From an uncultured Azospirillaceae bacterium (GTDB taxonomy: Bacteria > Pseudomonadota > Alphaproteobacteria > Rickettsiales > UBA3002), in the NCBI GenBank assembly GCA_964352815.1, contig CAYGTO010000003.1, positions 348 to 64,347 of the forward strand: DNA of 64,000 nt. Reading direction: 5' to 3'. Below the pieces are notes generated by a model, which was not told the origin of the DNA, did not search any database, and saw nothing but the letters and a program-made list of their open reading frames with translations. How positions within the stretch are numbered: the stretch's first letter is position 1; each line of letters opens with the position of its first letter. Of this stretch, positions 1 to 64,000 are shown in pieces. The translations under genes and the position numbers were made by a program.

Positions 1-1089
1 TTCGGCTCGTGGTGGGTCTGGGCCGGGCCGATTCCCCTGCCTGGGCTGTATGCCGTCCTCGCGCTCATGACCCTCAGCCTCAGCGCGAAACTGATTCTCA
101 AATCAGTGTGGAAGCCGCGTTTCATCGGCACCCTCCTCACCCATGGCGGCGTGCTCGTGCTGTTCATTGGCGGGCTGCTCACCGCGCTCACCCAGCAAGA
201 GGGCTATATTCCAATTGCTAAGGGCATGGAAAAATCCACCATCACCGATTACCATGAGCGCCGCTTGACGATTACGCGCGATAGCGAGCTGATCTGGTCT
301 GCGCGACATCATGATCTGCATGACGGCATGGTCATCGATCTGCCCGCCCTGCCCTTTACCGTGCGCATCATCGACTATCACCGCCATGCCTATCCCTATG
401 TTCGAGACGCGTCATCGCGCGGTTTAAACGCGGGATCTCTAAATGCGGATAACGCTGGCAGTAGAGATTCCGCGATCAAGTCGCGGAATGACGAAGTTCT
501 ATATAAAGGCCTCGCCCAGCAAGTCGCGCTTAAAGAGGGCGAGCTGATGAAGGATGATGAGGCGAACCATACGGGGATGACGTTTGAGATCCAGATGAAG
601 CCGTCATACTGGCGCTCGACGCCAGTATCTCAAGAGATAGAAAAAGATCCTGGTGTCACGCACCAGGATGACGATATCAACGGCACCTACATTCTGTTCG
701 AGCCGATGCCGCGCTATCCGAGTTTTGAGGCTGACGGCGAGCGCTACGAGCTGCGTTTGCAAAAAGCCGAGCGCGATTTGCCCTTCGCGATTCGTTTGAA
801 TGATTTTCAAAAGATCACTTATCCAGGGACGGAAGAGGCGCGCGAATATCAATCGGATGTGACGATCATCGACGGGGCGAGCGAATGGCGCGGCATCATC
901 GCAATGAACGAGCCGCTGCGCTATGGCGGCTATACTTTTTATCAATCCTCCTTTTTTGAAGGAGGCGAAATTCCAGTATCGGTGCTTGCCGCGGTGAAGA
1001 ATGAGGGGCTTCTCTTTCCCTACATTGCGAGCGTGATGATCGGGCTTGGGCTGCTCTGGCATGTGCTATTGATGATGAGGCGACGATGA
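1..1089 (+). CDS. ccsB: Cytochrome c biogenesis protein ResB/Ccs1 (System II), 5'-truncated by window edge
   Basis: Frame 1 is open from nt 1, with no stop before the listed ATG at 67. TM segment with conserved His (LLTHGGVLVLFIGG). C-terminal family-like signature NEPLRYGGYTFYQSSF plus a last TM. ATGA stop/start overlap with the downstream ccsA. Confidence 0.75.
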   Translation, partial: FGSWWVWAGPIPLPGLYAVLALMTLSLSAKLILKSVWKPRFIGTLLTHGGVLVLFIGGLLTALTQQEGYIPIAKGMEKSTITDYHERRLTITRDSELIWSARHHDLHDGMVIDLPALPFTVRIIDYHRHAYPYVRDASSRGLNAGSLNADNAGSRDSAIKSRNDEVLYKGLAQQVALKEGELMKDDEANHTGMTFEIQMKPSYWRSTPVSQEIEKDPGVTHQDDDINGTYILFEPMPRYPSFEADGERYELRLQKAERDLPFAIRLNDFQKITYPGTEEAREYQSDVTIIDGASEWRGIIAMNEPLRYGGYTFYQSSFFEGGEIPVSVLAAVKNEGLLFPYIASVMIGLGLLWHVLLMMRRR

Positions 1090-3032
1090 AGAACCCGCTC
1101 TATATGTTACTTTTATGGATTGCATTTGCCTTACCTCTCAAGGCAGAAGAAGTCGTTTTGCGAGAAGCGAATGCAATGAGTGACGAAGCAATCCAGGGCA
1201 GTCATACTGGATCGCGTCGCTTCGCTCGCGAAACAGATTTTGATCAGTTTGGTGCGCTGCCTGTACTGCATGAAGGACGCATCAAACCGCTTAGCCACTT
1301 CGCATATATTGCACTGCAACATACACATGGCGCATCGAGCTTCGAAGATCGCTCTGCCACTGCCTGGCTCGCTACTACCTTGTTTGCGCCGGAGCAGATG
1401 GCGGAGAAACCGCTCTTCCCCATCCGCAATGACGAGGTTGCGCGCAGCTTTGGGCTCGAGCCGAATAAGGCAAAACGCTATAGTTTTCAAGAGGTCTATC
1501 CAGCGCTCACTGAAAAGAAAGCCATGGTGCAGGCACTGCGCCAGAAAGATCGCAACACGCTTTCTGCGCGCGAGGCCGCAGTGGTGCGACTGCATGACCG
1601 CGCCGCACTGATGTTGCAGCTCACCGAAGCACTCAGCGCGATTCGGCCGCTTGAAGTGTCGCCGCGTGCGCGCGAAATGCTTATCAAATATGAGATTCCA
1701 GTCGGCGCGCGTGAGGTTATCACCTATCTCGATATGCAGCCTTACCGGCGTGATCTGGAAGAAGCGCTGAAAGCGATTTACGCCGCACGTCACCATGATG
1801 AGTCGGACGGTATGTATACCGACGATGATCTAGCAATGGGTGAGTTTTCGTACTATTTGGAGGTACTCGCAACCGTCTCAGAATATAATGAAACGCTGCG
1901 TATTCTGCCGCTTTCCGAAGAGCCCTCTGCAGAATGGGTAACACCATGGCAACTGATTCGCAGTGGGAATGGCACCCCGAAAACCACGGCGCTCATGGAG
2001 CAATGGCAAGCAATGGCCAGAGCGTTTCATGCGCAAGATGCGGTGCAGTTTGATGCAGCAGTGGCGAAAGCAGCCGCACTCTACGCGCCTTACGTGGAAG
2101 ATCAGCCGCTCGCGCTCGAACAGCTCTACCACGCCGTGTCGTGGAAATGGGTGGCGATCGGCGGGTATGTGTTATCACTCCTATGCGTCGCTTTATCCTG
2201 GCGCCTCGGCGCTGTCAGTCTCGCCGCCATCGCACTGACTTCGCACTCCTTCGGTCTGGCGATGCGCATTCTGATTCTTGAACGCCCACCCGTTACCACA
2301 TTGTATGAGTCGGTCCTTTTCGTCGGTTGGGTTGCAGCGCTACTTGGGTTCCTATGGGTGCTCCGTTCGAAGCATACTGAAATTCTCGCCGTAGGCGCTG
2401 GGATTGCTGCCCTGCTCCTCTTCATCAGCCCGCTTTATGTCGAAGGCGATTCGCTCGAGATGCTCGTAGCTGTGTTGAACACGAATATCTGGCTCGCCAC
2501 CCATGTCATCATTATCACCATGGGCTATGGCGCCAGCATGGTCGCAGGAACGCTTGCCCATGTGGCGCTGTGGAAGCGAGGTTACAGGTTACAGGTTATA
2601 GAAGAGACAAAGATACTGAAACCTGAAACCTATGACCTAAAACCTGTCTTCCTCATCACTCTCATCGCCGCATTGCTCACCATTGTCGGCACCGTTCTCG
2701 GCGGCATTTGGGCAGACCAAAGTTGGGGGCGCTTTTGGGGCTGGGATCCGAAAGAAAATGGCGCATTACTCATCGTCCTCTGGATTGTTTGGCTCCTCCA
2801 TGCGCGCATCACCAAACAGCTCCCGGAAATCGGCTGGCTCGCTTTCCTGGCGGGGCTGAATATTATCGTCGCCATCTCCTGGTTTGGCGTGAATCTTCTG
2901 GGCGTTGGGCTACATTCCTATGGCTTCACCGAGAGCGCGGTGTACGGCCTTATCGCCTTCTGCCTATGTGAACTTCTTGTCATTAGCTTTTTGACGCTGC
3001 GTGCGATACAACAGTCAAAACAGCAGCATTAA
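1086..3032 (+). CDS. ccsA: Cytochrome c biogenesis heme-handling protein CcsA/ResC (System II) with long N-terminal periplasmic extension
   Basis: 648 aa. Signal peptide MKNPLYMLLLWIAFALPLKA. Polytopic C-terminal half with Trp-rich motif WGRFWGWDPKENGALLIVLWIVWLLHAR. Confidence 0.85.
   Translation: MKNPLYMLLLWIAFALPLKAEEVVLREANAMSDEAIQGSHTGSRRFARETDFDQFGALPVLHEGRIKPLSHFAYIALQHTHGASSFEDRSATAWLATTLFAPEQMAEKPLFPIRNDEVARSFGLEPNKAKRYSFQEVYPALTEKKAMVQALRQKDRNTLSAREAAVVRLHDRAALMLQLTEALSAIRPLEVSPRAREMLIKYEIPVGAREVITYLDMQPYRRDLEEALKAIYAARHHDESDGMYTDDDLAMGEFSYYLEVLATVSEYNETLRILPLSEEPSAEWVTPWQLIRSGNGTPKTTALMEQWQAMARAFHAQDAVQFDAAVAKAAALYAPYVEDQPLALEQLYHAVSWKWVAIGGYVLSLLCVALSWRLGAVSLAAIALTSHSFGLAMRILILERPPVTTLYESVLFVGWVAALLGFLWVLRSKHTEILAVGAGIAALLLFISPLYVEGDSLEMLVAVLNTNIWLATHVIIITMGYGASMVAGTLAHVALWKRGYRLQVIEETKILKPETYDLKPVFLITLIAALLTIVGTVLGGIWADQSWGRFWGWDPKENGALLIVLWIVWLLHARITKQLPEIGWLAFLAGLNIIVAISWFGVNLLGVGLHSYGFTESAVYGLIAFCLCELLVISFLTLRAIQQSKQQH
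2579..2645. repeat. In-frame palindromic array of heptamers inside ccsA (3x AGGTTAY, then 4x inverted NNAACCT/NNGACCT)
   Basis: Direct reading: AGGTTAC AGGTTAC AGGTTAT, an 18-nt spacer, then GAAACCT GAAACCT ATGACCT AAAACCT. Encodes RGYRLQVIEETKILKPETYDLKP between predicted TM helices. Confidence 0.5.
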
Positions 3033-3036
3033 TTTC

Positions 3037-3672
3037 ATGATCAAACCGTTTACCATGATTGGTCTCATCCTCTTGCTTTTGGCAGGGACGGTTGCGCTTG
3101 GCTATGTTCTCTCGCGGCCAGAAGCGCCGATCAGCACGCGTAATTTTGTCGCACCAAGTGCTGAACCCACTGCGCACGACAAGACTTCGCTTTCAGTAGC
3201 ACCTGACTTTACTGCTCCGATATTGCACCCTGCTTCACAAGAAATGATTACGTTATCAGAGCATCGTGGGCGCTACGTGCTGCTGAATTTTTGGGCAAGC
3301 TGGTGTAGCCCGTGCCTAACCGAAATGCCTGAATTTATTACCCTCGCAAAGGCTCATCCGGATGATATCACCATTCTCGCACTGACCATTGATAGTAAAC
3401 AAGAGAAAGCGTCAGCATTTGTCACTGACACCTATGCTGAAGCGCTGGGTGACGCAAACAATATGATCTTTGCATGGGACGAAGCCGCACGCATTTCGCA
3501 AAAAAAGTTCGGCACATTCCGTATTCCGGAAAGCTACCTCATTGACCCGGAAGGTCAGATTATAAAGAAGTTTGCCGGCCCGGTGATAGAAGAGGATATA
3601 AACGAAATAGAAGCCGTCATTGCCACGTCAAGCGAGCAGAAAGCGAGCGCGCACAGGCAATCCATTCCATGA
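3037..3672 (+). CDS. TlpA/ResA-like periplasmic thiol:disulfide oxidoreductase (thioredoxin fold)
   Basis: N-terminal TM anchor (MIKPFTMIGLILLLLAG). Thioredoxin active site FWASWCSPC. Lies directly downstream of ccsBA. ATG at 3037 preferred over GTG at 3001, which overlaps ccsA. Confidence 0.8.
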   Translation: MIKPFTMIGLILLLLAGTVALGYVLSRPEAPISTRNFVAPSAEPTAHDKTSLSVAPDFTAPILHPASQEMITLSEHRGRYVLLNFWASWCSPCLTEMPEFITLAKAHPDDITILALTIDSKQEKASAFVTDTYAEALGDANNMIFAWDEAARISQKKFGTFRIPESYLIDPEGQIIKKFAGPVIEEDINEIEAVIATSSEQKASAHRQSIP

Positions 3673-3692
3673 ATGTCAGCAGACATTCATAT
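3616..3692 (+). repeat. Palindromic dispersed element, family 1 (GTCATTGCCACG..AAGCGAGCAGAAAGCGAGCGC..CAGGCAATCC..ATGAATGTCAGCAGACATTCAT)
   Basis: Near-identical copies at 10791-10862 (reverse) and 46966-47044. Partial copy at 49924-49973. Overlaps the last ~19 codons and the stop of tlpA. Confidence 0.7.
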
Positions 3693-3705
3693 TAGGGGGA
3701 ACACA

Positions 3706-5229
3706 ATGACCACGCTGCGTTTGATTCTTGGCGATCAACTCAATGAACAGGTGGTGTCACTGCGCGATGCCGAGCCTAACGCAGACATCATCCTCATGGC
3801 GGAAGTCATGGAGGAGGCCACCTACGTCAAACATCATAAAAAGAAAATCGCGTTTCTATTTTCTGCGATGCGCCATTTTGCCGCAGAGCTAAAAGCGGAC
3901 GGCTATGATGTCCGCTATACGAAGATCGATGATAAGGAGAATTCCGGCGATTTATTCGGTGAGGTGAAGAAGGTCTGCAGCGCAGAAGAGATTGACCGGC
4001 TTGTGGTCTGCGAGCCGGGGGAATGGCGGCTTCTGGAGAAAATGAAAGGCTGGCAAAAGAAACTCAATATTCCGGTTGAGATTCGTGAAGATGATCGTTT
4101 TTATGCGACGCACCAACGCTTCAACGCCTGGGCAACGGATGGCCGTAAAGAGCTGACAATGGAATTTTTCTACCGCGAAATGCGCAAAGAATCTGGCATT
4201 TTGATGGATGGCAAAAAACCTGCTGGCGGTAAGTGGAATTTCGATAAGGAGAACCGCAAACCGCTGAAAAAGGGCATGCAGTTTTCCGCGCCGATGCAGT
4301 TCTCACATGATAAGATTACTAAGGATGTGCTCGCCATTGTCGAAGAGAAATTCGGTGACCATTTCGGAGATTTAGAACCCTTCACCTATGCGGTAACGCA
4401 GGGCGATGCACGGCGCGCACTCGCCCATTTCATCGCCAAAAATCTCCCGACCTTTGGTGACTATCAGGATGCGATGGCGGTCGATGAGGCCTTTCTCTCG
4501 CATAGCATTATTGCGCACTATATCAATTGCGGATTACTCTCGCCACAAGAATGCTGCGCCGCAGCAGAGCAGGCCTATCAAGACGGTCACGCGCCGATTA
4601 ATGCGGTCGAAGGGTTTATTCGCCAGATTCTCGGGTGGCGTGAATTCATCCGCGGCATTTATTGGCTGCATATGCCGGACTATAAAGAGCGAAATACGCT
4701 TAAGGCAACGCGCCCCCTCCCCGATTTTTATTGGACTGGCGAGACGAAAATGCGCTGCATCAGCGAGGTGGTAAAATCAACGAAACAGCACGCCTATTCG
4801 CACCATATTCAGCGGCTCATGGTGACGGGAAATTTTGCGCTTCTTGCGGGGCTGGATGTTGAGGAAATGTGCGACTGGTATTTGGCGGTCTATGCCGATG
4901 CCTATGAGTGGGTCGAACTTCCTAACACGCTGGGTATGGCGCTGTATGGCGATGACGGGGTGGTCGGGACCAAGCCCTATGGCTCGTCAGGCGCTTACAT
5001 CAACCGAATGTCGAATTTTTGTGCATCCTGCGAGTATAATGTGAAGGCGAAAACGGGGGAAGAGGCCTGCCCGTTTAACTATCTCTATTGGGATTTTATG
5101 CTGCGCCACCAGGGGCAATTTAAAGACAACCAACGCATGGGGCTGGTCTATAATAATATTGCGAAAAAGAGCAATGAAGAACTCGAACAGATTCAGAGGG
5201 ATGCGAAACGGTTTTTGGAGTCGTTGTAA
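3706..5229 (+). CDS. Cryptochrome/photolyase-family protein, FeS-BCP / (6-4) photolyase-like (PhrB/CryB type)
   Basis: N-terminus [10 protein letters not shown] is typical of the photolyase-related family. C-terminal Cys cluster C-x2-C-x12-C ([27 protein letters not shown]) plus an upstream Cys fits a 4Fe-4S site. SD AGGGGGA lies 5 nt before the ATG at 3706. Confidence 0.8.
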
Positions 5230-5390
5230 TGGCGCATAAGAAACCGAACCTCCCCGAGAAAAATTGTGCGCAATGTGCCCTGCCTTTTGCCTGGCGTAAA
5301 AAGTGGGAGAGATGCTGGGATGCGGTGAAATATTGTTCAGAGCGCTGTAAACGTGATGCGAAGAAGAAAGGCTCCATGCGTGTTTCGTGA
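5229..5390 (+). CDS. Small zinc-ribbon protein, DUF2256-like (53 aa, absent from the ORF track)
   Basis: Own translation: [53 protein letters not shown]. Start overlaps the photolyase stop (TAATG). The CxxC...CxxxC pattern and photolyase adjacency are typical of DUF2256. Confidence 0.6.
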
Positions 5391-5430
5391 AGGCAATCAT
5401 GGAGTGATAGCAAAGGGAAGTGAAATTCCT

Positions 5431-7407
5431 TCAGGCTGCGCTTTGCTCTGGCTGGAAGGCGCGTTTTCTAAAGCTTACACGGAAACACGAGCCCTCTCCA
5501 GGCGTCGACTCTACCGTAATCATCCCATCATGCATCGTCACCACCTTCTTACAGATCGCAAGGCCAATACCCGAGCCTGCATATGCATCTTTGTGGTGGA
5601 GGCGTTTAAAAATATCAAAAATCTGTTTCTGATATTCGGGCGCAATGCCGATGCCATTATCTTGGACTAGCACATACCAATATTCTTCATCCTCTTTAGC
5701 AGAGAGGGTGATTACGGGAGTGCTATCGTCTTCCTGATATTTAAGCCCGTTTGCAATAAGGTTCTGAAACAATTGATAGAGCGGAATTTTATAACCCCAA
5801 ATCGTTGGTAAATTGTGGCTAATGATTTGCGCGTTATCTTGCTCCAAACGCGAGACAAGGTTATCACGCACATGTTGTATAACCCCCTCTAATTCGATCT
5901 TCTCTACCTTCTTATCGCCGCGATCGACTGACGAATAGGCAAGAACATCAGAAATAAGAGTCTGACCGCGCTGCGCGCCGTCGAGTAAGAACTTCAAATA
6001 GGCATCTAACTGACGATCTACTTTACCTTGCTCTTTAAGATACGCCGCTATTTTTTGTGAAAAACTACTAATCATACGCAGCGGCTCTTGCAAATCATGC
6101 GAGCAAATATAGGCAAATTGTTCAAGCCGTTCATTCGCCTCGGTCAACTTTGTAATAAGCTTCTCACGCTCAGTGATATCGCGACCAAGGCCAAGAATAT
6201 AGACCTCTCCATCCACCCCCTGAAACCGCAGTCTTTGAGTAAATAAGGTGCGTTTATTCCCATCCGGGAAGACAAGTGTCTCAATTTTACTGGAATAGCC
6301 GCTCGCAAAAGCCAGCTTGTCTTCTGCTAAGAATTCTTCAACGTCTTTTGGGTCATAATCTTCGAATGTCGTGCTACCAATAATATCGTTCCTGAGTTTA
6401 TTAGGATACAGAGCAAAGAAAGCCTCATTCGCCTGAACGATTCGAAATTCTCTGTCTTTTACAAAGATCAAATCAGGGTTATTATCCATCATGAGCTTGA
6501 GGAAATGTTCGGATTCACGAATCTTACGCTCTTGCGTTTTGACTTCCGTGACGTCTGTGTGCGTGCCAATCATCCGAACGGGCTCTCCTTTTTCATCCCA
6601 CTCCACGACCTTCCCTTGGCAAATCACATACACGGTTGGCCCATCCTTATGCCGATATCGCACTTCTTGCGTAAAAGGGTACGCCCCCTTACTTTCGATG
6701 TGCCTTTTGAGATTATCATTTACCAGCACCAAATCCGTTTCAAAGATAAGCGCCTGCCATTCCCTTGGATGATGCGCTTTCTCATCTGGTGCGTAGCCAA
6801 GCATTTCCCAGAAACGCGGCGACATGTATTCATAATCCGTCTTCAAATGCCAATCCCAATAGCCATCATACCCCTGTTCGAGATAAGCTTGGATGGTCTT
6901 TTGGTGTGCCATGATCATCTTTTCCGAGTTTGCCTGTTCGGTGATGTCCTGGAAAATGCCAAACACTGACACAACCTCGCCCGTCTCATCCGCGGTACAT
7001 TCACCCTTCGAATAGACATGGCGCGTTTCACCATCATGGCCGACTAAGCGTGCTTGAAACGCAAAGTCTTTACCTGTTCGGATCGCCGTATCCACCACAT
7101 GGCTAACATATTGAAGATCATCTTGATGGTAGAACTGCAACGCAGAGGTCAGATCGGGTTGATAGGTTTCGGGGTCTACACCATGAATACGATAAATCTC
7201 CCTAGACCAAAAAAGAGTGTTTTCAACCAAATCAATGCGCCAATGCCCTAGCCCCGCAAACTTTTCAACCATTTCGAGGTAAGCGCTATGCGTTTTTATA
7301 TCTGGAATAGTGACTGTTTCGGGCATAATGATAGAGAATGATTGAACTGGAGTATACTCAGAATCGGGGTTGCATACCAGCACTTGTTGCACCATGCTTC
7401 CTATCAA
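5431..7407 (-). CDS. Multi-PAS sensor histidine kinase
   Basis: Several PAS/PAC-like segments. HisKA H-box ICSHDLQEPLRMI. HATPase N/G boxes (NLIANGLKYQ, DNGIGIAPEY, GSGIGLAICKKVV). True start may be the internal Met at 7326. Confidence 0.85.
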   Translation of the reverse strand: MIGSMVQQVLVCNPDSEYTPVQSFSIIMPETVTIPDIKTHSAYLEMVEKFAGLGHWRIDLVENTLFWSREIYRIHGVDPETYQPDLTSALQFYHQDDLQYVSHVVDTAIRTGKDFAFQARLVGHDGETRHVYSKGECTADETGEVVSVFGIFQDITEQANSEKMIMAHQKTIQAYLEQGYDGYWDWHLKTDYEYMSPRFWEMLGYAPDEKAHHPREWQALIFETDLVLVNDNLKRHIESKGAYPFTQEVRYRHKDGPTVYVICQGKVVEWDEKGEPVRMIGTHTDVTEVKTQERKIRESEHFLKLMMDNNPDLIFVKDREFRIVQANEAFFALYPNKLRNDIIGSTTFEDYDPKDVEEFLAEDKLAFASGYSSKIETLVFPDGNKRTLFTQRLRFQGVDGEVYILGLGRDITEREKLITKLTEANERLEQFAYICSHDLQEPLRMISSFSQKIAAYLKEQGKVDRQLDAYLKFLLDGAQRGQTLISDVLAYSSVDRGDKKVEKIELEGVIQHVRDNLVSRLEQDNAQIISHNLPTIWGYKIPLYQLFQNLIANGLKYQEDDSTPVITLSAKEDEEYWYVLVQDNGIGIAPEYQKQIFDIFKRLHHKDAYAGSGIGLAICKKVVTMHDGMITVESTPGEGSCFRVSFRKRAFQPEQSAA

Positions 7408-7446
7408 ACCAATATCAAGGATATATCCATATCGAAAGGGACACTT

Positions 7447-8022
7447 ATGAATATTTTACTCGTCTACGGATCGATGCGGCAAGACCGCCAAGGCATTCGC
7501 CTGGTTCGCTTTTTGACATCGTTGCTCAAAGAGGCAGGACACCAGCCCGTCATTGCCGACAGTATGGAAACGCCTTTGCCCCTGCTTGATCGGATGTATA
7601 AGGAATATGATGCGGGCAACGCCCCTGCGCCGATGCAAGCGCTGGCCGATAAAATTATCGCAGCCGATGGCGTGGTTATGGTCTCAGGTGAGTATAATCA
7701 TGGTATTCCGCCCGCGCTGAAGAACCTGCTCGATCACTTTTTAGAGGAATGGTATCACAAGCCAGCAGGAATCGCCTGTTACTCGGTTGGGCGTTATGGC
7801 GGGGTGCGCGCGGCGATGCAGCTTCGCATGACACTTCCTGAACTTGGCATGCCAACGATTCCTAGCTTGCTGCCGGTCCCGTCCATATCGCAAACGCTCA
7901 ATCAAGACGGCAGCACCGACCAGGGCTGGCTGGTGAAAAGCGCTGAGAAGTTCATTGAAGAACTCACCTGGTGGGCCAGCGCCGCGAAAGAGAAGAAGGA
8001 AAAAGTGGGTACGGCGTACTAA
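7447..8022 (+). CDS. NAD(P)H-dependent FMN reductase family oxidoreductase
   Basis: N-terminus MNILLVYGSMRQDRQG plus the SGEYNHGIPPALKN motif of the flavodoxin-like FMN reductase family. ATG at 7447 chosen over the upstream 7342 start. Confidence 0.75.
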   Translation: MNILLVYGSMRQDRQGIRLVRFLTSLLKEAGHQPVIADSMETPLPLLDRMYKEYDAGNAPAPMQALADKIIAADGVVMVSGEYNHGIPPALKNLLDHFLEEWYHKPAGIACYSVGRYGGVRAAMQLRMTLPELGMPTIPSLLPVPSISQTLNQDGSTDQGWLVKSAEKFIEELTWWASAAKEKKEKVGTAY

Positions 8023-8056
8023 TAGCTTCGCAGAAGTCTTGGGAGGCTGGAGCGTT

Positions 8057-8162
8057 CAGATCAGCTACTATTTTTCTTCAATTTCGTGTACTCAATTTTG
8101 AAAAACAGAGCTTTCTCTGATTTTGCGTTGAAAATGGATATTCAATCCATTTTCATCCGCAA
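8057..8162 (-). ncRNA. Candidate structured RNA element, copy C, immediately 3' of tRNA-Ala
   Basis: Shares TTGCGGATGAAAA-[hairpin 1]-CAACGCAAAATCAGAGAAAGCT-[hairpin 2]-AGCTGATCTG with copies at 12003-12104 and 28167-28268. Hairpin 1 shows compensatory changes. Hairpin 2 has a different sequence but still pairs. Confidence 0.4.
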
Positions 8163-8238
8163 TGGTGGAGCCTAGGAGATTCGAACTCCTGACCTCTTCG
8201 CTGCCAGCGAAGCGCTCTACCAACTGAGCTAAGGCCCC
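8163..8238 (-). tRNA. tRNA-Ala (anticodon GGC)
   Basis: Hand-folded cloverleaf: acceptor GGGGCCT/AGGCTCC with the G3:U70 Ala identity pair, anticodon loop CTGGCAG, T-loop TTCGAAT, encoded CCA. Confidence 0.95.
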
Positions 8239-8407
8239 ACGAGAATAGGAACATAATCGATTCCACCCACGCCGCAAGCATTAAGATCATTGCGCTTCGC
8301 ATGGCTGTACAATATCGCTGCATTAGCGTTGTCGTCTCGAGCAGCTGTGCTATTAAATACCCATCGCACAGCGCGGTATCACATACGAAGTAAATGAGGA
8401 GAGAACC

Positions 8408-9067
8408 ATGTCACCCATCACACGCACACTCGGCGTCGCACTGATTTCAGCCGTCGCGCTTTCTGGCGCAGCTCACGCCGACGGTTTCAAATTATGCGGC
8501 CAAGTCGCTAACGTTAACGACCAGATTCGTGACTGTGTCGTCACCAAAAATGCACATCAATTCAGCACGCTCAAGGATATGAAGAAGCTACGCAAAATGA
8601 CCATTACGGCAAAAGCGTATCGCCTAGATGACAAAGGGGCCGCCTATTTCGGACAAGCACCAAACCTAGAAAAAACCTTCAAATATTTTGCTGTGCACCA
8701 CGACAATCTCACAGCTGAAGGCATCAAATCATTCGAAGGCTTGCAAGCACTTGAAGAGGTCTACTTCTACAAATCGTCGCTGCCAGATGAAGGGATGAAA
8801 TCCATAGCGAAACTAAAAAACCTAGAGAAATTCGGCCACAGCGCGCCAAAGAATTTCGACGGTTCTGGTCTCGTTCATCTAAAAGCGCTGCCTAAGCTGA
8901 AAAAATTGAATCTGTCATACAGCTCGATTCCGCTAGAGAATTTGAAAGTGCTCGCCGAATACCCTGCACTTGAAGTGCTCGATTTGAATAAAACAGATCA
9001 CACACAGGAAGACCTTGAATTCTTGCTCATGGTGAACCCTGATATGCGCATCTTGACGGATCACTAA
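8408..9067 (+). CDS. Secreted leucine-rich-repeat (LRR) protein
   Basis: Signal peptide (ALISAVALSGAAHA). Repeated LxxLxxLxL units (LKNLEKF, LKALPKLKKLNLSYS, LENLKVLAEYPALEVLDLNKT). Confidence 0.7.
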   Translation: MSPITRTLGVALISAVALSGAAHADGFKLCGQVANVNDQIRDCVVTKNAHQFSTLKDMKKLRKMTITAKAYRLDDKGAAYFGQAPNLEKTFKYFAVHHDNLTAEGIKSFEGLQALEEVYFYKSSLPDEGMKSIAKLKNLEKFGHSAPKNFDGSGLVHLKALPKLKKLNLSYSSIPLENLKVLAEYPALEVLDLNKTDHTQEDLEFLLMVNPDMRILTDH

Positions 9068-9085
9068 GAGTCAATCATTACGAAG

Positions 9086-9122
9086 ATTCCCCTGAGTGCG
9101 TCAGTGCTTGGGGGATTTTTTT
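9086..9122 (+). terminator. Rho-independent terminator candidate after the LRR gene
   Basis: ATTCCCC...GGGGGAT stem followed by TTTTTTT. Lies between convergent genes. Confidence 0.5.
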
Positions 9123-9130
9123 GCGAAAAA

Positions 9131-9451
9131 TTAGCGGCCACGGCTGTGAGAGACTTCCGTTTCATTACTCCCTATTACACGGCTTAGTTGCTGTATGTCC
9201 TGATGATCAGACACAGTAATAAGCGTATCATTATTAACGTCTTTCATTGAAAACCAATTAATTCCGAGCACCTCAAGAGCGTTGACAATGTCAGCATTAC
9301 TTCGCACTTCCAAGCAACCCGTGACTTTGACACTCATAGCTCCCTTAGGCCCCCCACTCCATGATTGTCTTTTCACTATTTCTCTAGCGCGGGCTTCATC
9401 AATAGAAGGATTACTCGCTATAAAAGGGTCTGTGACAATGGAGGTGGGCAT
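9131..9451 (-). CDS. Hypothetical protein (106 aa), third gene of an orphan operon
   Basis: ORF tightly coupled to the upstream ORFs (9-nt gap). No family recognised. Confidence 0.5.
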   Translation of the reverse strand: MPTSIVTDPFIASNPSIDEARAREIVKRQSWSGGPKGAMSVKVTGCLEVRSNADIVNALEVLGINWFSMKDVNNDTLITVSDHQDIQQLSRVIGSNETEVSHSRGR

Positions 9452-9460
9452 GTGAGTAAT

Positions 9461-9679
9461 CTATCGCCCACGCGCGGCGTTGTGAAGTGATAATGAAGCG
9501 GGCTCAATGCTGAAATCAGCCGCAAGCGCCTGTTGATGCGGCGCGAGGGCGGCGGCCACCAAATCAGACGCACGTTCTGCATGCACTTCCCTCGTCGCAT
9601 TACCCGCGCCATAGATGCCATTAAGTGCTTCACGCATATCGGCAATCGAAGCGCTATTCATGTTACGCGGCAACGCCAT
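9461..9679 (-). CDS. Hypothetical small protein (72 aa), second gene of an orphan operon
   Basis: Start overlaps the end of the 329-aa ORF by 17 nt. No family recognised. Confidence 0.4.
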   Translation of the reverse strand: MALPRNMNSASIADMREALNGIYGAGNATREVHAERASDLVAAALAPHQQALAADFSIEPASLSLHNAARGR

Positions 9680-10652
9680 GGGGCACCTCCATAATCGTCA
9701 GAATGCTGTCATGCAGCCGGTCAGCAAACGCGTCGCGCTCTTTATAGGGGAAGGACGGCTTTTGCTTGAGAATAAAAGCGATATCCAGGCGCACATACTG
9801 CAGGTAATGCTGCAAAATTGGCATGCGATACGCATTCCCCTTTGCGCATAAAATCACTTCCATCATCGCCGCAAACCGCGCACGTTGGCGAACCCGGTCG
9901 GGTGATGAGTTCACCGACGGAATCCCACCTTCAAGGACCGATTGCGCTTGGCGATATTCTTGATCACGGCTCGGCGCGTGAATGTTCCAGCGCTCAAGAA
10001 GATAGGCGTCGATCGCTTCAGCAAGCGTGCCGCGGCCAATCAATTTCTCCATCGCAAAGCACACATCAAATAACGCACCGGTCGAATGGCGACGGCGGCC
10101 AGTTTCTTCGGGATAATCGAGATGCTGCGCAGCCAAATGGATAAACAGATTGTGCGGGAATCCACCCGGCGCAGCAGCATCAAGATCGTCAACGTGGAGT
10201 TCCATCGTTGAATTTGCATTCACATATTTCGCAGGGACCGGCGCGGTTCCCGGGCCATGCATCAGCCACTTACCACGCTCGGTGAAAATTTCGACAAAAT
10301 CGAGCGAGCTATCAGCCGCCTCATACATCTGGCGCGCGAAGGTCGCGAGCGCCGGCAGTGCCCAGTGCGACATACCATCCAGCACCTCATCATGGAACAG
10401 CGCCGCGAGCTCGTTCCAGCTTTCAATCTTCGCCTCGCAATGCACCCAGCCATCCTTATCGAAATGGGTGGTGAGCGGCGCGGGGTTTTTGACCCGCTTG
10501 ATCACGAGCTGCTGACGCGGAATGGCCCCGGTCACCTCACACGGCGTCACTTGGCGCAGCGTCACCAGTTTCGGCAGCGCGACATTGAGCGCAATCAGCG
10601 GCGCAAATGCCTCGCATGCATCGTTATAGAGCGTGTCCAGTTTATTCGTCAT
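9663..10652 (-). CDS. Hypothetical protein (329 aa), first gene of an orphan operon
   Basis: Long ORF with coding-like composition. No motif recognised. Confidence 0.6.
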   Translation of the reverse strand: MTNKLDTLYNDACEAFAPLIALNVALPKLVTLRQVTPCEVTGAIPRQQLVIKRVKNPAPLTTHFDKDGWVHCEAKIESWNELAALFHDEVLDGMSHWALPALATFARQMYEAADSSLDFVEIFTERGKWLMHGPGTAPVPAKYVNANSTMELHVDDLDAAAPGGFPHNLFIHLAAQHLDYPEETGRRRHSTGALFDVCFAMEKLIGRGTLAEAIDAYLLERWNIHAPSRDQEYRQAQSVLEGGIPSVNSSPDRVRQRARFAAMMEVILCAKGNAYRMPILQHYLQYVRLDIAFILKQKPSFPYKERDAFADRLHDSILTIMEVPHGVAA

Positions 10653-10705
10653 ACTATTAGAAATAGCAGGAAAATGTTAAGGCGAGGTTAATGGACTCTC
10701 TGGAT

Positions 10706-10862
10706 GTCATCCTCGGGGCATTTGTCAGACCTGTCCTCCGAAGCTTTAGCGTAGGAGGAAGACAAATGATCCCGGGGATCCAGAATTGAAATGTCAGGAA
10801 GACATTCATGGAATGGATTGCCTGGATGCGCTCGCTTTCTGCTCGCTTACCGTGGCAATGAC
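10706..10862. repeat. Nested palindromic elements (family 2 carrying an inserted CCTCC..GGAGG hairpin, then family 1 in reverse)
   Basis: GTCATCCTCGGGGCATTTGTC...GACAAATGATCCCGGGGATCC resembles 59581-59625. The inner hairpin resembles 25492-25527. 10791-10862 is the reverse complement of the 3616/46966 element. Confidence 0.7.
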
Positions 10863-11010
10863 AGCATTTTAACGAGCGAAGCCAGCAGGCGTAGCCCTTC
10901 AGTTTCAGAAAATACACAAGCGAAGTCAGCAGACTTCGCCAGTCATGAACCCGCGAAGCGGCGTTCCATCGCGAGATCAGGAGATCGAGCGGGGAACAGA
11001 AAAAACAATT

Positions 11011-11037
11011 AAAAAAGGCCGGGATTTCTCCCAGCCT
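11011..11037 (-). terminator. Rho-independent terminator candidate for the 11063..11914 gene
   Basis: Minus strand reads AAGGCTGGGAGAAATCCCGGCCTTTTTT. GC stem followed by a T-run. Confidence 0.5.
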
Positions 11038-11062
11038 TATTGATGTTTGAATCTGCGTTCGC

Positions 11063-11914
11063 TTATGCGCGGCCCGCTTCCATCGATGCCAGCTCTTGCT
11101 GCGCACGCACCATATCTGCGTGGCCCATCTGAGGCCCGCCCTGACGCATCGCTGCTTCCATGGCTGCCATTTCTTCTGGCGTGACTTGCGGCATGCCGCC
11201 TTGCGGAGCGTAGGCTGCATTGTCATAGCCCATCTCATCCTCTTTGCTACCACCGAAGAGCGCACGTGCACCGAGGATCGCACCACCGATGATTGCTAAA
11301 CGGCCTGCAGCGCTTGCAGCGCGACCACCCAACCCTTCATAGGCTTTGATAGTTTCCGTGAGCTTCCCACCATTCTCTGCCACACGCGTCATGCCGGTGA
11401 ATGGCTTAACCATCCAATTCCATGCTTTGGTTAATCGTCCTGCCTTCTCAAGCCCACCGAGCGCCGCCTTCTCAAGATTCTTGATCACTCCGGCCAGTTC
11501 AGCACCTTCCACTGTAAAAGCTGCTTTAAAAGCTTCCTTGTCACCAAGCGCTTTCTTGACAGCTTCTTTGATGGCTTTCTCTGCTTCGCCCTCTTTCGCC
11601 AAATTTTCAGCTTTCAAGCCTTTCAAACTTTCCGTAACTTTCTCTGCCAAGGCTTTAAATGCGCCCTCTTCGGTTTTTACGGCGAGATTCTCAGCGCCCT
11701 TAATGCCTTTTATTGCTTCTTCGAGCTGGGCTACGAGCTCGTTCTGAATCTTTGATGCTGCATTTTCACCACCGAGATTCTCTGTAAGTGAGGCAAGCGC
11801 CCCCTTACTTTCAAACGCCTTCTTCATTTCAGCGAAGAACCCGCCTTTAATTGCTTCTTTATTCGTCAGTACTAGCACTGCTTCTTCTGTTGCCGCTTTT
11901 GCTTCTTCAGCCAT
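11063..11914 (-). CDS. Hypothetical Ala/Lys/Glu-rich protein with Gly-rich hydrophobic segment
   Basis: Start MAEEAKAAT preceded by SD AAGGGGA. Helical A/K/E repeats, then RLAIIGGAILGARALFGG. No family recognised. Confidence 0.65.
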   Translation of the reverse strand: MAEEAKAATEEAVLVLTNKEAIKGGFFAEMKKAFESKGALASLTENLGGENAASKIQNELVAQLEEAIKGIKGAENLAVKTEEGAFKALAEKVTESLKGLKAENLAKEGEAEKAIKEAVKKALGDKEAFKAAFTVEGAELAGVIKNLEKAALGGLEKAGRLTKAWNWMVKPFTGMTRVAENGGKLTETIKAYEGLGGRAASAAGRLAIIGGAILGARALFGGSKEDEMGYDNAAYAPQGGMPQVTPEEMAAMEAAMRQGGPQMGHADMVRAQQELASMEAGRA

Positions 11915-11950
11915 GGTTCTATCCCCTTCAGGTATAATTTCGATGCTCCC

Positions 11951-12006
11951 AGTATGCACATGCTTTGTTACAGTTTTATGACAGTCCGGTGACGGTTGTA
12001 TGACAA
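11951..12006 (-). promoter_or_regulatory. Tandem Pho-box-like direct repeats plus -10 hexamer
   Basis: Gene strand reads TTGTCATACAACCGTCAC cgga CTGTCATAAAACTGTAAC, then 10 nt, then CATACT. Confidence 0.5.
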
Positions 12007-12104
12007 TTGCGGATGAAAACGAATTGAATATTCGTTTTCAACGTAAAATTAGAGAAAGCTAGTCATGCGAGATGGCGGTCGAAGCATGGCTAAGCTGATC
12101 TGTG
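12003..12104 (+). ncRNA. Candidate structured RNA element, copy A
   Basis: Hairpin 1 is TGAAAACGAAT-TGAAT-ATTCGTTTTCA, perfect 11 bp. Hairpin 2 is AGCTAGTCATGC...GCATGGCTAAGCT. Conserved linker CAACGTAAAATTAGAGAAAGCT and 3' GCTGATCTG. Confidence 0.4.
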
Positions 12105-12173
12105 TGACACATTGCAACGTCATCTTCGGCCGCACTGCTGTGCGTGTCGGAGCTCTGTAGCATAACGTGAGAA

Positions 12174-12300
12174 GATCCCCGAGATCGGCTAAGCCGACTC
12201 GAGGATGACGTATTGAGAAGAACCGAGGTCAGGAAACCGAGCCTTTAGTCGGCGCAGCCGTTAGGCTCATTGCGTAGGACAGCAGTCCGGAGCAGGAGCG
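12174..12300. repeat. Palindromic elements (family 2 in reverse, then family 3)
   Basis: GATCCCCGAG..CTCGAGGATGAC, then CGAGGTCAGGAAACCGAGCCTTTAGTCGGCGCAGCCGTTAGGCTCATTGCG.., similar to 48960-49036, 51344-51409 and 56787-56898. Confidence 0.6.
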
Positions 12301-12311
12301 ATTTAAAAAAA

Positions 12312-13550
12312 TCAATTATCACTCATCTTCAACGCTTCAATAAAAGCGGTTTGCGGGATGTCGACATTCCCGATCGAGCGCATCTTTTTCTTACCTTTCT
12401 TCTGTTTATCCAGAAGCTTACGCTTCCGCGACACATCGCCGCCATAGCATTTCGCGGTCACGTCTTTACGCATCGCGGCAATGGTTTCGCGCGCAATCAC
12501 TTTGCCGCCAATCGCCGCTTGAATCGGAATCTTAAAGAGATGACGCGGGATCAAATCCTTCAAACGCCCACACAGCGCCCTGCCCCGCGGATCGGCCTGG
12601 CTGCGATGCACCATCATCGCCAGCGCATCGACATTCTCGCCATTGACCAAAATGGTCACCTTAACCAGATCACCCTCCTCATAGCCATCCATCTCATAAT
12701 CGAAGCTGGCATAGCCTTTGGTGCAGCTCTTCAGCCGGTCATAAAAGTCAAACACCACCTCATTAAGCGGCAAGCGATACACCGCCATCGCGCGGCTGCC
12801 GACATAGGTCAGATCCTTCTGAACGCCGCGTTTCTCGGTGCAAAGCGACAGCACATTGCCGAGAAATTCATCGGGCACCATGATCGTCGCCTTGATCCAC
12901 GGTTCTTCAATGCTGGCGATTTGCGTCGGGTCGGGGTAATCCGCCGGGTTATGCAGCTCCTTGGTCTCGCCATTGCTCAAATGCATTTTATAGACCACGC
13001 TCGGCGCGGTGGTCACCAGGTCACAGTCAAACTCGCGCTCGAGCCGCTCCTGGATGATTTCCAGATGCAGTAGCCCTAAAAATCCGCAGCGAAAGCCAAA
13101 GCCAAGCGCTTGAGATGACTCCATTTCATAGGAAAAGCTGGCATCATTCAACCGCAATTTCGCGAGCGACTCTTTTAAATGTTCAAACTCACCATTATCG
13201 GTCGGATACAGCCCACAAAACACCACTGACTGCACTGGCTTAAAGCCCGGAAGCGGCTTATCCGCAGGCTTTCCCGCATCGGTGATGGTATCCCCCACAT
13301 TGGTGTCGGCCACCTGCTTAATCCCGGTCATCATATAGCCGACCTCGCCCGCACTTAAGCTTTTTACCTGCGTCATTTTAGGTGTAAAATAGCCAAGTTG
13401 ATCGACGTCATGGACCGTTCCCGCATTCATCATCTTGATTTTCTGGCCTTTTTTAATCTCGCCTTCAAACACGCGAATGAGAATGATCACACCTAGATAA
13501 GTGTCATACCAGGAGTCGATAAGGAGGGCTTTGAGGGGGGTGTCGTGCAC
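12312..13550 (-). CDS. lepA: Elongation factor 4 (LepA), C-terminal fragment (domains II to C-terminal domain), separate ORF
   Basis: GTG-initiated ORF beginning [20 protein letters not shown]. That is the point where LepA continues after the G domain. The rest is LepA-like through to the C-terminus. Confidence 0.85.
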
Positions 13551-13659
13551 GTCTATTCTTTAATATGTTCCATTTTCATCATTGGAACGCATCAATAGAG
13601 GATTAACAATTGGCTGTCACTATATTATAGTAGCTACGCACAATCAAAGGAGGCATCTG

Positions 13660-13893
13660 ATGAAACTGACTGAAGAACAGACACACCAGATTACGGATGT
13701 GTTTAAAAAAGATCCCGAATTTGCGCGATATGTTGAGAGTATCGTGAATGATCTGTGGGATAAGAGCGACGCTGACGGCCGCATGGCGTTGGCGGGCAAT
13801 GTCGCATTCCACTTTCAACAGCGCGGCGTTGAGCTTCCGGTGAGCGCGGATGGGAGTGGCATCACGGTTCAGGATATACACGCAGCGCAATAG
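13660..13893 (+). CDS. Hypothetical small protein (77 aa) encoded inside the lepA-splitting insert, opposite strand
   Basis: ATG at 13660 preceded by a strong SD, AAAGGAGG. No family recognised. Confidence 0.5.
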   Translation: MKLTEEQTHQITDVFKKDPEFARYVESIVNDLWDKSDADGRMALAGNVAFHFQQRGVELPVSADGSGITVQDIHAAQ

Positions 13894-13905
13894 GCCAGTT
13901 AGAGG

Positions 13906-14478
13906 TTAGGCCGCCATTTTCGGCGCGGGAAGCCGGGTGACGATCGCTTCGAGCATTTCGTCAATCCCAAGGCCGGTTTTCGCGGAACAGAGCACGGCTT
14001 CGCTCGCATCAATCCCGATCACATCTTCAATCTGCTCGCGCACTCGGTCAGGGTCAGCGGCAGGAAGATCGATTTTGTTGAGCACAGGAATAATTTCGAG
14101 ATCTAAATCAATCGCCTGATAGACATTGGCGAGTGTCTGCGCTTCGACCCCTTGCGCAGCATCCACCACCAATAGCGCGCCTTCGCACGCCGCCAAACAG
14201 CGGCTCACCTCATAGGCAAAATCGACATGGCCCGGCGTGTCCATCAGGTTGAGAATATAGGTCTCGCCATCCTTGGCCTTATATTCGAGCCGCACTGTCT
14301 GCGATTTAATCGTAATCCCCCGCTCGCGCTCAATGTCCATATTATCGAGCATCTGCTCACCCAAATCCCGGTCCTCCACCGCGCCGCAGGCCTGAATCAG
14401 CCGGTCCGCCAGCGTCGACTTGCCATGGTCAATATGCGCAATGATAGAGAAATTTCGAATTTTCGTGATGTCTGTCAT
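13906..14478 (-). CDS. lepA: Elongation factor 4 (LepA), N-terminal GTPase-domain fragment, separate ORF
   Basis: G1 [10 protein letters not shown]3 DTPGH, G4 NKID. Ends ...[12 protein letters not shown]-stop, where intact LepA proteins continue in frame. Confidence 0.9.
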
Positions 14479-14653
14479 GTGTGAGTTGCTTGTTACTGGT
14501 TGCTAGTTACTAATGGGGCAATGGGGAATTGGCAATAGGGAATAGACTTTCTGTGGGTGTCATCCCGTCGCATGACGGCCAATCTTTCTGGACTGCTTCG
14601 CTTTGCTCGCAGAGTCGATTATTTATCATAATAAAGCGATAAAAACTCTCATT

Positions 14654-14687
14654 TCGTCATCATACTGTCATAGAGCACCGCTATACT
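14654..14687 (+). promoter_or_regulatory. Pho-box-like direct repeat plus -10 hexamer upstream of the ankyrin gene
   Basis: TCGTCATCATACTGTCAT, 10 nt, TATACT. The ATG lies 12 nt further downstream. Confidence 0.5.
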
Positions 14688-14698
14688 AAAGTGATTTT

Positions 14699-15868
14699 AT
14701 GGCAATAACACGCGAGAGGAATAGCAAATCTGTGCGATCATCTAAAAAGCAAGAACCATTACTGAGAACTCTAGAAGAGCTTTTAATAGAGGAAAAATTA
14801 CAGCATGACAAGCTGCTAGAGGCGATTCGTGTAAAAGATAATAGTGTCGCGCTGGATCTTATACAAAGCGGCGTTGCTCTTGACGTTAAAAACATGTTTG
14901 GCTCTACCGCTCTACACGAGGCATGCTTAAAGCGCATGGAGCCCGTCGCCATCGCAATGATTCAACATGGCGCGCCTCTTGATGCAACCGATATGGGCGG
15001 TGAAACGCCTTTACATGCGGCATGTTCTCGCAAATTAGAAAAAGCCGCAGAGCATATGCTTGATCGTGGCGCCAGTGTAAACACTGAAAACCAACAAGGA
15101 GACACAGCGCTTTTCTACGCGAGCTTAACTGAAATGAGTGATACCGTTGCGGCCATGATTAACGCCGGAGCAAAGCCACTTTCTATGGGACAGCTCTCTT
15201 CTTTGAGTTCGGATCAAAAGGAGTCTCTCGCAGGCATTGCACATTCTTTGGCAAAGCAAAATATCCCTCTAAAACATCTTGTCACATCTGAAATCACAAA
15301 CGATTTTTACTTGGCTTGTATGATGGGATGGGAAGATGCGGCAATAGCAATTATAGAGCAAAAAGGCATTCCTACACGGCTCAACGACACACAAAATGCG
15401 CTGCATTGTGCGTGCTCGAAAGGTTTACATAGCGTTGCCAGCTTATTACTGGATACAAAGAAGGGGCCATCTCTACTGAAACAAAAGAATATATTTGGTG
15501 AGACCCCTCTTCACATTGCGTGCTCGAAAGGTTTGTCGGATATTGCTTTAAAAATGATAGAAATGGGTGCACCACTTGATGCTGTCGATAAAACTGGCAA
15601 CACCCCCCTGCACCGGGCATGTGAGCGTAATTTAGGTCATGTGGCAAAGCGTATGCTGGAAAATGGGGCCAACCCTATGATAAGTAACCTGGAAGGAGAT
15701 ACTGCGCTCTCCATTTCTAAACGCCTAGAGATCCCAGAAGTCGCAGAACATATAGATAGGAGGTTTACTCATGGTGCCATTGATGAGTGTGCACCATGTA
15801 ATGTACTTGAAATAGTTGATGCGAGCCTGCAACCACTCAGTGTGGAGTCAATAGACCAGCAACGATAG
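14699..15868 (+). CDS. Ankyrin-repeat protein
   Basis: Multiple ANK units (GSTALHEACLK..., GETPLHAACSRK..., GDTALFYAS, GETPLHIACSKG, GNTPLHRACERN, GDTALSIS). Confidence 0.85.
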   Translation: MAITRERNSKSVRSSKKQEPLLRTLEELLIEEKLQHDKLLEAIRVKDNSVALDLIQSGVALDVKNMFGSTALHEACLKRMEPVAIAMIQHGAPLDATDMGGETPLHAACSRKLEKAAEHMLDRGASVNTENQQGDTALFYASLTEMSDTVAAMINAGAKPLSMGQLSSLSSDQKESLAGIAHSLAKQNIPLKHLVTSEITNDFYLACMMGWEDAAIAIIEQKGIPTRLNDTQNALHCACSKGLHSVASLLLDTKKGPSLLKQKNIFGETPLHIACSKGLSDIALKMIEMGAPLDAVDKTGNTPLHRACERNLGHVAKRMLENGANPMISNLEGDTALSISKRLEIPEVAEHIDRRFTHGAIDECAPCNVLEIVDASLQPLSVESIDQQR

Positions 15869-15994
15869 ATATCGTAGGAACATAGCCGTCCGTTTCATAC
15901 TTTCCCCTTGCACTTGCCATACTTTCCGCTATACCACGCTTACAACTCTTGGCTATATGAGCAATGAAGCTCAAGCGAAAGAAGGAGAGAAGAC

Positions 15995-16483
15995 ATGGCA
16001 GCAGTAATGCGTATGCAACGCGGTGGGCAGAAAAAACGCCCTTATTACCGCATTGTGGTGGCCGATAAGCGCGCCCCACGTGATGGAAAATATATCGAAA
16101 AAGTAGGCACTTTTAACCCGATGGTTGCGAATGACAATCCGGAGCGTTTGGTGCTGGTGAAAGAGCGTATTGAGCATTGGCTCGGCGAAGGCGTGTTGCC
16201 ATCGGAGCGTGTTCAAAAGTTGCTTGCGAAAGAAGGCATGGCGGAAGCACCATCTTACGAAGGTAAGCCGCAGAAAGCGCGCAAGCGTCCAGACAAAAAG
16301 ACCCGTAAAGAGTTGAAAACAGAAGCAGACGCAGACGCCGCGAAGCAGGCGGAAGAAGAAGCCAAGGCCGCAGCAGAAGCACCGGCTGAGGAAGCCCCTG
16401 CAGAGGAAGCAGCAGCCGAAGAGGCACCTGCGGAAGAAGCGAAAGAGGAAGCGGCTGACGCAGAAGAAGAAACTAAGGAGTAA
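15995..16483 (+). CDS. rpsP: 30S ribosomal protein S16 with Ala/Glu/Lys-rich C-terminal extension
   Basis: [42 protein letters not shown] matches the S16 core. About 70 extra low-complexity residues. Confidence 0.9.
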
Positions 16484-16597
16484 CCTTCGTCATCCTGAGC
16501 GTATGCGAAGGATCTATCGTGCGTGTGGCATCATCGATTCTTCGGTCAGGGCATGGCCCTTCCCTCAGAATGACGAAAACGGAACCAAGGAGTAGTC

Positions 16598-16666
16598 ATG
16601 GGCATTGAAATCGCCATTGCTGCAGTCGCATTGACCTTCGCCATTGTTGGCGCCTTTAATTACTAA
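16598..16666 (+). CDS. Candidate 22-aa hydrophobic micropeptide (MGIEIAIAAVALTFAIVGAFNY)
   Basis: Own translation. SD AAGGAG lies 7 nt upstream of the ATG. Followed by an 8-bp GC hairpin at 16698-16717. Below the ORF-track size cutoff. Confidence 0.35.
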   Translation: MGIEIAIAAVALTFAIVGAFNY

Positions 16667-16834
16667 GGCTAGGCCAGGCACGCACGAAACATATGCAGCC
16701 CCGTTGGAAAACGGGGCCTCGTAGCCTTACGCTAGATCCCGGCTTTCGCCGGGATTACTGTTTCTGGGTTCTTTATGATTGGACTGCGTCGCATTTTCTG
16801 ACTAAAAAAACTTGCAGAACAACAGACTAAATTC

Positions 16835-17371
16835 ATGACATCTACCCCATCAGAACCCCTCCTCACCCTCGCGGTGATCACCGGTCCGCACGGTATTCGC
16901 GGCCAGGTCAAGGCCAAGCCCTTTACCGCATTTCCTGATGATATCCTCGCTTATGGCCCGCTTTCCTCGAAAGACGGATCGCGGCAGTTTGAGTGCACCA
17001 TCACCGGCGACGCAAAAGGCCAGCTGATTCTGTCGATCAAGGGCTCAGACTCGCGCAATGATGCGGACGCGCTCAAAGGCACCGAGCTGTGCGTGCCGCG
17101 CTCTGCCCTGCCCGAAGCAGAAGATGACGAGTTTTATATTAACGATTTGGTCGGCCTCACCGTCCAGCTGAGCGATGGCACCGCCCATGGCACGATCAAA
17201 GCCATGCATAATTTCGGCGCAGGCGACATTGTCGAGATCACACGGGCAAGTGATGGCAAGAGCGAAATGCAGCCCTTCCTTAACAGCGCCTTCCCAGAGA
17301 TTGATATGGAAAAGCGCACCCTCACCTTCCTCCCGCCTGAAACCATTGACGCGCGCGAGAATAAGGGATAG
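16835..17371 (+). CDS. rimM: 16S rRNA processing protein RimM
   Basis: GPHGIRGQVKAKPFT motif and the conserved position between rpsP and trmD. Confidence 0.85.
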   Translation: MTSTPSEPLLTLAVITGPHGIRGQVKAKPFTAFPDDILAYGPLSSKDGSRQFECTITGDAKGQLILSIKGSDSRNDADALKGTELCVPRSALPEAEDDEFYINDLVGLTVQLSDGTAHGTIKAMHNFGAGDIVEITRASDGKSEMQPFLNSAFPEIDMEKRTLTFLPPETIDARENKG

Positions 17372-17380
17372 GTCAGCGGC

Positions 17381-18145
17381 ATGCACATCACCGCCCTCAC
17401 CCTCTTTCCTGAACTCTTCCCCGGACCGCTGGGCGCGTCACTGACCGGGCGGGCGCTGGAGGAAAACAAATGGTCGCTCGAGACCATCAACATTCGCGAT
17501 TTTGGCCATGGCAAACATAGCGCCGTTGACGACACACCCTATGGCGGCGGGCCGGGCATGGTGATGCGCGCCGATGTGGTCGGGCCAGCGATTGACGCGG
17601 CCAAAGCTGCGCATCCGGACGCGCAGTTGATTTATTTCTCCCCGCGTGGGCAGCGCATTACACAGGAGATTATTAAAAAGCTCACCGGATTAGCCCCTCA
17701 CCCAAACCCTCTCCCTGGGGAGAGGGGGCGCGAAGCGCGGGTGAGGGGCGAACCAAATGACTTGATATTGTTGTGCGGCCGGTTCGAGGCGATTGATGAA
17801 CGGATTATCAAACATTATCAGCCGCTTGAACTTTCCTTAGGCGATTTCGTCATGACCGGCGGTGAGATGGCGGCTTATGCGCTGATCGATGCCTGCGTGC
17901 GCTTGCTTCCGGGCGTGGTTGGCGACGCAGAAAGCCTGGGCGAAGAAAGTTTCGGCCTGGCCGAAGATTATGCTTGCTTGCTCGAATATCCTCACTATAG
18001 TAAGCCCCCGATTTGGAACGGATTATCGGTTCCGGAAGTGTTGACCAGCGGCGATCATGGAAAGATTGCTGAGTGGCGCAAGGCAGAAGCTGAAGCGATC
18101 ACCAAGGTACGCCGACCGGAATTGTTAGAGAAATATAAAGGATAG
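17381..18145 (+). CDS. trmD: tRNA (guanine37-N1)-methyltransferase TrmD, carrying an in-frame insert
   Basis: [31 protein letters not shown] and GDFVMTGGE motifs. An extra ~21 aa, [23 protein letters not shown], precedes the LLCGR strand. Confidence 0.9.
17694..17748. repeat. Nested palindromic element inserted in frame in trmD
   Basis: Outer inverted repeat CCCCTCACCC / GGGTGAGGGG. Inner CCCTCTCCC / GGGAGAGGG and GCGC-GAA-GCGC hairpins. Confidence 0.65.
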
Positions 18146-18155
18146 GCAGGTCGCC

Positions 18156-18692
18156 ATGAATATTGTACAGAAAATTGAAGCCGCGGAACTAGAGCGCGTT
18201 AGCGAAAATAAGCGTATCGATGATTTCGATGCCGGTGATACGGTAAAAGTGAATGTGCGTATTGTCGAAGGCGCGAATGAGCGTATCCAGGCGTTTGAAG
18301 GCGTGTGCATCGCGAAAAAAGACCGTGGCATCCATACCTCGTTCACCGTGCGTAAGCTGAGCCATGGCGAAGGCGTTGAGCGTATTTTCCCACTGTTTGG
18401 CCCGCGTATTGATTCGGTGGAACTGATCCGCCGCGGTGATGTGCGCCGTGCGAAACTTTACTATTTGCGTGGTCTGACCGGTAAGGCGGCACGTATTAAA
18501 GAGAAGACCGATTTCGGTAAGGTCGATCAGTCAGAGAAAGAGTCGAAGACGTCTAAATCTGCTGCGAAAAAAGCTGCGCGCGCTGAGAAGAAAGCGGCGA
18601 AAGAGGCGAATAAGGGCGAAAAGAAAGCGCGCAAAGGCGATAAGAAAGCCGCTGCCAAGCCTGAAGCTGAAGCGAAAAGCGACAAATCCTAA
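18156..18692 (+). CDS. rplS: 50S ribosomal protein L19 with Lys/Ala-rich C-terminal extension
   Basis: L19 core ([27 protein letters not shown]...RRAKLYYLR) followed by a ~60-aa AKKAA-type tail. Confidence 0.9.
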
Positions 18693-18696
18693 TTAT

Positions 18697-18767
18697 GTCA
18701 TCCCGGCGAACGCCGGGATCTAGCATCCACATTTCAAAAAAGATTCCGGCTTCCGCCGGAATGACGA
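18697..18767. repeat. Palindromic element (GTCATCCCGGCGAACGCCGGGATC ... GATTCCGGCTTCCGCCGGAATGAC)
   Basis: Two GC hairpins bounded by GTCAT/ATGAC termini. A related half-copy lies at 16734-16755. Confidence 0.65.
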
Positions 18768-18768
18768 G

Positions 18769-19236
18769 ATGAACAAGAATCCTACCAAGCAGTGGAATGA
18801 ACGGCGGTTTTACAAACTTAGCCTTCTGCTGCCCGTTTTATTTCCCATTATGTTAGTGATGTTCGTCATCCCTATTGCCGTTATTTATGCAATGGTGACG
18901 GGTGAAACCGTAGATAGTTTTTTGGAAACAGATATTGGCTATGTGCTTCTATGGATCACGCTAACCTTTGTCGGAGGCATCATATTAGCATCTTTTATAT
19001 ATTTGTTATGTGTTCCTATTGGTCTGCTCATTACACGAAATTGGTCCATGTTTGCATTTAAACTCTGGGGAATTTCACTCCCCATTCAGCTCACTGGGTT
19101 ATCATACGCACTCTATGGTGAAGCATGGTTGGCACTTGGGCTTCTTGTTGGCTACTTCTACGTTGCACTGGCCTTCGCAATCGGCTATTTCAAAAAGCGG
19201 TATCATTTGAAACATGGGACGTATGTTGGTGGGTAG
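18769..19236 (+). CDS. Hypothetical integral membrane protein (155 aa)
   Basis: About four hydrophobic helices. No family recognised. Confidence 0.5.
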
Positions 19237-19251
19237 CCATCTTCGCCCCAT

Positions 19252-19322
19252 GTCATTGCACGATTTATTCGGGCAATCCAACCAAAAAACTCTTGGATTA
19301 CCCGGACAAGCCAGGTAATGAC
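19252..19322. repeat. Palindromic element (GTCATTGCACGATTTATTCGGGCAATCC ... GGATTACCCGGACAAGCCAGGTAATGAC)
   Basis: The same two hairpin modules occur in swapped order at 38390-38461. Partial copy near 25660. Confidence 0.65.
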
Positions 19323-19328
19323 AAGGAC

Positions 19329-20738
19329 ATGAACACCAAAACCCTCTACGATAAAATCTTTGACGCTCACCTCGTGCATGAGGCCGAGGATGGCACCTGC
19401 CTGCTCTATATCGACCGGCAGATGATTCATGAAGTGACCAGCCCGCAAGCTTTTGAAGGGCTGCGCATGGCGGGGCGGACGCCGCGTCATCCCGAAGCAC
19501 AGCTCGCGGTGGCGGATCACAATGTGCCGACCACGCCCGACCGCGCGCAGGGGATTAAGGATGAAACCTCGCGCATTCAGGTCGAGACGCTCGAGAAAAA
19601 CTGCGAAGAATTCGGCATCACCTATTTCAAAATGGACGATCTGCGTCAGGGCATCGTGCATATTGTCGGCCCGGAACAAGGCTTCACCCAGCCCGGCATG
19701 ACGATTGTTTGCGGCGATTCACATACCTCCACCCATGGCGCGTTTGGCGCGCTGGCCTTTGGTATTGGGACGAGCGAAGTGGAACATGTGCTGGCAACGC
19801 AAACGCTGATTCAAAAACGCGCCAAGAATTTGCTCGTCAAGATTGAAGGTGAGCTTGGGCACTATGTCACCGCGAAAGACATTACCCTCGCGGTGATTGG
19901 CAAAATCGGCACGGCTGGCGGCACCGGCTATGTCATTGAATATGCCGGCTCGGCGATCCGCAATCTGTCGATGGAAGGGCGGATGACCGTGTGTAATATG
20001 AGCATCGAGGCAGGCGCGCGCGCAGGCCTGATCGCGCCGGATGAAAAAACCTTTGACTATTTGAAAGGCCGCCCGATGGCACCGCAAGGGGCGGATTGGG
20101 AGAAGGCCGTCGCCTATTGGAATACGCTGCCCGCGGATGACGGCGCGCACTATGATGTGGTGGTCGAGTTGGATGCCAGCGAGATTGCGCCGCAAGTCAC
20201 CTGGGGCACCAGCCCGCAAGATGTGCTGCCAATCACCGGTCAAGTCCCCTCGCCTGACAGTTTTGATACCGGCCGCAAGGAAGCGGTTGAGCGCTCGCTC
20301 AATTATATGGGCCTCAGCGCCGGCACGAAACTCACCGATGTGCCGATTGATAAAGTGTTTATCGGCTCTTGCACCAATGGCCGGATTGAAGATTTGCGCG
20401 AAGTGGCGAAGCTGGCCGAGGGCAGAAAAGTTGCGAGCAATGTGAGGCTCGCCATGGTGGTGCCGGGATCGGGCCTGGTGAAACAGCAAGCCGAAGCGGA
20501 AGGGCTGGACAAAATTTTTGTTGCTGCCGGCTTTGAGTGGCGCGAGCCGGGCTGTTCGATGTGCCTCGCGATGAATGCGGACAAGCTCGAGGAAGGGGAG
20601 CGCTGCGCCTCGACCTCAAACCGGAATTTCGAAGGCCGCCAAGGCCGCGGCGGGCGCACTCATCTGATGAGCCCGGCCATGGCAACGGCTGCCGCGATCA
20701 CCGGCAAGCTTGCCGATGTTCGGAAACTGGCGGGTTAG
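19329..20738 (+). CDS. leuC: 3-isopropylmalate dehydratase large subunit
   Basis: [16 protein letters not shown]..., aconitase-family Cys ligands ([19 protein letters not shown]). The ORF-track N-terminal extension reads through a repeat and is rejected. Confidence 0.9.
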
Positions 20739-21658
20739 GCAGCGCCTAACGAATGTAATGGCGCTTCCTGAACAGTGCCATCTACTTGCGCGCCGTCTGC
20801 CACGGGTGACGGCTCTAATAGTTTCTTCATCGCTTTCAGATAACCATCGAACGTTTTGTACCCGATTTGTTTTGCCATCTCACCGCGAAACCGCTGAGAC
20901 TTAATCATGTCGCCCCTAATGCCTTGCACCTCATCACACATAACTTTGTATATATCTTTGATAATCTGCGCTGCTTGTGCGGCGTCTTGCACCACTCCAT
21001 ACGCCACAAGCTCTTCCGGTGTCGCCACGCGCATTTTATGGATGTCGACCTGCGCTGCCTTCACCGCATCCGTGCGACTCATATTCTGTGCCACTTCCAT
21101 GGTTAAGGCAGAAGCTTTCTCGGCATCTTTTTGCTCAATCTCGCCGAAAAGGGGCTGATCCACACCAAGCATACGGAAGACCAGGCCACGAATATTTTCA
21201 TTGATCTGATCTTTCGGAATAGCATTAAAATATTCGTCAATCAGCATTTCCACTTCTCCTCCTCGTGACGATTGAAGCGCCATACGCACACGCCCCATCG
21301 CAGGGAGATATCCGGCCTGTGCAAACACGTCATCAGCCATATCACCTATCGATTGCCTTTCATAATACGACAAGGTGAGAGGAATTTGCGCGAATGCCCA
21401 GTCATCAAGATGGACTGGTCCCTGACCCTCTAAAAAACCAATCTCCAACACATTGGCGAAGGCGAATTGTTCCTTTTTTGGGGGCAGGTACGCATGACTC
21501 CCAGCCTGTTTGATACAGTCGCCTGTTTCGCATCCTTCTTTCACTGCAGAAAGGTAAACATCCTTCTTTCCAGCCAGCGTAAGAAACGCCCGCGACATCT
21601 GCATAGGGATAGATTGGGTTGTTTGTAGTAGTTTTAATTCGTCTTCACGGTCCATCAT
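20735..21658 (-). CDS. Hypothetical protein (about 307 aa) inserted antisense between leuC and leuD
   Basis: Long ORF. Start placed at MMDREDEL, downstream of the predicted promoter. Its stop overlaps the leuC stop (TTAG). No family recognised. Confidence 0.6.
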
Positions 21659-21683
21659 TCTCTCATCAATTAAATGAAACGAT

Positions 21684-21728
21684 ACCATAGCGCACTGTCT
21701 GAGACATTGCATGACAGTTTGATGACAA
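21684..21728 (-). promoter_or_regulatory. Pho-box-like triple direct repeat plus -10 hexamer
   Basis: Gene strand reads TTGTCATCAAACTGTCATGCAATGTCTCA, then TATGGT 21 nt after the second repeat. Confidence 0.45.
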
Positions 21729-21793
21729 TTGGTTCAGCTTGACGGGTGCTAAAAACACTGCCAGACTTCTCTTCGCATCACACGGAGGAGCAT

Positions 21794-21952
21794 ATGTCAT
21801 TTTTTAGCAGTTTATTTTCTTGGTTTTCCAAAGCCCGTCGCCGCGAGCGGTTAAACCGCGAATGGCCTAGCCACGCCCATTCTGGCCACCGCGCTGCCGA
21901 CCCAAAAGACGGCATCCCAATGGACCCGGACGCACCGCACAAACCTTCATAG
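21794..21952 (+). CDS. Hypothetical small protein (52 aa)
   Basis: ATG at 21794 with SD GGAGGAG 4 nt upstream. Confidence 0.4.
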   Translation: MSFFSSLFSWFSKARRRERLNREWPSHAHSGHRAADPKDGIPMDPDAPHKPS

Positions 21953-21962
21953 GTACGACGCA

Positions 21963-22424
21963 ATGAAAAATGTACTCATGATCGTTGGAGCCGTGTTTCT
22001 CATCGGCCTCATCGGGGGAGGCGTCTGGATCGCCAGCATGATCTCAAAAGGTGCTGAACTAGACGCTTCCTCACGCGCGTTTGTGGAAGAGAAAATTCCT
22101 GAACTTGCGCGAAATAAATGGTATGGCCCCTATATGAGGCCGCTCGCACACAGTGCGTTTATGGAAGCCGTCTCCATGGAAGATTGGCAGCGCATCTCGA
22201 CGCTTTATTGGCAAAAGCTGGGCATGCTGAACGATTATGGTCCATGCGAAGGGCAAGCGACGATGAATTACACGCCAGAGGGTGAAGAAATCAGCGCCGA
22301 ATATGTCTGCGACGCGCGCTTTGAAAAAGCTAATGCAACCATTGAACTCCGCCTTTTTATTGAGAATAATGACTGGAAATTGGTCAACATATCGGTTAAT
22401 TCTCCTGTGTTCTTGAATCAGTAA
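21963..22424 (+). CDS. Hypothetical membrane-anchored protein (153 aa)
   Basis: N-terminal TM ([24 protein letters not shown]). No family recognised. Confidence 0.55.
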
Positions 22425-22432
22425 GGAGAAAC

Positions 22433-23041
22433 ATGGAATCATTCACGAAACATACGGGCCGCGCGGCGCCCTTGCCCTTGATCAATGTCGATACGGACAT
22501 GATCATTCCGAAGCAGTTTCTGAAAACGATTAAGCGCACCGGCCTTGGCGCGAATCTGTTTGACGAAATGCGCTTCACGAAAGACGGCGCGGAAATTCCG
22601 GAATTTGTACTGAATCAAGAAGCCTATCGCAGCGCATCCGTGCTGATCAGCGGCGATAATTTTGGCTGCGGCTCGAGCCGTGAGCATGCGCCTTGGGCAT
22701 TGCTGGATTTTGGTATTCGCTGCGTGATTGCGCCGAGCTATGCCGATATTTTCTATAATAATTGCTTCAAGAATGGGATCTTGCCAATCGCATTGCCAAA
22801 CAATCAGGTGGACGCGCTGACGCAAGTCGCTGCTAACCCGGATAATGAAATTACGATCGATTTAGAAAGCCAAAAAATCCGCGCGATGAATGTCGAATAT
22901 GATTTTGATGTCGATCCGTTTCGTAAACATTGCCTAATGAACGGGCTCGATGATATTGGTCTAACGCTCGAGAAAGCCGTATCGATCGATGCGTATGAAA
23001 CGCAGCGTAAAAGCGAAACCCCATGGCTGTTCGCGAGCTAA
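22433..23041 (+). CDS. leuD: 3-isopropylmalate dehydratase small subunit
   Basis: [28 protein letters not shown] and [17 protein letters not shown] motifs. Confidence 0.9.
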
Positions 23042-23045
23042 AGTG

Positions 23046-23471
23046 ATGCGGTGGCTGGTTCCGATCGCTCTATTGCTTGCGCTTACAAGCTGCAGCAGCC
23101 GGACCTTCGTCACCACCTCAACCATTAAAACCACCGCAGCGAAATGCGAAGTGACACACCCGCTAATCTCACGCGCCTGGTTAAACTGCATCAATGCGCA
23201 GCTGGAGCCGATCTATGCGAACACGGAGACCCGTGTCATCACTTCAGACAGCGCCTTATCGGTGATGGAGTCGGCCGGGCTGCTCGTCGCCAATGTTGAA
23301 AAACACCAACTTTCTCGTAAGGATGCGCGCGGGCGCTTCACCAAGCTGCTCGAGACATTTCATCAAGAGGAGCGCCGGCAAGAAGAGATCCGTCGTCGCC
23401 ATCATGAGGATTTTGTCCGCAACCGGCCTGTCGCGTGCCGCCCATTCGGTCACAGCTTTACATGCTTCTAA
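23046..23471 (+). CDS. Hypothetical lipoprotein
   Basis: Signal plus lipobox MRWLVPIALLLALTSC. Confidence 0.55.
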   Translation: MRWLVPIALLLALTSCSSRTFVTTSTIKTTAAKCEVTHPLISRAWLNCINAQLEPIYANTETRVITSDSALSVMESAGLLVANVEKHQLSRKDARGRFTKLLETFHQEERRQEEIRRRHHEDFVRNRPVACRPFGHSFTCF

Positions 23472-23515
23472 CGATCGGCTAAAAGGGCCTTTCAACTGAA
23501 CAACGAGACGCTATT

Positions 23516-24625
23516 ATGCCACATATTTTGCTCCTCCCCGGCGACGGGATCGGCCCTGAAGTGGTCGGCGAAACCCAAAAGATTATTGACTGGTTCAGCG
23601 CGAACAGCGCGCTTGATTTCACCACCTCCGAAGCGCTGATCGGTGGCATCGCCTATGATGAGGCCGGCACCCCCTACCCCGACGCGACGAATGAAGCCGC
23701 GAAAGCAGCAGATGCGATTCTGCTCGGCGCGGTGGGCGGCCCGAAATGGGAAGCGCTGGATTACAGCGTGCGCCCCGAGCGTGGCCTGCTCGCGATTCGT
23801 AAGGAGCTGGGCTTGTTCGCCAATCTGCGCCCCGCCATGTGTTTTGACGCGCTGGCCGAAGCATCGAGCCTGAAGAAAGAGCTCGTCAGCGGCCTCGACA
23901 TTATGATTGTGCGCGAGCTAACGGGCGGCATTTATTTTGGTGAGCCGCGTGGCGTTGCGATGGAAGGCAACCATAAGGTTGGCCGCAATACGCTGGTTTA
24001 TGCGGATTACGAAGTGCAGCGCATCGCCCGTGTTGCCTTTGATCTGGCGCAAAAACGCGGTAAAAAATTGACCTCGGTGGACAAAGCGAATGTGCTGGAA
24101 GCGACCGAAATGTGGCGCGAGGAAGTGCAGCAAATTGGCGATAGCGAATATAGCGATGTCGCGCTCGATCACATCTATGTCGACAATGCCGCGATGCAGC
24201 TCGTGCGCAACCCCAAACAGTTTGATGTGATGGTGACCACCAACATGTTTGGCGATATTTTATCGGATTGCGCGGCGATGCTGACCGGCTCGCTTGGCAT
24301 GTTGCCTTCGGCGTCACTCGGCGAAGAGATCGACGGCAAACGCGCGGCGCTGTATGAACCCGTCCACGGCTCGGCGCCGGATATTGCGGGCCAAGGCGTT
24401 GCCAACCCAATCGCGACGATCCTGAGTTTTGCGATGATGCTGCGCTATAGCTTCAATGCGCAGAAAGAAGCCGATATGCTGGAAAGCGCCGTCGATAGCG
24501 CGCTGGCGAAAGGCCTGCGTACAGGTGACATCATGCAAGAGGGTGCGCAAAAAGTCGGCACGGCAGAGATGGGCGCCGCGATTCTGGCCGCGCTTGAGGA
24601 ACAAAAAGCGAAGGCAGCGGCGTAG
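23516..24625 (+). CDS. leuB: 3-isopropylmalate dehydrogenase
   Basis: [23 protein letters not shown] and [18 protein letters not shown] motifs. Confidence 0.92.
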
Positions 24626-24643
24626 GAATATGAAGGAGGGGAT

Positions 24644-24997
24644 ATGAGAGTCTTACCTGAAGTTGAAACAAAGTTAGCAGAATTCCCTAAGCTGCTTGAC
24701 TGGATCCGCAAGAATGGGACGAGTGGCGAGCTCAGAGCCATTCCAGAAACGGACGCTCAAGCATTTACTATGAAACTTGTGGAAGGCCACCCACCTATTC
24801 ACACCGTTTTGGGAGAGATGAGGGAGATTGTTGGCAGATTGAGGACAGCGAGCATTGATAGAGTCGAAGGGGCCTCTGATGAAGTGCGCGTGTTACTGCC
24901 ATTAAACGCACCTCAGCTTCATAACTTACTTGCACACGAAAAAGTTGCTTCCGTTGATTTCGCCGTCAGAGAACAAGCACATGGAATGATGCGCTAA
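24644..24997 (+). CDS. Hypothetical protein (117 aa)
   Basis: ORF with SD GGAGGGG upstream. Its stop overlaps the next start (TAATG). Confidence 0.5.
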   Translation: MRVLPEVETKLAEFPKLLDWIRKNGTSGELRAIPETDAQAFTMKLVEGHPPIHTVLGEMREIVGRLRTASIDRVEGASDEVRVLLPLNAPQLHNLLAHEKVASVDFAVREQAHGMMR

Positions 24998-25449
24998 TGA
25001 CCATCCGCCGGGCGACACCTGACGACTTCCTCGCCATCGCCGAGCTAGACCGCCGCGCGTGGGATAATTTAGAAAACCCCGAAGTGCTGGCGGATGGCGA
25101 ACATACCTGGCGAATTTGGGTGGAACATTGCCCGTGCTGGGTCGCGGTCGAGGGTGATCAGGTTCAGGGGGTGTTGCTTGCGTTTCCGACGGAAAAAGAG
25201 GGCTATCATTGCCTGCACAAAATTTTCGTCGATCCAAACACGCGCGGCCAAGGCATCGGCAAGCAGTTGTTTGAGGCCTTCCTGACCTATTGCAGCGAGT
25301 TCTCCCTCTCGGCATTCCTCACCGTCGCGCCGTTCAATGAAAATGCCATCACGCTGTATGAAAAGATGGGCTTTGCCAAAGCGGACTATGTCGAAGGGTT
25401 TTATCGCCCGGAAGAACATCGCTGGGTGATGGTGTATGAGAGTCGCTAG
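24997..25449 (+). CDS. GNAT family N-acetyltransferase
   Basis: Acetyl-CoA binding motif VDPNTRGQGIGKQLFEAF and the overall ~150-aa GNAT layout. Confidence 0.75.
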   Translation: MTIRRATPDDFLAIAELDRRAWDNLENPEVLADGEHTWRIWVEHCPCWVAVEGDQVQGVLLAFPTEKEGYHCLHKIFVDPNTRGQGIGKQLFEAFLTYCSEFSLSAFLTVAPFNENAITLYEKMGFAKADYVEGFYRPEEHRWVMVYESR

Positions 25450-25491
25450 TCTTTCCGCTTGATTGCTTAGTTACCATTCTGCGAGGAGCGA

Positions 25492-25690
25492 CTTGTCCTC
25501 CGTAGCTTTAGCGTAGGAGGAAGCGACGCGGCAGTCCATTCATACTGCAAGAATGGGTCGCGCCTGCCCGACGAAGCCTTGGCGCAGCAGGGTGGCGAAG
25601 GCTGGTCGTCAGCGCCAGTGCGCTTCCTCACGAAACGTCACTTCTATGCCATATTTCCCTTGGATTACCCGAATAAATCGGCTAATAACA
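25492..25690. repeat. Cluster of palindromic element fragments
   Basis: CTTGTCCTCCGTAGCTTTAGCGTAGGAGGAAGCGAC resembles 10730-10762. GGATTACCCGAATAAATCGGCTAAT resembles modules at 19252 and 38390. Confidence 0.5.
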
Positions 25691-25722
25691 TGCATTCACT
25701 AATGACGAAAGACTAAAGACCT

Positions 25723-26763
25723 ATGACTGGATTTAATGTAGCCATTGTCGGTGCGACGGGAAATGTCGGCCGCGAATTATTGAGCATTCTGGCGGAGCGT
25801 AATTTCCCGGTGAATCAGGTGGCGGCGTTGGCCTCATCACGCTCGATCGGCAAGGAAGTCAGCTTTGGCGATGAGAAAATTTTGAAGGTACAAGACCTCG
25901 AAACCTTTGACTTCTCGAACACCGATATCGCGCTGTTCTCGCCCGGCGGTTCGGTGTCGGCGAAACATGCGCCGCGCGCGGCAAAGCAAGGCTGCGTGGT
26001 GATCGACAATACCAGCCATTTCCGCATGGATGAAGATGTGCCGCTGATTGTGCCGGAAGTGAACCCGGAGAAGCTGAAGGAGTTTGCGAAACGCAATATC
26101 ATCGCCAACCCAAACTGTTCGACGATTCAGATGATGGTCGCGCTCGCGCCGATTCATAATGAAGTGGCGATTAAGCGCGTCGTGGTCAGCACCTATCAGT
26201 CGGTGTCAGGCGCAGGGAAATCGGCGATGGATGAGCTGTATGACCAGACCAAATCGATCTATGTCAATGATGTGAAAGAGCCGGAGCAATTCACGAAACG
26301 CATTTCTTTCAACGCGATTCCGCATATTGATGTGTTCATGGAAGATGGCGCGACCAAAGAAGAATGGAAAATGTGCGTTGAGACAAAAAAGATTCTCGAC
26401 CCGTCGATTGAGGTCCATGCGAATTGCGTGCGCCTGCCGGTCTTTGTCGGCCATGGCGAGATGATCAATATCGAGCTGGAAGAGCCGCTAAGTGTCGAGG
26501 ATGCGCATGAGATTTGGGACGAAGCTGACGGCATTGCGGTGGTCGATCGCCATGAAGATGGCGGCTATATGACGCCGGCGGAATGTGCGGGCGAAGATGC
26601 GGTCTATATCAGCCGTGTGCGCCAGGATACGAGCGTGAAACATGGCCTGTCTTTTTGGTGTGTGTCGGACAATATGCGCAAAGGCGCGGCGCTCAATGCG
26701 ATTCAAATCGCGGAACATTTGGTAGCGCACGGCCTTGTGAAACCGCGCGAGAAGGCGGCATAG
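25723..26763 (+). CDS. asd: Aspartate-semialdehyde dehydrogenase
   Basis: VAIVGATGNVGRE, NPNCSTIQM (active-site Cys), SGAGK. Confidence 0.92.
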   Translation: MTGFNVAIVGATGNVGRELLSILAERNFPVNQVAALASSRSIGKEVSFGDEKILKVQDLETFDFSNTDIALFSPGGSVSAKHAPRAAKQGCVVIDNTSHFRMDEDVPLIVPEVNPEKLKEFAKRNIIANPNCSTIQMMVALAPIHNEVAIKRVVVSTYQSVSGAGKSAMDELYDQTKSIYVNDVKEPEQFTKRISFNAIPHIDVFMEDGATKEEWKMCVETKKILDPSIEVHANCVRLPVFVGHGEMINIELEEPLSVEDAHEIWDEADGIAVVDRHEDGGYMTPAECAGEDAVYISRVRQDTSVKHGLSFWCVSDNMRKGAALNAIQIAEHLVAHGLVKPREKAA

Positions 26764-26764
26764 T

Positions 26765-28099
26765 CTAGGCGGCTCTCCCGAAGCGTCCTGCCCCCTCTTT
26801 ACGAATACGCGCCATGATTTCTCTATCTTTTTTCTCGACCTTGGCAATAAGATCACGCACCTTTTGTTTGGCCGCCACGTGCTCTGGCGTCAAGAACACT
26901 CCGGCGCGTACATCCCTAGTTTTTTCACCACCTTTCTTCGTCTGGCCATTGGCAAAGGGTGCAAGTGCCCGTATTTGACTATCACACGTCATATCGTTTC
27001 CATGCTTATCTTGCCCAGTTTGCTGGAGAATTTTCTCCTGATAGTCTCGGTCGGGCTGAATTTCAGAATCGGGTTTCTGCTCAATGCCTGCCCCTTGAGC
27101 AATCCGTTCTACATACTCTTCAAAGGGGAGAATGTCTGCTCCCTCATGCGCCCATGCGCAGGGTAGATAGGTGTGCTCAAGCTTAACTCCGGACATATCA
27201 TTTATTTCTCCGCGTTTTTCAAGCGCCGCCCGGATGACCTTGACTTGGTCCATGATCACTGGACGGAAAGACGGGCATGCTCTTAGCGCGCTGCGTATAT
27301 CTTCGGGCGTTTTGATAATTTTCGCACCTCGCTCGATGTCTTGTCCTTGCGCACGCAAATAGCCACGATATTCGCCTTCAAGCGCAGGAAGAATCGGAGT
27401 AAAGCGCGGGCCTTTGAGCACATGCCATGTTTCATTACATTTCGGAGTTGGCAGCAACAGCCCGGTCCTTAGCACATCCACCAGCTGCATTTCGCTTGGA
27501 AGCCCTGCCTGTATTGCCGTGATGGATGCTCTTTCTTGAACATGCGTGCTGCCATTCTCGCCGCGATATTGAGCCCCTTTCAGGTGAGGAATTAGGTTTT
27601 CAATGCCTTTTACTTCGACAATATACATTCGGAGCTTCTCTGGAGCTCCCGATTTTGTGGGATAGGCTACCGTGGCAAACTCCCGAATACCAGAGTCGCC
27701 ATTGTGCCTGACCAGGCTTACCCCATCATAAGGCTCGACTGTTTCTCCTCCCTTAGCTGTACCATTGGTATGGAGAATCCGGCTCAAGTCAATTCCGGTT
27801 TCTTCATGCACCTCTTTGATCGCGCCTTCAAGAATGGTTTTATCTGAATCGCTTTTGACACCGCCTTTCGCATAGGTGTAGAATTTTTGGCCATCTTTGC
27901 GAAATTTGCCTTCATTGTACGGCGCAACAATATGTGTGACCTTATGCGTACCACCTTTACCATCAGGCATTTCGACATCACCGATAATGAAGACCCCGGC
28001 CTTGCCGGGCTTATCTTTCATTTTTTCCGCACAATCGGCAATGTACCCGTTCCACCGCTTTTCGGGATTTTTAGGGGGTTTCTTTTTTGGTGCCATCAT
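26765..28099 (-). CDS. Hypothetical protein with N-terminal Nudix-like domain and basic NLS-like N-terminus
   Basis: GGVKSDSDKTILEGAIKEVHEETGI approximates the Nudix box (Gx5Ex7REUxEExGU, with K for R). N-terminus MMAPKKKPPKNPEKR. The C-terminal ~250 aa are unrecognised. Confidence 0.6.
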   Translation of the reverse strand: MMAPKKKPPKNPEKRWNGYIADCAEKMKDKPGKAGVFIIGDVEMPDGKGGTHKVTHIVAPYNEGKFRKDGQKFYTYAKGGVKSDSDKTILEGAIKEVHEETGIDLSRILHTNGTAKGGETVEPYDGVSLVRHNGDSGIREFATVAYPTKSGAPEKLRMYIVEVKGIENLIPHLKGAQYRGENGSTHVQERASITAIQAGLPSEMQLVDVLRTGLLLPTPKCNETWHVLKGPRFTPILPALEGEYRGYLRAQGQDIERGAKIIKTPEDIRSALRACPSFRPVIMDQVKVIRAALEKRGEINDMSGVKLEHTYLPCAWAHEGADILPFEEYVERIAQGAGIEQKPDSEIQPDRDYQEKILQQTGQDKHGNDMTCDSQIRALAPFANGQTKKGGEKTRDVRAGVFLTPEHVAAKQKVRDLIAKVEKKDREIMARIRKEGAGRFGRAA

Positions 28100-28124
28100 C
28101 TCTGCCTTTCATTCAATTGAAATA

Positions 28125-28170
28125 ATTATGACCGGTTTTGTTGAGAATATGTGTGACGGTTCTGTGACAA
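28125..28170 (-). promoter_or_regulatory. Pho-box-like direct repeat plus -10 hexamer
   Basis: Gene strand reads TTGTCACAGAACCGTCAC, 22 nt, CATAAT. The box is contiguous with structured-element copy B. Confidence 0.4.
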
Positions 28171-28268
28171 TTGCGGATGAAAAACGCTTGAATAGCGGTT
28201 CTCAACGCAAAATCAGAGAAAGCTTAGCCTATGTGAGACGAAGGTCGAAGCATGGCTTAGCTGATCTG
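28167..28268 (+). ncRNA. Candidate structured RNA element, copy B
   Basis: Aligns with copy A over ~100 nt. Hairpin 1 is degenerate (2 mismatches). Hairpin 2 is AGCTTAGCCTATG...CATGGCTTAGCT. Confidence 0.4.
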
Positions 28269-28391
28269 CCCAACCACATGCAAATGCGTCGCATTTACGT
28301 GTGAATAACCCCCTCACTTGCAAGCTTTATTCGGAAAAATAGATGCATTCATACTTCGGATGCGCTATACCATTTTGTAATGGTCGGAGGC

Positions 28392-28419
28392 TTGCATTTA
28401 TGCGCAGCGCCGCTATACT
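28392..28419 (+). promoter_or_regulatory. Sigma70-like promoter candidate for sdhCDAB
   Basis: TTGCAT, 16 nt, TATACT. Ends 26 nt upstream of the sdhC ATG. Confidence 0.35.
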
Positions 28420-28445
28420 TTAGAACAATTATAAATAGGTAGGTT

Positions 28446-28844
28446 ATGTCACACCCAAGCACGGAACGCCCGCTCTCGCCGCATTTGACAATCTATAAGC
28501 CCCAAATCACCTCGATGCTCTCTATCATGCACCGGATCACCGGAACGGTGAACGCTATCGGCCTGATTGTGCTGATTGGATGGCTATGGTCGGCGGCATT
28601 TGACGCTAAATATTACGCCTGCTTACAAGAAATTTTCGCAAGCCAGCTCGGGAAGATTGCACTGATAGGCTGGACGCTGACTTTCTTCTACCATTTAAGC
28701 AACGGTATTCGCCATCTATGGTGGGATATGGGCAAAGGCTTTCAGCTTAAGCACGTGACGCTTAGTGGTATTTTCGTGGTTGGTCTCGCAATTGGCCTTA
28801 CCGCAGTGACCTGGTATCACATTATTCAAACGACAGGATGGTAA
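28446..28844 (+). CDS. sdhC: Succinate dehydrogenase cytochrome b556 subunit
   Basis: RPLSPHLTIYKPQITSMLSIMHRITG signature and three TM helices. Confidence 0.85.
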   Translation: MSHPSTERPLSPHLTIYKPQITSMLSIMHRITGTVNAIGLIVLIGWLWSAAFDAKYYACLQEIFASQLGKIALIGWTLTFFYHLSNGIRHLWWDMGKGFQLKHVTLSGIFVVGLAIGLTAVTWYHIIQTTGW

Positions 28845-28846
28845 GC

Positions 28847-29299
28847 ATGGCAACGAACCCACACCCTTTCCGATCGGACGCTTCTAAAGCTCATGGGCTT
28901 GGCCCTGCTGGCCACGGCACGCATCACTGGATCTATCAACGCCTGACGGCGATTGTCATCGCGCCGCTGGCCGTATGGTTCTGGTTTAGCGTTATTACCA
29001 AAATGATTGGCGCGCCGATTCTGGTAATTGAGCAATGGTTTTCAAGCCCCTATGTCGCCGTGCTAATGGCTGCCTTCATCATCGCCGTATGCACCCATGC
29101 GAAACTTGGCCTTCAAGTGGTCATCGAAGATTATGTGCATGCAAAATGCACCAAAATCGGCATGCTCATCGCGATCAAGCTGCTGTATTTGGGATTAATG
29201 CTGATGGGCCTCGCGGCCGTCGCATCCCTCCACTTTAACGGCGCCGTTGAAGTCGCTGATATTGTTGCCCTTTCACCCGTTCAGATAGACGAAAACTAG
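28847..29299 (+). CDS. sdhD: Succinate dehydrogenase membrane anchor subunit
   Basis: GTHHWIYQRLTAIVIAPL heme-ligand helix. Position between sdhC and sdhA. Confidence 0.8.
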   Translation: MATNPHPFRSDASKAHGLGPAGHGTHHWIYQRLTAIVIAPLAVWFWFSVITKMIGAPILVIEQWFSSPYVAVLMAAFIIAVCTHAKLGLQVVIEDYVHAKCTKIGMLIAIKLLYLGLMLMGLAAVASLHFNGAVEVADIVALSPVQIDEN

Positions 29300-29308
29300 G
29301 AAATCATC

Positions 29309-31141
29309 ATGGCAGAATCAAAAATCGATGTGAATGAAATCAACATTGGCGGCACCGCCTACGCGTTTGAGGATCACTATTTCGACGTGATCGTGGTTGG
29401 CGCAGGGGGTGCGGGCTTGCGCGCTACCTTTGGTATGGCCGCGGAAGGGCTGAAAACCGCATGTTTGACTAAAGTCTTCCCGACCCGCTCACATACGGTG
29501 GCGGCGCAGGGCGGAATTTCAGCGGCACTGGGCAATATGGGCGCCGATGATTGGCGCTGGCATATGTATGACACGATCAAAGGTTCGGATTGGCTGGGTG
29601 ATCAAGATGCGATTGAGTATCTGTGCAAAAATGCGATTCCGTCAGTGATCGAGCTTGAGCATTACGGTGTGCCCTTCTCACGGACTGAGGAAGGCAAAAT
29701 CTACCAACGCCCATTTGGCGGCATGACCACGGAATTTGGCGAAGGCCCGGCAGCGCAGCGCACCTGCGCCGCAGCAGACCGGACCGGTCATGCGATTCTA
29801 CACACGCTTTACACCCAAGCGCTAAAAAATGACGCGCAATTCTTTATCGAATATTTCGCGATCGATCTGCTGATGAATGATGAGGGCGAATGTTGTGGCG
29901 TACTCGCGCTGAACCTGGATGACGGCTCTCTGCACCGCTTTTGGGGCCATGAAACTGTGCTCGCGACCGGCGGCTATGGCCGCGCCTATTTCTCCTGCAC
30001 TTCAGCACATACCTGCACCGGCGATGGCGGTGGCATGGCGGTGCGCGCGGGACTACCACTGCAAGATATGGAGTTCGTTCAATTCCACCCGACCGGTGTC
30101 TATGGCGCAGGCTGTTTGATTACCGAAGGGGTGCGCGGCGAAGGCGGATACCTCGTGAATTCTGAGGGCGAGCGCTTCATGGAGCGCTATGCACCCTCGG
30201 CGAAAGACCTTGCTTCGCGAGATGTGGTGTCACGCTCAATGACCATGGAAATCAATGAAGGGCGCGGTGTGGGCGCCGAGAGAGATCATATTTACCTACA
30301 TCTCGATCATCTGCCAGATGATGTGATCGATAAACGCCTACCAGGCATTGCCGAAACCGCAAAAATTTTCGCTGGCGTCGATGTGAAGAAACAGCCAATC
30401 CCGGTCTTGCCAACGGTGCATTACAATATGGGCGGGCTGCAAACCAACTACCACACCGAAGTGGTGACGCTGAAAGATGGCAACCCCGATCATGTGGTGC
30501 CCGGCTTGATGGCGATTGGTGAAGCGGGCTGTATTTCGGTCCATGGCGCGAACCGTCTGGGCTCGAACTCACTCCTCGATCTCGTCGTGTTTGGCCGTGC
30601 GGCTGCGCACCGCGCACGTGAAGTGATCAAGCCACGCCAGGCGCATCGCAAAGCGCCGCTGAGCGCGACCGAAAAATCGCTGGAGCGGTTCGACCGTATC
30701 CGCCACAGCAAAGGCTCGCTTGGAACTTCTGAGATCCGCCTCAATATGCAAAAAGCCATGCAACAGCATGCTGCCGTGTTCCGTACGGACGCGTCACTCA
30801 AGGAAGGGCTTGAGAAAATCACCAAAATCTACCGCTCTTTCAGCGACATTGGCATTAAGGATCGCGGCTTGATTTGGAACAGCGATCTGATCGAAGCGCT
30901 TGAGCTTGATAATCTTCGTAGTCAAGCCGTGATCACCATGGCATCGGCGGAGAACCGTAAGGAAAGCCGAGGCGCGCACGCACAGGAAGACCATACGGAG
31001 CGTGATGATAAGAACTGGATGAAGCATACGCTGTGCTGGGTCGAAGAAAATGGCGACACCAACATCGACTATCGCCCAGTTCGTCTGCACACGCTAACCG
31101 ATGATTGCGATGCGATTCCACCGAAAAAGCGTGTCTACTAA
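29309..31141 (+). CDS. sdhA: Succinate dehydrogenase flavoprotein subunit
   Basis: [14 protein letters not shown] fold. [10 protein letters not shown] (covalent FAD His). [19 protein letters not shown]. Confidence 0.95.
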
Positions 31142-31156
31142 AGACTGGAATTCGCT

Positions 31157-32035
31157 ATGCGCTTTGAGTACACTCAGGGCATGATTCTCGCCTCTACTAT
31201 CAAACGTGCCGTAGCGATCGGCGTGCTCGCGCTTACGACTTTTGCGTGCTCGCAGCCTACTACTTATGTGCCGATGGCGAGTCAAGCCGAGATTCAGGCC
31301 GAACAGGCCAAATTCCGTAAGGAAGTGACCGAAAACCCCTTCCCGCCTATCGTTGAGCCAGTGAAGCTCACCAAGGCTATGCAGCGGCGCCTGCAAGGCA
31401 TTGCCAACCGTATTAATCCGCAAGGCACGAAGCTGTGTTTTGAGCTTTATCAGAATGTTTCTGAGGCCAATTGCAGCTATCCCTTAGAAATCTCTTCAAA
31501 GAAAGGCGCGAATGCCTACGCCGATGGTAGTAAAGTGTTTGTGACCACCGCTATGATGGCGCTGGCCGAAGATGACACGCATTTAGCGTTCGTCTTGGCG
31601 CATGAGCTTGCCCACAACATTATGGATCACCCCTCACGCGTGCAGCAAAACACGATTGCCGGCTCGCTGCTCGGCACCATGGTGGATATTGGTGCCGCAG
31701 CCGCGGGCGCGAGCACTGGCGGCGCGTTTGGGCAACTTGGCGGCCAGACCGCCCTGCTTCAATATTCGCCCAGCTTTGAGCTCGAAGCCGACTATATCGG
31801 GCTGTATATTCTTCAGCGCGCGGGCTATCGGATAGAAGAAGCCCCGAATTTCTGGCGCGCCATGGCGCATTACCATCCGGAAAATATTTATACCAGCACC
31901 ACCCACCCCACCAACCCAGAGCGGTATGTGGTGATGCGTAAAACGATCAATGAAATTCGCAGCAAGCAGAAGCTCGGCTTGCCGCTTTTTCCAGAATTTA
32001 AGCCAGAAGATCAGCAGGATACGGGGATGTTTTAA
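31157..32035 (+). CDS. M48-family zinc metallopeptidase (probable lipoprotein) located between sdhA and sdhB
   Basis: HELAHNIMDH HExxH motif. N-terminal signal with Cys (VLALTTFAC). The start could be the Met at 31181. Confidence 0.75.
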   Translation: MRFEYTQGMILASTIKRAVAIGVLALTTFACSQPTTYVPMASQAEIQAEQAKFRKEVTENPFPPIVEPVKLTKAMQRRLQGIANRINPQGTKLCFELYQNVSEANCSYPLEISSKKGANAYADGSKVFVTTAMMALAEDDTHLAFVLAHELAHNIMDHPSRVQQNTIAGSLLGTMVDIGAAAAGASTGGAFGQLGGQTALLQYSPSFELEADYIGLYILQRAGYRIEEAPNFWRAMAHYHPENIYTSTTHPTNPERYVVMRKTINEIRSKQKLGLPLFPEFKPEDQQDTGMF

Positions 32036-32135
32036 CATCAATGATGAGCGTTTTTCTTCCGGATAGAGCGCAAAAACTCATTGAAAATTAACTTTTTAGA
32101 ACTATTATAAATAGCATCATTAGGGAGACTTCATC

Positions 32136-32936
32136 ATGGTCGAATTTGCACTGCCGACAAATTCAAAAATCAAAAAAGGCGAATCGCACAATGTTGCGAA
32201 GGATGCCTCGAACACGAAGACCTTTGCCATTTATCGCTGGGATCCGGAAGATCGTGATGACAGTGGCACCCCAAAAAACCCGCGCCTTGATCGCTTCACC
32301 ATTGACCTCGATCAGTGTGGGCCGATGGTACTCGATGCGCTGATCTATATTAAAGACCAGGTCGACTCGACCTTGACCCTGCGCCGCTCGTGCCGCGAAG
32401 GAATTTGCGGCTCCTGCGCGATGAATATTGATGGGACCAATACCCTCGCCTGTATCAAGCCGATTGATGAGGTGAGCGGCGAAATTCGTATTTACCCACT
32501 GCCGCACATGCCGGTGGTGAAAGATTTGGTGCCAGATTTGAAACATGTCTATGCGCAATATGAGTCGATTCAGCCATGGATGCAGACCCATTCGGCGGCA
32601 CCGTCAGACAAGGAACGCCTGCAATCACCGGAAGATCGGGCGAAGCTGGATGGCCTCTATGAATGTATCCTCTGCTTCTGCTGCCAGACCTCATGCCCGA
32701 GCTATTGGTGGAATGCCGATCGCTATCTGGGCCCTGCAGTGCTGCTGCAAGCGTACCGGTGGATTGCCGATAGCCGCGATGAAGCGACTGGCGAGCGTCT
32801 CGATGCGCTGGAAGATCCGTTTAAGCTCTATCGCTGCCACACCATCATGAATTGCGCAAAGACCTGCCCGAAAGGGTTGAACCCGGCGCAAGCGATCGGT
32901 GAAATCAAGAAGCTGATGGTTGAGCGGCAGTATTAG
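32136..32936 (+). CDS. sdhB: Succinate dehydrogenase iron-sulfur subunit
   Basis: [15 protein letters not shown] (2Fe-2S), [12 protein letters not shown] and [12 protein letters not shown] cluster motifs. Confidence 0.95.
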
Positions 32937-33006
32937 AGGCCAACGATATTTAGACACAAAAAAGGCGGCCCGAGAGCCGCCTTTTCTTTATGAGGATTCG
33001 GAATCC

Positions 33007-33510
33007 TTATGCTGCTTGCTTTTTCAGCACATCCAGAAGCTTGCGATGCGCTTTTTCCTGCTCGAGCTTCTGTGCAGCAGCCACTTCACCGATCAAACGA
33101 TTCATGGCCGTCTCATAGATCATGCGCTCGCTGTAGGAACGCTCTGACTGGTCAACATTGCGGTGGAGGTCACGCACCACTTCCGCGCATGCCACAATAT
33201 CGCCTGAGTTGATCTTCGTTTCATATTCTTGCGCCCGGCGGCTCCACATCCCACGGCCTGCGCGCGCGCGACCCTTCAATGTTTTGAGCGCCTTTTCCAT
33301 CTGATCTTTACTGCAGATCGGACGTAGGCCATGTTTTGCCGCGCTCATCATAGGCACGCGCAATACCATTTTCTCGCGTTCAAACTCGATCACATACACA
33401 TCGAGTGCGATTTCTCCGATTTCGTGCGACTCTTTCCCGGTCACTTTACCCACGCCATGCGCTGGATAGACTACATATTCACCGACTTTAAATGTTGCTT
33501 TTGTTGTCAT
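33007..33510 (-). CDS. carD: CarD-family transcriptional regulator
   Basis: FKVGEYVVYPAHGVGKVTG N-terminal Tudor-like motif and ~165 aa length. Confidence 0.9.
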   Translation of the reverse strand: MTTKATFKVGEYVVYPAHGVGKVTGKESHEIGEIALDVYVIEFEREKMVLRVPMMSAAKHGLRPICSKDQMEKALKTLKGRARAGRGMWSRRAQEYETKINSGDIVACAEVVRDLHRNVDQSERSYSERMIYETAMNRLIGEVAAAQKLEQEKAHRKLLDVLKKQAA

Positions 33511-33792
33511 TAGTTACCCCTTTGTTGTATCCACACGGCTACGCCGCTTCGGTTAGTATAAAGAGAGGATCTACATGATTCACTCAAATCCCAGGTTTTG
33601 AATGGCCCTGATAGATGACTATCGATAGCGGGCCGTCACACACACATTCTTCAAAAACGGGAGTTAGGTTATACCACAAAATTGGGCATAAAAAAAGCCC
33701 TGACCACCCGAAAAAGTGTAAATTTTTCGTTAAAGTTTACTTGATTTTTTGTAAGGTGCTGAGATTCAATACTATTTACACAAAGAAAAAGG

Positions 33793-34125
33793 CTAGTCAC
33801 CCTCACCCGGCGCTTCGCTCATCAAATCACGCTTATTTTTCACATCTTTGAACTCATCCGCCTCAGGCATTGGCGTTTTCTGCTGCGTGATGACCGGCCA
33901 TTTCTCGGCCATATTCCGGTTAATCTCGATCCAATCGATCAGCTCTTCCGATTCGGGTTTAATCGCTTCCACAGGGCATTCAGGCTCACACACACCGCAG
34001 TCAATGCACTCATCTGGGTGAATCACCAGCATGTTCTCGCCTTCATAAAAGCAATCCACCGGACATACTTCGACGCAATCCGTATATTTACATTTGATGC
34101 ATTCATCTGTGACGACAAAGGTCAT
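33793..34125 (-). CDS. fdxA: 7Fe ferredoxin (FdxA type)
   Basis: [29 protein letters not shown]...[12 protein letters not shown]. Confidence 0.9.
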
Positions 34126-34290
34126 AATGTTTCCTTTCGTTATCCCACTTCGGAAGCCTGACAGCGGTTCTTAAAATTGTGTAACCACTCGCCACGCATT
34201 TGACAAGTGCTCATCCCGCATAAAAAGATGGATTTTTGTTCATATTCTGCTATTAACGCGTTGAACAACCTACTTAAGGAGATTGTTGTT

Positions 34291-34611
34291 ATGGATAAAT
34301 CACTATCAAAGAAACTGATTGTTACCACGGCTATCGCTGTTATTGCGGGCGCTGCTTACGCACTAGATATCGAGCCAAAACTCGATGCATCAAGCGCAGA
34401 AGATGCGGCGCAAACGGCTGCTAACGAAGAAACGACAAACGCCGCTGAGGAAAGCACTGCATCTATCGAAGCAGCGAAAGAAAAAGCACAGGAAACGGCA
34501 GACGCCGCTTCTGAAGCTTCAGAAGACGCTCAAGCCAAAGCAGAGAAAATGGCAGATGATGCGAAATCAACTGCGGATGAGCTGTCTGACATGGCACCTG
34601 CTGCCAACTAA
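34291..34611 (+). CDS. Hypothetical secreted acidic Ala/Glu-rich protein
   Basis: SD AAGGAG. Signal peptide MDKSLSKKLIVTTAIAVIAGAAYA. Low-complexity A/E/D/K tail. Confidence 0.5.
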   Translation: MDKSLSKKLIVTTAIAVIAGAAYALDIEPKLDASSAEDAAQTAANEETTNAAEESTASIEAAKEKAQETADAASEASEDAQAKAEKMADDAKSTADELSDMAPAAN

Positions 34612-34629
34612 TTATACGTTTTCCCACGG

Positions 34630-35430
34630 ATGAACTCCCCGATTGATCGCTTGAGTGATGTGATGTCGCGCTTACGTGACCCAGACGGGGGGTGTCCGTG
34701 GGACGTAGAACAAACCCACCAAAGCATCGCCCATTATTGCCTCGAAGAAGCCTACGAAGTGGTTGAGGCCATCAATCATAATGATATGGGCGAGCTACGC
34801 GAAGAACTCGGTGACCTGCTGCTGCAGGTCGTATTTCATGCGCAAATGGCGAGTGAACGCGAAGATTTCACCTTTGACGATGTTGCAGGAGCGATCGCCG
34901 ATAAGATGATCGCGCGCCACCCGCATGTCTTTGGCGAGAAAGACATCGCCAGCGCAGAAGCGCAAACCACCCATTGGGAACAGCTAAAAGAACAAGAGCG
35001 CCAAGCGAAAGGCAGTGAAGCATCTGTGAGCGCGCTGGATAACATTCCGCTTGCTTTTCCTGCCCTGCTCCGCGCACAAAAGCTTGGTAAACGCGCCTCA
35101 CGCGTCGGCTTTGATTGGCCCAATATAGCACCCGTGTTTGACAAGATCGAAGAGGAGCTGAATGAGCTGCGCGAAGCGGCCGCGCACGGCTCCCAGAACG
35201 ACATGGAAGAAGAGTTAGGTGATCTACTGTTCGCCGTGGTCAACCTCGCGCGCCATCAGAAGATCGATGCGGAATCCGCCCTGCGCGGGGCGAACGCGAA
35301 ATTTGAGTCGCGCTTTCGCTACATCGAAGAGACACTGCGCGCCCAAGGCAAAGATATTAAAGAGAGCTCGCTAGAAGAGATGGAAGACCTCTGGAATCAG
35401 GCCAAAGAAAAGGCCGCAAACGCGGCCTAA
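34630..35430 (+). CDS. mazG: Nucleoside triphosphate pyrophosphohydrolase MazG
   Basis: Tandem MazG domains with EExxE/ELGDLL motifs (LEEAYEVVEAI..ELGDLLLQVVF, EEELNELREA..EELGDLLFAVVNLAR). Confidence 0.9.
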   Translation: MNSPIDRLSDVMSRLRDPDGGCPWDVEQTHQSIAHYCLEEAYEVVEAINHNDMGELREELGDLLLQVVFHAQMASEREDFTFDDVAGAIADKMIARHPHVFGEKDIASAEAQTTHWEQLKEQERQAKGSEASVSALDNIPLAFPALLRAQKLGKRASRVGFDWPNIAPVFDKIEEELNELREAAAHGSQNDMEEELGDLLFAVVNLARHQKIDAESALRGANAKFESRFRYIEETLRAQGKDIKESSLEEMEDLWNQAKEKAANAA

Positions 35431-35450
35431 TCATCGATGTTTGAGTGTCT

Positions 35451-36161
35451 TTAAACAGCGAGTGATGCCGCTTCGGCTTCCTCGCGTGATGCTTCCACTT
35501 TCTCTGCATGGCTCTGCTTAGGCGCGTCTTTCTCAGCATGGTCTTGCTTATGTGCTACCACTTTTTCTGCCACAGCATCTGCTTTGGCGCTTACCGCCTC
35601 CGCTTTCGCATTCATTTCTTTTGCTTGTTTCACCGCTGTATCCGCCACCTGGCGAGCGTTGGCCTGCACTTCCGCAACCACCTGTTCCATTTGCTCTGCC
35701 ATCGCCTGGGTTTCCATGCGCAGCTCATTATTCTGATCGCTGAGGCGAACTGCGTCGCCGGTGAGTGTCTCTTGATCGCCTTTTGCACGCGCCACATTAC
35801 GTAGGCCAAGCACCGCGCCAATGGCTGCCGCTGCTACTGCCACTGGAACCACTGCCTTATTCAAGCGCGAAATCTCATTAAAGCCTTCGACCGCTGGTGT
35901 TTTCTTAAACAGCTGCCCAAAGTTACTTGCTACTGTTTTTGCCGATTCCCACACTCTGCCAGCAGCAGGCTTGATTGAATCCTTCCCCTTGAGCAACCCG
36001 CCCCAGCCAGCTTCCGATTTTACAATATCGGTTCCAACCGCTGCAGCGCCTGCGACGGCACCTGTCACTGCGCCGTATGTCGCACCTTTTCCTAAGGCTG
36101 CTGTGGTATATCCTGGGCCGCGATACTCGTCTTGCACCTGGTTGAATTCTGTCTCAGACAT
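35451..36161 (-). CDS. Hypothetical protein with Gly/Ala-rich hydrophobic segments and coiled-coil tail
   Basis: SD GGAGAAG before the ATG. GATYGAVTGAVAGAAAVG and VPVAVAAAAIGAVLG segments. No family recognised. Confidence 0.6.
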   Translation of the reverse strand: MSETEFNQVQDEYRGPGYTTAALGKGATYGAVTGAVAGAAAVGTDIVKSEAGWGGLLKGKDSIKPAAGRVWESAKTVASNFGQLFKKTPAVEGFNEISRLNKAVVPVAVAAAAIGAVLGLRNVARAKGDQETLTGDAVRLSDQNNELRMETQAMAEQMEQVVAEVQANARQVADTAVKQAKEMNAKAEAVSAKADAVAEKVVAHKQDHAEKDAPKQSHAEKVEASREEAEAASLAV

Positions 36162-36194
36162 GGTCTTCTCCTACAATTTTCCTTATTCTCCACC

Positions 36195-36239
36195 ATCATA
36201 GCGAAGGAAGATGCATCTGTGTGTGACAGTTTTATGAAG
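36195..36239 (-). promoter_or_regulatory. Pho-box-like direct repeat plus -10 hexamer
   Basis: Gene strand reads CTTCATAAAACTGTCAC, 22 nt, TATGAT. A partial hairpin-1-like module (GAAAATGAT-TATCT-ATCATTTTC) lies at 36244-36266. Confidence 0.45.
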
Positions 36240-36361
36240 ATCGGGGGCGAAAATGATTATCTATCATTTTCTTGAAGCGATCTCCGAGGCTTATGTTTTG
36301 TGAGGTGAGTGTATCGAGCCGAAATAAACCATTTAGCCGCAGGTGAGCACCGGAACCTAAC

Positions 36362-37306
36362 CTATTGAATCTCGACCTTTTTCTGTGCAGGAGCTAATTC
36401 ATCACCCCTACTGGTTTGGTTGAGCATCTCTAAATTCTTCCATGCGCGCTGATAATGCACAGAACTCCCGGCCAGCGCTGAGTTCAGGTAGGTTTTTGCT
36501 AGCGCATCATTCTCCGCCAAATGCGCATAGAGGCCCATATTATTGCTTAAACGCGCGCCTTCAAAATGGCGTCCAGCCACCAGTTCTGCGGCTTTCAGAT
36601 CACCATGTGCGGCATGAATGAGGGCTAGATTAAGCTCGATATGTTTGCGTTTTTGGCTATGTTTCGGCTCTTGCGACGCCGCATGTTCTGCGGCTTTCAC
36701 CGCCTCGCTGTAGTCATCCTTGAGCGCCTTGCTAAGCGCTATATTATTGAGAACAGACGAATTTTTTGGGCTAAAGGCCAGTGCCTCCGCGTAATAGGCC
36801 TCTGCCTCATCGAATAAGCCTTTTGTGGCAAACAAAATCCCCAGAGCATTAAGGGTTTTCCAGCGCTTCTTATCCTTCTCCATCACTTCAGACAGCAATT
36901 GGCTCGCTTCTTTAAACTCACCCTTCGCCATGGTTGCAAGCGCTTGCCCCTCAAGGGCTTCAATCATCTCGGGCTTACGCTCCAGAATCTGTTTATAGAC
37001 TTCGATAGCGGCATCATTATCGCCTAGTTTACGGAAATTATTGGCTAAGCGAAACGCATGCTCCGTATTCTCCGGATCATCATCCAAGATCTGCTTATAG
37101 AGCGAGATGGCTTTATGATATTGCTGGTTCTTTTCCGCGTCCTTCGCCCCTTTGATCATGGTCGAGCGCACCGTCGGCACATCCGGCTGATCTAGCTCAG
37201 CGAACAGCTTATCAGGGTCGATCGGCCGCGAATCGCTGGGCTGCAATGAACAGCCCGCTAATGCGGTTGCGGTAAGAAGAGAGAGAACGTACATGGAATA
37301 CTTCAT
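36362..37306 (-). CDS. TPR-repeat lipoprotein
   Basis: Lipobox LLTATALAGC after MKYSMYVLS. Multiple TPR-like 34-aa units (A..Y...L..P....A...LA). Confidence 0.75.
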   Translation of the reverse strand: MKYSMYVLSLLTATALAGCSLQPSDSRPIDPDKLFAELDQPDVPTVRSTMIKGAKDAEKNQQYHKAISLYKQILDDDPENTEHAFRLANNFRKLGDNDAAIEVYKQILERKPEMIEALEGQALATMAKGEFKEASQLLSEVMEKDKKRWKTLNALGILFATKGLFDEAEAYYAEALAFSPKNSSVLNNIALSKALKDDYSEAVKAAEHAASQEPKHSQKRKHIELNLALIHAAHGDLKAAELVAGRHFEGARLSNNMGLYAHLAENDALAKTYLNSALAGSSVHYQRAWKNLEMLNQTSRGDELAPAQKKVEIQ

Positions 37307-37431
37307 GTTCCTATTTGCCCATGTCTGCCAAATGACCGCAATCGAATCCCGCGGGCTAACCACAGCTAACTCTGTGTTTGTGCAAAATGGTTTTGCTTGC
37401 GCTGGCAGGGTTTTTCGCGTAGATACAGCCT

Positions 37432-38361
37432 GTGCCTGATGTTCATACCCATGCCCATCTCATCCACGCCGGGCAGCTTGCCCAGAGCGACATCGCGGCG
37501 CTATTGAAACGCGCCGAGGGGCATTACACACATAATCAGAAGACCGATAAGAAGAATACGAGCCTGAAAGGCCGCACGCAGATTAACCTGTTCTATGAGC
37601 CTTCGACGCGCACGCGCAGCAGCTTTGAGATTGCCGGCAAGCGCCTTGGCATTGATGTGATCAATATGAGCGTCGCACATTCTTCAACGAAAAAAGGCGA
37701 GAGCTTGATTGATACCGCGATGACGCTGAATGCGATGAGTGCGGACTATATTGTCGTGCGCCATCCGATGAGTGGCACGGCGAAACTCTTTACCGAACAT
37801 GTGAATGCGCATGTGATTAATGGCGGCGATGGCGCGCATGCCCACCCGACCCAGGCGCTGCTCGATGCCTTCACCCTAATGCAGCATTTCGAAACGCTCG
37901 AGGGGCTGAAGATTACAATCTGCGGGGATATCTTGCACAGCCGTGTCGCACGCTGTAACGCGGCGTTGCTAAAAACGATGGGTGCGAAAGTGACACTGGT
38001 TGCGCCGCCCACAATGATGCCACAATTTGTCGATAGTTTTGGTGTCGCCCACACACATAGCATGAAAGAAGGCATCAAAGGCGCCGATGCCATTATGATG
38101 CTACGGCTACAACAAGAGCGCATGAACGGGCCGTATCTAGGCTCGCTTGATGAATATTATGATTATTACGGCCTGAGCCGCGAGAAGCTGGCCCTCGCTA
38201 AGCCAGGCGCGCTGATCATGCATCCCGGCCCGGTCAATCGCGGAGTAGAGATTGCAACCGAACTGGTTGATGACCCGGATGTGAGTTTGATTCTGCCGCA
38301 GGTCGAAGCCGGCGTCGCCGTGCGGCAGGCGATTTTGGAATGGATTGCCCAGGAGAAATAG
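37432..38361 (+). CDS. pyrB: Aspartate carbamoyltransferase catalytic subunit
   Basis: FYEPSTRTRSSFE carbamoyl-phosphate motif, HPTQALLD, HPGPVNRG. GTG start as given by the ORF track. Confidence 0.9.
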   Translation: MPDVHTHAHLIHAGQLAQSDIAALLKRAEGHYTHNQKTDKKNTSLKGRTQINLFYEPSTRTRSSFEIAGKRLGIDVINMSVAHSSTKKGESLIDTAMTLNAMSADYIVVRHPMSGTAKLFTEHVNAHVINGGDGAHAHPTQALLDAFTLMQHFETLEGLKITICGDILHSRVARCNAALLKTMGAKVTLVAPPTMMPQFVDSFGVAHTHSMKEGIKGADAIMMLRLQQERMNGPYLGSLDEYYDYYGLSREKLALAKPGALIMHPGPVNRGVEIATELVDDPDVSLILPQVEAGVAVRQAILEWIAQEK

Positions 38362-38389
38362 ATGGGATACGCAAAGTATAAACGAAGTT

Positions 38390-38461
38390 GTCATTACCCG
38401 GCTTGTCCGGGTAATCCAAAGGCGACATCTCTTGGATTGCCCGAATAAATCGGGCAATGAC
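38390..38461. repeat. Palindromic element (same modules as 19252-19322, swapped order)
   Basis: GTCATTACCCGGCTTGTCCGGGTAATCC ... GGATTGCCCGAATAAATCGGGCAATGAC. Confidence 0.65.
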
Positions 38462-38480
38462 ATCGAACAAGGAAGCGTAC

Positions 38481-39827
38481 ATGACTCAGAATTTCACCAA
38501 ACCCACATGGAACCTCGCGGATGATCAGGCCGTGGCCTATATCAATGTCCGCATCATCGACCCGGAAACCGGGCTGGATGAGACTTGCGGCAAGGAAGGC
38601 GGCGTGCTCACCATGGGCGACACGATCGCTGATGTTGGGCCAGATATTTTCAAAGCGGGGATTCCCGACGGCGCGGAGGTAATTGATGGCGGCGGACATG
38701 TGCTCTGCCCCGGCCTGACTGACATTCAGGTGCATTTCCGCGAGCCGGGCCAGGAATATAAAGAAACGATCGAGACCGGCAGTAAATCCTGCGTGGTCGG
38801 CGGCATCACCACTGCGGCCTGCATGCCCAACACCAAGCCGGTGATCGATAATCTGACCACCCTTGGCTATCATCAAAAACAATCACGTGAAACCGGCTAT
38901 ATGCACGTGCGCACCTATGCCTGTATTACACCCGGGATGAAAGGCGAGTCGCTGACCGAGATGCAGACATTGGTTGAACATGGTGCGGTGGGCTTTACCG
39001 ATGATGGGCTGCCGGCGATGGATGCGCAGGTGATGCGCCAGGCGCTGACCATGGGTGCGGCGCTGGGCGTGCCAATTGCGCAGCATGCCGAAGATTTGAA
39101 CCTCTCTGGTGGCGGCGCGATCACGGAAGGCATTGTCTCGGCCGAGCTGGGCATTAAAGGCATTCCGAACGCCTCCGAATCGGTGATTGTCGCGCGCGAT
39201 ATTCTTCTTTCAGAGCTGACGGGCGGCCATTACCATGTGCTGCATATTTCGACGCGCGAGGCGCTCGAGCTGGTGCGCCAGGCGAAGGCGAAGGGCTTGA
39301 ATGTGACCTGCGAAGTAGCGCCGCATCACTTTACGCTGACCGAAGATGCGGTGCGTGAACATGGCGCGAATGCGAAAATGAACCCGCCGCTGCGTAGCGC
39401 TGAGGACCGTGCCGCGCTCATCGAAGGGCTGAAAGATGGGACGATTGACGCCATCGCTACCGACCATGCGCCGCATGAGCTGGAGGTGAAACGTGTGCCG
39501 ATTGAAGAGGGCGCGTTTGGGATTGTTGGCGTGGAGACCATGCTACCCCTCTCACTAGCGCTATACCATGATGGCACGCTGTCCTTGCGCGATGTGCTTG
39601 CGCGTATGACCTATAAGGCGGCGGATATCATTCATGTGCCGGGCGGACGGCTGCAGAAGGGCCAGGTCGCGGATTTGGTGCTGATCGATCTCGAGACTGA
39701 ATGGACCATCGACCCCAGCCAATTCACGAGCAAATCGAAAAACTCTCCTTTCGTCGGGCATCCTGTCAAAGGCCGCGCGGTGCGCACGGTGGTCAGCGGC
39801 GAGACGGTGTATACGCTAAGTGATTGA
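38481..39827 (+). CDS. pyrC: Dihydroorotase-like amidohydrolase (type I; first metal-ligand His replaced by Gln)
   Basis: PGLTDIQVHFREPGQEYKETIETGSK..GGITT..MPNTKP, HVLHIST, ATDHAPH. SD AAGGAAG before the ATG at 38481. Confidence 0.85.
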   Translation: MTQNFTKPTWNLADDQAVAYINVRIIDPETGLDETCGKEGGVLTMGDTIADVGPDIFKAGIPDGAEVIDGGGHVLCPGLTDIQVHFREPGQEYKETIETGSKSCVVGGITTAACMPNTKPVIDNLTTLGYHQKQSRETGYMHVRTYACITPGMKGESLTEMQTLVEHGAVGFTDDGLPAMDAQVMRQALTMGAALGVPIAQHAEDLNLSGGGAITEGIVSAELGIKGIPNASESVIVARDILLSELTGGHYHVLHISTREALELVRQAKAKGLNVTCEVAPHHFTLTEDAVREHGANAKMNPPLRSAEDRAALIEGLKDGTIDAIATDHAPHELEVKRVPIEEGAFGIVGVETMLPLSLALYHDGTLSLRDVLARMTYKAADIIHVPGGRLQKGQVADLVLIDLETEWTIDPSQFTSKSKNSPFVGHPVKGRAVRTVVSGETVYTLSD

Positions 39828-39929
39828 TTCGCCACCAAAACAGAAAGAGGAATTGAGCCATATTTTGAACACATTTTAGAATAAGCCACTGAATTGTTTA
39901 GATTAGTTTAATAAGACCTTGCTATACTC

Positions 39930-40664
39930 ATGACTATGTTACCACTGAATCCCATCATTTGCGCTGTCGATACGACGGAAACGGATCGCGCGGTCAGCTT
40001 GACCGAAGCGGTGCGCCCGCACGTCGGCGGGATCAAGCTGGGGCTGGAATATTTCACGGCCCATGGCGCGGACGGGGTGCGGCAGATCACCGATCTGCGC
40101 GTACCGGTCTTTTTGGATCTGAAATTCCACGATATTCCCAACACCGTTGCCAAAGCGATTCGTGCGACGGCGGGAATCAACACCTTTATGATGACTGTCC
40201 ATACCGCGGGAGGCCATGCGATGCTGCGTGCAGCGATCGATGCCTCTAATGAAGTGGCGGAGATGACAGGCGGCGCGCGGCCGCTGATCATGGGGGTGAC
40301 CGTCCTCACCAGCCTAGATCAGGATGATTTGAATATGGTCGGGGTCGATCATGTCATTGATGATCAGGTGCTTCGGCTCGCTGAGCTGGCGCAAAGCTGT
40401 GGCCTCGATGGGGTGGTCTGCTCCCCACATGAAATCCCACTGATTCGTAAACATTGCGGCAGTGATTTTGTACTGACCGTACCCGGGATTCGCCCTGCAC
40501 AAACGGCACATAGCGATCAGAAGCGCACGCTGACACCGCGTGAAGCGGTTGAACGCGGGGCGGACTATATTGTCGTCGGTCGTCCGATCACTACCGCAGA
40601 TAATTGCGCGGAAGCGGCCTCTAGCATTAAGGCCTCACTCAAGGCCGAGCCAGAGGCAGCGTAA
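39930..40664 (+). CDS. pyrF: Orotidine 5'-phosphate decarboxylase
   Basis: FLDLKFHDIPNTV catalytic motif. DYIVVGRPI phosphate-binding end. Confidence 0.9.
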   Translation: MTMLPLNPIICAVDTTETDRAVSLTEAVRPHVGGIKLGLEYFTAHGADGVRQITDLRVPVFLDLKFHDIPNTVAKAIRATAGINTFMMTVHTAGGHAMLRAAIDASNEVAEMTGGARPLIMGVTVLTSLDQDDLNMVGVDHVIDDQVLRLAELAQSCGLDGVVCSPHEIPLIRKHCGSDFVLTVPGIRPAQTAHSDQKRTLTPREAVERGADYIVVGRPITTADNCAEAASSIKASLKAEPEAA

Positions 40665-40666
40665 AA

Positions 40667-40790
40667 CGTCATTTCGACAGAGCGCGCTAGCGCGACGAGA
40701 AATCTAAGATCCTCACGCCTGCCTGCGCGAAGCCTAAGCTTCGCTTCGGCGAAGGCAGGTCACTCGCTTCGCTCGCTCCTCAGGATGACG
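40667..40790. repeat. Composite palindromic element (CGTCATTTCGAC..GCGCGACGAGAAATCTAAGATC ... CTCAGGATGACG)
   Basis: The first ~48 nt recur at 42099-42145, on the other side of the HD gene. Termini CGTCAT/ATGACG. Confidence 0.65.
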
Positions 40791-40805
40791 GCAAACAGGC
40801 GTAAT

Positions 40806-40850
40806 CTTCACAAAACTGTCATCTAGCTAGCCCCTCTCCTGAGCTACACT
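40806..40850 (+). promoter_or_regulatory. Pho-box-like direct repeat plus -10 hexamer
   Basis: CTTCACAAAACTGTCAT, 22 nt, TACACT. The ATG is at 40880. Confidence 0.4.
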
Positions 40851-40879
40851 AAACTGTGGCAAAATAATATGTTAGGGCA

Positions 40880-42061
40880 ATGCATTCACCTGCTTACATT
40901 TTCGCGCAACATTTTAATGCGCAGCATCCGGGACTGACCGCATCAGACCAGCCGGCGCAGCTACGCGCAGACGCCAAAGCGATCATGGATGCGCTGGTGC
41001 ATGATAGCACCAGGCTGGAACAACTCAGGGACACGCCGAATGTGAGCTCGCTGATCAACAGCATCGATCATGTCAGCCCAGATGCAGGGCGTGCACTAAC
41101 CGCCTACTTCCTCAACACCCCTGAAACGCAATCGCTGACACACCAGTTTGAAACCGTGCTCGAAGTGATCAAACATCACTCGCCGGAAACCTACACCCAC
41201 ATCACCCACCATACGCCGCTCGCCTCAGCCGTATTTCTCGAGCAGGCACAGGACAAAAACGCCGCGATTGAACAGCTCCCCATGTTCTTCTTTGCCGCCG
41301 CCGCGCATGATTTTGGCAAACTCGCGATTCATGACGCATTGCTCCACAAAACCCAGCGCATTGAGCCAGAAGCGATTCACGCGCTATGTGAGAAAGCGCA
41401 GGATACTGATGGGCATTTGCGTGATTATTTGATGCAACTCAATGACGGCCAGATGGATCTTGGCAACGCCGAGCAACGTGACATTGCAGAGAAAGTGCTG
41501 CTGGCGTATCGCGACGCCTTTAAGCAGATGGATCCGACACAGCTTGATGCGCTTTTCACCCCGCATTTCGGCACGCTCAGCGATACGGAACGTCAGGCGA
41601 TCAATGTCCATGACGATGCCAGCGTGGATTATATTGATGCGCTCATCGCACATGGCGCCCTGCCCGACGCGCTGAAACCCGCGCGTGATTTGGTCAGCAT
41701 GGATGGTTACCGCGAGATGAGCACCACGACAAACACATTATCAGACATGCGCGACACGATTCATCTCACCGATATGTTCGACGCGCTGACAGCCCACCGC
41801 TGCTACCGCGCAGGCATGCCAACTGAGAAAGCGCTACGTATTATCGCAGACGAGGCACACAGCAAAGGCATGAACCCTCAGATTGTTGAGACGCTCACCG
41901 CCATGGTGTCTGAAGCACCGACGCAGCATCATGAGGCCGCTAAGCAGACGAGTGATTCGCAACCACCAACACGGCCGATTCCGAAACATGCACATCACAG
42001 CTGGGCCGATTATGTCACGCAGCGCCACGAATCTCCGGCTGGCTCGCCAACGCTCCATTAA
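40880..42061 (+). CDS. HD-domain (HD-GYP-like) phosphohydrolase-family protein
   Basis: AAAAHDFGKLAIHD (HD motif) and HLTDMFDALTAHRCYRAGM (DxxDAL..R.YR), typical of HD/HD-GYP domains. The N-terminal ~130 aa are unrecognised. Confidence 0.7.
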   Translation: MHSPAYIFAQHFNAQHPGLTASDQPAQLRADAKAIMDALVHDSTRLEQLRDTPNVSSLINSIDHVSPDAGRALTAYFLNTPETQSLTHQFETVLEVIKHHSPETYTHITHHTPLASAVFLEQAQDKNAAIEQLPMFFFAAAAHDFGKLAIHDALLHKTQRIEPEAIHALCEKAQDTDGHLRDYLMQLNDGQMDLGNAEQRDIAEKVLLAYRDAFKQMDPTQLDALFTPHFGTLSDTERQAINVHDDASVDYIDALIAHGALPDALKPARDLVSMDGYREMSTTTNTLSDMRDTIHLTDMFDALTAHRCYRAGMPTEKALRIIADEAHSKGMNPQIVETLTAMVSEAPTQHHEAAKQTSDSQPPTRPIPKHAHHSWADYVTQRHESPAGSPTLH

Positions 42062-42098
42062 AAAAGGGCCGCCAAAGCGACCCCTTTTCGTTCTATCA

Positions 42099-42185
42099 TG
42101 TCATTTCGAGCGAGCGCTATTGCGCGACGAGAAATCTAAGATCTCTCCACTGCTTTGCCAAGGCTTCACAGTGTTCGAGACGACA
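42099..42185. repeat. Palindromic element copy (TGTCATTTCGAGCGAGCGCTATTGCGCGACGAGAAATCTAAGATC...)
   Basis: Direct-orientation copy of the element at 40667. Confidence 0.6.
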
Positions 42186-42190
42186 AGATT

Positions 42191-42646
42191 TTACAATTCA
42201 GAAGGATGCTTATCTTTAATACCTTCCCATTTACCGGTGCCTTCTTTGATGTAGCCTGGCACATCTTCTTCCCAAATCTTCTGAACCTTTTTGTTCAGAT
42301 TTAGGTAGAGCTTTCCGTCCACCACTTTATACGCAAGCGGGTCGCTGACGAACTTCTTGCCCTTTGTTACGCCAAATGCACAATAGCCACCGAACTGCGG
42401 CAAGTATTTTTCTGGGTTCGCTTTAAACGCTTCCTTGTTCGCTTTGTCTGTAAACAGATAAGTCACGCCATTATGGTACGCTGCTTGGTTGCCAGAACCT
42501 TTCTTCGGCCCCTCTTCTCCATAATATGACACGACATCATAGCCTTGCAGGGCAACCGTATCGATTTGCGGGTCTGGGCTTACCGCCGCAGAGGCTGGCG
42601 CTACCGCAAGCATGACCCACGAAAGTGCGAGTATCAATTGTTTCAT
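42191..42646 (-). CDS. Secreted YHS-domain-like protein
   Basis: SD AAGGAGAG. Signal peptide MKQLILALSWVMLAVAPASA. GYDVVSYY...YLPQFGGYCAFG pattern, as in proteins annotated as YHS domain-containing. Confidence 0.55.
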   Translation of the reverse strand: MKQLILALSWVMLAVAPASAAVSPDPQIDTVALQGYDVVSYYGEEGPKKGSGNQAAYHNGVTYLFTDKANKEAFKANPEKYLPQFGGYCAFGVTKGKKFVSDPLAYKVVDGKLYLNLNKKVQKIWEEDVPGYIKEGTGKWEGIKDKHPSEL

Positions 42647-42757
42647 TTTCTCTCCTTGGTATTTAATTATGATGCCACCCGCCATTCCATTATGCGATGG
42701 AATGGCGAGTGAACTATTCCTCATACGCCGTAGGTCGCCAAACCCTGCGCGAAGCAA

Positions 42758-42847
42758 TTAGCTGATAATTTCTTTTACGATCGTCGCTGCCAACGCAATG
42801 AGCGAAACGCCGCCAATCAGGGCGAAAAAATAAACGATAGTTTTCAT
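42758..42847 (-). CDS. Candidate 29-aa transmembrane micropeptide (MKTIVYFFALIGGVSLIALAATIVKEIIS)
   Basis: Own translation. SD GGAGA upstream. Below the ORF-track cutoff. Confidence 0.35.
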   Translation of the reverse strand: MKTIVYFFALIGGVSLIALAATIVKEIIS

Positions 42848-42848
42848 A

Positions 42849-42992
42849 TTATTCTCCAATCACTGTATCGGGCTGAGAGTCTAGCGGCCCAGGGGTTTCC
42901 ACAACAGATCCTCCCAAAAGCATGGGGGCTGCGATAAGCGAAAGTAGCCCGAATAAGGCCAGGGCTTTAATGGCAGGGTGGATGTCTTTCAT
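42849..42992 (-). CDS. Candidate 47-aa small protein with signal/TM segment (MKDIHPAIKALALFGLLSLIAAPMLLGGSVVETPGPLDSQPDTVIGE)
   Basis: Own translation. SD GAGGAG 6 nt upstream. Its stop lies 1 nt before the next micropeptide start. Confidence 0.35.
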   Translation of the reverse strand: MKDIHPAIKALALFGLLSLIAAPMLLGGSVVETPGPLDSQPDTVIGE

Positions 42993-43069
42993 AAATGCTC
43001 CTCTGTTTTATAGCACTTGCTGTATAGCGCATGCATTTAGAAGACACAAGGGCCCGCATGCCCCCAGAT

Positions 43070-43098
43070 TTGACAATCACCGTCGCTTCGCGTATTAG
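43070..43098 (+). promoter_or_regulatory. Sigma70-like promoter candidate
   Basis: TTGACA, 17 nt, TATTAG. Ends 34 nt upstream of the 43133 ATG. Confidence 0.35.
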
Positions 43099-43132
43099 TT
43101 AAGAAATCATTAACCTCTATATTCGAGACTTT

Positions 43133-43669
43133 ATGGACCTATCACGCCGCCAACTTATGAAAACCGCATCGATCAGCACGTTGGGGCTCCTCCTACCAAG
43201 CGTTGGGCTCGCCAACGTTGACAGTAAATTCCGCTCGATCGGCTTTAAAAGCCTGCATACCGGCGAAGCGCGCGAGTTTGAATATATGAGCCGGGGGGAA
43301 TATGTGCCTGATGCGATTGCCGCCATGAATCATCTGCTACGTGATCATCGCACGAATGAGGTGATGGTAATGGATATCCGGCTGATTGAGTCGCTGCATG
43401 TGCTGCGTCGTTCGCTTGGGAAGAGCGAAAAGTTTAATCTGATTTCAGCCTATCGCTCGCCGAAAACCAATGCGATGCTGTCAGGAAAATCTGGCGCTGT
43501 GGCGAAGAAAAGTTACCACATGCGCGGCATGGCGATCGACATTGCGATGCCAGGGGTTCAACTGAATCATCTACATACAGCCGCGAAGTCACTGAAAGTG
43601 GGAGGCGTCGGCGCCTATAGTGGCTCTGGTTTTGTCCATATGGATACGGGGCCAGTGCGTTACTGGTAG
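43133..43669 (+). CDS. DUF882 / peptidase M15-like protein (YcbK/MepK-like), Tat-exported
   Basis: Twin-arginine signal LSRRQLMKTAS. SAYRSPKTN, HMRGMAIDI and GGVGAYSGSGFVHMDTG motifs. Confidence 0.8.
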   Translation: MDLSRRQLMKTASISTLGLLLPSVGLANVDSKFRSIGFKSLHTGEAREFEYMSRGEYVPDAIAAMNHLLRDHRTNEVMVMDIRLIESLHVLRRSLGKSEKFNLISAYRSPKTNAMLSGKSGAVAKKSYHMRGMAIDIAMPGVQLNHLHTAAKSLKVGGVGAYSGSGFVHMDTGPVRYW

Positions 43670-45250
43670 TTAGCGACTCGCGACCGAGAAGCTACCATCT
43701 GGCGTGAGCGCATCATTGAGCGCCGTGCGCAGCGCGGCATCCTTGCCATACACATCTTTATAAAACTCCGGACGCCCCTCATCATTCACCCAGGCCGTTA
43801 GGTAAGTCGTGTAGACTGGAACCGGTGACTGCATCGAGATATGACGGTTATCACGCCCATCATACCAGCGATCGAGCTTTGACAGCACCGAACTCGATTG
43901 TTGCTGCATCACGTAACGTGCTAAGGCCTTTGGCTTCTCCACGCGTACGCAGCCCGAGCTGAGCGCACGCTCTGCGCGTTTAAACAGATACGGTTTTGCG
44001 GTATCATGCAGATATATCGCATCCGAATCAGGGAGTACAAATTTGATCTTGCCGAGCGCATTACCGCGGCCAGAAGGTTGGCGAATACGGATATCCTGCG
44101 CTGAAACCGATTCCCAATCCACCTCTTCTGCAACCAACTCTTCACCTGTGAAACGGTCAAAGAACTGATAGCCATTGGCATGCTCAGGATTGTTACGGAT
44201 TTTCGGAAGCAGGTCTTTCTTCATGATATTCGTGGTCGGAGTCCAGGTCGGGTTAAACACCAAACCGGTCACCTTATTCTCAAACTCGGGCGTGCGGCGG
44301 TCTTTCTTGCCCACAATCACTCGCATACGCAGCGCTGGCTCACCCTGCTCATAAGCGGTGAGTGTGTAGCCCGGAATGTTCACATGGATATAGTCTTCTT
44401 GGTCAAAATTCAGCTGACGTAAGCGCTCCATCGAGAGCTGAATCTGCTCAACGCGTTTGCGTAGCGGGATATTCATCGTCGCGATCGTTTGCATTCCAAT
44501 CACACCATCATCCTCTAGGCCGTGGCGTTTTTGGAAGCGCGCGACCGCTTCTTGCAACGCTTCATCATAGGGCGCCGGCTGACGCATCGCCTCTTCATTG
44601 CGCGCATTCGGAATCATATCAACATTGCGATACACATAATCACCCGTCAGATAGAGCAAATGACGAATGGGATGCACACGGGCGTCTTTAGCTCCTGGCT
44701 TGATGGCGCCGCCCTGCTCTGCAATGCGCGGCAGACCACCGCTTTGGCCGAGCATGCGGTAGGTTTGCAGGGCATTCTTCAAGCCCGTGTAGGCGGCATG
44801 TGTTCCGGCGATCCGGTCCCAATGCGCACCCACATCATATTCGTGGGACAGCAACGTTACATGCTTACGAATGGTGTAATCATTGAGAATATCACGGCTT
44901 TGGCGTGCGGTTTTAGCGAAGCCATGCGCAAGGCCAGCAACAATGCGTGCGACCCATTGATCCAGCGCCGCATGCTTTTCCATGCACGGACGCTCCCCGC
45001 CAACAATCTCACGAAACTGCTCCGCAAACACCTTCGAATCCACGCCATGATGGTCTAATTCAGGAATCGCCTCATACAGGCGCGTGCCCTGAATCGTTAG
45101 GGCCGAACACGCTGGATTGAGCCAGTTCGAATAATGATAATCTGATGATGCGCCTGGATAGGCCGTGCCCGCTTGCACTGGAAACGCCACGAAAAGGAGC
45201 GCAAGATACGCACTTGAACTGATGACCAGAAACCACAAAGACCGACTCAC
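43670..45250 (-). CDS. L,D-transpeptidase (YcbB/LdtD-like) with peptidoglycan-binding domain
   Basis: PG-binding VARFQKRHGLEDDGVIGMQT. YkuD catalytic LSSGCVRV. ~520 aa as for YcbB. Confidence 0.85.
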   Translation of the reverse strand: MSRSLWFLVISSSAYLALLFVAFPVQAGTAYPGASSDYHYSNWLNPACSALTIQGTRLYEAIPELDHHGVDSKVFAEQFREIVGGERPCMEKHAALDQWVARIVAGLAHGFAKTARQSRDILNDYTIRKHVTLLSHEYDVGAHWDRIAGTHAAYTGLKNALQTYRMLGQSGGLPRIAEQGGAIKPGAKDARVHPIRHLLYLTGDYVYRNVDMIPNARNEEAMRQPAPYDEALQEAVARFQKRHGLEDDGVIGMQTIATMNIPLRKRVEQIQLSMERLRQLNFDQEDYIHVNIPGYTLTAYEQGEPALRMRVIVGKKDRRTPEFENKVTGLVFNPTWTPTTNIMKKDLLPKIRNNPEHANGYQFFDRFTGEELVAEEVDWESVSAQDIRIRQPSGRGNALGKIKFVLPDSDAIYLHDTAKPYLFKRAERALSSGCVRVEKPKALARYVMQQQSSSVLSKLDRWYDGRDNRHISMQSPVPVYTTYLTAWVNDEGRPEFYKDVYGKDAALRTALNDALTPDGSFSVASR

Positions 45251-45504
45251 ACCACACTCCTGATACTGACAGAATGTTACTCTATTCCTTAATCATACTG
45301 CGGAAGCGTTAATATTTGGTTTCCCTTCCTTAAGAATAAGATAGCTCCAGGATAACTGCCTTAGGAATCTGTTTTTCATGAGGAATTATCCCGCACGCCC
45401 CAACATAGAAGCTAGCCCCAAATGCTTAAGATTTTAATTAAATCCATTGTAACTCGCGCCCCTTTATGGCATGATGAAAGGGTGTTGTGTGGAGTAATTA
45501 TCTG

Positions 45505-46461
45505 ATGAATTCGTCCCCCCCTTCTGTCACTGATGGGTTTAGCGTGCTGCTGGTCGACACCTCTCATGAGGGGCTTTACGACATGGAATCGGCTGTTTTG
45601 CAGCACTACCCCAATGCCGCGCTGCATTACGCGCATTCTCTCACCGCAGCAAAAGATATGATGCTGGAGCAGAACCCTCACTGCGTCATGCTTACCAAAG
45701 CGACTGTGACAGAGGGCAATGCAGTAAAACCTGAATTGATCCATGGGCTGCAACATACCGTCCCAGATATACCAATCATTTTGTGTACCAATCAGTGCGA
45801 CACGGCCGAAGTCACTGACTTTATTCGTCATGGGCTTCAAGACGCGCTCACGCATGAGCAGCTTCATTCCCCATATTTACCACACGCGATTCAGTGCGCC
45901 GTCGCGCGTAAAGAATCAGAAAAAGACCTCATTAAACTCGCAAATTATGACATGCTCACCGGTCTTGCCAACCGTTTGCGGTTTGAAACCGCGCTCGATA
46001 TGGCGCTCGCGCGCATGGGCCGCCGCGAAAGCATGATCGGCGTGTTGTTCCTTGATCTTGATGGGTTCAAGGCGGTCAATGACACACATGGCCACGCCTT
46101 TGGTGACGCGCTGCTCAAAGAAGTGGGTAACCGTATGAAACGCGCATTACGCGCCTGTGACTTAGTCGCGCGCTTTGGCGGAGATGAATTTGCGATCCTG
46201 CTCGAAGGGCTGAACGAGGTGCATCATACGCAATTGGTCGCACAGAAAATCATACGCTTGTTCAGCAAACCCTTTCATGTGATTGACGAGCCGATCGCGA
46301 TTGGCGTCAGTATTGGCATAAGCTGCTGCGCAGAAACCAGCGATAAAAGCCGCGAAGAGTTGATGCTGCAAGCGGATCGCGCCATGTACAGTGCGAAGCT
46401 TGTGAGCGGCAGCGCCTACCACTTCTATCACAAAGAACAGACCGGTCTACAACCCGCTTAG
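45505..46461 (+). CDS. GGDEF diguanylate cyclase with degenerate receiver-like N-terminal domain
   Basis: RFGGDEFAILL active site, DMLTGLANR, FLDLDGFKAVND. The N-terminal REC-like fold lacks the expected acceptor Asp (PHCVMLTK). Confidence 0.8.
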   Translation: MNSSPPSVTDGFSVLLVDTSHEGLYDMESAVLQHYPNAALHYAHSLTAAKDMMLEQNPHCVMLTKATVTEGNAVKPELIHGLQHTVPDIPIILCTNQCDTAEVTDFIRHGLQDALTHEQLHSPYLPHAIQCAVARKESEKDLIKLANYDMLTGLANRLRFETALDMALARMGRRESMIGVLFLDLDGFKAVNDTHGHAFGDALLKEVGNRMKRALRACDLVARFGGDEFAILLEGLNEVHHTQLVAQKIIRLFSKPFHVIDEPIAIGVSIGISCCAETSDKSREELMLQADRAMYSAKLVSGSAYHFYHKEQTGLQPA

Positions 46462-46965
46462 ACTTTCTTTTCTTCTTTCACTGCTAGCTGGCAGTGATCC
46501 AGCTGCTTAAACCGCCAGGACGCGAACCGCTCATAAAACTGATCCCCCAGCCAATAAAAGGGTTTAAACCGCGCAAGCCACGCGAGCGCTTTTCAGAGTG
46601 GCAAGTATTTCCAAATTTCGATAAAGGCATCCAGCCCAATATAAAGCCGACCCCTGCTCATCTTCGGCATGCAAATATATCAGCGCCTGAATGCGGATAA
46701 AGGGCTTCCCCTCCACCGCTTCCGGCTCCCGCGCGACATCCCGCCAGACAAACACCCCCTCCGGCGGGAATAATACTCCTTAGGATTGTACTTCGTCGTT
46801 TCGTGCCACAGTGTCTCGATCTACTGATCGACCGGCGGCTTGAAAAGCTGGTCGAGCAAACGAACGAGTTCTACTTAAGCAGGTAAAGCTAACCGCTTCT
46901 TCCTGTCTCGGATCCCCCGTCCGCCGCTTAGGCAGCGGGCGGGGGGGGGCACCTTTTCCACCGAT

Positions 46966-47044
46966 GTCATTGCCACGGTAAGCGAGCAGAAAGCGAGCGC
47001 ATCCAGGCAATCTATTCACATGAAGTCAGCAGATTTCACGTGAA
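46966..47044 (+). repeat. Palindromic dispersed element, family 1
   Basis: GTCATTGCCACGGTAAGCGAGCAGAAAGCGAGCGCATCCAGGCAATCTATTCACATGAAGTCAGCAGATTTCACGTGA. See 3616 and 10791. Confidence 0.7.
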
Positions 47045-47124
47045 ACACACTATGACTACTGTCATAGTGTGTTGTGGATTCCCTGTGACCTCGCGCTACT
47101 GCGCTCGGCACGTGGGAATGACGA

Positions 47125-48948
47125 TTACGAGGCTTTTTTGGCCGCCCGGCTCGCCTTCTTCCGCTCATTCGGATCCAGCTCACGTTTACGCAAACGGAGA
47201 CTTTTAGGCGTGACTTCCACCAGCTCATCTTCCTGAATGTAGGAAATCATCTCCTCTAACACAAGCTTGCGCGGCGGCACGAGGCGCACCGCTTCATCCG
47301 TCCCTGAGGCACGAACGTTGGTCAGCTGCTTGCCTTTGAGCACATTAATCTCAAGGTCATTATCACGGCTATGCTCGCCGACAATCATCCCCTGATAGAC
47401 CTTATCCTGCGGGTTAATGAACATCACGCCGCGATCCTGCAAATTGAAAATGGCATAGGCCACTGCCTCGCCCTGATCGGTCGAGATCAGCGCACCATTG
47501 CGCCGCCCTTCAATGTCACCCTTGTAGGGGCCGTGGCTGTGATAGAGCCGGTTCATCACGCCAGTCCCGCGCGTATCGGTCAGAAACTCGCTCTGATAGC
47601 CGATCAGCCCGCGTGAGGGCGCGAGGAAGGTGATTCGCGTTTTGCCCCCGCCTGAAGGGCGCATATCGCTCATCACGCCTTTGCGCATCGAAATTTTCTC
47701 CACCACCGAACCGGAATGTTCCTCATCGACATCGACGACGACCTCTTCCATCGGCTCCAGCAATGCGCCGTTCTCTTCTTTCAGTAACACGCGCGGGCGC
47801 GAGACTGACATTTCAAAGCCCTCGCGGCGCATGGTTTCAATCAACACGCCGAGCTGTAATTCACCGCGCCCCCCCACTTCATAGGCGTCTGAATTTTCAG
47901 ATTCCGTTACGGTAATCGCGACATTCGTTTCCGCCTCGGCGAGCAACCGGTCACGAATCATCCGGCTCGTCACCTTGCTACCTTCCTGCCCGGCAAAGGG
48001 TGAATCATTCACGCTGATCGTGATCGCCATGGTCGGCGGATCAATCGGTGTCGAAGGAATTGGCTCACTTACCGCCGGGTCACAAATCGTGTCCGAGACC
48101 GAGGCAATGTTCGTCCCCGCGATCGAAATAATATCCCCCGCCTGCGCCTCTTCCACCGGCACACGCTCCACGCCTTTGAACGACATCAGCTTGGTCAAAC
48201 GCCCAGTTTCAATCTGTTTTCCCTCAAGGTTCAGCACCTTAATCGGCGCGTTCAGCTTCGCCGTGCCGCTGGCCACGCGGCCTGTCAGAATCCGGCCCAG
48301 GAAAGAATCCGATTCCAGCAGCGTCCCAAGCATCGCGAACGGCGCATCCTGATCGACTTCTGGCGCGGGCACATGTTTGATAATCAGCTCGAGCATCGGC
48401 GTCAAATCCTTACGCTCACCGTCAAGCTCGGTGGTGCACCAGCCATCGCGGCCGGACGCATAGAGAATCGGGAAATCGAGCTGTTCTTCGCTGGCATCGA
48501 GCGCGGCGAACAGGTCAAACACCTCATCCACCACCTCATCGGGGCGGCCATCCGGGCGGTCGACCTTATTGATCACCACCATTGGCCGCAAACCTTGCGC
48601 CAGCGCTTTACCCAGCACAAATTTCGTCTGCGGCATCGGCCCTTCCGCCGCATCGGTGAGCAAAATCACCCCGTCGGCCATATGCAGAATCCGCTCCACC
48701 TCGCCGCCAAAGTCCGCGTGACCGGGCGTATCGATGATATTAATCCGCGTCTCTTCCCAATCGATCGAGGTACATTTCGCCAGAATCGTAATGCCGCGCT
48801 CTTTCTCCAAATCATTGGAATCCATCACCCGTTCCTGCACATTCTGATTGTCACGGAACGTACCCGACTGCTGCAAAAGCGAGTCAATCAGCGTGGTTTT
48901 GCCATGGTCTACATGGGCGATGATGGCGATGTTTCTTAGCTGGGTCAT
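47125..48948 (-). CDS. typA: Translational GTPase TypA/BipA
   Basis: [39 protein letters not shown], and the rest BipA-like. The ORF-track N-terminal extension runs through a repeat and is rejected. Confidence 0.92.
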
Positions 48949-48959
48949 AGTTTTTATTT

Positions 48960-49036
48960 GCTCCCGCTCCGGCCGTCTGGCCTGCGCGATGAGCCTAACG
49001 CCTGCGGCGACTAAAGGCTCGGTCTGCTGACCTCGA
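48960..49036 (-). repeat. Dispersed element, family 3, abutting the typA start
   Basis: Reverse complement reads CGAGGTCAGCAGACCGAGCCTTTAGTCGCCGCAGGCGTTAGGCTCATCGCGCAGGCCAGACGGCCGGAGCGGGAG. Copies at 12223, 51344 and 56787. Confidence 0.6.
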
Positions 49037-49099
49037 AGCATTCTCCTTTATGTGTGAATGTATGCTGCGCGCTGTATAGCGTGCTGCACTGCGAAAAGA

Positions 49100-49975
49100 A
49101 AGGGGTTTTTGTAAGCTGTCATTCCCTGAATTTTGTGAAACAAAATTCTAAGGGAATCCAGTGCGTGTGGCTCTGGATTCCCTTAGAATGCGACGCATTC
49201 GGGCAATGACATCATCAGCAGGCGCAGGCAAGGCGCATAAGAAAAGAAAGATGCGCGCCCGCCCCGCCGCGATCAGTGCGGCTTTCTTCTCTGGTGTCAT
49301 CGGTTTTACTCCTTTTCATCCGATAACGTGACTACACGAGGCTACCTGCTGGCGGCCTCGGACTTCAAGTTCCTAAGAACAAAAGAAATCTATGAATGAT
49401 AGCATGGTAAGGGCCTGGAATTATGTGACAAAATGATGAAGATTTTCGGCTACATCGTCATTGCGAGCGGCGAAGCCGCGTGGCACCCGGAGCGAAGCGG
49501 GTGACACACAAGATCCCGGCCTTCGCCGGAGTTGCGGCTCCTGTAATTGTCACCCCGTCGCATGACAGAGTCTCCTTACTCTTGCCGAGAGCCTACGGCG
49601 TACAGATGGAGACCCCGCAATAAATGCGGGGTGACAGATTGGAGTATTTCCGCACTGCACAAAGCCCCTTGACAGGTCAGCAAAACTATGTTCAACTGTA
49701 GTCATCGTGTTGATTTAACCAAATTGCGGACACGTAAAATAACCGGCTAAAGAGGAACTTCCAGACACCTGTTCTCCTTTAGCCATATGTAAACTGCTAA
49801 AACGGATGGCGTTTGTTGTCATTCCAACGGTGAGCATGCAGTAGCATGCGAGTCCATGGAATCCACAACAGCCAAATGTCAGGAGACATTTGGCGTCAGA
49901 AAAAATCTCCTGATTTTTTCTTCCTGGATTGCCTGCGACTCATGGTCTTCTGACCATTCGCGCGTGGCAATGACA
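49100..49975. repeat. Dense nest of at least six GTCAT..ATGAC palindromic elements in a ~0.95-kb non-coding gap
   Basis: Elements starting near 49118, 49452, 49545, 49815, 49880 and 49924, read directly. Confidence 0.6.
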
Positions 49976-49997
49976 GCGATCGTCGTAAGGAGAAACC

Positions 49998-51308
49998 ATG
50001 TCTGATCTACCCACCAACCTACACCCCGAAACCCTGGCCGTGCGCGCGGGCGCTAAGCCTGACCCAGCGACTGGCGCGGCGCAAACGCCGATCTATCAGA
50101 GCGCGAGCTTTGTGTTTGAGGATACCGATCACGCGGCGCGGCTGTTTAGCCTGCAGGAGTTCGGCAATATCTATTCGCGCCTGACTAACCCCACCGTCGG
50201 TGCGCTACAAGATCGCGTGGCAGCGCTCGAAGGCGGCGTCGGCGCGGTGGCCACGGCCTCGGGTCATGCGGCGCAGCTCACCGCCTTCTTCAACCTGCTC
50301 CAGCCCGGCGATAATATCGTCGCCTCGAACAAGCTCTATGGCGGCTCAATCACTCAGCTCAGCAAGAGTTTCAAGCAGTTCGGCTGGGAGGCGAAATTCG
50401 CCGATATTACTGATCCCGAAAGTTTCAAACCGCTGATCGATGCGAACACCAAAGCGCTCTATGCCGAGACGCTTTCGAACCCTGAAGGCACGGTCGCAGA
50501 CATTGAAGCGCTCGCAAAAATCGCCCATGAGGCAGGGATTCCGCTGATTGTCGATAATACGATTGCAACGCCCTTCCTGTGTAAGCCAATCGAATGGGGC
50601 GCGGATATTGTGATTCTCTCGACAACGAAATATCTAACTGGGAATGGCTCGACCATTGGCGGCATCATTGTCGATTCCGGGAAATTTGACTGGGCACAGA
50701 ATGATAAATTCCCGCTGCTCGCAAAGCCCGATGATTCCTATCACGGCCTGACCTTCACCGAGAGTTTCGGCAACCTCGCTTTCTTCGTGCGCACCATCGC
50801 GGTGGGCTTGCGTGATTTGGGCGCATGCCAGTCGCCATTCAATGCATTCCTCACGCTGACCGCACTGGAGACACTGCATTTACGCATCGAACGCCATAGC
50901 CAAAGCGCGCTGAAAATCGCAGAATATTTAGCGAATCATCCGGCCGTTGCCGAGGTCACCCACCCTGCCCTGCATGAGAATGAAAACAAGAAGCGCCTCG
51001 AGAAATATTTCCCCAAAGGCGCGAGCGGCCTGTTTGCGATCAAGCTCAAAGCGGGGTATGAGGCCGGCAAAGCGCTGGTGGAAAACACGCAGCTCTTTTT
51101 GCATTTGGCGAATCTCGGCGATTCACGCTCGCTGATTGTGCATCCGGCATCGACGTCACACTCACAGCTCACTGACGCGCAAAAAGAAGCGGCTGGCGTG
51201 GGGCCAGACGTGGTGCGTTTGTCGATCGGGCTGGAGCATCCGGATGATTTGATTGCTGATTTAGAGCAGGCACTTGCGGCGGTTTCAGAAACCAAAGCTG
51301 CAGCCTAG
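49998..51308 (+). CDS. metY: O-acetylhomoserine sulfhydrylase (PLP-dependent)
   Basis: Cys/Met-metabolism PLP family. LSTTKYLTGNGSTIGG (PLP Lys). N-terminal ETLAVRAG...PIYQSASFVF. Confidence 0.9.
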   Translation: MSDLPTNLHPETLAVRAGAKPDPATGAAQTPIYQSASFVFEDTDHAARLFSLQEFGNIYSRLTNPTVGALQDRVAALEGGVGAVATASGHAAQLTAFFNLLQPGDNIVASNKLYGGSITQLSKSFKQFGWEAKFADITDPESFKPLIDANTKALYAETLSNPEGTVADIEALAKIAHEAGIPLIVDNTIATPFLCKPIEWGADIVILSTTKYLTGNGSTIGGIIVDSGKFDWAQNDKFPLLAKPDDSYHGLTFTESFGNLAFFVRTIAVGLRDLGACQSPFNAFLTLTALETLHLRIERHSQSALKIAEYLANHPAVAEVTHPALHENENKKRLEKYFPKGASGLFAIKLKAGYEAGKALVENTQLFLHLANLGDSRSLIVHPASTSHSQLTDAQKEAAGVGPDVVRLSIGLEHPDDLIADLEQALAAVSETKAAA

Positions 51309-51343
51309 AGGGACCCGCTGTTTAACATAGAGCGCAGCCAGTA

Positions 51344-51409
51344 GGCGAAGCCCTTTAGTGCGCGTAAGCGCTTAGGCTCATCGCGAGACCAGACGGTCGA
51401 GCGGGAGCG
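51344..51409 (+). repeat. Dispersed element, family 3, abutting the metA start
   Basis: GGCGAAGCCCTTTAGTGCGCGTAAGCGCTTAGGCTCATCGCGAGACCAGACGGTCGAGCGGGAGCG. Confidence 0.55.
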
Positions 51410-51421
51410 ATTGAGAGAACC

Positions 51422-52372
51422 ATGCCCATCTTGCTCGACCCCGCATTGCCCATCGCAGAGATTCTGCGCGAAGAGGGATATGATGTGCGCCCCGCCGGCA
51501 GTATGGGGGAGCGGATTCGCATTGGCTTGCTGAACTTAATGCCCAACAAGGAGACCACGGAAGAACATTTCGCGCGGGTACTCACCCATCCAACCAAGTC
51601 AGTGCAGATGGTGCCGCTGCGGCTGCAACATCATGCCTATACGAAAATTGATCCAGAACATCTGCAACAATTCTATGTGCCATGGTGCGAGGCACTCTCG
51701 CAGCTGGATGCGGTGATTGTTACGGGGGCGCCGGTCGAACAGCTTCCCTATGAGGAGGTCGGCTATATTGAGGAGCTGAGAGAGTGTTTCGATGCGCTGG
51801 AAGCGCAGACCATTCCCAGCCTCTTCATCTGCTGGGGAGCGCAAGCCGCGCTGCATCATTTTTGTGGCTTAGAAAAAGCCGTGCTGCCACAGAAACTGCT
51901 CGGGCTGTATGAGCATCAGGCGGTGGCTAACGACCCTATCTTTCGTCACCTCCCGCCCACATTTGCCATCCCCGTCGCGCGGCGCACTGCGATCCCAGAT
52001 GATGAACTTCGGAGCCATCCTGAGCTGCGCGTGATTTGCGACTCGCTGCAATCAGGGGTGAGCGCATTGGCGCATCATACATTGCCGCATGTCTATATGT
52101 TCAACCATTTTGAATATACATCGGAAACCATTGGCCACGAATATTTGCGCGATTGGCGCGCAGGAATCGATACCAGTTTTCCCTATAATTATTACAGGAA
52201 TGAAGAAACGCTGAGTATCCCGCCGCATCATTGGCGCCCCCATGCGGAAGCGTTCTTTTCGTGTTGGATCGATCATGCGGCGGATGCACCGAGTGAAGAA
52301 AAAGACGTTGATCTGTGCCATCACAATATAACAGCAAGGCCCTCTTTCGAGATATCGCAATTGGAAAGTTAG
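51422..52372 (+). CDS. metA: Homoserine O-acyltransferase, MetA family
   Basis: MPI...LREE N-terminus, LLNLMPNK, GAPVE, FICWGAQAAL (active-site Cys). Confidence 0.88.
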   Translation: MPILLDPALPIAEILREEGYDVRPAGSMGERIRIGLLNLMPNKETTEEHFARVLTHPTKSVQMVPLRLQHHAYTKIDPEHLQQFYVPWCEALSQLDAVIVTGAPVEQLPYEEVGYIEELRECFDALEAQTIPSLFICWGAQAALHHFCGLEKAVLPQKLLGLYEHQAVANDPIFRHLPPTFAIPVARRTAIPDDELRSHPELRVICDSLQSGVSALAHHTLPHVYMFNHFEYTSETIGHEYLRDWRAGIDTSFPYNYYRNEETLSIPPHHWRPHAEAFFSCWIDHAADAPSEEKDVDLCHHNITARPSFEISQLES

Positions 52373-53313
52373 GCTGCGCTTTGCGTGACCGCGAGCGGGC
52401 GCATAGTGCCCTGATGCTCATGCGTATTGACAGAGGGTTTGGGCTCCGCAACGTGCTGGTGATGGCCGCGCTCAATCGCACGATCCACGGTTTCTTTATC
52501 GATGCCAAAAAGCGCACTAATGCCATACGTCGCCGGGTAATAAACGGTTTGGCTCGCCCAGCTATCCCATTGCTTTGCTTTATCTGGGAACAATGCACGT
52601 GCGCCAAGCAGTACAACACTGCTCATAATTTTTCCATTAATCGTATGGAACACATTTCCACGCCAGCGTTTTCCGAATGATTCTTTCGGAGGATGCCGGT
52701 GGTGGTGAGCATGCGCTTTACTTGCGCAACCGCTACCATGCACGCTACCGCATGTGCTTCCCTTAGCTTCTTTTTCATGATCCCCATCACAATGATCGTG
52801 AATTCCCATTGCGGTCACAAACAATGCTGAAATTGGAAGTGAGTAGACAGTCCATAAGAACGCATGCGGCAGGTGGCTCACCTCATGCTTATAAAGCTCA
52901 GTCGCATAGGCTCGCGTTTCAGGATCCCATGAAGATTTACCATGGTCTTTCGCCCACTGGCGCGCCGCACTATCAGCGCCACCTTTAAACGCCCACCCCG
53001 CCGTATATTCAAGACCGCCTTCAAGGGCACGCATAAAGCCTGGGACATATTGCTGCGTCGCAATGGTCGGTAAGACCGCCGCCACATCGCCAAGCACCTC
53101 ACCTTTTAGCCAATCGGTCCAATGATGTTGATGACCGCAACCAATGCGGAAAAAGCGCTCACTAAACCACGAGCCTGCAGGTGACCCACCAAGCAGATCG
53201 AGCGTCGCACAACTCACCGCATGGTTAATCGTATAGGCGATATCCTCCGCCTGTTGCTCAGGCGTTTTGTCGCGTTCTTTATCGATCGCTTTCTGTACGT
53301 AATTTGGCCGCAT
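52369..53313 (-). CDS. Hypothetical His/Cys-rich membrane protein
   Basis: SD AAGGAA before the Met at 53313. HDHCDGDHEKE..CGSVHGSGCASKAHAHHHRH segment. Its stop overlaps the metA stop (TTAG). Confidence 0.55.
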   Translation of the reverse strand: MRPNYVQKAIDKERDKTPEQQAEDIAYTINHAVSCATLDLLGGSPAGSWFSERFFRIGCGHQHHWTDWLKGEVLGDVAAVLPTIATQQYVPGFMRALEGGLEYTAGWAFKGGADSAARQWAKDHGKSSWDPETRAYATELYKHEVSHLPHAFLWTVYSLPISALFVTAMGIHDHCDGDHEKEAKGSTCGSVHGSGCASKAHAHHHRHPPKESFGKRWRGNVFHTINGKIMSSVVLLGARALFPDKAKQWDSWASQTVYYPATYGISALFGIDKETVDRAIERGHHQHVAEPKPSVNTHEHQGTMRPLAVTQSAA

Positions 53314-53463
53314 AGGTTCCTTACATTTCTGCAATAGACCATTATGGCAGCGAAAAGGTAGCATGACTAGGGGGTTAGAGGAAATGTCATGAAATCTTCA
53401 CATTCCTTGTTTTCACCAAAACTTGCCATATTTTTAGAGAAAGAAACAAATTTAGGAGATCAT

Positions 53464-54153
53464 ATGATCACTCCCTACCCTTACAATGAACTTGGCCACG
53501 CGCATCATGGCTGGCTCGACACGCGGCACCATTTCAGTTTCGCGAGTTACCACAACCCTGCTCGCATGGGCTTTGGCTCGTTGCGCGTCATCAATGACGA
53601 CATCATTGCGGCGGGCACGGGCTTTGGCATGCACCCACATCGCGATATGGAGATCATCACCTATGTGCGCAAAGGCGCGATCACCCATCAGGATAATCAA
53701 GGCAACCAAGGCCGCACTGAAGCGGGCGATGTACAAGTGATGAGCGCCGGCAGCGGCATCATGCATTCGGAATATAATCACGAAGATGATGACACGGTGA
53801 TCTATCAAATATGGATCGAGCCGAACCAACATGGGGTTGCGCCGCGCTGGGATGCGCGCGAATTCCCTAAGGAAGCGAGCAACCAACTCACCCTGCTCGT
53901 CTCGGGTGATGGCAGGGCGCCGCTTCAGATTCATCAAGATGCCTATCTCTATGCCGGCACCCTCGCAGCGGGCAGCGAACTGACGCAAGCGATCACGCAT
54001 CAGGCGTATCTTTTGGTCTCCGACGGCAGTGTGACGCTCGACGGCCATACGCTGAACAAAGGCGATGGCGCAGAAATCACGGATGTGGATCGGGTGAACC
54101 TTACCGCAAATAGCGACGCAGAATTGCTGCTGATTGATGTGCCGGCGGCATAA
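53464..54153 (+). CDS. Pirin-family protein
   Basis: SD AGGAG. GWLDTRHHFSFASY and GFGMHPHRDMEIITYVRKG cupin metal motif. Confidence 0.88.
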   Translation: MITPYPYNELGHAHHGWLDTRHHFSFASYHNPARMGFGSLRVINDDIIAAGTGFGMHPHRDMEIITYVRKGAITHQDNQGNQGRTEAGDVQVMSAGSGIMHSEYNHEDDDTVIYQIWIEPNQHGVAPRWDAREFPKEASNQLTLLVSGDGRAPLQIHQDAYLYAGTLAAGSELTQAITHQAYLLVSDGSVTLDGHTLNKGDGAEITDVDRVNLTANSDAELLLIDVPAA

Positions 54154-54363
54154 CAATACCTAAGAGCCTGAAAGCGTTAGAGATGGCTGCTACTTAAAGA
54201 TAGTGATACTGCATCTGCAGCTAATGATTTTACTTTGAAGGCCGGCCTGTTGGAAATAGCTGGGTCTCAGCTACGCATCGAATGGCGCCTCGATACACTC
54301 GGCTTATTCTCTGCAAGCTTCTCCCATCACCATCATAAATAAGCTTACTAAGCTTTTTTATGA

Positions 54364-54439
54364 TGGTGATCCCGACAGGATTCGAACCTGTGACCCTCTG
54401 ATTAAAAGTCAGATGCTCTACCAACTGAGCTACGGGATC
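54364..54439 (-). tRNA. tRNA-Lys (anticodon UUU)
   Basis: Hand-folded: acceptor GATCCCG/CGGGATC, anticodon stem TCTGA/TCAGA with loop CTTTTAA, T-loop TTCGAAT, encoded CCA. Confidence 0.95.
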
Positions 54440-54615
54440 ACGCTGCGGCACGCCGCGTGGAAGCATGAACATACGCAAATGCGCTGTTTTGTCAATGGCA
54501 TCACCTAAGATTTTCTAATTTAGAATTATTTTAATTTCAAGCGAAACCATTCACCGGTTTTTGGCGAGTTTCTGCACTATGCGCATTGCTGCAACGCGTC
54601 AAAACCCCCTGATTT

Positions 54616-54660
54616 CTTCACATAAGCGTCACACACATCACGTGCTCCCTAGGGTACAGT
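54616..54660 (+). promoter_or_regulatory. Pho-box-like direct repeat plus -10 hexamer
   Basis: CTTCACATAAGCGTCAC (plus a third phased repeat, TCACGTG), 22 nt, TACAGT. Confidence 0.4.
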
Positions 54661-54705
54661 GGTGGGATTAGCGTACATATAACCATTTAAAATTAAGAGA
54701 ATACT

Positions 54706-56769
54706 ATGACCGACATACCCTCACCGAGCCCAATGGAATTTGATACATGGATCTACGCGATGGAGGCGTACCGGGCGAATATTGCGGGTGAAGAATCGCC
54801 GTTAGAAGACGCCTTTGGTAAAGCGTTTTATGCCAATAAAAGAACCGGTTTATCACTCAACAAAGCGTTTAATAGAGCAATCACAGATGCAGAAGCCAAC
54901 TTCACCGGCGAAGACCACGCGCTCTATGACACGATGCAAAGCCTTATGCTCGAATTTTATAATGTCATCATGGGCAACCAGAACCCCTACTCCAATCTGT
55001 TTCGCGTCTGGGTGATGCATGATGGCGGCGCGAAATGGCTTACACCTGACGCCTACAAAAATACAGACGGTTCGCCTAAAGACTTAGATCAACTGCGCAT
55101 CGAAATCAGCCGCGATGTCGGCGAACGGATGCTCACGCGGCATCAGGAGTTATGTGAGGAGGAGCCTGATCTGTTCAAGCATCCGCATAGCGTGCAAATG
55201 GACGAAAATGACGGCAAACCGTTCTACCTCGTACAAACCGAAGACGGCCAACACACGCCTATCACCGAAGATCAATTGGTCGCACTCGTGCGCAAAGAAA
55301 ATGGCCCCCATGTCGTGATGACCGGAAACCATTGCTGGCTCGAAGAGATCGCCCCTGATGTTACGATGGCCACGCAAGATATTGAGCGGCTCGTACAATA
55401 TGCCACGGGAAACGTCGATGCGGAGAAGCTGGATAGGGTGAGAGACGAGAAAGCCCTTATCCCCATGCATAAAAATGAGGGCTTCGCCTTCGCGGATGGA
55501 TCAGGTGCTTTAGACCAGCTCACACAGCGAGACAGCCTTCTGGTCACGCTGTGCTACACGAAGGAAAATAACTTCCTAAACCTAGCAGCGCTGTTTGAGC
55601 GCCTTGCTGACATTCGCACACATGTGGATGCGCCGCTTGAAGACACGTTCGAGAGAGGTTCCCCAGCGAGCCAGCAATGGGTGTCGACCGTGTTGAAAAT
55701 TGCAGCGATGAATCCAGATGATGTGCAGATGCCAAACGGCGAAGGGAAACCGAATTTCACCAAAGACGGTAAGCCGATTGAACTCAGACCAGATGCACCG
55801 GAGCGCATCAAAGACCTCATCTGTTACGCCTTCAGCCAAGGCGGCAATTCGATGCGCGATGCCATGCGCTTGCTCGTGCACACGCTGCATTCTGAGCAAG
55901 TCACCCCGCCGGAAGGAAAAGAGCGCGTCGCTTTTGGTCGCGAGTTTTTGCCAAATATCGCGATGGCCGTTGCCGGGCTGAACGAAACACCGATGCTTGA
56001 ATATTATGCCGATTCCGGCGCACATGTCGCCCTGATCACCAAAAATGGTGATAAAATCGCGCCGGCCCATCCTGACGCGATGCAGAATACTACGCGCGTC
56101 AATCCGCTGCTGGTCATTGACGGGAACGTGCACCATCCCGCTCACATCGTGACCGCGATCCTACGCGACATTCGAACGCGTGCGCGGATGATGAGTCATT
56201 TCGCACCGCTGGTAGGCAGTGCATCCGTCGCCACCGTTGATTTCGGAAAGGGCGGCGGGTTAGAATTCGAGCTCGGCCCAACCACCCATGAATCAGATTT
56301 CAACATCGCAAAAGACTCCTTCCTTGCTGAGCTAAAAGCACACGGCATCGAGGCTAGCATTAAACCCACCGGCACGAGCGAGCTCGGCCGCAAAGCCTAT
56401 GAACTCAACGCCGACGGCCTGTTCACCAACAAAAAAACCTTCAACACCATCGCTTCCGTCATCGCCAGACACGACGTCGCGAAACCGCAACAGATGGTGT
56501 TCAACGAAATCGGTTTGCTCGCGCTCAGAGTGCTGGAAAAGCAGGTTGCGCAAGGTGAAGACATGCATGAAGTCGGTTCCAAAATTGATAAGCTCTACAA
56601 AGGGATGAATCAACGTGGCCGAATCACGCGTGAAGAAATTCATGATATTCTTGGCGTTAATGGTACGCCAGCAGCCGGTAGCGACGCCCCAAGAGCGCCG
56701 GGTACCGCCGCGCTTCAAGACATCACCGCCTCACCAATGATCGAAGAGCAGCCGCAGCTCGCGATGTAA
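54706..56769 (+). CDS. Large hypothetical protein (687 aa)
   Basis: Uninterrupted ORF with SD-like AAGAGA upstream. No motif recognised. Confidence 0.65.
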   Translation: MTDIPSPSPMEFDTWIYAMEAYRANIAGEESPLEDAFGKAFYANKRTGLSLNKAFNRAITDAEANFTGEDHALYDTMQSLMLEFYNVIMGNQNPYSNLFRVWVMHDGGAKWLTPDAYKNTDGSPKDLDQLRIEISRDVGERMLTRHQELCEEEPDLFKHPHSVQMDENDGKPFYLVQTEDGQHTPITEDQLVALVRKENGPHVVMTGNHCWLEEIAPDVTMATQDIERLVQYATGNVDAEKLDRVRDEKALIPMHKNEGFAFADGSGALDQLTQRDSLLVTLCYTKENNFLNLAALFERLADIRTHVDAPLEDTFERGSPASQQWVSTVLKIAAMNPDDVQMPNGEGKPNFTKDGKPIELRPDAPERIKDLICYAFSQGGNSMRDAMRLLVHTLHSEQVTPPEGKERVAFGREFLPNIAMAVAGLNETPMLEYYADSGAHVALITKNGDKIAPAHPDAMQNTTRVNPLLVIDGNVHHPAHIVTAILRDIRTRARMMSHFAPLVGSASVATVDFGKGGGLEFELGPTTHESDFNIAKDSFLAELKAHGIEASIKPTGTSELGRKAYELNADGLFTNKKTFNTIASVIARHDVAKPQQMVFNEIGLLALRVLEKQVAQGEDMHEVGSKIDKLYKGMNQRGRITREEIHDILGVNGTPAAGSDAPRAPGTAALQDITASPMIEEQPQLAM

Positions 56770-56786
56770 TAGTTCATAGTCACGAA

Positions 56787-56898
56787 CGAGGTCAGCAGAC
56801 CGAGCCTTTAGTGCGGTGAGAGCGCCAAAAAATGATTAAATATCATTTTTAGCTCGAACGCGCTTAGGCTCATCGTGCGAAACAGTAGTGCAGCACGG
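56787..56898 (+). repeat. Dispersed element, family 3, with an internal AT-rich hairpin insertion
   Basis: CGAGGTCAGCAGACCGAGCCTTTAGTGCGG...[AAAAAATGATTAAATATCATTTTT]...CGCTTAGGCTCATCGTGCG. Confidence 0.55.
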
Positions 56899-56913
56899 TA
56901 GCGAATGTAAAAA

Positions 56914-58104
<1,191 letters not shown>

Positions 58105-58500
58105 TCAACGGTCATTTCGTGCTCGGTCCTCTCTCCGATTCTGCTGTACCTTGCCTAAATGCTCAGCCTCGTCTGCCTTAATCTCTGCCAGAGATCGGCT
58201 AGAATTGTATGGATAATGAGGATAGGCGGCATCCATGTTCTTGATGAAAAACTCTTTCTGACCGGGCGCAAGCTCGAGTACCTCCATCAATCGATCTATG
58301 TGCCCATCGCGCAATCGTCCCCGCCCTTCGAGCAATTTGCCGACCGGTGAACGCTCAGGCCTTCCTTTGCTTTCGATACCAATCTTCTTTTCCAACGCAC
58401 GAATATCAATTTTTTGTTCACCCTTTGAGGAGACAAATGTTCCCTGACTTCGAATCAATCGTTCGACATATTTCCCAAATTCCTGCGGCGACATAGGCAT
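58105..58500 (-). CDS. Hypothetical protein (131 aa), possibly HTH-containing, between queA and tgt
   Basis: ORF in the same orientation as queA/tgt. Weak XRE-like helix-turn-helix pattern only. Confidence 0.45.
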   Translation of the reverse strand: MPMSPQEFGKYVERLIRSQGTFVSSKGEQKIDIRALEKKIGIESKGRPERSPVGKLLEGRGRLRDGHIDRLMEVLELAPGQKEFFIKNMDAAYPHYPYNSSRSLAEIKADEAEHLGKVQQNRREDRARNDR

Positions 58501-58542
58501 GATCGCAGTATCTCGAAAAAGGGTTAAATAACTGATAAGAAA

Positions 58543-59574
58543 CTATTTTTTCTCCAACAAACATGCATCGCCATAGCTATAGAAGCGATATTCATGGTCA
58601 ATGGCATACTGATAGGCGGTCTGCATAGTGTCCAGGCCTGAAAAGGCGCTGACCAGCATAAAGAGCGTCGATTTGGGGAGATGGAAATTGGTCAGCAGGC
58701 GGTCAACGATCTTAAATGTGTAGCCAGGGGTAATGAAGATATCGGTTTCCTGAGCAAATGCAGCGATTTTGCCCTTCTCTACCGCCGCACTTTCCAGCGT
58801 ACGCATCGCCGTCGTGCCCACCGCCACCACCTCACCGCCGCGTGCTTTCGTGTCATTGATCTGCTGCGCCGTCACCTCATCGAGCACCGCATATTCGCTA
58901 TGCATCACATGCGATTCCGTATCTTCCACCTTCACCGGCTGAAACGTGCCCGCCCCGACATGCAGCGTCACATAGGCCGTCTCAATTCCGCGTGCCTTGA
59001 GGTCATTAAATGTACGTTCAGTAAAATGCAGCCCCGCCGTCGGGGCCGCCACGGAGCCTTCTTCTTTCGCATAAATCGTTTGATAGCGGTCCTTATCTTC
59101 TGCCGTATCGTCGCGCTTAATATAGGGCGGCAGCGGCATATGGCCATGGGTCTCAAGCGCTTGCCAGAAATCCGCGCCTTCGAGTGAAAATGCGACGACG
59201 ATTTGTCCATCCTCCTGCTTTGAAAGCACCTCTGCCTCAAACCCATCGGCAATACGCAGTACATCCCCCACCTTACATTTGCGGCCCGGCTTTGCAAAAC
59301 ATAGCCAGCGATTCCTTTCGCTTGTAGCTTGCTTATGAAGCAACAACTCGATTTCTGCCTCGCCTTTCTGCACGAATAGGCGTGCGGGAATCACTTTGCT
59401 ATCATTAAACACGAGGAGGTCGCCTGACTGCAACAGCTCGGGCAATTCGTGAAACACGCGGTCACTAATCCCATCCTGCCGCACATGCAACAGCTTGGAA
59501 TGATCACGCGGCTCAGTCGGATGAAGCGCGATGCGCGACTCGGGAAGTTCGAAATCGAAGAGGTCTACTTTCAT
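58543..59574 (-). CDS. queA: S-adenosylmethionine:tRNA ribosyltransferase-isomerase
   Basis: MKVDLFDFELPESRIALHP..., FNDSKVIPARL, LPPYI, VGTT. The upstream extension in the ORF track reads through a repeat. Confidence 0.9.
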   Translation of the reverse strand: MKVDLFDFELPESRIALHPTEPRDHSKLLHVRQDGISDRVFHELPELLQSGDLLVFNDSKVIPARLFVQKGEAEIELLLHKQATSERNRWLCFAKPGRKCKVGDVLRIADGFEAEVLSKQEDGQIVVAFSLEGADFWQALETHGHMPLPPYIKRDDTAEDKDRYQTIYAKEEGSVAAPTAGLHFTERTFNDLKARGIETAYVTLHVGAGTFQPVKVEDTESHVMHSEYAVLDEVTAQQINDTKARGGEVVAVGTTAMRTLESAAVEKGKIAAFAQETDIFITPGYTFKIVDRLLTNFHLPKSTLFMLVSAFSGLDTMQTAYQYAIDHEYRFYSYGDACLLEKK

Positions 59575-59580
59575 ACTATT

Positions 59581-59625
59581 GTCATCCTCGGGGCTTTTGT
59601 CAGCAGACAAAAGAGCCCGGGGATC
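59581..59625. repeat. Palindromic element, family 2
   Basis: GTCATCCTCGGGGCTTTTGTCAGCAGACAAAAGAGCCCGGGGATC. Confidence 0.6.
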
Positions 59626-59728
59626 CACAATCAAAAGATCAGTAGATCTTTTGATATTCATTAATGTCTCCTGACATCAATGAACTAGATTGCCTGCACG
59701 CGCTCGCTTGGCGTAGCAATGACAACCG

Positions 59729-60277
59729 CTACTGCACATCCGCCAGCAATTTCACGCTGATGACTTTATCAGGATTGGTGGGCGGCTCACCGCGCTCGAT
59801 TGCATCGACATGCTCCATGCCTTTGATGACCTGGCCCCAGACGGTATATTGCCCATCAAGCCATTCAGACGGCTCAAACACAATGAAGAACTGTGAATCG
59901 GCACTGTTGCGCTCCGCCGCACGTGCCATGGATACTACGCCGCGCGTATGCGGCACTTCGGAAAATTCTGCTTTCAATTTCTTACCAGAACCGCCGGTTC
60001 CCGTACCGGTTGGGTCACCCGTTTGCGCCATGAAGCCATCGATTACACGGTGGAACACCACCCCATCATAAAACCCTTCTTTGGTCAGCTCTTTGATACG
60101 CGCCACATGTTTCGGCGCGACATCGGGACGCATTTTGATATAGACATTTCCGTCTTCTAGTTGCATCACCAATGTGTTTTCCGGGTCTGCCCCATCGGGC
60201 GCTTGGGCTGCTGCGTCAGTCATAAAGAGTGCTCCTGTCATGAAGATATATGTTAAAAAGATTGATAGAAATTTCAT
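59729..60277 (-). CDS. Periplasmic peptidyl-prolyl cis-trans isomerase (cyclophilin type)
   Basis: Signal peptide. FHRVIDGFMAQTGDPTGTGTGGSG and VFGQV-type (VWGQVIKGM) motifs. Confidence 0.9.
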   Translation of the reverse strand: MKFLSIFLTYIFMTGALFMTDAAAQAPDGADPENTLVMQLEDGNVYIKMRPDVAPKHVARIKELTKEGFYDGVVFHRVIDGFMAQTGDPTGTGTGGSGKKLKAEFSEVPHTRGVVSMARAAERNSADSQFFIVFEPSEWLDGQYTVWGQVIKGMEHVDAIERGEPPTNPDKVISVKLLADVQ

Positions 60278-60284
60278 ACGATCC

Positions 60285-60318
60285 TCGTCATAAAATTGTC
60301 ATATATTGGTGCTAATAT
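60285..60318 (+). promoter_or_regulatory. Pho-box-like direct repeat plus -10 hexamer
   Basis: TCGTCATAAAATTGTCAT, 10 nt, TAATAT. Confidence 0.45.
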
Positions 60319-60353
60319 GCATGGATAAATAGAGAAGTCAAAGATTGATATCG

Positions 60354-60782
60354 ATGAAAAATGAAGAGAAACTCAACGAAAAAAATACGAAAGTGTTTAT
60401 TGACGCGCTCATATCCTATTATCCGGAGGATGAAAGCCTAGAAGCAAATGAAGTGCGTGAAGCGGCTGAGCGTCTGAAAAAGCAGATTAGCACTATGAGG
60501 AAGAATACAGCACTTCACCCAGTAACCGCCTCAAATGTCAGCGCAATTAAGCCAACCATCTCTACGACAGCGTATACTGTTATGAGTCTATTTTTCGATC
60601 AACTCTACCGACATCAGCAACTTTCCGTTCGAGAATCAGGGCAACAAGCTAAACAAGGAAGAAAAGGGGTAGACGGAGCGCATAATCGTTCCATAGCAGC
60701 TAAAGAAGCAACCATACCACCACGGATTGTAAGAGAAGCTGCTCCAATGGGCACTGTAGAAGACCATTGCCGTTCAATTTAA
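60354..60782 (+). CDS. Hypothetical protein (about 142 aa)
   Basis: ORF. ATG at 60354 preferred over TTG at 60345. No family recognised. Confidence 0.45.
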   Translation: MKNEEKLNEKNTKVFIDALISYYPEDESLEANEVREAAERLKKQISTMRKNTALHPVTASNVSAIKPTISTTAYTVMSLFFDQLYRHQQLSVRESGQQAKQGRKGVDGAHNRSIAAKEATIPPRIVREAAPMGTVEDHCRSI

Positions 60783-60789
60783 TTAGAAA

Positions 60790-61338
60790 TTATAACGCAG
60801 CGGCAGGGGTGATCGGGTCGCCATGTTCGAACTTCTCTTTCAACTCGCGCGCGGTGTTGGCCGATACCAGCTCGGAGATATTGCCGCCCAACTTAGCAAT
60901 TTGCTTCACAAAACGTGACGAGATAAAATGTGTGGATTCCGATGCTGTCAAAAAGACGGTTTCAATGTCCGGCGCGAGCTTGTTGTTCATGCACGCCATC
61001 TGAAATTCATATTCATAATCTGACACGGCACGCAGGCCACGAATCAACACAGATGCCTCTTGCTCTTTGGCGAAATTGACAAGCAGCCCGTGAAAGGTTT
61101 CGACTTTCACCCGCGCCTGGTCTGCCGCTGCGAGCGCATCCCGAACATCCGCTTGCACCAACTCGCTCCGCTTTTGCAAAGAAAAAATCGGTGACTTACC
61201 CGAATCTTCCGCCACCGCAATCACCAGCTTATCGACCACTTTCAGCGCACGCTTGATGATGTCCATATGGCCAGTCGTGATCGGGTCAAAGGTTCCGGGA
61301 TACACCCCGGTGCGGATCTGGCAATGTTCTTGAGTCAT
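60790..61338 (-). CDS. coaD: Phosphopantetheine adenylyltransferase
   Basis: GVYPGTFDPITTGHMDII (HxGH-type nucleotidyltransferase motif). ISSRFVKQIA. Confidence 0.92.
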   Translation of the reverse strand: MTQEHCQIRTGVYPGTFDPITTGHMDIIKRALKVVDKLVIAVAEDSGKSPIFSLQKRSELVQADVRDALAAADQARVKVETFHGLLVNFAKEQEASVLIRGLRAVSDYEYEFQMACMNNKLAPDIETVFLTASESTHFISSRFVKQIAKLGGNISELVSANTARELKEKFEHGDPITPAAAL

Positions 61339-61358
61339 GGAAAGAAACTAAAAAAAAC

Positions 61359-61907
61359 TTACGCCAGTTGCAAGGCGTTTTCGTGAATCGCACCAAGCGC
61401 CGCGCATTCTGTTGCTGTGCTGTGTGGGAATGGAGGCTGATGCGGTTCACGCCCGGTCAAAAGCATATGGATCTTCCCGATCGTTTCTTTTACTTCCGTG
61501 CATGCCGTGACCACCCAATAGCGTTCTTCTTCATTGCTGATAACGTGACGCGATTGCTCTTGAAGCGAATCCAGCGCCGCCATAAAGCGCGGCGTCTGCG
61601 CGAGCATGCGATTGAGGAAACGTTGACTCTGTGTATCGGACACATCGCTGGCAGCACATTCGAGTGCGGTTTTCAACGCGCCCATCACATTACCATAGAG
61701 ATGCTCAATCGATTTGACTCCCAAATGCATATCACCCGGATCTGAGCGATCGGCATCTTTGAGGCGCGTCATACGCAGACCGTCAAGCTGATCGCGATAG
61801 TCTTCCGTAAAATTCAGTAAGTCTGCGACATACCCGTCGATACGTTCCATCTCTTGGATCGCCGCATGAATATTTTCAGCAAGTATTATGGGAGGCGAAC
61901 CGTCCAT
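61359..61907 (-). CDS. Hypothetical protein (182 aa)
   Basis: ORF with SD AAGGAGAGGG upstream. No family recognised. Confidence 0.5.
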   Translation of the reverse strand: MDGSPPIILAENIHAAIQEMERIDGYVADLLNFTEDYRDQLDGLRMTRLKDADRSDPGDMHLGVKSIEHLYGNVMGALKTALECAASDVSDTQSQRFLNRMLAQTPRFMAALDSLQEQSRHVISNEEERYWVVTACTEVKETIGKIHMLLTGREPHQPPFPHSTATECAALGAIHENALQLA

Positions 61908-61968
61908 ACCCTCTCCTTTCCCTAGGAAAAGAATGATGGCTTAACGGCGCAAGTGCAAGGGTGGATAT

Positions 61969-61986
61969 ATGAAGATTCTATGACGG
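61969..61986 (-). promoter_or_regulatory. Weaker Pho-box-like direct repeat
   Basis: Gene strand reads CCGTCATAGAATCTTCAT. No convincing -10 at the expected phase. Confidence 0.3.
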
Positions 61987-61991
61987 TGAGT

Positions 61992-64000
61992 CTACGCTTC
62001 AGCAGAATTTTCTTCTGCCGAGACGTCCGTTGCCGCCTCTTCAATTCCCTCATCCTCTTCCTCAGCGGCAATCACATCGGCGCGAATCCGGACGGCGGAG
62101 ACAACTTTCTCTTTATTGTCGACTTTGAAGATCGTCACCCCTTGCGTCGCGCGGCCACAAATGCGGATATCCGAAAGGTTGGTGCGGATCAGTTTGCCCT
62201 GGTCGGTGATCAACATGATTTGGTCACCCTCATCAACCGCAAAACTCGCCACCACATCGCCGTTCCGCTTCGATGGGCTGATGCCGATAATCCCTGAGCC
62301 ACCACGGCCAGTCGAGCGATATTCAAAGGAAGAACTGCGCTTACCAAAGCCATTTTCCGTCACGGTCAGAATCATCTGATCCGCTTCGGTGAACTGCGTA
62401 ATCTTCTCATCACTCAGCGTCACATCGGACGTATCAATCGCCTCGCCCTCTTCCGCGCCCTCGGCGCGGCGGCGGGCGGCGGCGAGTTTCAAATACTGCT
62501 CACGCTCTTCGCTGCTCGCTTCCATACCGTTGATGATCGACATCGACACCACGCTATCATCTTTACCCAGCTTAATCCCGCGTACCCCATCCGATGTACG
62601 CGACTTAAACACACGTACCGCATTCACAGGGAATCGAATCGCTTTGTTTTTACTCGTTGCGAGCAGAAGATGTTGATCTTCGGTGCAGGAGCGCACACTC
62701 ACGAGGGCGTCATCTTCATCAAGACGAATCGCGATCTTACCGTTTTTCATGATATTTTTGAAATCGGACAGATCGTTCCGGCGCACATTCCCTTTCGCTG
62801 TTGCGAACATAATATGCATATCATCCCACGCCTCTTCATCTTCAGGCATCGGCATGAAAGTCTCGATCACCTCGCCGTCTTTGAGTGGGAAGATGTTGAC
62901 CAGCGCCTTGCCGCGCGCTTGCGGCGTGCCAAGCGGTAATGTATAAATCTTTGTTTTATAGACCTGGCCTTTGTTCGAGAAAAACAGCACCGGCGTATGC
63001 GTATTGGCGACGAAAAATTCGGTCGTGATGTCTTCTTCTTTCATGTTCATGCCGGAACGGCCCTTGCCACCTCGGCGTTGCGCACGGTAGGTTTCGAGCG
63101 GCACACGCTTAATATAGCCGCCGCTGGTTACGGTCACGACCATCTCTTCGCGCTGAATCAAATCTTCAATATCGTGCTCATATTCCGACATCTCGATGCT
63201 CGTGCGGCGTGGCACGGCGAACTCGTCTTTCACCGCCACCAGCTCCTCGCGCATCATGCTGTAGAGTTTCACACGATCGCCCAGAATTGACAGATACTCC
63301 TTGATCGATTCTGCCAGCTCACCCAGCTCACCGTCGATTTTCTCGCGCTCAAGACCGGTCAACCGCTGAAGTTTCAAGTCAAGAATCGCCCGCGCCTGCG
63401 CATCGGTAAACTTGATCCGGTTTTCAAGAATCTGGTTGCCCTGATCATCGACCAGCTCCAACAGTGGAATCACATCAGCCGCCGCCCAGTCACGGCTCAT
63501 GAGTTCCGCTCGCGCTTCGCCTGGGTCTTTTGCCGCACGGATTACTCTGATGACCTCATCGATATTCGCCACCGCAATCGCCAGACCGATCAATAAATGT
63601 GCACGGTCACGTGCTTTGTTCAGCAAGAAATTTGTGCGTCGCGTAATCACTTCTTCGCGGAAGGAAATAAAGCTGGTCAGCACATGTTTCACATCCATCA
63701 GCTGTGGCCGCCCGTTATCCAGCGCCAGCATGTTCACGCCAAAGCTGGTTTGCAACGGGGTGTAGGTGAAGAGCTGACTCAGCACCACATCCGGGAAGGC
63801 ATCTTTCTTCACTTCCACCACCACGCGCACACCCGATTTGTCCGACTCATCGCGCAGATCGGCAATCCCCTCAATGCGTTTCTCACGAACCAGCTCGGCG
63901 ATTTTTTCAATCATCCGTGCCTTGTTCACCTGATACGGCACTTCGGTGATGATGATCGCTTCCTTGCCATTTTTCATGGTTTCGATTTCCGTGCGGCCAC
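61992..64000 (-). CDS. gyrA: DNA gyrase subunit A, 5'-truncated by window edge (C-terminal ~670 aa)
   Basis: The frame stays open to nt 64000. ITEVPYQVNKARMIEKIAELVREKRIEGI and the beta-pinwheel C-terminal-domain repeats. Acidic C-terminal tail. Confidence 0.93.
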   Translation of the reverse strand, partial: GRTEIETMKNGKEAIIITEVPYQVNKARMIEKIAELVREKRIEGIADLRDESDKSGVRVVVEVKKDAFPDVVLSQLFTYTPLQTSFGVNMLALDNGRPQLMDVKHVLTSFISFREEVITRRTNFLLNKARDRAHLLIGLAIAVANIDEVIRVIRAAKDPGEARAELMSRDWAAADVIPLLELVDDQGNQILENRIKFTDAQARAILDLKLQRLTGLEREKIDGELGELAESIKEYLSILGDRVKLYSMMREELVAVKDEFAVPRRTSIEMSEYEHDIEDLIQREEMVVTVTSGGYIKRVPLETYRAQRRGGKGRSGMNMKEEDITTEFFVANTHTPVLFFSNKGQVYKTKIYTLPLGTPQARGKALVNIFPLKDGEVIETFMPMPEDEEAWDDMHIMFATAKGNVRRNDLSDFKNIMKNGKIAIRLDEDDALVSVRSCTEDQHLLLATSKNKAIRFPVNAVRVFKSRTSDGVRGIKLGKDDSVVSMSIINGMEASSEEREQYLKLAAARRRAEGAEEGEAIDTSDVTLSDEKITQFTEADQMILTVTENGFGKRSSSFEYRSTGRGGSGIIGISPSKRNGDVVASFAVDEGDQIMLITDQGKLIRTNLSDIRICGRATQGVTIFKVDNKEKVVSAVRIRADVIAAEEEDEGIEEAATDVSAEENSAEA

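Follow-up and report, generated by a model that had tools for sequence, protein, structure and literature searches.

Two-hairpin intergenic repeats flush against tRNA ends and Pho-like boxes, most likely terminator-like, in an uncultured Azospirillaceae bacterium

Members of the family and their landmarks

The window, by which we mean the whole 64-kb stretch of DNA analysed here, carries two tRNA genes, tRNA-Ala(GGC) at 8163-8238 (-) and tRNA-Lys(UUU) at 54364-54439 (-), and a SAM_alpha riboswitch, which together are the only matches of the whole window to Rfam release 15 at the gathering threshold. Next to both tRNAs, and next to Pho-like boxes upstream of several protein genes, lies a short intergenic element with two hairpins, HP1 and HP2. 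A sequence-only reading of this DNA had described three copies, and we find all three where it placed them: copy A at 12006-12102 (+), copy B at 28170-28268 (+), between a divergent NUDIX-like gene and sdhC, and copy C at 8057-8163 (-). The 21-nt core CAACGYAAAATYAGAGAAAGC occurs exactly three times in the window, against 0.00 expected from 100 shuffles. The proposed layout, TTGCGGATGAAAA-HP1-CAACGYAAAATYAGAGAAAGCT-HP2-AGCTGATCTG, is correct for these three copies, which we call type 1. The span given for copy A, 12003-12104, had the right place but the wrong boundaries, with 3 bases of a Pho-like box included. Within the true element, all on the plus strand, an outer stem P1 (12007-12011/12042-12046) encloses HP1 (12014-12024/12030-12040, loop TGAAT), a linker follows at 12047-12056, and HP2 runs from 12057 between AGCT anchors until CTG closes the element at 12102.

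Three further members enlarge the family from three to six. What had been taken for a "partial HP1 module" at 36244 is in fact a complete, diverged two-hairpin copy at 36238-36345 (+), which fills the gap from a Pho-like box to the stop codon of a TPR gene. This type-2 copy is built of an outer stem AGATCG/CGATCT, HP1 (GAAAATGAT/ATCATTTTC), a block CTCCGAGGCTT, a weak HP2 and a block TTAGCCGCAGGTG. A second type-2 member (L027:1485-1593, +) occupies the slot orthologous to that of copy B in L027, the nearest relative that we reached, where it adjoins the Pho-like box of the corresponding divergent gene, and has both type-2 blocks together with a 20-bp HP1. The only type-3 member, T3 at 54263-54363 (-), follows the tRNA-Lys CCA without a gap and has GAGTGTATCGAG in common with the 36238 copy. 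T3 was the top new match of a profile built without it from the two type-2 members (E = 2.4e-4), and a profile of the five other members recovered it at E = 2.5e-3. The covariance-model scan suggested by the sequence-only reading, run on the window and its relatives with model R1, gave high scores to the type-1 copies (85.1 bits for A, 85.9 for B and 89.3 for C) but a weak one to the L027 element (16.3 bits, E 0.08). Sequence-only profiles fail to join type 1 to types 2 and 3, and the connection between them rests on shared architecture, short motifs, the weak covariance-model match of the L027 element and the shared orthologous slot.

All six members start 0-2 nt from a landmark, which is a tRNA CCA end for C and T3 and a Pho-like box for A, B, the 36238 copy and the L027 element. 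Copy C, as had been noted before, starts directly behind the tRNA-Ala CCA, and C and T3 between them cover both tRNAs of the window. Both sequence subfamilies are found at both kinds of landmark, which would be unexpected from random insertion. The left flanks (TGACA, TGACA, CACCA, CACCA, TGACA and TGAAG) have just a loose AC(C/A)A in common, whereas elements derived from IS200/IS605 insert 3' of a fixed tetra- or pentanucleotide.

Copy A starts at the outer of two tandem Pho-like boxes, with four half-sites at 11-nt spacing (11968-12005, -), upstream of the gene at 11063-11914; the second box (CTGTCATAAAACTGTAAC) is near-consensus and has a -10-like CATACT 10 nt downstream of it. Copy B touches the box (28154-28169, -) of the NUDIX-like gene (26765-28096), and the first 2 nt of the 36238 copy are overlapped by the box (CTTCATAAAACTGTCAC, 36223-36239, -) of the gene at 35451-36161. 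The A and B boxes are direct repeats, TGTCAy-N5-CGTCAC on the minus strand, and have in common a box variant, GTGACGGTT, that lies inside the repeated unit (repeat family D1). It had been recognized that copies A and B abut Pho-like boxes, but the genes behind these boxes had been called orphans, and this label is wrong for the neighbor of B. Its product is a NUDIX-domain protein that has diverged, with 39% identity to the L027 counterpart in a direct comparison, and the gene keeps its place next to sdhC in relatives; a homologue search with this protein returned the query itself as the sole match. Across the boxes, the downstream products are ankyrin-repeat, NUDIX-like and unannotated proteins, and the boxes outline a response-regulator regulon of possible host-interaction genes.

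On the 3' side, four of the six members face a converging gene: lepA beyond copy A, an FMN reductase gene beyond copy C, the TPR gene (36362-37363) beyond the 36238 copy and pirin beyond T3. Copy B and the L027 element lie between divergent genes, with sdhC reading away from each, and flanking contexts differ from copy to copy.

Since four of the six members touch an outer half-site, and since A and B share a box variant within the repeated unit, the element could be a DNA-level regulatory module of Pho-like promoters, an AT-rich, curved or protein-bound upstream region that would aid or tune activation by the response regulator, with the tRNA-linked members as look-alikes or secondary uses. 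The HP1 module has a G+C content of 31-41% in a window of 52%, and A/T tracts lie just upstream of the box, both of which would suit such a module. We nonetheless consider it highly improbable. Both tRNA-linked members are without a box, and four other box promoters of the window (14655, 21712, ~54620 and 60286) and two in a relative, L030, are without the element. These promoters have divergent neighbors, whereas the box promoters with a same-direction upstream gene (A and 36238) carry the element, B being the exception. Moreover, a double-stranded site would need neither a self-complementary variable center nor a strand-biased fold.

Fold, sequence change and the case for an RNA

Read on the element strand, a type-1 copy folds into P1 (UUGCG/CGYAA) around an 11-bp HP1 with loop UGAAU, an A-rich linker and then HP2, flanked by AGCU anchors and with CAGA/UCUG as its closure. 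Copies A, B and C fold at -37 to -39 kcal/mol (z = -5.3 to -7.3). The compensatory changes in HP1 between copies A and C that the sequence-only reading had pointed out are present, and HP2 of copy C, as it had also observed, is of unrelated sequence and still folds between the same anchors (z = -7.3 for the whole element). Over an ungapped 58-nt alignment of the 5' half of the three copies, pairing across 16 pairs is 95.8%, compared with 37-48% in slid-partner controls, and 4 of the 16 pairs are changed on both sides, a number reached in 8 of 500 shuffles. Substitutions between B and C in this alignment fall at 7 of 22 stem positions and at 0 of 36 positions elsewhere. Type-1 substitutions are thus concentrated in stems, and the unpaired blocks are invariant. 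HP1 of copy B has two mismatches on the element strand, and its opposite strand reads as a stem followed by U5.

The remaining members are more varied. T3 folds into the two-hairpin layout at -30.4 kcal/mol (z = -3.4), whereas the whole fold of the 36238 copy is no better than shuffles (z = -1.4), and the HP2 modules of the 36238 copy and the L027 element have z scores of -1.4 and -1.6, respectively. The 11-mer and 13-mer blocks of type 2 are identical in these two organisms, whose NUDIX proteins are just 39% identical. RNAalifold, applied to a MAFFT alignment of all six members, recovered the base of HP2 alone, because HP1 cannot be aligned by sequence. With six members, covariation statistics cannot tell selection on an RNA from upkeep of a palindrome at the DNA level. 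A small coding frame (IADEN..RKIRES) was rejected, as it lacks a start codon and extends across the tRNA.

The two hairpins differ in strand preference. HP1 is energetically equal on both strands, whereas for HP2 the element strand gives the more stable fold in every one of the six members, by 4-11 kcal/mol. The difference is 6-11 kcal/mol in five members whose HP2 was folded on its own, and ~4 for T3, taken as a whole element. Folds of the element strand in these five contain 11 G-U pairs and 1 A-C mismatch.

Because HP2 folds better on one strand in every member, we keep in view a structured small-RNA family transcribed from the element strand, an explanation that we regard as possible though rather doubtful. 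Its tRNA-linked members would be freed from the tRNA precursor as 3' trailers, and its box-linked members would be transcribed divergently from the box edge; the blocks UUGCGGAU, loop UUGAAUA and AAAAUCAGAGAAAG would be functional, pairing or protein-binding parts, and the hairpins would give stability. The box-edge promoter would overlap the response-regulator site and so would be controlled by the regulator. Stems that vary with compensation around invariant unpaired blocks fit such an RNA, as does the identity of the type-2 blocks between organisms with diverged proteins. In C and T3 the 5' limit of conservation is also the tRNA processing site, and 3'ETS-leuZ of E. coli is a precedent for regulation by a tRNA 3' trailer (PMC6191717).

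Signals for a discrete transcript are less favorable to it. A weak -10-like hexamer (GACAAT, GACATT or GAAGAT) lies at the box/element junction of all box-linked copies, and a promoter scan scores ATGACA-18-GACAAT in copy A, but the scan gives no score for copy B, and junction hexamers of this kind are a by-product of any Pho box read backwards. We found no convincing element-strand promoter at the box-linked copies. HP2 is not followed by a U-tract terminator in any member, and the terminator scan gave no canonical terminator that would end a discrete RNA at any copy. Transcription from A and the 36238 copy would enter lepA and the TPR gene in the antisense direction, and the poor z scores of the type-2 folds also count against an RNA. 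Finally, five paralogues per 64 kb would be unusual for small-RNA genes but are usual for repeats, and spurious small-RNA predictions are known to arise from intergenic repeats (PMC2573895). The "novel structured RNA" put forward by the sequence-only reading is supported in part: the repeat family with its helices kept through sequence turnover, the absence of an Rfam match and the strand preference of HP2 speak for it, and the missing convincing promoter and canonical terminator speak against a discrete RNA gene.

A more specific version, in which the element is a new class of structured RNA with one mature 5' end reached by two routes, cleavage behind the tRNA and initiation at the box edge, is in our view unlikely. 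If it were true, binding of the regulator would act as a switch between the divergent RNA and the neighboring effector-like gene, and the single-stranded invariant blocks would be functional.

Terminator-like first hairpin in a repeat-rich window

HP1 has the shape of an A-tract, a stem and a T-tract, as in bidirectional terminators. Exact A4-stem-T4 hairpins number seven in the window, compared with 0.04 in shuffles, and include HP1 of A, C and the 36238 copy as well as hairpins at 32960 and 56828. The hairpin at 32960 is canonical and GC-rich and lies in a convergent spacer. The one at 56828 is a solo HP1-like hairpin, AAAAATGAT-TAAAT-ATCATTTTT (56828-56850, +), which scores 17.8 bits with the covariance model (E 0.039) and has a stem identical to the HP1 stem of the 36238 copy. 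It too is in a convergent spacer, between an unannotated gene of 687 aa and tgt, and it adjoins another repeat family. On the opposite strand, each HP1 reads as a short stem and then U4-U6.

A rho-independent terminator consists of a G+C-rich stem of at least 5 bp, a short loop and a U-tract. The family resembles bidirectional terminators of this class in the form of HP1, which is that of the 32960 and 56828 hairpins, and in position, since C and T3 lie between convergent units and A and the 36238 copy lie behind upstream genes. The 3' end of a transcription unit is the position of four of the six members, but not of B and the L027 element, which have nothing to terminate. The family departs from canonical terminators in that the core stems of HP1 are short and AT-rich, and a simple terminator scan flags no HP1, picking out solely a mini-hairpin of copy C (CAGAGAAAGCTCTG, followed by T5). 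In addition, the U-tract would be paired if the outer stem forms, and for a terminator the second hairpin and the invariant blocks would be superfluous.

The surroundings of the element are rich in repeats. A repeat scan of the 64-kb window returned 18 direct-repeat families and 12 inverted pairs, and many other short palindromic repeat families are present. One of these families, R85 (12224-12308, 48951-49035, 51360-51420 and 56787-56880), has the motif CCGAGsCTTTAG..CGCAGG in common with the type-2 HP2 module, and this sharing suggests modular, mosaic repeats. Modules of the element appear exchangeable in other ways as well, given the swapped HP2 of copy C and the solo HP1 at 56828. With five members in 64 kb, on both strands, with exchangeable modules and stable predicted folds and in a narrow lineage, the family shows these properties of a dispersed mosaic intergenic repeat, and repeats dispersed between genes are known to pass for small RNAs in predictions (PMC2573895). 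It is precisely at repeats of this sort that Logan contigs of the organism end; one of them, L032, spans 10834-12201.

The element could be a miniature non-autonomous mobile element or the remnant of an integration site, moved by a recombinase or transposase whose gene lies elsewhere in the genome. Insertion would favor positions beside ...AC(C/A)A, both at the 3' ends of tRNAs and at TGACA half-sites, and the hairpins of the element would be recognized as single-stranded DNA, a mode of recognition that strand-biased folding would fit. The exact (0 nt) junctions at two kinds of site, with both subfamilies at both kinds, are in keeping with targeted insertion, and independent insertions could account for the NUDIX-box slot, occupied by type 1 in the window and by type 2 in L027. 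In copy A the left junction, TGTGACA-ATTGC, recurs in the right flank, TGTGACACATTGC (3 of 500 shuffles), and GCTCCA stands on both sides of copy C.

These flank duplications, however, do not agree from one copy to another and are weak once multiple testing is allowed for, and we judge mobility to be quite improbable. Among 49 window proteins scanned, none matched a transposase, integrase or reverse-transcriptase family, and the window proteins and flanks gave no clear sign of a mobile-element end or an att site, either of which would have spoken against the sequence-only reading. Terminal inverted repeats are absent, the ends ATTGCGGATG and AGCTGATCTG not being mutual inverted copies, and there is no clear target duplication of fixed length, so that the element lacks both marks of a MITE. 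The two hairpins of a copy are dissimilar and vary between copies, unlike the similar subterminal hairpins at both ends that IS200/IS605 transposases recognize. No copy has a ~35-nt palindrome with a 5' GTAG-type tetranucleotide, and the window proteins scanned include no transposase-like one, whereas REP/BIME palindromes go with a RAYT gene in the genome. A tRNA-targeted integrative element would bring an integrase gene and, at its far border, a direct repeat of the tRNA 3' end; the window proteins scanned include no integrase, and beyond copy C the only recurring stretch is GCTCCA. At the B locus, the proximal half-site of the box is ancestral, and a comparison of Logan contigs from several runs, all identical to the window, shows no insertion polymorphism. 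We also discarded two larger constructions: a second "tRNA-Ala" at 48218 as an island border, which is an ARAGORN false positive inside bipA, and C plus A as the inverted ends of a 3.8-kb composite element, which has no flanking duplication and no mobility gene, B being a solo copy. Both mobility and a DNA-level promoter module are, in our assessment, less likely than a small RNA.

Distribution, known systems and interpretation

The family is confined to a narrow lineage, as follows from blank databases and from the empty spacers of more distant relatives. No Rfam family matches, in agreement with the expectation of novelty, and copies A, B and C give nothing relevant at E <= 10. A scan of 185,579 reference genomes for the core pattern gave 5 matches, all at chance level, and JGI metagenomes gave 18 unrelated matches, mostly in one gut gene; viral contigs gave zero matches for either core pattern, and plasmids gave zero by blastn. 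The closest named relatives by SdhA (~80% identity) are metagenome bins that carry the label Rickettsiales or Alphaproteobacteria bacterium, whereas SdhA of L027 (Logan run SRR26541455) is 90% identical. We also checked three more distant relatives, L029 (from a Tara marine metagenome), L030 (GCA_020054645.1) and L031. All three keep the NUDIX/sdhC arrangement and the promoter-proximal half-site GTGTGACA of the NUDIX-like gene, but their spacers, at 150-170 nt compared with 349 nt in the window and 409 nt in L027, contain no element. Within the slot that is occupied, sequence similarity runs between paralogues rather than orthologues: copy B is 83-87% identical to A and C and barely alignable to the L027 element, which resembles the 36238 copy of the window.

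We file the element as a new family of small structured intergenic repeats, a kind already known. BOX, RUP and SPRITE of Streptococcus pneumoniae are small interspersed repeats with extensive secondary structure that are restricted to one lineage and co-transcribed with their neighbors (PMC3049150). Like them, the present family is intergenic, modular and folded, falls in the range of ~100-200 nt, is found in one species group and has no transposase of its own (PMC3049150). BOX/RUP/SPRITE elements are co-transcribed and thought to affect the expression of neighboring genes (PMC3049150), whereas here we infer co-transcription. There is no sequence similarity to BOX, which belongs to a different phylum, has defined A/B/C modules and exceeds 100 copies, while the five members counted here come from a 64-kb window alone; nor has a tie to tRNA ends or response-regulator boxes been described for BOX.

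Closer in phylogeny are the Rhizobium-specific intergenic mosaic elements (RIME) and the Sm-repeats of rhizobia. RIME is said to be ~100 bp long with two large palindromes. The present element shares with RIME and the Sm-repeats an alphaproteobacterial host, an intergenic location, a length of ~100 nt, two palindromes, a mosaic make-up and conservation of both primary sequence and secondary structure. It differs from RIME in having no sequence match, the core being absent from 185,579 reference genomes and from plasmids by blastn, and in its flush siting at tRNA ends and regulator boxes. Both RIME and the Sm-repeats are intergenic repeats that confound small-RNA prediction (PMC2573895). A partial parallel exists with 3'ETS-leuZ of E. 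coli (PMC6191717), in that C and T3 fill exactly the stretch from the tRNA 3' end to the transcript end. Four members have no tRNA link, however, and 3'ETS-leuZ is no repeat family. Regulatory RNAs of the tRNA-trailer kind accumulate as discrete molecules and pair with a partner RNA.

The element is most likely a lineage-specific, terminator-like intergenic repeat rather than a stand-alone RNA gene. Our best reading, which we hold with confidence and doubt in roughly equal measure, is of a modular, lineage-restricted repeat that is co-transcribed with its neighbors and that marks and insulates the boundaries of transcription units. Its 5' module would be the AT-rich HP1, usually inside P1 and with the form of a bidirectional intrinsic terminator, and its 3' module the longer, imperfect HP2 between short conserved blocks. 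The cassette would sit flush against the unit that it bounds, that is, against a tRNA gene at its 3' end or a Pho-like box at its outermost half-site, and would be transcribed solely within the transcripts of its neighbors, as tRNA trailers in one direction and as the 3' ends of converging genes in the other. For C and T3, transcription as tRNA trailers is very likely, judging from their position. With HP1 acting as a weak bidirectional terminator or insulator, the cassette would stop or attenuate read-through, and the transcripts would gain a structured 3' end. Incoming transcription would therefore be kept from running antisense into the tRNA or the regulated promoter. Copies may spread and be homogenized in the genome by duplication or inter-copy recombination, with modules exchanged between them.

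A cassette of this kind directly explains the positions of four members, the missing promoter and terminator signals, the greater similarity of paralogues than of orthologues and the repeat-rich background. It does not explain the strand bias of HP2, the invariant unpaired blocks or the two members between divergent genes, and these features keep the small-RNA alternative alive. The strand bias and the excess of G-U pairs point to selection on transcripts in the element direction, which would be unexpected for box-linked copies of a boundary-marking cassette, and the restriction of substitutions to stems argues for a sequence-specific constraint on the blocks that lies outside such a model.

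The flush position against tRNA ends and response-regulator boxes is an unusual and unexplained feature, and it would be informative whatever its cause, be it selection, in a compact genome, for the insulation of tRNA genes and of promoters under tight control, target-specific spread or a regulator-linked RNA. If the element does act as a boundary-marking repeat, it would add one more lineage-specific family of structured intergenic repeats and would serve as a marker of transcription-unit ends. It would then aid the annotation of this uncultured lineage, and its copies should be masked before small-RNA prediction.

R85 repeats (possible leaders), a riboswitch and palindromic repeats

R85, a structured repeat family distinct from the two-hairpin element, has copies at 12224-12308 (+), 48951-49035 (-), 51360-51420 (+) and 56787-56880 (+), the last of which is interrupted by a hairpin insertion. 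Because two copies terminate in GGAGCGGGAGC directly ahead of a start codon, in one case that of bipA and in the other that of the homoserine O-succinyltransferase gene, R85 may be a shared 5' leader. One motif is common to R85 and to the 3' hairpin module (HP2) of the type-2 subfamily of the main element. A SAM_alpha (SAM-II) riboswitch was detected at 49697-49771 (+) with a score of 37.1 bits (gathering score, 36), and downstream of it lie genes for a Cys/Met-metabolism PLP enzyme (49998-51308) and for homoserine O-succinyltransferase (51422-52372). Within the bipA/typA coding sequence, ARAGORN called a 90-nt tRNA-Ala(GGC) at 48218-48307 (-); the call lacks Rfam support and is a false positive.

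Short palindromic intergenic repeats of several other families also occur in the window: at 3613-3683, 10801-10865 and 46965-47033; at 19233-19324, 25656-25692 and 38388-38480; at 16731-16758 and 18697-18724; at 40668-40711 and 42100-42143; and at 10728-10761 and 25490-25594. Their types are GTCATTGCC...GGCAATGAC, TTGGATTACCCG...CGGGTAATCC and GTCATCCCGGCG...CGCCGGGAT, and such repeats are the end points of the organism's Logan contigs. One Logan contig (L008; run ERR3535001) corresponds to 26123-30037 and is identical to the window apart from its final 40 nt, inside sdhA, where 7 of the last 37 bases differ. These terminal mismatches suggest that a second, related strain or species was present in the sample.

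Apparently interrupted conserved genes

The lepA gene (12312-14478, -) is in two parts, broken exactly at a domain boundary: the GTPase domain (13906-14478, -) ends in a stop codon, and domains II to C-terminal (12312-13550, -) begin at a new GTG start. Between them, an insert of ~355 nt (13551-13905) carries a 103-aa ORF (13582-13893) on the opposite strand, for which there was no Pfam match. Either lepA is a pseudogene here, or it is a split gene into which a small gene has been inserted. The two subunits of an aconitase-family enzyme are encoded apart: between the gene for the large one (19125-20738, probably leuC) and that for the small one (22433-23041, probably leuD) lie two genes (20735-21712, -; 21963-22424, +), neither with a Pfam match and one with a Pho-like box. 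Lineage-specific genes appear to interrupt this conserved pair, a situation resembling that of lepA.

Pho-like boxes and way of life

Pho-box-like direct repeats of the pattern TGTCA-N6-TGTCA occur at several window sites (11968-12005, 14655-14670, 21712-21727, 28154-28169, 36223-36239, 54616-34 and 60286-60301), lying ~55-72 nt upstream of the start codon in the five downstream genes measured. Among the products of these genes are an ankyrin-repeat protein (14699-15868, +) and a NUDIX-like protein, alongside several proteins without a Pfam match, and the set resembles a regulon under a response regulator whose members may take part in host interaction. In the more distant relative L030, unannotated genes likewise have upstream boxes. 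Core housekeeping operons adjoin the ankyrin-repeat gene and a leucine-rich-repeat protein gene (8408-9067, +), an arrangement hinting that this organism lives in association with a host.

Follow-up and report, generated by a model that had tools for sequence, protein, structure and literature searches.

The Pho box is composed of two CTGTCAT repeats separated by a 4-nt A/T-rich spacer, giving a unit of 11 bp, in E. coli as well as in the rhizobia (PMC4415409, PMC3131613), and links between Pho control and virulence have been reviewed (PMC4415409). In Legionella, direct control by the winged-helix regulators PmrA and CpxR extends to about 40 and about 30 effector genes, respectively. The genes of these regulons are scattered and lineage-specific, number in the dozens and often have no known function, and the motif can be used to predict effectors (PMC6989116). 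A literature search retrieved no published case in which effector sets of alphaproteobacterial symbionts are controlled through Pho boxes. In the 64-kb stretch of DNA analysed here (the window), sequences that closely resemble the Pho box are located upstream of single genes of quite another kind, and we consider it probable, judging from sequence and arrangement, that they serve as activator sites of a PhoB-type response regulator with a regulon of fast-evolving genes whose products have no signal peptide.

Nine 18-bp boxes were identified in the window, all of which are intergenic and oriented toward the next gene, with start codons located 27–74 nt away. Each box contains two TGTCAY-type half-sites at an 11-bp interval, separated by an A-rich spacer; the half-sites, 7 bp each, are of the form T(G/T)TCAY throughout, and the 4-bp spacers are ACAA, AAAA, CATA, AAAA, CAAA, AGAA, AAAA, AAAA and ATAA. 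The nine boxes thus fit the pattern of the Pho box, that is two CTGTCAT-like 7-mers, a 4-bp A/T-rich spacer and an 11-bp period. The sequences and strands given in the preliminary description for its eight listed boxes, and for the second box of one of the genes, were all reproduced, as were the distances of 10, 10, 10, 21, 22, 22, 22 and 22 nt to the -10 hexamers that it named.

Three promoters have the box 10 nt upstream of the -10 hexamer. A gene on the minus strand (11063–11914), which encodes a protein of 283 amino acids with a C-terminal hydrophobic segment and no Pfam or NCBIfam family, has a proximal box (CTGTCATAAAACTGTAAC, 11967–11984, minus strand) at this distance from CATACT (11951–11956) and a distal box (TTGTCATACAACCGTCAC, 11989–12006, minus strand) located 22 nt, in phase, from the proximal one. 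On the plus strand, an ankyrin-repeat protein gene (14699–15868; the database gene call begins at GTG 14732) is preceded by a box (TCGTCATCATACTGTCAT, 14654–14671, plus strand) and TATACT (14682–14687). Its GC3 is low, 0.40, and a homologue search with the ankyrin protein returned generic matches only, the nearest of which is about 27% identical. The third promoter belongs to a 142-aa gene of no family (60354–60782, plus strand), the GC3 value of which, 0.35, is the lowest in the window; its box (TCGTCATAAAATTGTCAT, 60285–60302, plus strand) is followed by TAATAT (60313–60318).

The remaining five boxes are located 21 or 22 nt upstream of the -10 hexamer. The distance is 21 nt for a 307-aa gene of no family (20735–21658, minus strand), which interrupts the leuC–leuD pair and is missing from 80 related leuC loci (box TTGTCATCAAACTGTCAT, 21711–21728, minus strand; TATGGT, 21684–21689). 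It is 22 nt for the other four. One of these encodes a NUDIX-like protein of 444 amino acids (26765–28099, minus strand), for which the NUDIX match is sub-threshold and no homologue was found among 5.8 billion proteins (box TTGTCACAGAACCGTCAC, 28153–28170, minus strand; CATAAT, 28125–28130), and another a 236-aa protein of no family with hydrophobic segments and a coiled-coil-like tail (35451–36161, minus strand; box TCTTCATAAAACTGTCAC, 36223–36240, minus strand; TATGAT, 36195–36200). The third encodes a divergent HD-GYP-type phosphohydrolase of 393 amino acids (40880–42061, plus strand), the best PDB relative of which is the cGAMP phosphodiesterase 5z7c (E = 1e-7); it is preceded by a box (TCTTCACAAAACTGTCAT, 40805–40822, plus strand) and TACACT (40845–40850).

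The fourth is a 687-aa gene (54706–56769, plus strand) from a rare family with 41 representatives, with its box (TCTTCACATAAGCGTCAC) at 54615–54632 on the plus strand and TACAGT at 54655–54660. Since Ser377 (in AFSQGG or GFSKGG), Asp449 and His476 are invariant in 26 members of the family, the protein is probably an alpha/beta serine hydrolase. Its AF2 model has a pLDDT of 82.7, and a fold search with this model against the PDB gave no significant match, the best ones being cutinase/PETase and Lp-PLA2 (E > 0.01). The protein found no match in genome contigs and metagenome contigs, and neither did a six-sequence alignment; a profile search with the 26-sequence alignment of the family saturated, with at least three proteins. 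Searches with other proteins of the window yielded only short Logan contigs of identical sequence to it.

An additional candidate, missed in the preliminary description, is the box TCTTCATCATTTTGTCAC (49425–49442, minus strand), which is followed 23 nt downstream by TATCAT (49396–49401) and precedes a 50-aa open reading frame (49148–49300, minus strand) with a good Shine-Dalgarno sequence, AAGGAG. The preliminary description had also mentioned three weaker sites, at 61969, 53384 and 13603, only the first of which stands as a possible box (CCGTCATAGAATCTTCAT, 61969–61986, minus strand). It scores 15.2 bits and is located 61 nt upstream of a no-family gene (61359–61907, minus strand), with no -10 hexamer at any of the usual offsets. 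The site at 53384 overlaps two start codons and that at 13603 is a single half-site. Moreover, a good box at 59568–59585 has neither a -10 hexamer nor a downstream gene, and this counts against the interpretation of the boxes as the mark of a regulon.

The distances between the boxes and the -10 hexamers are fixed and helically in phase, as had been proposed, with 10 nt in three promoters, 21–22 nt in five and 23 nt in the additional candidate. When 14 promoters from the window and its relatives were tallied for TAnnnT hexamers, the offset was 22 in seven, 21 in two, 10 in two and 32 in one, compared to an expectation of about 0.2 per offset; CATACT adds one further promoter at offset 10. None of the box promoters contains a -35 element, the best match being two to three of six positions, which is the level expected at random (2.4). 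The box centre is located at approximately -31.5 in three promoters and at approximately -43.5 in five, and in one promoter, that of the gene at 11063–11914, the tandem boxes occupy both positions. Apart from one duplicated pair, the box and the -10 hexamer are all that the promoters share.

The boxes are far more frequent than expected by chance. The pattern GTCAY-N6-GTCAY was observed six times in the window, as compared to 0.30 expected, and none of 100 shuffled sequences reached six. All nine boxes fall within the 9.4 kb of intergenic DNA that makes up 14.7% of the window. Codon periodicity dominated the enumeration of dyads when the entire window was used; in the intergenic DNA alone, GTCA at a period of 11 was the top dyad once palindromic and hairpin-type repeats were excluded. 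In leave-one-out tests, the position weight matrix (PWM) scores of the boxes were 15.7–25.4 bits, and the best upstream score of the other genes did not exceed 7.7, with the exception of two orphans (15.2 and 12.7). An independent matrix was built solely from 58 PhoB sites identified by ChIP-seq in E. coli (PMC10294691). With this E. coli matrix, eight of the boxes took ranks 1 to 8 in the window, with scores of 17.7–21.9 bits, and the ninth scored 12.5. The boxes in the window thus score like the best ChIP-seq sites, and the resemblance to the E. coli Pho box noted earlier is as close as that of real E. coli PhoB sites. As an external background, we used the leuC regions of 80 other alphaproteobacteria, 1.43 Mb in all, with identities of at most 80%, in which there were only four exact dyads and one match of at least 18 bits; neither the orphan genes nor the boxes are present at these 80 loci, where the housekeeping backbone is conserved.

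The box-controlled genes belong to a particular class. Boxes precede eight of about 17 genes that encode repeat proteins or proteins of no family, but none of the 38 housekeeping genes (Fisher p = 2e-5). The absence of boxes from housekeeping genes is as first described, and the claim that almost every orphan gene has a box was overstated, since only about half of them do; the orphans that lack a box include one LRR and one TPR protein. The ankyrin protein excepted, the products of the eight genes have no solid Pfam family, with no match at all or a sub-threshold one. The genes are single, scattered and lineage-specific, sitting between housekeeping operons, and their mean GC3 is 0.49 as opposed to 0.59 in the other genes. 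Judged by eye, none of their products has an N-terminal signal peptide. No known Pho-regulon family is represented among the eight products, the resemblances to HD-GYP and NUDIX being weak, and no genes for a response regulator, for pst, phoU or phoB, or for a type IV system are located within the window.

The same arrangement was observed in relatives, which were identified in SRR6713915, SRR26541455, SRR28027657 and ERR3534974/77. Two related species (L085 and L086) have orthologues of the 687-aa gene with identities of 46% and 38%, next to the same convergent tgt neighbour as in the window; since Tgt is 82% identical, the 687-aa gene evolves fast relative to its neighbour. Both species have retained the box, the trinucleotide ACA, the 22-nt spacing and the -10 hexamer, and the remaining upstream sequence has diverged. 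That the box has been retained before this gene in both species suggests a single regulator that activates a set of proteins with a probable role in host interaction. The L085 contig also encodes VirB8 and CagX/VirB9. In a third relative (L087), boxes are located ahead of two genes with no Pfam family and one gene for a Bmp lipoprotein, and in L088/L089 a box precedes a 413-aa gene with no Pfam family and is followed by TATAAT 21 nt on. The homologue in L087 has no box other than an inverted one, and that in L088 has no box, which counts against the interpretation.

Taken with the match to the Pho box and the promoter geometry, the conservation in front of the orthologues in L085 and L086 supports the proposal in the preliminary description that a regulator of the PhoB/OmpR family has a regulon of lineage-specific genes that spares the housekeeping genes. 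The 18-bp box is predicted to bind a head-to-tail dimer of a winged-helix response regulator of the OmpR/PhoB family. The promoters would be of the sigma-70 type, with a TAnnnT -10 element and no -35 hexamer. They would stay inactive unless bound by the phosphorylated regulator, which would recruit RNA polymerase; we infer activation rather than repression. In the window, the putative regulon would comprise the ankyrin protein, the divergent HD-GYP and NUDIX-like proteins, the probable alpha/beta serine hydrolase, membrane-anchored coiled-coil proteins and small proteins. Such products would most likely be exported by a Sec-independent route, for example the type IV system seen in the relative. 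The designation effector-like is indirect, being based on the ankyrin protein, the absent signal peptides, the fast evolution and the virB8 and virB9 genes of the relative.

Three promoters resemble the canonical pho promoters in having 10 bp between the box and the -10 hexamer and no -35 element. The promoter with the tandem in-phase boxes resembles that of pstS in E. coli, which also has tandem boxes. However, in five of the eight promoters the box is placed one helical turn further upstream than in the canonical E. coli arrangement, with its centre at -43.5. The two distance classes, 10 and 21–22 nt, lie one helical turn apart, which is reminiscent of the PhoP regulon in Salmonella, where boxes precede the -10 element by roughly one or two helical turns. 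Two such classes on the same face of the DNA suggest that one regulator can act from two positions; in Salmonella, the regulator and the half-site (TGTTTA) are different. Unlike in the PhoB regulon, genes for the acquisition or sparing of phosphate are absent from the eight targets. Furthermore, the sites are present at about 18% of the transcription units in the window (8 of about 45), which is far above known PhoB regulons, and extrapolated to the whole genome this would give a regulon that far exceeds any PhoB regulon described.

The arrangement of the targets resembles that in the PmrA and CpxR regulons of Legionella and Coxiella, which likewise have a direct-repeat site just upstream of the -10 element of scattered, lineage-specific genes. 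The window contains 8–10 promoters of this type in 64 kb, each serving one scattered gene, and the relatives display the same arrangement. The half-sites are T(G/T)TCAY, unlike the TTAAT-type repeats of PmrA. Legionella and Coxiella, moreover, belong to the gammaproteobacteria and possess a type IVB system, whereas the virB8 and virB9/cagX genes considered here come from a relative's contig alone. Another group of comparable systems is that in which Pho control is tied to virulence. The virG gene of Agrobacterium has a pho box, and the cases of this group, including that of a VirB-bearing alphaproteobacterium, would resemble the window in that PhoB-type control extends beyond phosphate uptake to genes of host interaction. 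They differ in that PhoB there has one target or a few, be they regulators or operons, and does not act directly on many orphan genes.

Could the boxes be something other than binding sites for a response regulator? In each promoter, a half-site ends 21–22 nt before a -10-like hexamer that is conserved, as might be expected if TGTCAY were a -35-like element of an alternative sigma factor of the ECF type. We consider this very improbable because a spacer of 21–22 nt is longer than any known promoter of the sigma-70 family tolerates; in addition, a two-unit direct repeat with an 11-bp period and tandem in-phase copies is typical of response-regulator dimers, and the -10 hexamers resemble the housekeeping TAnnnT. 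Signs of duplication and insertion in the window bring to mind that the boxes may have no regulatory role and instead be scars left by, or ends of, a promoter cassette that was mobile or duplicated, or else recombination sites that date from the insertion of the orphans. Thus, the boxes at 11989 and 28153 are situated at the end of a duplicated segment of about 115 nt (28153–28268 for the second copy), for which reason they are not independent observations, direct repeats of 44 nt (40668–40711 and 42100–42143) enclose the HD-GYP-type gene together with its box, and conserved operons are interrupted by orphans. Yet, that one pair aside, similarity between the promoters is limited to the box and the -10 hexamer. 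The spacing to the -10 hexamer is fixed, the orientation is always that of the gene, and the box has been kept in orthologous promoters even where the proteins are merely 38–46% identical, and for these reasons we find an origin as scars hardly credible. A relationship of the box to the repeat that flanks tRNA-Ala was also dismissed, as this repeat merely abuts two of the boxes, and an RNA element was rejected with the box being located upstream of the -10 hexamer.

Binding by a PhoB-type regulator being the interpretation that we prefer, the question is which regulator and which signal. There is about an even chance that it is the organism's own PhoB orthologue and that the signal is low phosphate, possibly read as a sign of the host or of the environment. 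A dedicated paralogue of the PhoB/OmpR family, equivalent to PmrA, could also run a host-interaction regulon, with the true PhoB limited to pst and pho genes through a distinguishable box. The content of the box genes, unlike that of any Pho regulon, the prevailing 21–22-nt geometry, which departs from canonical pho promoters, and the very high density of sites are all compatible with a paralogue, as is the dedication of winged-helix regulators to effector genes in Legionella (PMC6989116). The half-sites, however, are indistinguishable from genuine E. coli PhoB sites, and since coexisting paralogues normally diverge in DNA specificity, which avoids cross-talk, the near-perfect Pho box favours PhoB itself; we regard a paralogue as possible but doubtful, and anything else as unlikely. 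If PhoB is the regulator, it may be asked whether hosts are involved at all, or whether the genes form an ordinary, large phosphate-starvation regulon for phosphorus scavenging or membrane remodelling, in which case the products would be little-studied phosphohydrolases of the HD and NUDIX types, a lipase-like hydrolase and membrane proteins. Pho regulons of environmental bacteria hold many hypothetical genes, the Pho-box sequence in the window is canonical, and resemblances to hydrolase superfamilies exist for three products out of eight, namely to HD-GYP, NUDIX (sub-threshold) and the Ser-Asp-His alpha/beta hydrolases. Such a regulon nevertheless seems rather improbable to us: the products have no signal peptide, which enzymes for scavenging in the periplasm typically have, ankyrin-repeat and coiled-coil proteins are part of the set, the genes are lineage-restricted and diverge far more quickly than the genes next to them, and none of the ten candidate targets is a classical Pho gene.

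Under the hypothesis of a regulon controlled by a PhoB-type regulator, the most conserved nutrient regulator in bacteria, or a close copy of it, would have been recruited to newly acquired genes promoter by promoter. The boxes at -31.5, at -43.5 and in tandem would then constitute a natural series of promoter geometries for one and the same regulator. We tentatively suggest that, in a rare, VirB-bearing clade of uncultured Alphaproteobacteria, one PhoB-type regulator, which may be a paralogue of recent origin or PhoB itself, for which low phosphate would signal the host, directly switches on inserted, fast-evolving effectors, perhaps hundreds of them per genome. The box with its 10- or 21–22-nt geometry would in that case represent the first cis-signature to predict effectors in alphaproteobacterial symbionts, comparable to the PmrA box. 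If the box does mark a host-interaction regulon, it would provide a sequence handle for candidate effectors that have no homologues and would otherwise be unrecognisable, much as the PmrA and CpxR boxes have served for the finding of effectors in Legionella and Coxiella.

In the region 11951–12006, the minus strand reads TTGTCATACAACCGTCAC-cgga-CTGTCATAAAACTGTAAC-aaagcatgtg-CATACT, exactly as in the preliminary description of this DNA, and each of the other boxes listed there was found with the sequence as given. The box is an 18-bp Pho-box-like direct repeat, with two TGTCAY-type half-sites at an 11-bp period and an A-rich spacer. For the exact dyad GTCAY-N6-GTCAY, the window has six occurrences versus 0.30 expected, a count reached in none of 100 shuffles. 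The outside control, leuC regions of 80 other alphaproteobacteria totalling 1.43 Mb, contained four exact dyads and one match of at least 18 bits. All nine boxes are intergenic (intergenic DNA makes up 9.4 kb, or 14.7% of the window), and all nine are oriented to the next gene, with the start codon 27–74 nt away. Since the boxes at 11989 and 28153 each form the end of one copy of a duplicated 115-nt segment, they were counted as a single observation.

Leave-one-out scores for the nine sites range from 15.7 to 25.4 bits. When the best upstream score was tabulated for all genes, eight genes reached 20–27 bits and two more orphans 15.2 and 12.7 bits, with at most 7.7 bits for every remaining gene. 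Using an external matrix derived solely from PhoB ChIP-seq sites of E. coli (58 sites; PMC10294691), in which the window sites play no part, the top eight matches in the window were eight of the boxes (17.7–21.9 bits), and the ninth box scored 12.5 bits. The element thus passes the Pho-box sequence test, in agreement with the proposed match to the E. coli Pho box. Among the weaker sites suggested previously, the one at 61969 is possible only and those at 53384 and 13603 are unconvincing. An extra candidate box at 49425–49442 (−) precedes a short ORF (50 aa) that has a good ribosome-binding site. Yet another box, at 59568–59585 (+) (CTTTCATACTATTGTCAT), scores well by the E. coli matrix (17.6 bits) and lacks both a −10 at the expected offsets and a same-strand gene downstream. 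Behind it comes a REP-like hairpin, where the 5′ end of the queA ORF is probably over-extended; the box may have decayed or may be unrelated to a promoter.

The window is alphaproteobacterial chromosomal DNA with a G+C content of about 52%. Its closest LeuC relatives among 185,579 species representatives are from Alphaproteobacteria MAGs and only 80% identical, and the LeuC of a Micavibrionaceae MAG is 73% identical. Pfam annotation of about 60 ORFs outlined a housekeeping backbone of ccs/resB, rpsP-rimM-trmD-rplS, leuCDB, asd, sdhCDAB, pyrB, pyrC, pyrF, typA, metZ/metX, tgt, queA and gyrA, through which family-less genes are scattered. In tblastn searches of 80 related leuC loci, the backbone genes were present in most loci and none of the interspersed no-family genes was found. 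Boxes precede none of the 38 housekeeping genes, as had been claimed, versus 8 of about 17 genes that have no family or contain eukaryote-like repeats (Fisher p = 2e-5); the accompanying claim that almost every orphan is boxed was too generous, the real share being about half.

Conserved operons are broken by lineage-specific genes at 19125–23041 and 28446–32936; leuC and leuD are split by two no-family genes, at 20735–21658 (−) and 21963–22424 (+), and sdhA and sdhB by an M48 peptidase gene. Genes for a Cys/Met-metabolism PLP enzyme and a homoserine O-succinyltransferase (HTS family) at 49998–52372 lie downstream of a SAM riboswitch of the alphaproteobacterial type (Rfam RF00521, 37.1 bits) at 49697–49771 (+). 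A 90-nt tRNA-Ala called by ARAGORN inside typA, at 48218–48307 (−), is without Rfam support and almost certainly a false positive.

The lepA (EF4) gene, at 12312–14478 (−), is split exactly at the domain I/II boundary into two ORFs, 13906–14478 (E. coli LepA residues 3–184) and 12312–13550 (residues 189–594), which differ in frame and are separated by a 355-nt gap. The insert carries a small ORF on the opposite strand, 13657–13893 (+), with an AGGAG ribosome-binding site; lepA is here either a pseudogene or functional in split form. A duplicated segment of about 115 nt (11989–12102, 28153–28268 and 8109–8166; 83–87% identity) ends exactly at the box in two promoters. At its core is a 58-nt hairpin, with TTGAATA conserved in the loop and compensatory changes in the stem, which also lies directly 3′ of the CCA end of tRNA-Ala(GGC) and for which the relatives’ contigs gave no match. 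Intergenic hairpin repeats of REP-like type form several families (3616–3683, 10801–10865, 46966–47033 and 59660–59709; 19233–19324, 25656–25691 and 38388–38463), including an 89% identical 44-nt pair (40668–40711 and 42100–42143) that brackets the HD-GYP-like gene 40880 together with its box, as if gene and promoter had been inserted as one unit.

The −10 hexamers previously named were confirmed. They start 10 nt after the box in three promoters (CATACT, TATACT, TAATAT) and 21–22 nt after it in five (TATGGT, CATAAT, TATGAT, TACACT, TACAGT), so that the E. coli placement 10 bp upstream of the −10 holds for the former and not for the latter. When these eight promoters were pooled with six of relatives, the commonest start of TAnnnT was offset 22 (seven promoters), followed by 21 and 10 (two each) and 32 (one), the chance level at any one offset being about 0.2. 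The best matches to TTGACA 16–18 nt upstream of the −10 hexamers (2–3 of 6) only equal the random level of 2.4, and we therefore conclude that the box promoters have no −35 element. The direct repeat is centred at about −31.5 or −43.5, on one face of the helix, as had been proposed; in the 11063 promoter four 11-bp units are in phase, which places the distal box at 32 nt. The architecture is that of a promoter that depends on an activator, here a putative winged-helix response-regulator dimer. The 10-nt class shares the design of canonical pho promoters, whereas the 21–22-nt class differs from it, being one turn further upstream.

The box gene 54706 (54706–56769) encodes a 687-aa protein whose family is rare, 1.84 billion proteins yielding 41 representatives. 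Homologues were found on the contigs L085 (Logan SRR6713915; ORF 8033–10009, 46–50% identical) and L086 (SRR26541455; ORF 631–2736, 38% identical). In both, the convergent neighbor is tgt, as in the window, and Tgt is 82% identical; the loci are therefore orthologous and the organisms related. A box is located in the same place in both (TCTTCATTTAATTGTCAC in L085, TTGTCATCAAATTATCAC in L086), with ACA next, then a 22-nt spacer and TACTAT or TATTAT, while the remaining upstream sequence has diverged among the three. This footprint provides the strongest single argument for a functional element. A second patch of conservation, TTGC(G)CTGCA (window 54585–54597), is shared by the three orthologous promoters, about 20 nt upstream of the box, and is absent from the other promoters with a box; it could be another regulatory site, specific to this gene.

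Furthermore, boxes precede two no-family genes and a Bmp lipoprotein gene in L087 (SRR28027657), and in L088/L089 (ERR3534974/77, from a run series shared with samples containing the window’s organism) a box is followed after 21 nt by TATAAT and a gene for a 413-aa no-family protein. There are exceptions: the 687-aa homologue has only an inverted box in L087 and none in L088, and in L093, which is more distant, a perfect box is directed at a row of epimerase, GST and glutaredoxin genes. At 409–6765 of L085, virB8 and virB9/cagX run divergently to a pair of large genes without Pfam families (products of 1056 and 496 aa), and no box precedes any of these.

The products of the box genes are diverse. 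Gene 14699 encodes a clear ankyrin-repeat protein, 40880 a divergent HD-GYP protein (PDB 5z7c, E = 1e-7), and 26765 a protein with a sub-threshold NUDIX match and zero homologues in 5.8 billion proteins. The products of 11063 and 35451 have hydrophobic segments and coiled-coil-like sequence, and no feature was recognised in those of 20735 and 60354. In the 687-aa protein, Ser377 (AFSQGG), Asp449 and His476 are invariant in 26 relatives; the family motif around Ser377 is GFSxGG. Its AF2 model is confident (pLDDT 82.7), with no significant fold match in the PDB and a weak likeness to cutinases and Lp-PLA2, and the family may be a new alpha/beta-hydrolase-like one. Judged by eye, all eight products lack an N-terminal signal peptide, mean GC3 is 0.49 in box genes versus 0.59 in other genes, and the 687-aa protein evolves much faster than the adjoining Tgt. 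For these reasons, we infer that the profile fits Sec-independent export or another host-interaction or accessory role better than periplasmic phosphate scavenging. The products may be secreted effectors or, alternatively, a phosphate-stress set of an unusual kind.

The best-supported hypothesis, in which we have high confidence, is that a putative PhoB-type response regulator would bind the boxes and activate the −35-less sigma-70 promoters, thereby bringing individually inserted lineage-specific genes under one signal. It is unlikely that direct repeats so placed and oriented are ECF-sigma elements, or that they are scars of a mobile element. No response regulator gene is encoded within the 64-kb window, which contains a single PAS histidine kinase gene at 5431–7407 (−). 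We favor the organism’s PhoB orthologue as the regulator, giving it about an even chance, because the half-sites are indistinguishable from true PhoB sites and the specificity of PhoB is conserved throughout the proteobacteria (PMC4415409, PMC3131613). A dedicated PhoB/OmpR-family paralogue is a more tentative candidate, to which the non-Pho gene content, the shifted box geometry and the very high site density point.

The regulatory logic of a PhoB-type regulator serving such genes would be the same as in the PmrA/CpxR effector regulons of Legionella and Coxiella (PMC6989116). However, those belong to another bacterial class, and the half-site of PmrA differs in sequence, so that the window element fails the PmrA test. 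We found no paper describing a comparable regulon in alphaproteobacterial symbionts or predators. In the search for effectors of a rare uncultured clade the box is of genuine interest, and a test would be cheap, since E. coli PhoB should recognise it.

Follow-up and report, generated by a model that had tools for sequence, protein, structure and literature searches.

The lepA gene of the window, by which we mean the whole stretch of 64,000 nucleotides that was analysed, was found to be divided into two separate and intact ORFs, and the same split is conserved in a series of related lineages, in which both halves are retained together and both are under purifying selection. We consider it probable (at roughly three chances in four) that EF4 of this clade is encoded by two genes as the result of an old fission, and that the two products assemble in trans.

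The two ORFs were compared with Pfam and with TIGR01393, the NCBIfam lepA equivalog model of 595 positions. The ORF that we named lepA-N covers model positions 2-184 with 337 bits, and its G1-G5 motifs, SAK included, are all intact, as judged from the sequence and from the Pfam and TIGR01393 matches; residues 3-184 of E. coli EF4 (PDB 3CB4/3DEG) align with its residues 6-187. The other ORF, lepA-C, contains the Pfam domains GTP_EFTU_D2, EFG_III, EFG_C and LepA_C (1e-49), and it alone scores 629.6 bits over model positions 187-594, the cut-off being 533.9. Taken together, the two ORFs tile the model with two positions uncovered and with a summed score near 967 bits; they lie in different reading frames and are separated by a gap of 355 bp (Table 1). 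The start of lepA-C is a GTG codon, which is the sole possible start located 3' of an in-frame TAA. In comparison with the linker of contiguous relatives (LPAPK-GELDA-PLKAL), about one residue has been lost in the window, and the new elements at the break are MAA followed by a stop codon after lepA-N, i.e. a non-native tail of three residues, and the GTG codon of lepA-C. All the sequence statements of an earlier interpretation made without database searches (hereafter the sequence-only reading) hold in these comparisons, namely that lepA is present as two separate ORFs, each of them intact, and that a few residues of the linker are missing. All G motifs and the LepA CTD are common to the window and to EF4/LepA of other bacteria (E. 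coli 3CB4/3DEG, TIGR01393). However, whereas EF4 is elsewhere one chain of about 600 aa, in the window it is divided into two polypeptides, the break falling in the linker that joins the G domain to domain II, and the new ends (the MAA tail and the GTG-encoded first residue) are not native to the family. A single chain of about 600 aa carrying all EF4 domains was found neither in the window nor in at least 27 related clusters.

Table 1. Features of the divided lepA locus in the window, followed by the arrangement of the two lepA halves in the window and in related lineages. Coordinates refer to the window; for the loci in the lower part, the distance between the halves is given instead.
Feature or locus	Coordinates or distance	Strand or arrangement	Remarks
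lepA-C, stand-alone EF4 domains II, III, V and LepA-specific CTD	12312..13550	-	412 aa
Spacer between lepA-N and lepA-C	13551..13905		355 bp, content lineage-specific
Promoter-like TTCCAA (13587..13582)-16 nt-TATTAA (13565..13560) for lepA-C	13560..13587	-	7/12, 9 nt to GTG
Promoter-like TTAACA-17-TATAGT for the 77-aa ORF	13603..13631	+	sigma-70-like, 10/12 matches
Alternative promoter-like TTGATT-17-TATAGT on the lepA-C strand	13619..13647	-	9/12 matches
SD AGGAGG of the 77-aa ORF	13648-13653	+	6 nt upstream of the ORF
77-aa orphan ORF	13660..13893	+	convergent with lepA-N, divergent from lepA-C
lepA-N, stand-alone EF4 G domain	13906..14478	-	190 aa, Pfam GTP_EFTU 8e-57
Window	355 bp	collinear	between: 77-aa ORF, opposite strand
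L088 (Rickettsiales bacterium MSM10)	624 bp	collinear	between: two small same-strand ORFs
L089	966 bp	collinear	between: 207-aa membrane-like ORF, opposite strand
L187	1.1 kb	collinear	between: 305-aa ORF, opposite strand
L085	1.8 kb	collinear	between: 82-aa and 422-aa ORFs
L095	1.8 kb	collinear	between: 517-aa ORF, opposite strand
L186	2.5 kb	collinear	between: two ORFs
L180 (Tara Red Sea RS372)	about 2.8 kb	collinear	
L090	3.4 kb	halves inverted	between: several ORFs
L172	5.4 kb	halves inverted	between: several ORFs
L170 (N-half) and L087 (C-half)		unlinked	both on a 1.76-Mb contig of MFD03250.bin.1.9

In a first scan of GTDB representatives, every one of the 80 loci among the matches listed (80/80) carried one contiguous in-frame lepA. 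When the lepA-C protein was used as the query, 27 other clusters (defined at 90% identity) of 411-433 aa and lacking the G domain were identified among the best 120 relatives. Many of these stand-alone C-halves are located on contigs of 0.1-1.8 Mb, and they are therefore not truncations; all 27 clusters start with a methionine situated 3-14 residues before the sequence PLKALL[IV]DSWYDT. The corresponding search with lepA-N revealed stand-alone G-domain proteins of 187-222 aa, ending 0-7 residues after LPxP, on the contigs of the C-halves. Eleven of these proteins agree with one of the C-halves in the length of the longest contig, and the two halves co-occur in every lineage whose contig permitted the check. 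The comparison with related lepA genes, which had been proposed together with the sequence-only reading, thus shows the same split well beyond the window. In the public records, the members of the clade are labelled 'Rickettsiales bacterium' or 'Alphaproteobacteria bacterium'.

As shown in Table 1, the relative order of the halves and the genes located between them vary among lineages. At the collinear loci the halves are separated by 0.36-2.8 kb of mostly unrelated genes, and at two loci the halves are inverted. In MFD03250.bin.1.9 the N-half adjoins nth and the C-half adjoins znuA, and no partner half could be found within 6 kb of the former or within 4 kb of the latter. Homology among the spacer proteins is restricted to the pair L095/L187 and to the neighbours in L090, L172 and L185. 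The spacer genes of L095 and L187 carry an HExxH motif and are homologous to each other (6e-20), which indicates that the spacer of these two lineages is old. Upstream of the C-half of L084, which is the nearest relative of the window lepA-C (89% identity), the DNA already differs, and no DNA conserved across lineages was seen at the junctions. No similarity could be detected between the window spacer or its protein and the spacers or spacer proteins of the relatives, and the latter proteins are also unrelated to anything else in the window.

The ends of the N-halves show a conservation of their own. In 18 clusters they terminate with a tail R-[VI]-[LA] followed by the stop, the codons of which differ synonymously (CGG GTG TTG, CGC GTA CTT, CGC ATC CTG, CGT GTG CTG); the maintenance of the tail in spite of synonymous codon change suggests that the tail itself is selected. 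The R-V-L form is present in both split clades of the LepA tree described below, and in the window's own group the tails vary (KMAA*, SLPDAA*, KS* and others, where the asterisk denotes the stop).

Rates of substitution were compared between all pairs of eight split lineages. For both halves, dS either exceeded 1.2 or could not be computed because of saturation, dN was 0.06-0.21, and dN/dS was 0.03-0.15; the closest pair, the window and L084, gave a dN of 0.081, a dS of 1.21 and a ratio of 0.067. The dN/dS check of each half therefore reveals strong purifying selection on both, and the split, which predates divergences with saturated synonymous sites, is old. When 14 concatenated split pairs were aligned with 87 intact LepAs, it was seen that the window keeps 272 of the 272 columns that are invariant in the intact proteins, and the other split genomes keep 268-272. 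Moreover, the mean distance to the outgroup is about the same in split forms and in the intact relatives nested among them (0.224 versus 0.215 for the N part, and 0.243 versus 0.229 for the C part), so that no sign of relaxed constraint is seen. With the invariant residues kept and no acceleration of rate, the idea that the halves represent a pseudogene under relaxed selection finds no support.

The fact that each half is individually constrained would also be expected if the two had parted functionally, one as a free-standing GTPase and the other as a ribosome-binding factor devoid of GTPase, both being kept for different reasons. Such a parting could draw further on the inverted or unlinked halves of some genomes, in which co-expression is not enforced by gene order. 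We nevertheless regard it as unlikely, because the halves are found together wherever the contig permitted a check, because the invariant EF4 residues retained in the window include positions that are relevant only in the complete factor, and because the rate acceleration expected after a change of function is not observed.

The start signals of the two genes were examined for SD sequences and for promoter-like elements. An SD core of at least 4 nt at the longest-ORF start can be observed in 15 of the 53 long ORFs in the window, and lepA-N has none. The absence of a convincing SD in front of lepA-C, which was part of the sequence-only reading, is real but not peculiar, since lepA-N and about 70% of the long ORFs are likewise without one. 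The unusual re-initiation that had been considered for lepA-C is not needed, given that SD-less starts are common and that a -35/-10-like pair, although a weak match, lies immediately before its GTG (Table 1). The same promoter-like geometry is found upstream of lepA-C in L085, L090 and L095. In the relatives, -10-like boxes (GCTATA, CATAA and similar) are situated 6-9 nt before the ATG of both halves, in many cases together with a TTGnnn box that lies another 16-17 nt upstream, and this suggests leaderless-type starts for both halves. The 17 promoter-like sites ending 5-12 nt before a start have a mean of 7.0 matches out of 12, compared with 5.76 at random positions, and in 20,000 resamplings of 17 random positions the mean never reached 7.0; as the null consists of random genome positions, and is therefore lenient and favours AT-rich intergenic DNA, this result is suggestive only. 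The predicted geometry in front of lepA-C would fit a leaderless or very short-leader mRNA, and the lepA-C transcript probably begins inside the spacer and has little or no leader.

The spacer of the window contains an oppositely oriented ORF of 77 aa which, as the sequence-only reading had stated, is preceded by a strong SD, and which has the best combination of promoter and SD in the neighbourhood. The -10 box of its promoter and that of the alternative site on the lepA-C strand overlap across the palindrome CTATAATATAG (13620-13630). The earlier statement that the spacer lacks terminal inverted repeats and a target duplication was confirmed as well, the search having returned only 8-9-mers at chance level; one of them, the 8-nt repeat CCATTTTC (13570/13914), would not bring the halves back into frame. 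A check for other copies of the insert gave none within the 64-kb window. An IS element or a MITE was considered and rejected, on account of the missing TIR and TSD, the single copy in the window and the orphan protein.

The 77-aa ORF had no match in Pfam, PHROGs or NCBIfam, endonuclease domains included, and a word search through 5.8 billion proteins recovered only the protein itself. An exhaustive phmmer search of 1.84 billion representatives gave only weak matches, among them P0122 at 1.7e-6; residues 17-60 of the ORF are similar to a repeated unit of this protein, about 45 aa long (BLASTP 2e-6), and the P0122 repeats in turn match weakly LexA_DNA_bind and other HTH Pfam models. A single-sequence AF2 model of the ORF has three helices with a mean pLDDT of 75, for which Foldseek gave no fold match in the PDB. 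It would be a reasonable guess, and nothing more, that the product is a small DNA-binding (HTH) protein. The ORF is a lineage-specific passenger. No terminator was found between it and lepA-N, and its transcription toward lepA-N could interfere with the latter.

A free-standing homing endonuclease of the GIY-YIG, HNH or LAGLIDADG type between the halves was also considered as a candidate and rejected, as neither the 77-aa ORF nor the relatives' spacer genes match a nuclease family in Pfam. It is doubtful that the break was caused by the 355-bp insert; the spacer is more likely the current, fast-turnover content of an old intergenic gap.

A very recent insertional disruption, in which lepA would be a fresh pseudogene that has not yet suffered further damage, is very improbable. 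Such an event could be tolerated in principle, lepA being described as dispensable in E. coli in passages of two reports (PMC4324249, PMC4245954), and it would agree with the GTG start of the C-half and its lack of an SD. However, the same split is present in L084, which has a different spacer, and in dozens of more distant lineages; synonymous sites are saturated, dN/dS does not exceed 0.15, and the full set of invariant residues is preserved in the window.

We attach as little credence to a mechanism that would rejoin the halves, i.e. a group I or group II intron, a split intein, ribosomal bypass or programmed DNA excision. Such mechanisms do repair interrupted genes elsewhere, as split inteins do in fractured genes (Dassa et al. 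2009, PMC2677866). In these fractured genes and in the split DnaE of cyanobacteria a conserved gene is likewise present in two parts, sometimes with a gene between them, as in lepA; but they carry inteins, whereas the lepA junction has no intein sequence, and its tails (0-7 aa) and heads (3-14 aa) comprise a few residues, leaving no room for intein halves. No intein Pfam match was found in the lepA halves, and no Rfam family, introns included, was detected, neither at positions 13300-14150 of the window, where only chance matches were obtained at E-values up to 10, nor in the spacers of seven related loci, which had no match. Bypassing and excision are implausible because the 355-nt spacer contains stops and leads into another frame, because neither flanking direct repeats nor a recombinase could be found, and because the halves are inverted or unlinked in other genomes.

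Finally, the source is metagenomic, but an assembly or binning artefact concealing an intact lepA is a negligible explanation, since independent assemblies of the runs ERR3535001, ERR3534985 and ERR3534998 are 100% identical across both junctions, the protein of the window locus is recorded on 5 contigs, and the same split recurs in many other projects.

Among the three possibilities that the sequence-only reading had left side by side, the functional two-piece EF4 is thus the one supported, by the recurrence of the split in dozens of related lineages and by the strong constraint on both halves, and neither the very recent disruption nor the unusual re-initiation is. According to the explanation that we favour, the two EF4 genes of a whole uncultured clade of alphaproteobacteria would go back to an old fission, located in the short linker by which the G domain is connected to domain II. 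Each half would have its own start, at the GTG codon in the case of the window lepA-C, and probably its own promoter and transcript, with mostly SD-less, leaderless-looking starts. From the co-retention of the halves and the constraint on both, we infer that the products assemble in trans; the polypeptides would most likely associate non-covalently, on or off the ribosome, through the interface of G domain and domain II that is common to translational GTPases, and together they would form a working ribosome-dependent GTPase. The spacer and its 77-aa ORF would have had no part in a recent break, and the gap between the halves would take up and lose unrelated genes.

The history of the fission was approached by neighbour-joining of full-length LepA (600 columns) with bootstrap support; being based on a single gene, the resulting tree is a weak guide. 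The split forms fall into two supported clades, one of 76% that includes the window and one of 94%. Intact genes occur in both: the intact P0004 pairs with the split P0006 (86% bootstrap), and the intact P0040 is located inside the 94% clade; with intact forms thus nested among the split ones, the history is not simple. The P0004 linker, LQPP-DEIEGSDDPRSL-PLSAL, aligns with the head of the L172 C-half, MTEMNPREL-PLKAL, a likeness that would be compatible with a split gene having been re-fused and also with a long linker in the ancestor. The tree may accordingly be read either as one old fission followed by re-fusions or as several fissions at the same linker.

A more far-reaching proposal, to which we would give even odds, is that EF4 of this clade is an obligate heterodimer of a G-domain subunit and a domain II-to-CTD subunit, that the linker passes through cycles of fission and re-fusion, and that the gap serves as a gene nursery. 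Regarding re-fusion, it can be observed that the linkers of intact nested genes look like former C-half heads, as in the alignment of P0004 with L172; regarding the nursery, the lineage-specific genes harboured by the gap would include those of small regulators and of effector-like proteins.

The closest parallel that we can propose is the nrdA gene of Aeromonas phage Aeh1, which is split by the homing endonuclease gene mobE and whose NrdA products reassemble without splicing, aided by tails made by the insertion (Crona et al. 2010, PMC3045599). In both cases a gene lies between two ORFs of an essential-type enzyme, with no splicing (proposed here for lepA), and the new terminal tails go back to the split; the R-V/I-L tail conserved in 18 lineages is reminiscent of the NrdA tails of Aeh1, which are required for function. 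The two cases differ in that the gene between the halves encodes an endonuclease in Aeh1, while none was detected in the window spacer or among the relatives' spacer genes. Furthermore, Aeh1 is a phage, whereas the lepA split is found in a cellular chromosome, is clade-wide and old, shows turnover of the spacer, and has halves that are sometimes unlinked. Stable gene fissions are represented by rpoC1/rpoC2 of cyanobacteria and by the split genes of Nanoarchaeum, in which, as in lepA, the fission coincides with a domain boundary and the two parts are retained as subunits. We know of no such stable fission in a translational GTPase, and keyword and full-text searches of the literature gave no relevant report of a divided lepA or EF4.

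If the proposed reading is true, EF4 of this clade would be the first translational GTPase to occur naturally in two pieces. Translational GTPases normally join the G domain and domain II in one chain, and a clade with separate, constrained and sometimes unlinked EF4 parts would imply that the covalent linkage is dispensable in nature. The two-gene EF4 would offer a ready-made system for studying the coupling between GTPase activation and the remainder of the factor, a possible regulation of EF4 through the stoichiometry of its subunits, and the survival of essential-type genes after fission. In addition, lepA is a common single-copy marker for phylogeny and completeness, and in such use the lepA of this clade will score as fragmented, duplicated or partial.

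The 355-bp spacer that separates the two halves of lepA contains a perfect odd palindrome, CTATAATATAG, at positions 13620-13630. It consists of overlapping -10-like boxes, one belonging to the 77-aa ORF on the forward strand and the other to a promoter-like site that faces lepA-C on the reverse strand, and it could serve as an operator for the small HTH-like protein encoded by the 77-aa ORF. Immediately upstream of lepA-C, a nine-codon mini-ORF lacking a Shine-Dalgarno (SD) site was also observed; it is probably meaningless, but termination-reinitiation from it onto lepA-C is conceivable. Across the window, an SD core was detected in few of the long ORFs (15 of all 53), and GCTATA boxes resembling -10 elements are often found near start codons, for example ahead of 14699, 39930, 43133 and 56914. 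Together, the low SD use and the position of these boxes suggest, at the level of sequence, that leaderless or SD-independent initiation is widespread in the window.

Coordinates of the features (in the window unless a related locus is named).
Feature	Position	Strand	Remark
LRR protein	8408-9067		eukaryote-like repeats, flanks lepA
Orphan ORF	9663-10652		near lepA
Orphan ORF	11063-11959		near lepA
Mini-ORF ATGATGAAAATGGAACATATTAAAGAATAG	13553-13582	-	stops 2 nt ahead of the lepA-C GTG
Ankyrin protein	14699-15868		eukaryote-like repeats, flanks lepA
leuC	19125-20738		Aconitase family (Pfam)
ORF between leuC and leuD	20735-21712	-	no Pfam match
ORF between leuC and leuD	21963-22424	+	no Pfam match
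leuD	22433-23041		Aconitase_C (Pfam)
SAM riboswitch (SAM_alpha, alphaproteobacterial)	49697-49771	+	37.1 bits, gathering score barely exceeded
lepA-spacer gene, L095	8257-9810	-	opposite strand
lepA-spacer gene, L187	3485-4402	-	opposite strand
Intact lepA (P0004), L185	6001-7824

The spacer genes of two related split loci, L095 and L187, are homologous to each other (6e-20), and their products look like metalloprotease effectors, because both have an HExxH motif (HEAGHAL and HEAAHAL). The intact lepA of L185 branches among split relatives and has a DUF2671 and flagellar-gene neighbourhood in common with the split locus L090. The long linker of its product resembles the first residues of the stand-alone C-terminal half in L172, so this lepA may be a re-fused gene, as judged from sequence comparison.

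Among the RNA features, the SAM_alpha riboswitch lies upstream of a 436-aa ORF (49998-51308). A 90-nt tRNA-Ala(GGC) called by ARAGORN at 48218-48307 (-), within the long ORF 47125-49041, had no support from Rfam and is therefore probably a false positive.

Two ORFs part leuC from leuD (19125-23041), and lepA does not seem to be the sole place in this genome where lineage-specific genes lie between normally adjacent conserved genes. The eukaryote-like repeat proteins around lepA (8408-15868) give a hint of life in association with a host, even though genes for leucine synthesis, succinate dehydrogenase, cytochrome c biogenesis and a PAS histidine kinase are present in the window as well.
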